From: a virus
Lineage: Duplodnaviria; Heunggongvirae; Uroviricota; Caudoviricetes
IMG/VR virus record: IMGVR_UViG_3300037067_027627
DNA length: 17,295 nucleotides
Strand: one strand, 5' to 3'
The notes beneath the pieces were generated by a model. The model worked only from the letters and a program-made list of their open reading frames with translations. It had not been told where the DNA came from and searched no databases. The translations under genes were made by a program, and so were the position numbers. The stretch's first letter is position 1. Every line of letters begins with the position of its first letter. This document shows positions 1 through 17,295 of this stretch, one piece after another.

Positions 1-507
1 AATTGGGTTAATGTCAGTAACGTGAGTGTGTCTGGAAGCGTAGTTGTAGTATTCCAGTCCGGAGGATCTATATCCGGGCAGATTGCATGGGGTACTGGGT
101 TATCTGGACAAACATGTGTCCAAACGGTAAACGGTAGCTACGTGTCTGTATCTGGAATTGTTGGGCAGACGATTTCGTCTGCATTCTACCAGATAAGTTC
201 GGTATCGCAGACTACGATTGCACTGAGCGGCGCAGTAACTGTGCCAACATATCTGTCGTATGCATTATTACATTTGAACAGCAATATGAATGTATCAAGC
301 GAGTTTGCAGTATATTACAAGGGATCTATCGGAACGGGTGCATACAGTTCCAAGATCTACTCGATGAATATGTCCGGGCATGCAGATGTGTTGTTCACAC
401 CAGATCCGCGATTCACTTTGCAATCAGGGGATGCTATATCGATGTTCTTTACGAACTCTGGATCGTTGACTGTGGCAATGCAGATGGCTTACTCGGTATC
501 GCCGTGA
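1..507 (+). CDS. 5'-truncated Ser/Gly/Val-rich beta-strand protein, probable virion structural protein
   Basis: The frame is open from base 1 (aat tgg gtt aat gtc agt aac gtg), so the track start at 22 is probably not the real start. Low-charge, beta-rich composition. First gene of a tightly packed + strand cluster. Confidence 0.6.
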   Translation, partial: NWVNVSNVSVSGSVVVVFQSGGSISGQIAWGTGLSGQTCVQTVNGSYVSVSGIVGQTISSAFYQISSVSQTTIALSGAVTVPTYLSYALLHLNSNMNVSSEFAVYYKGSIGTGAYSSKIYSMNMSGHADVLFTPDPRFTLQSGDAISMFFTNSGSLTVAMQMAYSVSP

Positions 508-524
508 TAGGAGATATTTGAACT

Positions 525-1199
525 ATGGGATCTTATATAGATGGAAAAAAAGCAGGCGGGGATCATGCGACGTTGGATAATCTTGATTTTTCTACCGCAG
601 GTCATACCGGATTTGAAACGGCAGGTTCATACACATCTGCCATAACCTATGCGAACTTGCAGGATGATTACCACACTACAAGCGCAAACGCGTATGCAAC
701 ATCCGGTGCCGCAGGTGCGTATACTTCCTCTATAACTTACGCGAACCTACAAGATGACTATCATACTACGAGTGCAAATGCATACGCTACATCTGGTGCC
801 GCAGGTGCATACACCTCTGCCATAACCTACGCAAACTTGCAGGATGATTATCATACCACTTCTGCGAACGCGTATGCGACATCCGGTGCCGCAGGTGCCT
901 ACACCTCTGCTACAGCTTTCACTACATCCGGGTTATCCTTGAAAGCCCCGATTGCATCCCCGACTTTTACCGGGACGATTACTATTCCGGATGCAGCATC
1001 TGCATTACGCACAGTAACCGCAGTTGCAAACGGGAAAACATTTATAGGGAATGGAACTGGATTCACAGTGGCGACATTGACCGCAGGAACCGGGGTTGTT
1101 ATTTCGAATGGTGCTGGATCAATTACGATTTCAACGAGTGGTAGTGGAGGCGGAGTGACTATAGGAGAAGTAGCAGCATGGGCTGCGCTGGGGTTCTAA
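525..1199 (+). CDS. Fibre/spike-like virion protein with three 30-aa tandem repeats
   Basis: GGAGA SD upstream. The C-terminal segments LKAPIASPTFTGT and GNGTGFTVATLTAGTGVVISNGAGSITI resemble motifs common in phage fibre proteins (recognised from memory, not searched). Confidence 0.65.
   Translation: MGSYIDGKKAGGDHATLDNLDFSTAGHTGFETAGSYTSAITYANLQDDYHTTSANAYATSGAAGAYTSSITYANLQDDYHTTSANAYATSGAAGAYTSAITYANLQDDYHTTSANAYATSGAAGAYTSATAFTTSGLSLKAPIASPTFTGTITIPDAASALRTVTAVANGKTFIGNGTGFTVATLTAGTGVVISNGAGSITISTSGSGGGVTIGEVAAWAALGF
621..910 (+). repeat. In-frame 90-nt tandem repeat, 3 full copies plus a partial fourth (AGAYTSAITYANLQDDYHTTSANAYATSGA)
   Basis: Units begin gcaggt at 621, 711, 801 and 891. 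Protein is nearly identical between units while the DNA is synonymously diverged. Confidence 0.97.
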
Positions 1200-1200
1200 T

Positions 1201-1632
1201 ATGACGACTGATGTATATAAAATAGGGGGTGTAGGAACGGATACTTTAACAAATCGTGTAGTGAAACCAATTGCTACGAGACCGGGAAGCCTCTCTACAG
1301 GAACATCAAAACCGTTTTATTTTGGAGGATCTGTGTACGTTGTTCCAGCCAGCACAGTATACATCCCAACGATGATATGGTCTTGCGCAAATAGTATTTA
1401 TAGCAATGCCACCGCGAATTTCTATATCGCGTATGCTGATGATAGTGCAATGACAACGAATGTAGTTCCATTTGCGCAAGTTCCGATTATTGTAAGAGGT
1501 ATATCTACACCTCTCCCGATAGGAGGTTGCGTAAGTGTCCCATCTGGTAAATACATCGGATTTATAAATCCCACTGCTGCCTCCTCCCCCTCTTTTTGTG
1601 AACAAATACTTGGGTATGAGGAAAGCGTATGA
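1201..1632 (+). CDS. Beta-rich putative virion protein, paralogue 1 of 3
   Basis: Shares GTDT, YADxxxxT, SVPxxKYxG and GYEE motifs with the next two ORFs. Starts 1 nt after the upstream stop. Confidence 0.75.
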   Translation: MTTDVYKIGGVGTDTLTNRVVKPIATRPGSLSTGTSKPFYFGGSVYVVPASTVYIPTMIWSCANSIYSNATANFYIAYADDSAMTTNVVPFAQVPIIVRGISTPLPIGGCVSVPSGKYIGFINPTAASSPSFCEQILGYEESV

Positions 1633-2060
1633 CAACTTCATATAGTTTCAAAGGCATGGGGACAGATACTATATCTGGAAGAGTTACAAAAGTTCTGAAC
1701 ACTTTACCAATATCCGTGACTGCTTCGGGCACGACACCTTTCAAATTTGGGACTGGCAACTATAGTGTTACCAGTGGCAAAACGTTTTACCCGACAACTG
1801 TGTATACTGTAAGTGTATCAACCCCTAACTTTGCGTGGACTGCGTTGGTTTATGCAGATAATGGCGGGATAACATCCGGAGTAGTTGAACTAACGTATTA
1901 TCCAATGGTGCCAAGATACACAGCGACTTGCGGGTGGAATGGGCCATACGAAATATTTGGGGTTTCTGTACCATCTACGAAATATGTTGGGGTGAAAAAT
2001 GTGGATGCAACAGATTATGGAGGAAATGCTGCTTCCATTTTAATAGGATACGAGGAATGA
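1629..2060 (+). CDS. Beta-rich putative virion protein, paralogue 2 of 3
   Basis: ATGA overlap with the upstream gene. Motifs GTDTISGR, GKTFYPT, YADN, SVPSTKYVG, GYEE. Confidence 0.75.
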   Translation: MTTSYSFKGMGTDTISGRVTKVLNTLPISVTASGTTPFKFGTGNYSVTSGKTFYPTTVYTVSVSTPNFAWTALVYADNGGITSGVVELTYYPMVPRYTATCGWNGPYEIFGVSVPSTKYVGVKNVDATDYGGNAASILIGYEE

Positions 2061-2061
2061 T

Positions 2062-2496
2062 ATGACAGACACATATAAAATTGGAGGGTTTGGTACAGAT
2101 ACGATATCTGGAAGAACATCGATTCATTTGGCATCACCAATTGTCGGAACGGTTACATCTGGAACTGGGTACACATTTGAGTATGATGCCGCTGATTACG
2201 TGGTTACCGCCGGGAAATCATTTTATCCTACAGAATTTGATTTGTATTGCAACGTTGCTGGTGATAACCAGCCGGTTATGATAACTATTGTTTACGCGGA
2301 TAACTCCGCGCTTACGACAAATCGTGTTGATATTGGATCATTTGCTACTGGATTTTATGGGACGGTTATGATGTACGCAAATATTCCGATTGGTGGGATA
2401 CCGTCAGTGCCCGCAGGGAAATACGTAGGGTTGTGGAATTATTATGGATCGGCTACTGGTGGGAAACAATGCTTTTTAAAAGGATACGAAGAATAA
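2062..2496 (+). CDS. Beta-rich putative virion protein, paralogue 3 of 3
   Basis: Motifs YKIGGFGTDTISGR, GKSFYPT, YADN, SVPAGKYVG, GYEE. Confidence 0.75.
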   Translation: MTDTYKIGGFGTDTISGRTSIHLASPIVGTVTSGTGYTFEYDAADYVVTAGKSFYPTEFDLYCNVAGDNQPVMITIVYADNSALTTNRVDIGSFATGFYGTVMMYANIPIGGIPSVPAGKYVGLWNYYGSATGGKQCFLKGYEE

Positions 2497-2498
2497 AA

Positions 2499-5400
2499 TT
2501 AGAAAGTGTCTAACACTTTCTTTACGAACAGGGATGAATCTGCATCCTGATCCGTTCTCATTTTAAGAATGTTCCTGTAATCGGCATCACCTTTGGTATA
2601 CTTTGCGCATCCGGATGTATCGGTGTAGTCAACGTATTCGCTGCCGTCTTCATCGGATTTGTCATTCCAAAGGTATGTACAGGATCCGTTGCAGGTTGCA
2701 TTGACCCCGTTGTCGGCAAGTATGATCTGCACAGCATCATATACAATGTCCCAGTGCTTGTGGTAGTTAGGATCAACGTCGTAATGGTTGCATGCAGTTT
2801 GCACGGACAGGTAATCGTTATTCCCGCGCTTGCATCTGTGCATCAGCAACCGTGCAAACCACTTGGGCTCATATGGACTATCTTTCGTGAGATACGCAAC
2901 ATAGCTTCCGAAGTCGATATACGAGTGCACGGTGTTGCAGTACCCGCCATGACCTCTGCCAATCGAATCGTTGTCTCCGATTCTCATGCATGAATTGTCA
3001 TCCCATACGTTGCAGGAAGATATTCTCGCGATATCCATAGGTTTATTCGTGATATTCAGCGTATAGTGATCCCCGCCTTTGCTTGCGGCATCTTCGTGGG
3101 ATGTAACCAGTTGAATCAACCCAAATAGATCGGGGTTTATCTCTTGCAGCTTGCGAAGTAATTTTCTTGGGAGTGACGTAAGCAGTTCACGGAACCCGAA
3201 TACCTTTGTTAACGCGTCAACTGGTTTGCCAGTTGCGTCATCAATGTATTCCAGTTTGACTTGCACGTCGTTATTAGTGCGCTTGAGTTCCACATAATGT
3301 TCCGATATACTTGATGCGGGTTTGAATGTAATTTTGGGTGTTGCTGTAGTTTTGTCTTTGCGGTTACCATATGATTCGGATACAAGCATAGGTGCAAGCA
3401 CTGCGTGTAACCCAACTTGGGTGTATTTCTCATACTCGATGTACGGCTTGCGGATGTACCCACCGTGAAGTAAGGAACCTACAGATTTAGCGTACCTGTA
3501 TAATCGTGAATCTGTCCATTTCTCTTCCCCGGGATTGACACGGTATGATCCGACGATTCCGAATGGATCTGGTCTCATGGTTGTAGAAGTTACTGGATCG
3601 TCTATCAGTCTTTGTACGAACCTCATGCTTCCTTTGTATGGAAGATTTGCATTCATGTCTTTCATGCATGAGACATCGTATTTGGCACGATTCTCGTATG
3701 TCGGAGTATATGGTTCTATAGGTGTTGAGTCGGATTCAGATGGTATCCCTATATATTTTGCGAACTTGTTGATCGCATTGTTCTTACTGCGGGTGCTTCC
3801 ATCAATAACTTCCACATATCGCAGATCCCCCTTAATGTTGTGGAGTTGATGATCAACTGATGCGCGGTATCCCGGGGATGTGGTTGATCTGGCATCATCG
3901 AGATACTTGACAAAGTTATCACGGATAATGGTTTTTGTTGTTTCATCATACTTGTCGTACCATTTGGTTAAAATATCTGAAGCATACTCGAAATTTGAAG
4001 TATCGAAGATTTGTGGAGACATTGTATTGATTATGTGATTTACATCGTCTTCTGAAAGTGCTCCGAAGTTACGTTCTGATTGTATCAGGTATGATACGAA
4101 GTTACGGAATGATGTATTATATCCATATTTACTCACATTTACGTACGCCCATTGATGGATGTCTGCTATCTTCGCGACTCTGCTTGTATACCCGCGTTCC
4201 ATTACATTGGACAACGTTGAAGGGATAGTGGATGTGCGAACATTGTAGTTCGGATCATGGCTGTATTTATCCACTAGATTTGCCATTGTGTCTGTCAAAA
4301 CGTCATCCAGACCTATAGACTTCCCGTTTTCCTTAGAAGAAACTACAATGTAGTTCTTCATCAGGTTTGATTCGTCTAACTGTGTTATTCTCCCAGCCTT
4401 CGTGAGACTTTTAATACGTGATAACGTTTCTGGGTATGTAAGTTTTCCAAATACATTGCTTATTATATAATGTGCATGCACGTACTTATCGTTTGAATAC
4501 AGTTCGGATGCGATTTTCTCCAAGCAGTTTACTTTAATCCCACTTTCTACGCTATTGCAGTTCTCCTGATTGAGCAGCGGGAGAATCTCCCCGGCATAAG
4601 TTGGATTTCCAGTAAGTGCGCGGATAGGTGCGCCTTTTTCTACAAGCAGATCGAATGCGTTTACTTCGTGCATTGGCACACTGCCGTATATGTCGTTTTG
4701 GCAAGTTGTAGCTGTCAGATTTTTCAGACTGTCGAATACGTTTCCACTTTTAGATGGATCCAGATTGAGGATTGTTTTGATGTCCATCAGGGTGCGCATC
4801 ATATCCGTCGGCTGATCTGCACTTGGAGTGATATTATATAATGCTTCTATGATACGGCAGGGTTGGTTGACGAACTCGTCACTGCGTATCAATGTATCAC
4901 GAAGATTATTAAACGCGGTAAAATCCGATGGCAACGATGCGGATGTAAGGCGTGATTCTGATGCGGGGCTGACTCTGACTACACGATTAAACATCTGATC
5001 CAGACAGTTTACCATGACAGTTTTGTTTGTTGACGGGTTCGTTTCCGAACACTTGTTCCCGTAGAACGGTGAGTCAATGGATTCTGCATCTATTGCGTGA
5101 TTCTTTGAGAACTTCTTTACTATGAGGTTTATAGCCTTGAATGGAGACGCGTTGCCGTCAACCCATAGACGGTCGATCATCATGGAAAAGCATGATGCGT
5201 AGTTCGCAGTAGTCGAATTACAATTTGAAGATTCCTGAACGATCTCTTTGTCGAATCGCCCGGATTCGAGCATTCCGATAAGTAATGTGTTCGCGTACGC
5301 AGATGATGTTGAGTGTAGATTCGGGACGTTGTTTCGTAATGCAAGCCTGATTACTTTTTCGTAGCAGGACACTTTGTTCTTTTCGGCTTGTTCTGTTGCA

Positions 5401-6113
5401 AGTTTATCCCTGTTGTCACTAACACGTATGTAATCACACTGGGTATCGTTCAGGAAATCTTCCGGGACTTTGCTCAGGTCGATAATTCTCCAGTTGTTGT
5501 TTTGGCTGATTACACTGTCAAAGCAGTTCATCATGTTGTTAAGATCTCGTCTCCGGCAACTGTCGTGTTTCAAATACTGGGGGTATCGTGAAATTATAGA
5601 CTGGACATCTTCCATTACTTTTCCAAACGATGGTTCTGCTGTCGGGGTTAATTTTTTTCCACTTTTACCAGTGGATCTTACAATACGGCTACCATCAGGA
5701 TTTGACAACGGTTCTGTATATCCTCGCAATGCGCTATAGGATTCGATGATTTTTGGAACGCACGACATTACATTGCGGGTGTCTGGTTTTTTTCCGCGCA
5801 ATGTAGGAGCAATGCACAGTGGCTGATCTAAATCTATCTCCGGATCTGACAAATACTCGTATATTATCGGGTTAACTGAGTTTTTATTTGCAGAACCCCC
5901 GCTAAACGCCAATGATCCACCGTATATAATATCTTCGAGGATGTGTTCTATACACGAGACAGATTCCGATTCTGTGATCGACATGTATATGGGATCTCCG
6001 GACTTTATTGATTTAAAACAATTATCAATATATTGTACATTGTTATAAGTACTGCCGCCCTTTCCATATAAAACGCCTTGATCTTTTTGATCTTTGATAG
6101 AATGCAACACCAT
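2499..6113 (-). CDS. 1204-aa hypothetical multidomain protein with N-terminal paired-Cys degenerate repeats
   Basis: Uninterrupted 3.6-kb ORF with a GGTG SD-like sequence upstream of the ATG. No family recognised with confidence. Confidence 0.85.
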   Translation of the reverse strand: MVLHSIKDQKDQGVLYGKGGSTYNNVQYIDNCFKSIKSGDPIYMSITESESVSCIEHILEDIIYGGSLAFSGGSANKNSVNPIIYEYLSDPEIDLDQPLCIAPTLRGKKPDTRNVMSCVPKIIESYSALRGYTEPLSNPDGSRIVRSTGKSGKKLTPTAEPSFGKVMEDVQSIISRYPQYLKHDSCRRRDLNNMMNCFDSVISQNNNWRIIDLSKVPEDFLNDTQCDYIRVSDNRDKLATEQAEKNKVSCYEKVIRLALRNNVPNLHSTSSAYANTLLIGMLESGRFDKEIVQESSNCNSTTANYASCFSMMIDRLWVDGNASPFKAINLIVKKFSKNHAIDAESIDSPFYGNKCSETNPSTNKTVMVNCLDQMFNRVVRVSPASESRLTSASLPSDFTAFNNLRDTLIRSDEFVNQPCRIIEALYNITPSADQPTDMMRTLMDIKTILNLDPSKSGNVFDSLKNLTATTCQNDIYGSVPMHEVNAFDLLVEKGAPIRALTGNPTYAGEILPLLNQENCNSVESGIKVNCLEKIASELYSNDKYVHAHYIISNVFGKLTYPETLSRIKSLTKAGRITQLDESNLMKNYIVVSSKENGKSIGLDDVLTDTMANLVDKYSHDPNYNVRTSTIPSTLSNVMERGYTSRVAKIADIHQWAYVNVSKYGYNTSFRNFVSYLIQSERNFGALSEDDVNHIINTMSPQIFDTSNFEYASDILTKWYDKYDETTKTIIRDNFVKYLDDARSTTSPGYRASVDHQLHNIKGDLRYVEVIDGSTRSKNNAINKFAKYIGIPSESDSTPIEPYTPTYENRAKYDVSCMKDMNANLPYKGSMRFVQRLIDDPVTSTTMRPDPFGIVGSYRVNPGEEKWTDSRLYRYAKSVGSLLHGGYIRKPYIEYEKYTQVGLHAVLAPMLVSESYGNRKDKTTATPKITFKPASSISEHYVELKRTNNDVQVKLEYIDDATGKPVDALTKVFGFRELLTSLPRKLLRKLQEINPDLFGLIQLVTSHEDAASKGGDHYTLNITNKPMDIARISSCNVWDDNSCMRIGDNDSIGRGHGGYCNTVHSYIDFGSYVAYLTKDSPYEPKWFARLLMHRCKRGNNDYLSVQTACNHYDVDPNYHKHWDIVYDAVQIILADNGVNATCNGSCTYLWNDKSDEDGSEYVDYTDTSGCAKYTKGDADYRNILKMRTDQDADSSLFVKKVLDTF

Positions 6114-6205
6114 ATATCAGCACCGTAGTATGGTATATTGTTCGTATCAAAGTATAAGAAGATTTCCGAGCATATTAAATTAAATCAAAAAAGTTTTCAC
6201 AAATC

Positions 6206-6213
6206 TTTATATA
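6206..6213 (+). promoter_or_regulatory. Archaeal TATA box (TTTATATA) for the 6256/7053 gene pair
   Basis: Lies in an AT-rich divergent intergenic region. Followed by the SD-like AGAGGTTGA at 6242-6250 and ATG at 6256. Confidence 0.6.
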
Positions 6214-6255
6214 GTCTGGTAAACATATACCTGTCCGATCAGAGAGGTTGATCAT

Positions 6256-7053
6256 ATGAGTGTTATAGACAAAAATGGGCTTGTAAAAGACAATGAGCTG
6301 CTTGTTGTTTATCTTCCACAGTCGAATAAGGCTATGGTATACCGGGTAATCAGCAGACAGAACAAATCTTTTGAGAGAATCGACTATGGGAAAGTTCCAA
6401 CGTCAGCGAGTGAGGTTCTGAATACACTCGATGGCGGTACTGCCACCGTTGGTGTCGATGGTGATTTACCTGCACGGACTTACACCGCTGGGAAGAAATT
6501 CGCACAGACTGGTTGCTGGGACGAGAGCGATATGTGGTTTGTGCCATATACGTGGAACGACCGCGTATTCCATGTGAAGACGCAGATCACCCCGGGGTTT
6601 GCTCGTGTAGGATTACAGATCCCGCAGGGCGTTAACCAAAGCCGTTTCCAGAAGGAACGTGTTGTTGGTGGCGTTGACAGCAATCTCGGGTTTGGATATA
6701 ACCGTGGAGAACTCGAAACGGTACATCTTCCGGAGATTCATTACGGGTATACATTCGCAAACGATACCAATCTCCCGTTAAGAACAGGTGTTCGTTTTAT
6801 CTATGGAGAATACATTGTGAAGATCCCGAACAGCGCATCGCTCATCTGTGATGTTCTTTCCAGAAACTACCCGGCTCACTGGGTTGGTCTCCCGATTTCT
6901 ACGGCAGACGCATCGATCACGCAGGGTCTTAAAAAGACATGGGGATTCGATGGATTTACTGTATATCCGAACCAATACCGCGAACAGGCACTTGCAGAAT
7001 ACGGGGCGATCCTTGCAAGCCCTGATGTAATCGGCAAGGGGGTGTTGATGTAA
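6256..7053 (+). CDS. 265-aa hypothetical protein, candidate major virion/capsid protein
   Basis: Has its own TATA box and a strong SD. Beta-rich and coupled to the next gene (TAATG). The capsid role is inference only. Confidence 0.7.
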   Translation: MSVIDKNGLVKDNELLVVYLPQSNKAMVYRVISRQNKSFERIDYGKVPTSASEVLNTLDGGTATVGVDGDLPARTYTAGKKFAQTGCWDESDMWFVPYTWNDRVFHVKTQITPGFARVGLQIPQGVNQSRFQKERVVGGVDSNLGFGYNRGELETVHLPEIHYGYTFANDTNLPLRTGVRFIYGEYIVKIPNSASLICDVLSRNYPAHWVGLPISTADASITQGLKKTWGFDGFTVYPNQYREQALAEYGAILASPDVIGKGVLM

Positions 7054-7517
7054 TGTCGTCAGATGTATTCACAATTCATGCAACAACGTGCTCAAACGCT
7101 GCTACCTTACAATCTGGTACAATTGCATCTGCGTCCGGGGCGTTGTTCCTTGCGAGCGACCTGTGGAGTGGACATATCCACGCGACACTTCCAGAGAACA
7201 ACACGATCCGCGTTCCGAAGGGATGCGATCTCAAGATCTGGGATGCAACCGTATACGGACTCCCTGCAACGGTTTCTATCATGGCGTCATCCGACAGTGG
7301 CGCGACTTACGGAAACGTGAAGTCTTATGCTAACTTGACAGATACTGCTGCATCCAACTCGGTGTACTCAGTTAAGCACACTGCAAGGCCAGTTGTGATC
7401 CCGAGCTCAGACGGACGAAAGTTCGTTAAGTTTGTCTATATCACCCAGAACGGGGATACAGTGAACAATGTAAATGCAGATTTCACCGCCGAAATCGTTG
7501 AATCTGACACTTACTAA
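7053..7517 (+). CDS. 154-aa beta-rich protein, candidate single jelly-roll capsid protein
   Basis: TAATG overlap with the upstream gene. Alternating-strand pattern (TIRVPKGCDLKIWD, FVKFVYIT, FTAEIVE). Followed by a hairpin. Confidence 0.7.
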   Translation: MSSDVFTIHATTCSNAATLQSGTIASASGALFLASDLWSGHIHATLPENNTIRVPKGCDLKIWDATVYGLPATVSIMASSDSGATYGNVKSYANLTDTAASNSVYSVKHTARPVVIPSSDGRKFVKFVYITQNGDTVNNVNADFTAEIVESDTY

Positions 7518-7523
7518 CTTGAA

Positions 7524-7559
7524 TCACCCGGAATGATCCGGGTGACAGGTCATCTTTTT
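7524..7559 (+). terminator. Stem-loop plus T-tract, probable terminator or mRNA 3'-end stabiliser
   Basis: TCACCCGGA-atga-TCCGGGTGA (7524-7545), 7 nt after the stop, followed by TTTTT at 7555-7559. Confidence 0.6.
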
Positions 7560-7597
7560 ATTATTAACTTACATACCATATGCACTGGAGGGATTAA

Positions 7598-8347
7598 GTG
7601 CCAGCAGCATGGGAAATATTTTCAGATATTCCGACTATACTAGAATCTGGAGTAAACCTGCAAGTGAGCAAACAGGGAGGAAGAAAACTCGCGGTTTTGA
7701 TACCACACACCGGGGAGGTTTCTTCGGAGTGGTGTTTGAAGTTTAAAGATATACAGATGCCACCGGGGTCACAAGTGTTTATGTCTCGCGGAATGCCGAT
7801 TGATGTAACTCGCGAGTCTATGGTGAAATCAGCGTTGGATCAGGGGTTCGAATGGATATTTTTCTTGGATTCGGATGTGATTTTACCAGACAAGGCGTTA
7901 GAAATGTTATTTTCACACAAGCTACCCCTTATCAATGGAATGTATAAGGCAAAGAAACCCGGGGGATTCTTCTGGGCTGTGTGGATGCGTACCAAAACCC
8001 CGGATGGAAAGGAAGCATTTGCCCCGATATCATCTTGGACAGGGCGACTCATTCAATGTGATGTCATTGGAACCGGGTGCATGCTAGTGCATCGTAGCGT
8101 ATTCGAGAAGATACGTGAGAAGTTTCCAAAACTCCCGTGGTTCTTATGGTCAAAGGATCGCAACCCCGCATTGCTTGATAGTCTCGACTTGCCGGATCCG
8201 TTGATGCGGGATGTATCGGAGGACTTTTATTTCTGTATGCTCGCCAAACTTGCAGGGTTCCCAACCGTTGTAGACACCGAAGTGAAATGCGGGCACATTT
8301 CAGTTGTAAAGATAGATGAAAAAACGGTAACTCTACCGAGCGTTTGA
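7598..8347 (+). CDS. GT-A fold (GT2-like) glycosyltransferase
   Basis: WIFFLDSDV DxD motif, GTGCMLVHRSVF, SEDFYFC, VDTEVKCGH. GGAGG SD before a GTG start. Confidence 0.85.
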   Translation: MPAAWEIFSDIPTILESGVNLQVSKQGGRKLAVLIPHTGEVSSEWCLKFKDIQMPPGSQVFMSRGMPIDVTRESMVKSALDQGFEWIFFLDSDVILPDKALEMLFSHKLPLINGMYKAKKPGGFFWAVWMRTKTPDGKEAFAPISSWTGRLIQCDVIGTGCMLVHRSVFEKIREKFPKLPWFLWSKDRNPALLDSLDLPDPLMRDVSEDFYFCMLAKLAGFPTVVDTEVKCGHISVVKIDEKTVTLPSV

Positions 8348-8364
8348 TAAAAAGGATGTGAATT

Positions 8365-9051
8365 ATGAAACGAATATTAGGAAGAACGATTATCAAGGAA
8401 CCAGAGAAGTTGTACGGATACTATACAGTTAACCCGGTCAACTTCGATCTGTTGGATCTGAATGCGGTTCATTTCCGGTTCCAGTGGGCGGTTGATTATA
8501 TCCAGAGATTGAGAAATACATCTGTTGTTACTTACAATGCACTTGATATAGGAGCGCACGATGGTACTCTCGGAGCGTTGATTGCACGAATGAAAATCGA
8601 TCCCGATCAACCCACAAGCAATTCCCCGAATGTTGATGTTATTGAATCGTATCCACCATCGATAGAAGCGTGCGAAACGCTTGCAAAAACGGTGCGGGAT
8701 CGTGGACTGAAAATGAACGTGTGCAAGACAACGTTCGAAGAGTTTCAGCCGGATCACCTGTATGATGTGATAACAGCGTTTGAAGTTCTTGAGCACACTC
8801 GTGATCCCATGTTTTGTATCGAAAAGATATATGACATGCTTGAAACCGGAGGGCATGTGTTTCTTTCTATTCCGGAAGAGCACGGATCGTTCGGGGTTAA
8901 CGACAAGAACCCGTTCCACTACTGGACGGCAACAACGCAGTCACTGATATCCACATTGTTCTATGATGACCGCAAGTGGCATATCGTTCAGATGATGGAA
9001 GTTAATGGATTGATTCATCTGCTTGTGCGGAAGACAACATATCAGGCGTGA
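8365..9051 (+). CDS. Class I SAM-dependent methyltransferase
   Basis: Motif I ALDIGAHDGTLG, then YDVITAFEVLEH and GGHVFLSIP. Confidence 0.88.
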   Translation: MKRILGRTIIKEPEKLYGYYTVNPVNFDLLDLNAVHFRFQWAVDYIQRLRNTSVVTYNALDIGAHDGTLGALIARMKIDPDQPTSNSPNVDVIESYPPSIEACETLAKTVRDRGLKMNVCKTTFEEFQPDHLYDVITAFEVLEHTRDPMFCIEKIYDMLETGGHVFLSIPEEHGSFGVNDKNPFHYWTATTQSLISTLFYDDRKWHIVQMMEVNGLIHLLVRKTTYQA

Positions 9052-9058
9052 TTGAAAC

Positions 9059-10105
9059 ATGAAGATTGCTTTGATATCTCCCCCACTTCTGAAAACCCCA
9101 CCGACTGGATACGGTGGACTTGAGAAAGTGGTATATGATCTTGGAACATCGCTCGTGAAGAAGGGACACGAAGTGACACTGTTTGCTCCTCCCGGCAGTC
9201 ATATCGACGGGGCAACTCTGTTCGAAACAGTTACCGCCCCCGAAAGAACCGATGTCGATTGGGTTGAATTGGAATGCAATGCGTTTAACATATACAAGCG
9301 CAACCTCAATGGATTTGACATAATCCATGACAATACGTGGTTTGGATTTTCCTATCTTGCACGTTACGATCAAACTATGAAAGGCGTTAAGATATGTCAC
9401 ACTCACCACGGGCATTTGAACTGGGACGCGCATAAAAAATCTCCGGATGTTGGAAACATTTGTCTCGTTGCTATATCGCGGTTCATGGCAGATGAATTCC
9501 GTAAATCCGGGTGGGAGTCCAAATACGTTTATAATGGGGTTGACATCGAAAAACAATCACCTGTATACGAAAAATCGGATCGATTGGTGTTTGTAGGAAG
9601 AATCGACAAGATAAAAGGAACGCATATTGCTATAAAAGTTGCAATAGAAACGAACACCCCAATCGATATTGTGGGGGGATCCTTTGTTAATGACAAACAG
9701 TATCTGGAAGCTATAAAAGCCGAATGCGCGAACAGTAAGGGTATCGCAACGCTTCATCTGGATGCACCGGACAATGTTAAAATCGCGTTGGTGCAATCAG
9801 CAAAAGCGTGTCTCATTCCATCACAATTCGGAGAACCGTTTGGGTTAACCGCAGTGGAAGCGCTGGCGTGTGGTACTCCTGTGATCGCGTACGATGATGG
9901 AGCATTGAAAGAAATTATAAATGCACCAGATATCGGAACTATTTGCGCCGGGTATGACGTGTTTCTAGAATCGGTAAGGAATATTAAAACTACATCTTAC
10001 GATTACAAGAAGTGTCGTACGCGGTCGGAGTATTTCAGTTGCGATCAAATGGCAGACAGATACTTAAAATTGTATAAAGAGGTGATTGACGGGGAAGGAT
10101 GGTAA
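9059..10105 (+). CDS. GT-B fold (GT4) glycosyltransferase
   Basis: PPTGYGGLEKVV, FVGRIDKIKG, and the EX7E motif EPFGLTAVEALACGTPVIA. Confidence 0.93.
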   Translation: MKIALISPPLLKTPPTGYGGLEKVVYDLGTSLVKKGHEVTLFAPPGSHIDGATLFETVTAPERTDVDWVELECNAFNIYKRNLNGFDIIHDNTWFGFSYLARYDQTMKGVKICHTHHGHLNWDAHKKSPDVGNICLVAISRFMADEFRKSGWESKYVYNGVDIEKQSPVYEKSDRLVFVGRIDKIKGTHIAIKVAIETNTPIDIVGGSFVNDKQYLEAIKAECANSKGIATLHLDAPDNVKIALVQSAKACLIPSQFGEPFGLTAVEALACGTPVIAYDDGALKEIINAPDIGTICAGYDVFLESVRNIKTTSYDYKKCRTRSEYFSCDQMADRYLKLYKEVIDGEGW

Positions 10106-10477
10106 TTATTTTTGTCTTTTTGCAAGGAAAATCGAACCAACTAACAACCCCGCTCCGATAAATGCAGCAGCAACAAACCCCGGGACACCGCCAATTTCTG
10201 GAAATAATCCCGGCGATTCGTTTATTTCTATAATTTCGTTCGAAGGTTCGCACCATACCAGAACACAGGGTTGCCCGTCGGGAACCCCATGCGATCCGGC
10301 TGGCATTTTAATACACGATGTGATCTTCCATCCTTTTGGCGGGAGGTATACATATGAATCAATTCTGTTTGGATCATTGCATACGCCTTTCACATACCCT
10401 GCTACATGATATGGGATTTCATTGTCGAGTACTTCGGTGAATCCGAAATCGTCTATAGTTAGTCCTTCAAACGTCAT
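10106..10477 (-). CDS. 123-aa protein with C-terminal transmembrane anchor (PGF-CTERM-like tail)
   Basis: Ends GGVPGFVAAAFIGAGLLVGSIFLAKRQK. GGTTGA SD. Its stop directly abuts the GT4 stop. Confidence 0.7.
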   Translation of the reverse strand: MTFEGLTIDDFGFTEVLDNEIPYHVAGYVKGVCNDPNRIDSYVYLPPKGWKITSCIKMPAGSHGVPDGQPCVLVWCEPSNEIIEINESPGLFPEIGGVPGFVAAAFIGAGLLVGSIFLAKRQK

Positions 10478-10481
10478 AATA

Positions 10482-10910
10482 TCAACCCTGTTTCTTAGAT
10501 GTTGTCATTGCAATTCCAGCTATGGCAATAATGCCAACAGCTCCTACCAACAGAATGGGAACTCCGCCCATAGTGGATGTCGTTGTCGAACCTTCGTTAA
10601 GAGCAGTTTCAACTTCTTCAAGCGTGGGGGCTTCTGACCCTTCCGGAATTGCAACTTCAAGTGTCTGGTTCTCATCTGTTACAAACTGTTCTACGTTGAG
10701 CGTTGGATCCGGAACATATCCGCAGCAAACGCTTGTATCAGATTCTAAAAAGGATGTGCCGGTGGCCGGGTCATATACCATCATTCTTCCCAATGGTGCT
10801 CCGGGAGTAGTATCGCATTTCCGTGTTTCTGTGAACCCGCAATCAGCAGCTGCTACGAACAATACTGATTGGTATGGGATGCGTATACTGTTAAATCCGA
10901 TATCCGACAT
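10482..10910 (-). CDS. 142-aa acidic protein with C-terminal transmembrane anchor
   Basis: Start reassigned to the ATG at 10910 (MSDIGF), because the TATA box lies about 26 nt upstream and the longer track ORF overlaps the HD gene. Ends GGVPILLVGAVGIIAIAGIAMTTSKKQG. Confidence 0.7.
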   Translation of the reverse strand: MSDIGFNSIRIPYQSVLFVAAADCGFTETRKCDTTPGAPLGRMMVYDPATGTSFLESDTSVCCGYVPDPTLNVEQFVTDENQTLEVAIPEGSEAPTLEEVETALNEGSTTTSTMGGVPILLVGAVGIIAIAGIAMTTSKKQG

Positions 10911-10935
10911 AAACAGATATACTTGCCCAATGAAG

Positions 10936-10945
10936 TATTTAAATA
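10936..10945 (-). promoter_or_regulatory. TATA box (TATTTAAATA) overlapping the HD gene stop
   Basis: About 26 nt upstream of the ATG at 10910, which fits a leaderless archaeal transcript. Confidence 0.5.
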
Positions 10946-11544
10946 TTTGTAACGGTTTTGATATGATCGCGTTTGACGATATCATTCCGAAGACGAACAA
11001 GATCATCAAATGCAGTCTGCTCGTACTTGTCAAGCAGCCGTCTGCGTATCGCGTGTATCATCATATCGGTCTCTGCGATGTATATTCCTTCGAACACTTC
11101 ACCAAATCCTTCCATATCCGATAGATTATCTATGCGATCGCATATTTTTACCAGTAATGTAAATTTGGGTGCGTCGTCAGAAAGAAATCTGCGTATGCAG
11201 TCTTTCCACTTATCAGTTCTGTTGGGTATAGAGTCGTCTTTCGTAAGCAGATCAACAGATTTTCCAACGTCTGTGATTTCGTCTCCAGACAATTCAGATT
11301 CGAACAATGCCGAATCCATCAACACGCAACCTTGGATCCCACAATCTTCCTTTACGTCGTGCAGCCACGCGGTTATTGCGCCAAGGTAACATGTTGGGTT
11401 GTATATCAAGACCATCTGCGCAACCGATGCCGGGTGAACTATGTAAGGGGTGGTTTTATTTTTTCGGAACTGATTTTTGTGTGCAATCGTAGCAGCATGC
11501 GATACCAATCGTAATGATGTTATATATCTGAACATTTTTTTCAC
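10939..11544 (-). CDS. RelA/SpoT-type HD hydrolase (Mesh1/small alarmone hydrolase-like)
   Basis: AHKNQFRK, PYIVHPASVA, AWLHDVKED and LVKICDRIDNLSDM match the HD_4/SAH motifs. The start is either GTG 11544 or ATG 11535. Confidence 0.85.
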   Translation of the reverse strand: MKKMFRYITSLRLVSHAATIAHKNQFRKNKTTPYIVHPASVAQMVLIYNPTCYLGAITAWLHDVKEDCGIQGCVLMDSALFESELSGDEITDVGKSVDLLTKDDSIPNRTDKWKDCIRRFLSDDAPKFTLLVKICDRIDNLSDMEGFGEVFEGIYIAETDMMIHAIRRRLLDKYEQTAFDDLVRLRNDIVKRDHIKTVTNI

Positions 11545-11565
11545 TTACCTGTTTAATATGATTTA

Positions 11566-11638
11566 TTCTCCCGACCGGATTCGAACCGGTGTCTCCGGGG
11601 TCAAAGCCCAGAATGATTGTCCACTACACTACGGGAGT
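11566..11638 (-). tRNA. trnQ: tRNA-Gln(UUG), no encoded CCA, A1.A72 mismatch
   Basis: Anticodon arm CTGGG-CTTTGAC-CCCGG. T arm ACCGG-TTCGAAT-CCGGT. Acceptor CTCCCG/CGGGAG. Confidence 0.88.
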
Positions 11639-11641
11639 TCA

Positions 11642-11716
11642 CGGGAGTGATGGGATTTGAACCCATGATAACGAAGTTCGCAACCTCGCATCTTGTCCGG
11701 GCTAGATCACACTCCC
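11642..11716 (-). tRNA. trnR: tRNA-Arg(GCG), archaeal-type anticodon
   Basis: Acceptor GGGAGTG/CACTCCC. Anticodon arm CGAGG-TTGCGAA-CTTCG. T-loop TTCAAAT. Confidence 0.92.
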
Positions 11717-11719
11717 AAA

Positions 11720-11791
11720 TGCGGTTACTGGGAGTTGAACCCAGTCCGGTTGCTTGGAGGGCAACAATGCTGCCACTTACACTTTAACCGC
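11720..11791 (-). tRNA. trnG: tRNA-Gly(UCC) with atypical A8 and C33
   Basis: Acceptor GCGGTTA/TAACCGC. Anticodon arm GTTGC-CCTCCAA-GCAAC. T arm CTGGG-TTCAACT-CCCAG. Confidence 0.85.
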
Positions 11792-11794
11792 GCA

Positions 11795-11866
11795 TGAGGC
11801 TAACCGGGCTCGAACCGGTGTTTCGGGATTCCAGATCCCGGAGTCTAACCACTATCTTATAGCCCC
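11795..11866 (-). tRNA. tRNA with anticodon UGG (nominally Pro), atypical C33/A37 loop; identity uncertain
   Basis: Acceptor GGGGCTA/TAGCCTC. Anticodon arm CGGGA-TCTGGAA-TCCCG. T arm ACCGG-TTCGAGC-CCGGT. Confidence 0.75.
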
Positions 11867-11892
11867 GTGATAATATATGTCTGACGTGGTAG

Positions 11893-11901
11893 TATAAAAA
11901 A
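11893..11901 (-). promoter_or_regulatory. TATA box (TTTTTTATA) for the UGG-Gly-Arg-Gln-HD unit
   Basis: About 27 nt upstream of tRNA position 1 at 11866. Confidence 0.6.
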
Positions 11902-11903
11902 GG

Positions 11904-12491
11904 TTAGGGTGTGATATATGTCCGGAATATGATCTGGATGTTGTTACTTGCAGCCACTGATGTTGCGCGCACCAGATATTTATCCCCGTGCTTTAGAATA
12001 TACTCTGGTGTGACCGGGTTCCACCCGATATATTGTGGTATGTATACCTGACCGAGTTCTGTTCCGGTTGCAGCGATTACTGAGGACGTGTAGAAACTAT
12101 TGGTTGTCGCAATTCCAGACATACGGTTTGTATTTACTGCTGTCATTGCAACCCCATTCGATGTCACAGTAGGGGTTTCGTATAACTGCAATTGGCAATC
12201 GAACAGGTTTACGCATTCTATTTTAAGATGCGTTGTGTCATTCGATGTCATTATCAGGAAGTCGCGTGACGATGTGTTTCCAAGATTGCTAATAAGCACC
12301 CCTGCACGCCACCGTTTGCCCTGCCATGTAGCGCGGGTATCGCCGTCCGGGAAATCTGTTGTTTGCTTGACCCACCCGGATGTTGTATCGTCCCATACAT
12401 GGGATTTTATTTGCCCTTCTTTGATCTCGTAAACGTATTCGTTGACATTTACGATGCGCTGTACGGATGCCGCAGAACCTGAATTTGACAT
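11904..12491 (-). CDS. Beta-rich hypothetical protein, probable virion structural protein
   Basis: Start reassigned to the ATG at 12491 (GGTG SD at 12497-12500, TATA TTTTAAATA at 12526-12534). Thr/Ser-rich, with segments LYETPTVTSNG and EYILKHGDKYLVRAT. Confidence 0.7.
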   Translation of the reverse strand: MSNSGSAASVQRIVNVNEYVYEIKEGQIKSHVWDDTTSGWVKQTTDFPDGDTRATWQGKRWRAGVLISNLGNTSSRDFLIMTSNDTTHLKIECVNLFDCQLQLYETPTVTSNGVAMTAVNTNRMSGIATTNSFYTSSVIAATGTELGQVYIPQYIGWNPVTPEYILKHGDKYLVRATSVAASNNIQIIFRTYITP

Positions 12492-12542
12492 ATAAACACC
12501 AATCAATGTATAATTGGTACAGATGTATTTAAAAGTAACTCA

Positions 12543-12612
12543 TGGGGATGAAGGGAGTTGAACCCTCATCACAAATTTTGGAGACTTGCTTCCTACCGTT
12601 GGAGACATCCCC
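12543..12612 (-). tRNA. trnW: tRNA-Trp(CCA)
   Basis: Acceptor GGGGATG/CATCCCC. Anticodon arm CAAGT-CTCCAAA-ATTTG. T-loop TTCAACT. G1 is the last base of the pth2 TAG. Confidence 0.85.
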
Positions 12613-13004
12613 TACAATAGTTTCAGATCTTTCGTAAGCTCGTTGAGTTTTATGCACTTCGGATCATTCACCGGAAGTGGTTCGAACCCTGCGCAAGTGA
12701 TCGTGCCGGGTTCAAGTTGTGTAAGACCTGCATCAGTTATAATGCGGAAACCAATTTCGGATTCGTTTGCTTTAGATGTGATTTCTTTGAGTTCTGCAAG
12801 ATCTTTAACTTTAAGCACTATCTTGCGCATTCCGTTGCACCGCCACATCTCTTTGTTCGCGGATGCGCCTTTTATGAACCCCTCTACGGATGCATGCGCA
12901 ACCTGAACTGTCTTCTTTCCGCAATCGATCCCGAGATCAGATCGTATAATGATCACTTGTTTGTAGGTTTGTATATCTTCTTTCTTCGGTAGTGTGTCTT
13001 CCAT
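12612..13004 (-). CDS. pth2: Peptidyl-tRNA hydrolase, Pth2 (archaeal/eukaryotic) family
   Basis: YKQVIIIRSDL, GKKTVQVAHAS, KIVLKV, DAGLTQLEPGTITCAG, with the catalytic K, D and T positions retained. AGGAGA SD. Confidence 0.93.
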   Translation of the reverse strand: MEDTLPKKEDIQTYKQVIIIRSDLGIDCGKKTVQVAHASVEGFIKGASANKEMWRCNGMRKIVLKVKDLAELKEITSKANESEIGFRIITDAGLTQLEPGTITCAGFEPLPVNDPKCIKLNELTKDLKLL

Positions 13005-13018
13005 AATTTTCTCCTGAA

Positions 13019-13090
13019 CGCCCTCACCAAGATTCGAACTCGGGATGTAAGGTTAGAAGCCTTATGTGATATCCACTTCACTATGAGGGC
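13019..13090 (-). tRNA. trnR: tRNA-Arg(UCU)
   Basis: Acceptor GCCCTCA/TGAGGGC. Anticodon arm TAAGG-CTTCTAA-CCTTA. T-loop TTCGAAT. Confidence 0.95.
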
Positions 13091-13093
13091 TCA

Positions 13094-13164
13094 TACACCC
13101 GGGCGGAATCGAACCACCCCCGCGACCTTGTAAGGGTCGAATACTACCAATATACTACGGGTGT
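13094..13164 (-). tRNA. trnV: tRNA-Val(UAC)
   Basis: Acceptor ACACCCG/CGGGTGT. Anticodon arm CGACC-CTTACAA-GGTCG. T-loop TTCGATT. Confidence 0.93.
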
Positions 13165-13167
13165 TCA

Positions 13168-13241
13168 TGGGCGCGAGGGGATTTGAACCCCTGACATCCG
13201 GATTAAAAGTCCGGCGTATTAGGCCACTATACTACGCACCC
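13168..13241 (-). tRNA. trnK: tRNA-Lys(UUU)
   Basis: Acceptor GGGTGCG/CGCGCCC. Anticodon arm CCGGA-CTTTTAA-TCCGG. T-loop TTCAAAT. Confidence 0.95.
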
Positions 13242-13246
13242 CGATA

Positions 13247-13317
13247 TCCGACATTCCGGATTTGAACCGGCATCTATGGTTCTACAGACCATCATTCTGC
13301 CATTGAACTAATGTCGG
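13247..13317 (-). tRNA. trnY: tRNA-Tyr(GUA), archaeal/eukaryotic type (C1-G72, short variable loop)
   Basis: Acceptor CCGACAT/ATGTCGG. Anticodon arm ATGGT-CTGTAGA-ACCAT. T-loop TTCAAAT. Confidence 0.93.
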
Positions 13318-13480
13318 TTGTTATGGTCTTTCCCAGACCGATTCTATCAGTACCAAATACCCGAGATTACTACCCATCTGCTCGATTTTTACGTACATTT
13401 GATCCCTCGCACCAGAGAATCGGCGTGGGTGAGCAGTCTCTGTTGTTTTTTTTCTCGCGCAAACCCCACCCACGAGGTTC

Positions 13481-14206
13481 TCATTTCTTTTCAGTTGTAG
13501 GTTTCAACCACAACGCCTCGTCATCTCCAAGAACTGACACCGCCAGCCCCGGGTAAATGCAGAGTACTCGTAAAGATTCGATTGTTGAATACTTAAACAT
13601 TTTCGTTAATTCGTCGCGTTTTCGGTCTACCGACACGTTGTTCCGTAACATTTCCAGATATCGCGCATTTTTTAGGATGTCGCTGATATCTGCGTGTATT
13701 CGCATATCCTTAGTTACCGAGAACCTAACCGCACGTAACATTCGCAAGGAATCCTCTGTCATTCGTTTACGAGGGTTTCCTACGCACCTGATAATTCCCC
13801 GTTCTATATCGCGGATACCATTGAACGGATCGTAATATTCGGTTTCTATGTCCGGATACACCATCTTGGCAATTGCATTCATTGTGAAATCCCGCCGCGA
13901 AAGATCGTCGGTAATTGTGCCTACATCGACACGATCTGGTCTGCGTCCATCAGAATATCCATACTCTTTACGGCACAGGACGAAATCTGCGTCTCCTTTC
14001 CATCCGTTCAGATTATCTATGTGTGCACGAATTGTAAAGAATTCCGGGTCTTCTTTGAATATTCGTCCCCGCGCAAGGATAAAATCGCGCATTGATTCAT
14101 AGCTATCTGCTTCTACCGAAAAATCTACATCGTTGTTCGGGACTCCAAGTAATTCATCCCTGATTACGCCACCTACCATGTAGACACTGTATATTGTAGG
14201 TTCCAT
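13481..14206 (-). CDS. cca: Compact class II tRNA nucleotidyltransferase (CCA-adding enzyme)
   Basis: VGGVIRDELLG..DVDF, flexible loop CRKEYGYSDGRRP, DLSRRDFTMNAIA, DPFNG, EDSLRMLRAVRF. The ATG at 14206 is preferred over the track's TTG at 14215 (TATA about 23 nt upstream). Confidence 0.9.
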   Translation of the reverse strand: MEPTIYSVYMVGGVIRDELLGVPNNDVDFSVEADSYESMRDFILARGRIFKEDPEFFTIRAHIDNLNGWKGDADFVLCRKEYGYSDGRRPDRVDVGTITDDLSRRDFTMNAIAKMVYPDIETEYYDPFNGIRDIERGIIRCVGNPRKRMTEDSLRMLRAVRFSVTKDMRIHADISDILKNARYLEMLRNNVSVDRKRDELTKMFKYSTIESLRVLCIYPGLAVSVLGDDEALWLKPTTEKK

Positions 14207-14228
14207 TATATACAATGGGAGGAACAGA

Positions 14229-14236
14229 TTTATATA
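14229..14236. promoter_or_regulatory. Probable bidirectional TATA box (TTTATATA) between cca and the 14274 gene
   Basis: It is the only TATA-like element in the short divergent gap. Confidence 0.55.
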
Positions 14237-14273
14237 CCTTCGCAGTCGATTAGAGTATTATTGGTGAAGACAG

Positions 14274-15341
14274 ATGGCGTGGATGTATGGTAAACCGTGT
14301 ATATTAACGGATCTTGGGTTTGAAGGGCAATCTCCAGACGGAACCGCACGACCCGGCGCTGACATGGAGTTTTTTGTTGGCTTCGACGAGGTAACCGCAG
14401 GATGTGACAATCTTGGATATTGTAACCCGGGTGCAGATATTGTATGGTCGGTAAGTGGATCACTTAGCATGCCAAATACGCAACATATCGGGCTGCAATA
14501 TTCAGAGCGATGCGGGCATTGTGACACGTTCCGTCTTATAGCTCCAAACTCTGGTACGTTCACGGTCACTGCAAAAAGCGCAAATACAATAACTTGGGTT
14601 GTAACTGTATCTTCTGTAGACATTAGCGCGGGCCAGATCAAGGTTTCTTACGTAAGGTGCGCAAATCAGGAAGAATCTGTTGCTGCGTCATCTCCAAACT
14701 GTATGTGCAATGGCAGTAACTTAACTCTCTATTTCACATCTACGCCAACATCTGTTGGAAACGGGATGGCATATTACGACGTATATGTGAACGGATCTCC
14801 ATATGCTGAGAATCAGGTAGAATCGACTTACGACACCCACCGTGATAGCGTCACCATTAGCTGTCCTCCTGCCGGATCTACTATAACAATCAAAGGCAAG
14901 AACGATTCCGGGTCATCGATTGTTGTTTATGAAGAATCAAATAACCCAATCATTCCAGTGGGTCAATATACATGCGACGATAGCCAATTAACATGTGTCA
15001 ATGGCCGGAATTTGTCATGGTGTTCGTATGCAAACGGAAACGGAAGCTGGGTAGACAATGGTATGGGAAACTGTGGTACAACTACAACTTCTTCGTTCCC
15101 GATATGTGCAACTCCGTGTTCTGACGATTACTGCGATAGTGCCGGAAATCATTATACATGCTACGGAGGATGCGCGACTCTCGATGGAACCAGATGCACC
15201 CCGACAACGACTTCATCCGAAGTAACAACTACTACAACGGGCGATCTCATGTCACGGATAAAAACATTTTATGAGAACAATAAAACAATGTCGATCGTAG
15301 GGATTGCGCTTCTCGGCGGTCTCATGCTGACGCGCAAGTAA
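14274..15341 (+). CDS. 355-aa Cys-rich surface/virion protein with Thr-rich linker and C-terminal membrane anchor
   Basis: 19 Cys by my count, 7 N-x-S/T sequons and Thr tracts. Ends IVGIALLGGLMLTRK. No N-terminal signal peptide visible. Confidence 0.8.
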   Translation: MAWMYGKPCILTDLGFEGQSPDGTARPGADMEFFVGFDEVTAGCDNLGYCNPGADIVWSVSGSLSMPNTQHIGLQYSERCGHCDTFRLIAPNSGTFTVTAKSANTITWVVTVSSVDISAGQIKVSYVRCANQEESVAASSPNCMCNGSNLTLYFTSTPTSVGNGMAYYDVYVNGSPYAENQVESTYDTHRDSVTISCPPAGSTITIKGKNDSGSSIVVYEESNNPIIPVGQYTCDDSQLTCVNGRNLSWCSYANGNGSWVDNGMGNCGTTTTSSFPICATPCSDDYCDSAGNHYTCYGGCATLDGTRCTPTTTSSEVTTTTTGDLMSRIKTFYENNKTMSIVGIALLGGLMLTRK

Positions 15342-15564
15342 TAAGTTGTGATGTTAAAAATGGGGAGAGTTCGAAAGGAAGAATTCTTCTAAGTTCCATT
15401 TTTCTTGCCTTTCTTTTAATTCTCTGCTCTTGCCGTGGGTCTTTACAAAACGAGCAGCTTCCCATACACAATTGCTTGTATGGATGATAATGGATTCCGC
15501 AAAATCGGAATCCGTGTCTTCTCGATGCTTTTGGATCGTTGTAAGATCTCCGTGTTCGAGACAT
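15322..15564 (-). CDS. Small basic hypothetical protein with C-x3-C-x2-C motif
   Basis: MSRTRRSY...CMGSCSFCKD...RKARK. AT-rich box upstream. Overlaps the convergent gene by 20 nt. Confidence 0.45.
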   Translation of the reverse strand: MSRTRRSYNDPKASRRHGFRFCGIHYHPYKQLCMGSCSFCKDPRQEQRIKRKARKMELRRILPFELSPFLTSQLITCASA

Positions 15565-15596
15565 ACTAACGTATTTGTTTTATTAAAATAAATAAC

Positions 15597-16085
15597 CTAC
15601 GATACCAATTCTGCGCAGATGGAAAGTGTGCCATCCTTGGTTGCGATTACTGACACGGGTGTCGCAGCAATGGTTGTGTTTACCCCGATACTTGGAGTTG
15701 CGATAGTTTCTCCGATTACAGTTCCATCCGACCAATAGAATTTTATTTTAGCAGACCCGGCGGCTGTGCCACTATTTGAGACGTGCGCTGTGATAGTTAC
15801 CAGTTCATCAACCGTGCATGTTGGGGGACTTATAACAACATCGACAAGAGTGAGTTTCGCCACTGGTTCCGGGTGATGTATATTACAATACGCGCAGCAA
15901 TCGGGACTGTTGTTTGCTATCTTGGTTGCACTGCCATTGGCATCGCACCGGTATTTTGCATAGAACGGGCTGCAAATACACAGGTATGGATTAATACAGT
16001 TCCCGGCACCATCCCAGTTTTTGCTGGAAACGTCTGGACTGTATCCTATTCCAATCGGGCTTCCACCCGATGCATCGCACGGCAT
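15597..16085 (-). CDS. Cys-rich N-terminus plus CARDB/Ig-like domain protein
   Basis: LTLVDVVISP..TVDELVTITAHVSNSGTAAG..IKFYW resembles the CARDB consensus. TATA TTTTTATA at 16110-16117, about 25 nt upstream (leaderless). Confidence 0.75.
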   Translation of the reverse strand: MPCDASGGSPIGIGYSPDVSSKNWDGAGNCINPYLCICSPFYAKYRCDANGSATKIANNSPDCCAYCNIHHPEPVAKLTLVDVVISPPTCTVDELVTITAHVSNSGTAAGSAKIKFYWSDGTVIGETIATPSIGVNTTIAATPVSVIATKDGTLSICAELVS

Positions 16086-16121
16086 ATAAGTGTATTTGCA
16101 ATGCCAAAGTATAAAAAGTTA

Positions 16122-16195
16122 TTCTGCCGCCGGGATTTGAACCCGAACCGCCGGATCGAAAGTCCAGCATCACTTGCCGATTAGACTACGGCAGA
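16122..16195 (-). tRNA. trnE: tRNA-Glu(UUC)
   Basis: Acceptor TCTGCCG/CGGCAGA. Anticodon arm CTGGA-CTTTCGA-TCCGG. T-loop TTCAAAT. Confidence 0.9.
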
Positions 16196-16267
16196 TACGC
16201 GCAGGAGGAATTGAACCTCCATATAAGCCTTATAAGGACTCCCTACTCACCATTGTAGTATGCGCGC
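16196..16267 (-). tRNA. trnI: tRNA-Ile(UAU)
   Basis: Acceptor GCGCGCA/TGCGCGT. D stem CTAC/GTAG. Anticodon arm GAGTC-CTTATAA-GGCTT. T arm GGAGG-TTCAATT-CCTCC. Confidence 0.88.
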
Positions 16268-16278
16268 AAGATATTATT

Positions 16279-16367
16279 TGCCCGGGGTTTCCGGCCATAG
16301 ACCCCGGGCTGACCCAGCTGCTAGCACCACCAATTCTTGTTTATACGGACGGGAATTGGAAACGTCC
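16279..16367 (-). ncRNA. Candidate structured small RNA between the two Ile tRNAs
   Basis: Two GC-rich hairpins, GGACG..CGTCC and GCCCGGGGT..ACCCCGGGC. No family recognised. Confidence 0.3.
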
Positions 16368-16368
16368 A

Positions 16369-16439
16369 TGCACCCACGAGGAATCGAACCTCGGTACCCG
16401 CTGTATCAGAACGGAGTCCTGCCGTTGAACGATGAGTGC
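16369..16439 (-). tRNA. trnI: tRNA-Ile(GAU)
   Basis: Acceptor GCACTCA/TGGGTGC. Anticodon arm CCGTT-CTGATAC-AGCGG. T arm CGAGG-TTCGATT-CCTCG. Confidence 0.88.
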
Positions 16440-16463
16440 TCCATAGATCGTGAGATGGAATAG

Positions 16464-16471
16464 TTTAAATA
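16464..16471. promoter_or_regulatory. Probable bidirectional TATA box (TTTAAATA)
   Basis: About 25 nt from tRNA-Ile(GAU) position 1 on the minus strand and about 22 nt from the ATG at 16493 on the plus strand. Confidence 0.55.
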
Positions 16472-16492
16472 TCTTTGCAGAGATGAGATATC

Positions 16493-16627
16493 ATGGCAGA
16501 AAGTGTTGTCCACGTTAAGGATACCGATGCAGGACATGTATTAATCGATTTTTTATATAATGTCATAGGAGAATATTTAGATCCAGACGAAGAGTATCAG
16601 TTCGAAATTATTATACGTAAAATTTAA
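16493..16627 (+). CDS. 44-aa protein not in the ORF track, possible AbrB/SpoVT-like swapped-hairpin DNA-binding protein
   Basis: MAESVVHVKDTDAGHVLIDFLYNVIGEYLDPDEEYQFEIIIRKI. Exactly fills the gap between the TATA box and the tRNA-Val 3' end. Confidence 0.55.
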   Translation: MAESVVHVKDTDAGHVLIDFLYNVIGEYLDPDEEYQFEIIIRKI

Positions 16628-16698
16628 TACACCCAGACGGTAACGCTCCGTCGTATCCCGGATGTCAACCGGGTATTCTTCTTTTGAATCATGGGTGT
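16628..16698 (-). tRNA. Non-canonical tRNA-Val(GAC) lacking D-loop GG and T-loop TTC
   Basis: ACACCCA TG ATTC AAAAGAA GAAT A CCCGG TTGACAT CCGGG ATAC GACGG AGCGTTA CCGTC TGGGTGT A. All 21 stem pairs are Watson-Crick with canonical spacing. Confidence 0.8.
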
Positions 16699-17096
16699 TC
16701 TATTGTATTAAGTATTTGATTCCACGACATATTAAAGTATTTCATTGCCCAATGGATTGGCTTGTGGCATGGAAGGCAAACCCGCACAAACTCTTCCGGA
16801 TGCTTAAACACGTATTCTTTCCCTTTTGGGTGTTTTATGCCATTTTTCCTGTGGCAGATCAGATACTGGTTCGATTTGCATATCGCGCATTTACTTCCAA
16901 CAAGTCTGTCTATTTCCGAATCTACGAATTTTCTATGTTCTTTGTTACTCTTTCGTCTACTCGCAAGGTTGCGTGTTCGTCTTTCTTCTGGTGTCAACTT
17001 CGGGGCATTCACAATTTTTGTCGGAATCCCCTTATGTTTTCTTCTAGCCCACTCACGCTGATAATTCGTGTTTTTCGTTTTATCTTTGAATGGCAT
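16689..17096 (-). CDS. HNH-like Zn-binding endonuclease with basic N-terminal region
   Basis: CAIC..LICH..VCLPCHKPIH. The residue usually Asn before the second CxxC is not evident, so activity is uncertain. Confidence 0.65.
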   Translation of the reverse strand: MPFKDKTKNTNYQREWARRKHKGIPTKIVNAPKLTPEERRTRNLASRRKSNKEHRKFVDSEIDRLVGSKCAICKSNQYLICHRKNGIKHPKGKEYVFKHPEEFVRVCLPCHKPIHWAMKYFNMSWNQILNTIEHP

Positions 17097-17099
17097 GTA

Positions 17100-17190
17100 A
17101 GCCGGACGAGGGATTCGAACCCCCTAACTCCGCATTTCCTGTCATGTTATGATTACAGGTGCGGTGCGGCTCCAATGCCGCCTGTCCGGC
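17100..17190 (-). tRNA. trnT: tRNA-Thr(UGU) with 18-nt intron at 37/38; atypical A8, C33 and 5-bp D stem
   Basis: Acceptor GCCGGAC/GTCCGGC with U73. Anticodon stem CCGCA/TGCGG. Spliced loop CCTGTAA. T-loop TTCGAAT. Confidence 0.82.
17136..17153 (-). other. Archaeal BHB tRNA intron (ATCATAACATGACAGGAA)
   Basis: Central helix CCTG/CAGG flanked by 3-nt bulges TAA and AAA. Intron stem TCAT/ATGA. Confidence 0.85.
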
Positions 17191-17193
17191 ATA

Positions 17194-17264
17194 TGTCTCC
17201 ATCCGGACTCGAACCGGAACACTGCGGTCTTCAGCCGCATATACTCCCTCTATACTATGGAGAC
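17194..17264 (-). tRNA. trnF: tRNA-Phe(GAA)
   Basis: Acceptor GTCTCCA/TGGAGAC. Anticodon arm TGCGG-CTGAAGA-CCGCA. T arm TCCGG-TTCGAGT-CCGGA. Confidence 0.92.
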
Positions 17265-17295
17265 TTCTGGCATCATACTGGTGCCTTGCCTATAT

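Follow-up and report, generated by a model that had tools for sequence, protein, structure and literature searches.

All three enzyme types considered here, a CCA-adding tRNA nucleotidyltransferase (CCA enzyme), the peptidyl-tRNA hydrolase Pth2 and an HD-type alarmone hydrolase, have already been noted in jumbo phages, at least in the relevant passages of one survey (Iyer, Anantharaman, Krishnan, Burroughs and Aravind 2021, PMC7824862). Among archaeal viruses, HGTV-1 encodes 36 tRNAs, a CCA enzyme, LysRS and RtcB (PMC8651126), and DNTV-1 encodes 29 tRNAs, Pth2 and Rnl2 (bioRxiv 10.1101/2025.02.15.638363). Stand-alone RelA/SpoT-type hydrolases (small alarmone hydrolases, SAHs) are promiscuous nucleotide hydrolases acting on ppGpp, ppApp, NADPH and PAPS. 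Phage representatives include PbcSpo of Salmonella phage PVP-SE1 and PaSpo of SSU5 (Jimmy et al. 2020, PMC7229694). toxSAS enzymes pyrophosphorylate the CCA ends of tRNA, and pyrophosphorylated tRNA is restored by MESH1 and ATfaRel (Kurata et al. 2021); all toxSAS toxins tested were neutralised by phage SAHs (Jimmy et al. 2020, PMC7229694). Where an HD domain is fused to a CCA enzyme, the protein is also a phosphatase, and this activity is proposed to repair tRNA 3' ends ahead of CCA addition (Yakunin et al. 2004; PMC10673834).

The locus described here lies in a stretch of 17,295 nucleotides (the window), best explained, with about even confidence, as part of a large uncultivated archaeal virus or virus-like element belonging to a clade of such elements. 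An archaeal setting, as envisaged in an earlier note on this DNA, is supported because the tRNA-Tyr of the window combines a short variable arm with C1-G72 (the archaeal/eukaryal type), the tRNA-Met of a relative has A1-U72, the related contig L085 encodes a complete aRF1, NIKS and GGQ motifs included, directly before Pth2, and the SAH groups with archaeal sequences in its tree (see below). Archaeal proteins are also the nearest cellular matches of the window Pth2. Sequence comparison indicates that the hosts are probably Methanoregulaceae methanogens (Methanoregula-type).

The 15 CCA-less tRNAs of the earlier note comprise 13 canonical tRNAs, all on the (-) strand (12 called by ARAGORN, with tRNA-Gly(UCC) at 11720-11791 added by Rfam), and two odd cloverleaves neither called by ARAGORN nor above the Rfam threshold; on inspection of the sequence, CCA is encoded after none of the 15. 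Methanoregula tRNA-Asp genes also lack an encoded CCA, and the feature is therefore no special signal: CCA-less tRNA genes are the norm in the host. Six elements form an upstream island (16122..17264, (-) strand), namely tRNA-Phe(GAA) (17194-17264); a Tyr(GUA)-like cloverleaf of ~90 nt with a T-arm (17101-17190; z -4.8), which scores only 20 bits against the tRNA-Sec model; a Val(GAC)-like cloverleaf of 71 nt (16628-16698; z -3.4); tRNA-Ile(GAU) (16369-16439); tRNA-Ile(UAU) (16196-16267); and tRNA-Glu(UUC) (16122-16195). As that note had described, the three enzymes are encoded on the tRNA strand within tRNA runs, with identities, positions and strand borne out by Pfam and PHROG matches and with the exact orders CCA enzyme-Tyr-Lys-Val-Arg-Pth2-Trp and Pro(UGG)-Gly-Arg-Gln-SAH.

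The first gene (13481..14215, (-) strand) encodes a truncated class II tRNA nucleotidyltransferase of the CCA-adding type (PF01743, E 4e-23; phrog_24229, E 3e-43), whose ORF is 244 aa long, or 241 aa if translation begins, as is likely, at the ATG at 14206. Only head and neck are present, body and tail being absent: residues 7-212 align with 57-247 of a solved 420-aa CCA enzyme, motifs A-E are invariant across 30 relatives, and the predicted structure (pLDDT 92) matches class II CCA enzymes with a TM-score of ~0.7 by query and ~0.45 by target. This short form belongs to a phage-wide family (phrog_24229, 2376 relatives). In solved CCA enzymes the body and tail hold the tRNA, and the substrate range of a protein lacking both is therefore uncertain. 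Between this gene and tRNA-Tyr lies a micro-ORF of 25 codons (13321..13398, (-) strand; peptide starting MYVK), the first 18 residues of which recur in the related contig L090 save for a single I-to-M replacement, with many codons changed synonymously; the spacer that holds it shows no structure (z -0.77).

The array Tyr(GUA)-Lys(UUU)-Val(UAC)-Arg(UCU) (13019..13317, (-) strand, without CCA) has spacers of 2-5 nt and leads into the gene for a full-length Pth2-type peptidyl-tRNA hydrolase of 130 aa (12612..13004, (-) strand; PF01981, E 4e-29), which is matched by solved archaeal Pth2 chains at E 1e-15 to 1e-23 and is 37-39% identical to Methanoregula Pth2 versus 45-51% to that of other archaea. 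The Pth2 start lies 14 nt past tRNA-Arg with AGGAG in front, and the G of its TAG stop is base 1 of tRNA-Trp(CCA anticodon) (12543..12612, (-) strand, 3' CCA not encoded), an overlap found also in L003 and L085, and thus in three lineages.

The third enzyme, an SAH of 201 aa (10939..11544, (-) strand; phrog_990, E 7e-18), follows the array Pro(UGG)-Gly(UCC)-Arg(GCG)-Gln(UUG) (11566..11866, (-) strand, without CCA); in relatives the start corresponds to the ATG at 11535, and the gene begins 21-30 nt past tRNA-Gln in the window, or 20-30 nt when L085 is included. Its family profile matches the solved structures of Rel hydrolase (E 1e-23) and MESH1 (E 1e-19), residues R27, H37, H62-D63, E66-D67, D136 and N140 are invariant, and the best fold matches of the model (pLDDT 94) are all SAHs. 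Solved MESH1 structures include complexes with NADPH and PAPS. Its closest cellular relatives (35-45% identity) come almost entirely from Methanoregulaceae, and in the tree the viral clade (support 100) falls within a group (support 95) almost wholly of this family, separate from bacterial-phage SAHs. Acquisition of the viral SAH from the Methanoregulaceae chromosomal lineage would best explain this placement, at about even confidence. There, the SAH is usually the last gene of an RNase P/proteasome/prefoldin superoperon, directly following prefoldin-beta in 46 of 69 loci, with the RNase P subunits Rpp30 and Pop5 in the operon.

Just six TATA-like boxes occur on the (-) strand, none within either tRNA-enzyme unit. 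One (14229..14236) lies 23-30 nt upstream of the likely CCA enzyme start, and as no other follows until 12533, the CCA enzyme, micro-ORF, Tyr-Lys-Val-Arg, Pth2 and Trp would form one unit; the box at 12526-12533 belongs to a 200-aa ORF of unassigned function between the units (11904..12506, (-) strand), of which only a C-terminal stretch of ~45 aa is common to L003 and L090. Another box (11893..11900, (-) strand) lies 27-34 nt upstream of tRNA-Pro, and since the next downstream (10936-10943, (-) strand) is at the final bases of the SAH gene, Pro-Gly-Arg-Gln-SAH would be the second unit. The layout suggests two tRNA-mRNA units without internal promoters, and co-transcription of the enzymes with the tRNAs is probable.

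The co-occurrence proposed earlier extends to relatives: the order CCA-Tyr-Lys-Val-Arg-Pth2-Trp ... Pro-Gly-Arg-Gln-SAH recurs in metagenome contigs L003, L085/L086 and L090, so that the layout is not a chance one; in L090, Tyr and Trp are uncalled by ARAGORN and the contig ends before any possible SAH position. Proteins of these relatives are just 46-64% identical to those of the window, and the order is kept despite insertions of aRF1, AAA_28, beta-helix and PKD genes. Linkage of the three enzymes is not obligate, as in L004/L005 and L091 neither Pth2 nor an SAH lies within 10 kb of the CCA gene and the SAH of L087 stands alone. In jumbo phages L010/L011 Pth2 adjoins the SAH; cultured jumbo phages have their SAH away from tRNAs, CCA enzyme and Pth2. 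Among 13 non-redundant IMG/VR records in which a short CCA enzyme and an SAH co-occur, the gap between the two is <=2 kb in four (0.39 expected, P 4e-4) and <=10 kb in six (1.87 expected, P 0.004) against a null of uniform gene placement, but phage accessory genes cluster anyway and some nearby HD proteins are weak Pfam matches.

The reading we favour, at roughly even probability, is a tRNA maturation and recycling module conserved in a clade of archaeal viruses or virus-like elements. The analysis shows the gene identities, folds, conserved order, archaeal signals and SAH phylogeny; co-transcription and processing, the activity of each enzyme and, most of all, what the SAH acts on are what we infer. 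Two polycistrons (CCA enzyme, micro-ORF, Tyr-Lys-Val-Arg, Pth2 and Trp; Pro-Gly-Arg-Gln and SAH) would be transcribed from archaeal TATA-type promoters, and host RNase P and tRNase Z would presumably excise the tRNAs, thereby also freeing the mRNAs of the enzymes. In this scheme, CCA addition to the CCA-less tRNAs of the element and the rebuilding of damaged ends would fall to the truncated class II enzyme, Pth2 would recover tRNAs from dropped-off peptidyl-tRNA, and the SAH would most likely take off a 3'-(pyro)phosphate; we favour tRNA 3' ends as its target, which would thus become substrates for the CCA enzyme. The link between SAH and tRNA 3' ends is plausible, with tRNA ends as the SAH substrate somewhat short of an even chance and free nucleotides about an even one. 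It draws on the closeness of the CCA and SAH genes in phage records, the Pth2-SAH neighbours of L010/L011, the host superoperon with its RNase P subunits, the repair of pyrophosphorylated tRNA by MESH1 and ATfaRel, and the HD phosphatase of other CCA enzymes. SAH and CCA enzyme would together be a two-gene analogue of E. coli-/M. tuberculosis-type CCA enzymes, to which an HD phosphatase is fused, and the whole would serve general upkeep of viral translation, not a reply to one particular toxin.

A fairly unlikely explanation dispenses with functional coupling: tRNA islands would be hot spots that gather accessory genes, the CCA enzyme and Pth2 would give general translation support, and the substrates of the SAH, as of its host ortholog, would be free nucleotides (NADPH, PAPS-type compounds or an alarmone-like signal), in the service of metabolic takeover. 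The separate origins of the genes (the CCA enzyme from a short-form family found across phages, Pth2 archaeal but not closest to Methanoregula, the SAH from Methanoregulaceae), the unrelated genes inserted between the enzymes in relatives, the linkage lost in L004/L005, L087 and L091 and the ligands of the MESH1 structures all agree with it, but exact tRNA-gene junctions are kept at the protein divergence given above, CCA enzymes and SAHs of distant phages lie closer than uniform placement predicts, Pth2 adjoins the SAH in L010/L011, and known alarmone synthetases are mostly absent from the host family (81 genomes sampled).

Distinctly unlikely is dedicated counter-defence, in which host immunity would block or remove tRNA 3' ends (toxSAS-like pyrophosphorylation or end-cutting nucleases) and the element would respond with fresh tRNAs, an SAH stripping pyrophosphate, a CCA enzyme rebuilding the end and Pth2 clearing stalled peptidyl-tRNA. 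The literature premise of the earlier note holds, in that toxSAS enzymes act on tRNA CCA and are counteracted by SAHs and MESH1, and the jumbo-phage CCA enzyme, PTH2 and HD alarmone hydrolase are read in this way in the corresponding passages of Iyer et al. 2021 (PMC7824862). Stand-alone RelA/SpoT synthetases matching the PADLOC candidate defence family PDC-S33 do occur in the probable host family, with two of the three genes adjoining a NUDIX gene, and one genome encodes a second SAH, two genes away from a weak SAS-like ORF. This SAS-like neighbour was seen only once, however, and the search for RSH toxins in the predicted host found synthetase domains in just 3 of 81 genomes and in none of five SAH-carrying genomes; their rarity, together with host tRNA genes that also lack CCA, makes the anti-toxSAS reading weak. 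The specific counter-toxSAS claim is further disfavoured by the viral SAH lineage, which is of a chromosomal family sitting in a housekeeping superoperon and not by a toxin and is apart from the bacterial-phage group; none of the window proteins matches PADLOC.

Taken as a tRNA maturation and recycling module, the locus resembles the jumbo-phage translation and RNA-repair sets (PMC7824862) in its short CCA enzyme of family phrog_24229; those enzymes are treated, in the relevant parts of that survey, as separate items not placed in tRNA operons, whereas the window interleaves them with tRNA genes in conserved order, with archaeal signals and an SAH of Methanoregulaceae lineage. HGTV-1 and DNTV-1 are likewise archaeal viruses with near-complete tRNA sets plus a tRNA maturation or recycling enzyme, but each has one of CCA enzyme and Pth2, with SAH not mentioned and embedding in tRNA operons not described, and their hosts are halophiles or DPANN archaea, versus probable methanogens here. 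Like PbcSpo, PaSpo, MESH1 and ATfaRel, the virus-encoded SAH of the window is a stand-alone RSH hydrolase domain and matches them in catalytic residues and predicted fold; unlike PbcSpo and PaSpo, it groups with chromosomal SAHs of a probable host family that rarely has RSH synthetases. The E. coli-/M. tuberculosis-type CCA enzymes with a C-terminal HD phosphatase likewise pair a class II nucleotidyltransferase with an HD phosphohydrolase, but the window has two genes and an HD domain that falls in the RelA/SpoT (HD_4) subfamily rather than being of HDIG type, and the parallel is one of analogy, not homology beyond the superfamily. tRNA-punctuated transcripts are familiar from the mitochondrial punctuation model and plant t-elements. 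In the window, too, ORFs abut tRNAs, the Pth2 stop codon sharing a base with tRNA-Trp, so closely that tRNA processing would set the mRNA ends, here predicted from sequence in an archaeal virus-like element. The earlier suggestion that the combination would be unusual in an archaeal element thus holds in part: because jumbo phages already have the enzyme types, and the published archaeal viruses HGTV-1 and DNTV-1 combine a large tRNA set with a CCA enzyme and with Pth2, respectively, what sets the locus apart is its SAH and the tight operon layout.

The genes for a CCA enzyme, a Pth2 and an HD protein of small alarmone hydrolase (SAH) type, placed among tRNA genes by the earlier note, have been confirmed on the minus strand both in identity, by profile matches for all three, and in arrangement, as the same order (CCA-Tyr-Lys-Val-Arg-Pth2-Trp ... 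Pro-Gly-Arg-Gln-SAH) is found in the related metagenome contigs L003 (75.9 kb), L085/L086 and L090, whose proteins are just 46-64% identical to those of the window. In L090, Tyr and Trp are not among the ARAGORN calls, and the contig stops short of any SAH position; insertions differ among the relatives, featuring an AAA_28 ATPase ahead of SAH, and beta-helix and PKD proteins. Linkage of the three genes is not obligate, with the CCA gene occurring without Pth2 or SAH in contigs L004/L005 and L091, and SAH occurring alone in L087.

The CCA enzyme (13481-14215, minus strand), a class II tRNA nucleotidyltransferase of the CCA-adding type, is hit by the PF01743 profile for the poly(A) polymerase/CCA head domain (E 4e-23) and by the phage tRNA nucleotidyltransferase family phrog_24229 (E 3e-43). 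Motifs A to E are all invariant across 30 relatives, including G12, G13, R16, D17, D26 and D28 of motif A (GG.xRD ... DxD); R104, R105 and D106 of motif B (RRD); and, alignable to solved CCA enzymes, R79, Y84, D86, R88 and P90 of the flexible loop and E151, D152 and R155 of motif D (EDxxR). A flexible loop and a nucleotide-templating motif D are a feature of CCA- and A-adding enzymes. The protein is 241-244 aa long, against ~400 aa for full class II enzymes; residues 7-212 cover just positions 57-247 of a solved CCA enzyme of 420 aa, and the body and tail, which grip the elbow of the tRNA in full enzymes, are absent by alignment and structure comparison. Structural matches of its model (pLDDT 92) are to class II CCA-adding, A-adding and poly(A) enzymes and span roughly half of each (TM-score ~0.7 by query, ~0.45 by target). 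Partial alignment, invariant motifs and the half-length model match together point to a class II enzyme pared down to head and neck, for which CCA addition is predicted. Short enzymes of this family (225-245 aa) number 2376 relatives, many from contigs of 100-330 kb; the close clade of the window enzyme comprises other metagenome contigs only, and a single-sequence pattern search of IMG/VR returned no relative of it.

Pth2 (12612-13004, minus strand) matches PF01981 across positions 1-115 of 115 (E 4e-29) and seven solved Pth2/Bit1 chains at E 6e-11 to 5e-23, with archaeal Pth2 chains at E 1e-15 to 1e-23, indicating a full-length family member with predicted peptidyl-tRNA hydrolysis activity. 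The HD protein (10939-11544, minus strand; HD_4) falls, when searched alone, under the Pfam HD_4 cut-off (18 bits vs 27.2); a profile built from 22 relatives reaches E 1e-23 with Rel hydrolase domains and E 1e-19 with MESH1. Judged by the metal-binding H...HD...D, the ED pair and the DR..N motif, its catalytic set (H37, H62, D63, E66, D67, D136 and N140) is invariant in the 22 relatives. The 201-aa protein is modelled as one all-helical domain (pLDDT 94) whose fold matches are SAHs and Rel hydrolase domains only (TM 0.65-0.75), and the synthetase domain PF04607 is absent from it. Family profile, residues and model thus identify a stand-alone RelA/SpoT-type hydrolase, with putative activity on (p)ppGpp, (p)ppApp or PP-tRNA.

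The claim of 15 CCA-less tRNAs holds when 13 canonical tRNAs (11566-17264, minus strand) are taken together with two extra cloverleaves, CCA being found directly 3' of none of the 15 elements. The canonical set consists of 12 ARAGORN calls and tRNA-Gly(UCC) (11720-11791, minus strand), added by Rfam; all score 50.8-72 bits against RF00005 (gathering threshold 29), below which both extra cloverleaves fall. One of these, a 71-nt Val(GAC)-like element (16628-16698, minus strand), combines perfect stems with D and T loops of non-standard form (z -3.4); in the other, a Tyr(GUA)-like element of ~90 nt (17101-17190, minus strand), a normal T arm accompanies a long anticodon/extra region (z -4.8), and its score against the tRNA-Sec model is only 20 bits. 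The latter adjoins tRNA-Phe, presents a GUA anticodon context with G1-C72, and has a counterpart in L003 (3921-4009) that ARAGORN calls as an 89-nt tRNA-Tyr; it is a second Tyr-like tRNA of non-archaeal look, besides the short C1-G72 tRNA-Tyr. Spacers within the arrays are 2-5 nt. Methanoregula tRNA-Asp genes likewise lack an encoded CCA, so the CCA-less viral tRNAs follow the local norm.

Protein and tRNA genes are closely apposed. Pth2 starts 14 nt past tRNA-Arg(UCU), with AGGAG ahead of the start, and the G of its TAG stop is base 1 of tRNA-Trp, an overlap kept in three lineages (window 12612-12614, L003 8012-8014, L085 5528-5530); RNase P cleavage at tRNA-Trp would leave a Pth2 message ending in UA, without a stop codon. 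SAH starts 21-30 nt past tRNA-Gln. Only six TATA-like boxes occur on the minus strand of 10900-17295, four of them 20-35 nt ahead of a gene or tRNA-array start, and the stretches from the CCA gene to tRNA-Trp and from tRNA-Pro to the SAH gene body are free of them; this predicts two tRNA-mRNA transcription units, which would make this a case of protein-coding genes expressed by way of tRNA precursors. Among public runs, no RNA data contain the window DNA.

Several smaller features accompany the array. No structured RNA is evident in the 163 nt that separate tRNA-Tyr from the CCA gene (z -0.77); they contain a micro-ORF of 25-26 codons (13321-13398, minus strand; MYVK[I/M]EQMGSNLGYLVLI...) directly ahead of the Tyr-Lys-Val-Arg array, which is kept in L090 (from 10735), with many synonymous changes between the two; the micro-ORF is absent from L003 and L085. 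Immediately after its Met come Tyr, Val and Lys codons, for which the downstream array has the tRNAs. The SAH gene is followed by genes for two small proteins, each with a membrane anchor at the C-terminus (window 10106-11033, minus strand; L003 10609-11392; 44-55% identity between window and L003), the first ORF overlapping the SAH 3' end, with a TATA-like box at 10936-10943. In L085, an HNH_3 endonuclease gene (605-1003) is inserted beside an Ile-Ile-Glu tRNA cluster, and a 359-aa open frame (4074-5153) encodes a complete aRF1/eRF1 homolog in which the NIKS and GGQ motifs are both present, which gives this virus-like element a release factor; the frame immediately precedes and overlaps Pth2, and the gene caller had kept only its final 144 aa.

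The element is probably a virus. The whole window had no megablast match among GenBank phages, the close relatives of each enzyme are confined to metagenome contigs, and the window DNA is present in one groundwater and one landfill run among public runs. Archaeal signs include the tRNA-Tyr with C1-G72 and a short variable arm, A1-U72 in the tRNA-Met of one relative, the aRF1 of L085, and TATA-like boxes ~25-35 nt upstream of starts. The strongest lead to the host is SAH, which points to Methanoregulaceae as the probable host family. Species-representative genomes hold no SAH more than 45% identical to that of the window; the best 79 genome loci are nearly all from Methanoregula or other Methanoregulaceae, complete chromosomes included. 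In a quick maximum-likelihood IQ-TREE analysis from which the PaSpo and PbcSpo reference sequences were left out, the viral SAH clade (support 100) is nested in a nearly all-Methanoregulaceae group (support 95), and a branch of support 95 separates the viral and Methanoregulaceae SAHs from those of bacterial phages. The host-family gene lies directly 3' of prefoldin beta in 46 of the 69 loci with enough upstream sequence, as the final gene of an L15e-Rpp30-Pop5-proteasome alpha-SBDS-prefoldin beta superoperon (for example, 1117-6558 of the cellular locus L094) that includes the RNase P subunits Rpp30 and Pop5, ~1.8 kb ahead of tRNA genes. The nearest cellular Pth2 proteins are also archaeal, with viral Pth2 37-39% identical to that of Methanoregula vs 45-51% to other archaeal Pth2, and the window enzyme, used as query, drew no class II CCA enzyme from five Methanoregula genomes; alongside the Methanoregulaceae-type SAH, these affinities argue for three separate origins of the enzymes. 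Four proteins (SAH, an AsnC-like protein, a 305-aa ORF and a pentapeptide protein) of a contig from a Bacteroidota MAG labelled Microbacter are identical to those in a stretch of a 2.9-Mb Methanoregulaceae chromosome (L114 5980-9191 and L174), and the contig is probably mis-binned.

The chief point of interest is the role of the SAH family in archaea, which mostly lack alarmone synthetases; RSH hydrolases are commonly interpreted as enzymes that erase alarmones. A free nucleotide has about an even chance of being the substrate of the viral SAH, and it is plausible, at a slightly lower probability, that the enzyme heals tRNA 3' ends. Support for healing comes from gene proximity: among 48 IMG/VR records with the short CCA enzyme, 14 (13 non-redundant) also carry an SAH-like gene, and the two lie within 2 kb in four of the 13 (0.39 expected, P 4e-4) and within 10 kb in six (1.87 expected, P 0.004), under a null of uniform placement; accessory phage genes cluster in any case, and some of the HD proteins are weak Pfam matches. 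In two related jumbo-phage contigs, L010/L011, with no tRNAs nearby, Pth2 lies next to SAH, and the cultured jumbo phages Erwinia pEa_SNUABM_7 and Klebsiella FBKp24 have no tRNA, CCA enzyme or Pth2 near SAH. Around one fifth of IMG/VR SAH loci have at least 10 tRNAs within 20 kb, with SAH 1-5 kb from them; these were not counted as independent recurrence because nearly all derive from one broad lineage. Healing of tRNA 3' ends has been proposed for the HD phosphatase fused to CCA enzymes of E. coli and M. tuberculosis type (PMC10673834), and this fusion, together with the RNase P operon of the host-family SAH, also makes healing plausible. A wider scheme, unlikely at present, posits a two-gene system for tRNA 3'-end repair, widespread among phages and archaeal viruses, in which a RelA/SpoT-type hydrolase would remove a 3'-phosphate or pyrophosphate and a short class II CCA enzyme would restore the CCA, with the Methanoregulaceae superoperon SAH as the cellular version; if true, RSH hydrolases would have a housekeeping RNA-end function in alarmone-less archaea.

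The interpretation first placed on the array, that the three enzymes converge on the tRNA 3' end as a viral counter-defence against host translation shut-off, is supported in part. Its literature basis is sound, as toxSAS enzymes pyrophosphorylate the CCA ends of tRNA, which MESH1 and ATfaRel restore (Kurata et al. 2021), and two phage SAHs neutralised all toxSAS toxins tested (Jimmy et al. 2020, PMC7229694). In the probable host family such synthetases are scarce, however: PF04607 is above cut-off in just three of 81 sampled genomes of Methanoregulaceae, the family we infer as host, and in none of five genomes carrying the SAH, with control genomes positive. With synthetases this rare, and CCA-less tRNA genes the norm for Methanoregula, a specific anti-toxSAS role is possible but not favoured. 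Kinship of the viral SAH with the tested phage SAH groups was not borne out in the quick tree lacking PaSpo and PbcSpo, and neither the three window enzymes nor the 200-aa ORF matched anything in PADLOC. The three Methanoregulaceae synthetase proteins (L171 707-3202, L173 1117-2534, L172 1024-2013), all stand-alone, match PADLOC PDC-S33, a candidate defence family; two of the genes are directly 3' of a NUDIX hydrolase gene, one protein is fused to TPR and SLOG-like regions, and all three are candidate archaeal toxSAS-like defence genes. One Methanoregulaceae genome has a second SAH copy with a weak synthetase-like ORF two genes away; a general pairing of this paralog with synthetase-like genes was set aside, having been seen in one sequence only.

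Elements of this toolkit have precedents. RSH proteins are rare in archaea (Atkinson et al. 2011), and a non-exhaustive literature search found no report of SAH in an archaeal virus. HGTV-1, with 36 tRNAs and a CCA enzyme (PMC8651126), resembles the window in its tRNA set and CCA enzyme, and DNTV-1, with 29 tRNAs and Pth2 (bioRxiv 10.1101/2025.02.15.638363), in its tRNA set and Pth2. Jumbo phages, according to Iyer et al. 2021 (PMC7824862), feature a CCA-adding enzyme, PTH2 and an HD alarmone hydrolase, the same three enzyme types as the window, where they are interleaved with tRNA genes. New in comparison are this interleaving in a conserved operon layout, a probable methanogen host, an SAH of apparent archaeal chromosomal descent, and the occurrence of CCA enzymes near SAHs in phage genomes. 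The window extends the known range by a probable lineage of methanogen viruses whose translation toolkit is very large; its SAH lineage, found beside RNase P subunit genes in methanogens and captured into a tRNA operon of the virus-like element, offers a concrete, testable case for an RNA-end function.

Follow-up and report, generated by a model that had tools for sequence, protein, structure and literature searches.

The tRNA-Val(GAC) gene

The window, by which we mean the whole stretch of 17,295 nucleotides of viral DNA analysed here, contains about 15 tRNAs, and a search with a covariance model described below showed that just one of them, a 71-nucleotide tRNA-Val(GAC) on the minus strand, has a variant elbow and that there is no second such tRNA in the window. 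The positions of this gene, its parts and the neighbouring features are collected in Table 1.

Table 1. Features at and around the tRNA-Val(GAC) gene (window coordinates)
Feature	Position	Strand	Evidence or remark
tRNA-Val(GAC) gene, 71 nt, no encoded CCA, variant elbow	16628..16698	-	cloverleaf, RF00005, model R1, orthologue in L131/L123
Acceptor stem, 5' strand ACACCCA	16692..16698	-	paired with 16629-16635; discriminator A73 = 16628
D loop AAAAGAA = A14 A15 A16 A18 G19 A20 A21	16679..16685	-	
Anticodon loop UUGACAU with U33, GAC (16664-16666) and A37	16662..16668	-	same in orthologue
T loop AGCGUUA = A54 G55 C56 G57 U58 U59 A60	16641..16647	-	
tRNA-Val(UAC), canonical elbow, partner isoacceptor with the same first 6 acceptor bp	13094..13164	-	ARAGORN, Rfam
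135-aa HNH-like ORF between tRNA-Thr and tRNA-Val(GAC)	16689..17096	-	absent in L131/L123
tRNA-Thr(UGU) homologue with 18-nt anticodon-loop insertion	17101..17190	-	alignment with intron-less L131 10255-10328

Read from 16698 to 16628, the gene has an acceptor stem of seven pairs (ACACCCA/TGGGTGT) followed by T8 and G9, a D stem of four pairs (ATTC/GAAT) followed by A26, an anticodon stem of five pairs (CCCGG/CCGGG), the variable loop ATAC, and a T stem of five pairs (GACGG/CCGTC) whose loop is closed by G52-C62 and G53-C61. These are the stem lengths (7/4/5/5) and spacers of a canonical tRNA, and all 21 pairs are Watson-Crick. The minimum free energy fold is exactly the cloverleaf (-26.3 kcal/mol, z -3.4), and none of 200 shuffled sequences equals it. 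A scan of both strands of the whole window for cloverleaves, based on stems and spacing and ignoring the sequence of the loops, returned the known tRNAs and this candidate, nothing else, and the candidate had the best stems of all. When the window was shuffled 60 times with its dinucleotide composition preserved, no shuffle gave a cloverleaf of 21 pairs and two gave one of 20. Given the outcome of the scan and the absence of 21 pairs in any shuffle, the candidate is a real gene and not a chance structure; the original prediction of a 71-nucleotide cloverleaf with perfect 7+4+5+5 stems, U8, A73 and a GAC loop is thus borne out by the scan, the fold and the shuffles. The one terminator-like match of the region lies on the plus strand, where it corresponds to the complement of the anticodon arm, and such matches are as numerous as expected by chance; a terminator was therefore rejected.

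ValRS of E. coli recognizes A35, C36 and the discriminator A73. All three are present in the candidate sequence, which also has acceptor pairs 1 to 6 and A73 in common with tRNA-Val(UAC), the acceptor likeness that had been claimed for it. Compared with the canonical tRNA of Rfam model RF00005, it has the same stem and loop lengths and the same U8, A14, G19, A21, U33, A37, G53-C61, C56 and A73, but it differs by A18, A54, G55 and U58, and also by A15 (D-loop positions follow the usual numbering for a loop of 7 nucleotides).

A rebuilt elbow

In the usual teaching, G18-Psi55 and T54-A58 count as near-universal contacts of tRNA. The candidate has A18/G55 in place of G18/U55 and A54/U58 in place of U54/A58, so that of the usual elbow set (G18 G19 in the D loop; U54 U55 C56 A58 in the T loop) G19 and C56 are what remains. 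The gene had been described as "elbow-less", with both halves of the conserved elbow replaced. The second part of this description holds for G18, U54, U55 and A58, but not for G19 in the D loop and C56 in the T loop, and the first part has to be abandoned: G19:C56 is retained, and the swaps at the two remaining contacts are coordinated, a pattern found, as covariation, across hundreds of tRNAs.

This covariation was measured on 541 unique cloverleaves, found without regard to loop sequence in 884 kb of viral DNA. Position 55 follows the D loop closely: U55 accompanies GG in 345 cloverleaves and G55 accompanies AG in 144, while the mixed states amount to 7 for G55 with GG and 0 for U55 with AG (C56 kept). 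Fisher's exact test gives 1e-117 for this association, and 1e-84 after removal of the tRNAs that had been search targets. Positions 54 and 58 behave likewise (U-A 390, A-U 104, A-A 9, U-U 1; Fisher 5e-96). The covariation indicates that the swapped combinations are the marks of tertiary contacts that have been preserved. Other covarying combinations occur as well. Some phage tRNAs swap G19:C56 for A19:U56, about 20 of them (among loci L001-L037 and L244-L307) having U56 together with a D loop without GG; at the same loci, 20 phage tRNAs carry G54/G58 T loops and 20 combine A54/U58 with canonical G18/U55.

Outside tRNA, most T-loops have the sequence YGNRA, in which position 2 is a G and an adenosine intercalates (bioRxiv 10.1101/2022.12.26.521914). 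Because position-2 G and intercalating A go together in these non-tRNA motifs, A18/G55 would be the general T-loop solution, used here in a tRNA. In the T-loops of the FMN and cobalamin riboswitches, the position-2 G and the adenosine inserted between positions 4 and 5 resemble G55 and A18 (same source). A Y-A pair closes these riboswitch loops; in the candidate the closing pair is A-U and the loop is set in a tRNA elbow with G19:C56, in a geometry that we deduce from the sequence. The L-shape would then be held by a rebuilt elbow, consisting of the conserved G19:C56, an A18-G55 contact and an inverted A54-U58 closing pair.

Other tRNAs depart from the canonical elbow. The staphylococcal non-proteinogenic tRNA-Gly is without G18 and T-Psi-C and truly lacks the elbow signature, G19:C56 being lost and/or the loops shortened and the arm lengths altered. 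The same is true of tRNA-Pyl and type II mitochondrial tRNAs (PMC7609411). The comparison with these three groups, made in the original prediction, is apt as far as the loss of the G18 and T-Psi-C motifs goes; the likeness is a loose one, however, as the candidate keeps G19:C56 and all canonical loop and stem lengths. The literature searched, in which subscription journals are thinly covered, yielded no account of an elbow that combines A18/G55 with A54/U58, which falls short of proof that none exists; such an elbow is also missing from a 2020 review of non-canonical tRNAs.

A class of variant-elbow tRNAs in viruses and metagenomes

The candidate belongs to a class of tRNAs defined by A18 G19 in the place of GG and by a T loop A-G-C-G-U seated on G52-C62 and G53-C61. 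These two pairs are invariant in the class, and its D loops are mostly AAAAG(U/C/A)A. A covariance model (R1) was built from 23 gap-free members of the class, taken from other contigs and bearing ten anticodons, with the candidate and its orthologues left out. In the underlying alignment, 98.6% of the cells are paired and 19 of the 21 pairs show changes on both sides. The candidate scores 80.9 bits against this model (E 3.6e-20), to be compared with at most 42.7 bits for the canonical tRNAs of the window.

Searching IMG/VR for the 17-nucleotide T arm gave matches in 33 contigs; about 29 of these matches lie in tRNA genes, which serve a wide range of amino acids and whose D loops conform to A(A/G)AAG(U/C)A. 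A pattern in which the three loops were fixed and the stems left free found 4 viral and at least 120 metagenome matches, where a handful would be expected by chance. Among the matches listed, 40 of the 42 unique metagenome or viral sequences form perfect cloverleaves whose stems differ considerably from one another, and almost every one has A73 and, after it, an encoded CCA; the other two (L099 and L155) are chance or coding matches and not tRNAs. Viral contigs contain 62 unique tRNAs with the AGCGUUA loop, as many as five of them at one locus; between them they account for 20 anticodons and 15 amino acids, and CCA is encoded in 36.

Four variant-elbow tRNA-Val(GAC) from IMG/VR and the metagenomes (L035, L034, L116 and L089) begin with A1-U72 and have an acceptor of the form A-C/G-N-C-C-C. 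This unusual start and acceptor pattern is common to these four and to the two Val tRNAs of the window. The likeness may reflect a related viral lineage or a common requirement of ValRS.

Neither the region nor the tRNA had a meaningful BLAST match among cultured and GenBank phages, the anticodon arm plus T stem of the candidate had no exact match in IMG/VR, and a search for relatives with the protein encoded at 14274-15341 found none. For a tRNA-Asp of the class, the only BLAST match was an unannotated 642-kb record of an uncultured phage.

The same elbow in bacterial genomes

Applied to cellular genomes, the loops-only pattern gave 45 matches, 42 of which are real tRNA genes, all with CCA; the remaining three (L186, L198 and L201) are chance or coding matches. 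All but one of these genes lie in Pelagibacteraceae and uncultured gut Alphaproteobacteria, the exception being in a Thalassotalea genome (L171). The tRNA-Val(GAC) of the Pelagibacteraceae and gut Alphaproteobacteria has the anticodon loop, A73 and T loop of the candidate (AGCGUUA; AGCGUAA in the genome G174, considered below) and a D loop of the same type (AAAAGUA; AAUAGUA in G174). It differs from the viral tRNA by an encoded CCA and a G1-C72 start, where the latter has no CCA and A1-U72, and all stem sequences are different.

G174 is a closed Pelagibacteraceae genome of 1,200,090 bp, in which all 33 Rfam tRNA matches were examined. Its sole tRNA-Val(GAC) carries the double swap (D loop AAUAGUA, T loop AGCGUAA), as does its sole tRNA-His(GUG) (G174:C1:205065-205135, locus L323), which has the same D and T loops and no G-1, and which ARAGORN did not report when run on the fetched locus. 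The sole tRNA-Phe(GAA) has the single A18/G55 swap (loops AGGAGUA and UGCGAAU). In a second genome, the sole Val and Phe tRNAs likewise have the variant elbow. Since single-copy tRNAs for these codons must decode, the variant elbow evidently does not prevent a tRNA from being processed, charged and used by the ribosome, in those bacteria at least. Model R1 found a match in 2 of 151 sampled Alphaproteobacteria and in 10 of 41 sampled Pelagibacteraceae, both lower bounds given the strict filters and the inclusion of incomplete genomes; the distribution of the trait among the sampled bacteria is patchy.

An orthologue with compensatory changes

The metagenome scan with the loops-only pattern also supplied the orthologues of the gene. 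One contig (L070) is the same virus, identical over 1371 nucleotides. Two others (L123 and L131) represent a syntenic relative, in which the proteins encoded nearby share 50-69% identity with those of the window and the tRNA is 89% identical to the candidate, with differences at 8 of the 71 positions. Two pairs have undergone compensatory double changes (30:40 from G-C to C-G; 50:64 from A-U to C-G), one pair a single change (10:25, from A-U to G-U), and the remaining differences fall at the unpaired positions 9, 20 and 45. No pair is broken, and the sequence flanking the tRNA cannot be aligned between the window and L131/L123. The homologues with compensatory stem changes that the original prediction had proposed to look for thus exist, and its argument that intact stems speak against random decay gains from the comparison: the stems are kept where the flanks have diverged beyond alignment, the opposite of stems decaying as fast as loops. 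These observations support the view that the candidate is under selection.

The neighbouring ORF and tRNA genes

In L131/L123, tRNA-Val lies about 4 nucleotides downstream of tRNA-Thr(UGU). In the window, the two are separated by the 135-residue ORF, which starts 4 nucleotides past tRNA-Thr and whose last codons and TGA stop coincide with tRNA-Val positions 1-10. The stop itself occupies positions 8-10, where the orthologue has TTG (9 and 10 differ). Profile searches of this ORF against Pfam and PHROG gave no match; it contains Cys-x2-Cys motifs, and the Atlas clusters closest to it consist of viral HNH endonucleases, with a score of 0.93 that is to be taken as a lead only. Because the relatives carry the tRNA directly after tRNA-Thr with no ORF in between, this gene order indicates that tRNA-Val(GAC) is older than the inserted ORF, which argues against its being a mere processing signal for the mRNA of the ORF. 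In addition, since the 5' end of the tRNA lies within the ORF, excision of the tRNA from a joint transcript would strip the ORF of its last two codons and its stop.

The tRNA-Thr(UGU) of the window has features of its own. The intron-less version in L131 is detected by ARAGORN; the window version is missed by ARAGORN and lies below the Rfam gathering score, with only a weak match to the tRNA-Sec model. The 3' part of its 18-nucleotide insertion can pair with the anticodon region (CCUGU/ACAGG), in the manner of archaeal-type tRNA introns. Both versions have C33, as against the near-universal U33. Two genes for enzymes of tRNA metabolism lie on the minus strand within the runs of tRNAs: a tRNA nucleotidyltransferase of 244 residues (13481-14215), of which the PolyA_pol head domain alone was matched, and a PTH2-type peptidyl-tRNA hydrolase (12612-13004).

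Detection by tRNA scanners

ARAGORN reports 12 tRNAs in the window and Rfam 13, and the candidate is in neither list; Rfam also failed to report it from 846 nucleotides at E<=10. Both runs of Rfam used the default speed filters of Infernal. On a slice of 106 nucleotides, for which these filters are lax, RF00005 gives the candidate 47.3 bits, well over the cut-off of 29. The covariance model thus accepts the gene, and it is the sequence-based speed filters, with their reliance on the conserved loops, that drop it. The suspicion that standard scanners may miss this tRNA was therefore justified for ARAGORN and for Rfam with default filters. The difficulty extends to the class: at 101 viral loci, ARAGORN recovered 98% of the canonical cloverleaves, against 48% where the T loop begins AGCGU.

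Discrepancies between programs also concern other tRNAs of the window. A canonical tRNA at 11720-11791 on the minus strand, whose anticodon loop CCUCCAA corresponds to Gly UCC, is found by Rfam (50.8 bits) and by the loop-blind scan and is missed by ARAGORN. The latter program overlaps tRNA-Glu(UUC) (16122-16195) and tRNA-Ile(UAU) (16194-16268), both on the minus strand, by 2 nucleotides; Rfam places tRNA-Ile at 16196-16267, directly abutting tRNA-Glu.

Function of the variant tRNA

Conservation, membership of the class and the existence of sole-copy bacterial counterparts all point to the candidate being, very probably, a working elongator tRNA-Val(GAC) of the virus that reads GUU and GUC. 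This was among the possibilities put forward in the original prediction, and it emerges as the most likely. The tRNA would be co-transcribed with the adjacent minus-strand tRNAs and excised by RNase P and a 3' tRNase. None of the tRNAs of the window has an encoded CCA, which would be added by the CCA-adding enzyme of the virus itself or by that of the host. ValRS would charge the product by way of A35, C36 and A73, and the tRNA would decode GUU and GUC, leaving GUA and GUG to tRNA-Val(UAC). In the genes of the window, GUU (116) and GUC (38) make up 154 of the 355 valine codons (43%). The evidence for function in translation comes from bacteria, and the host of this virus may be archaeal. The overlap with the HNH-like ORF, whose mRNA would be shortened by excision of the tRNA, also weighs against this reading.

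A working tRNA could nonetheless owe its unusual elbow to something other than decoding. Elbow-modifying enzymes act on G18, U54, U55 and A58. The G19:C56 face serves as the stacking surface for RNase P, the L1 stalk of the ribosome and further factors. All the normally modified elbow positions are altered in the candidate, and the stacking face is kept, a combination that would suit an adaptation of a functional tRNA, whether to escape elbow modification (the enzyme specificities are reviewed in PMC7912444), to escape nucleases or toxins, or to be marked for viral enzymes. Such a purpose would add to the working-tRNA explanation and would not replace it; we regard it as unlikely, and give the same low credence to the elbow being a selected mark of stealth or orthogonality. 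One may speculate that a viral tRNA of this kind escapes host modification, surveillance or nucleases, or is favoured by enzymes of the virus such as its short CCA-adding enzyme, and a CCA-adding enzyme of 244 residues is indeed encoded beside the tRNAs of the window. The frequency of the class in phage tRNA arrays, where it spans 20 anticodons, also speaks for an adaptation, as does the ability of phage tRNAs to counter tRNA-targeting defences through anticodon-loop changes or abundance (PMC11555353; van den Berg et al. 2023, cited therein). Those tRNAs resemble the candidate in being encoded by viruses and in deviating from host tRNAs, but in PMC11555353 neither the T loop nor the elbow figures as a site that is cut or recognized and no role is reported for the elbow, and the elbow of the candidate is likewise without a link to defence. 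Moreover, one of the approximately 15 tRNAs of the window is concerned, and the same elbow occurs in sole-copy chromosomal tRNAs of free-living bacteria, so no conflict is needed to explain it. The candidate is the only variant-elbow tRNA of its array and, for this reason, may still have a special role.

The position of the tRNA at the end of the HNH-like ORF raises another possibility, namely that it is a t-element, a signal for RNase P or RNase Z that ends or releases the HNH-like mRNA with no part in decoding. The ORF does end inside the tRNA structure. This reading is improbable to a greater degree than that of an adaptation, as L131/L123 keep the tRNA directly after tRNA-Thr with no ORF to serve; the anticodon arm is complete and conserved (U33, GAC, A37), which does not fit a t-element; the acceptor and A73 match the viral tRNA-Val(UAC); and relatives in the class encode CCA.

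Two readings have very little in their favour. A decaying pseudogene with drifted loops might lack G18, U54 and U55 and be missed by ARAGORN and filtered Rfam, as the candidate is, but hardly with the best stems in the window, and this reading is contradicted by the compensatory changes of the orthologue and by loops that match a recurrent class so well as to score 80.9 bits against a model built without the candidate. Equally implausible is a decoy or a non-ribosomal amino-acid donor comparable to the staphylococcal cell-wall tRNA-Gly, both of which had been entertained in the original prediction: the resemblance goes no deeper than the missing GG and T-Psi-C motifs, with G19:C56 and normal loop sizes retained, no tRNA-dependent transferase was seen among the scanned ORFs of the window, and the same kind of elbow is found in sole-copy decoding tRNAs, the only Val(GAC), His(GUG) and Phe(GAA) genes of the closed Pelagibacteraceae genome.

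Significance

Four points are new here. The proposed working tRNA-Val(GAC) is an instance of the variant elbow in a possibly archaeal virus; compensatory changes distinguish it from its orthologue; it is accepted as a tRNA by the Rfam model; and closed-genome evidence shows tRNAs with this elbow as sole isoacceptors. Given the losses in ARAGORN and in the Infernal filters, viral tRNA repertoires, and some bacterial ones too, are under-counted, about half of the variant-elbow tRNAs escaping ARAGORN. If the swap were truly an anti-host adaptation, it would represent a new route of immune evasion at the level of tRNA, which is speculation at present. In tRNAs that are competent for translation, the near-universal G18-Psi55 and T54-A58 appear to have been replaced jointly by A18-G55 and A54-U58. 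These tRNAs thus offer a natural test case of what RNase P, CCA-adding enzymes, elongation factors, the ribosome and the elbow-modifying enzymes need.
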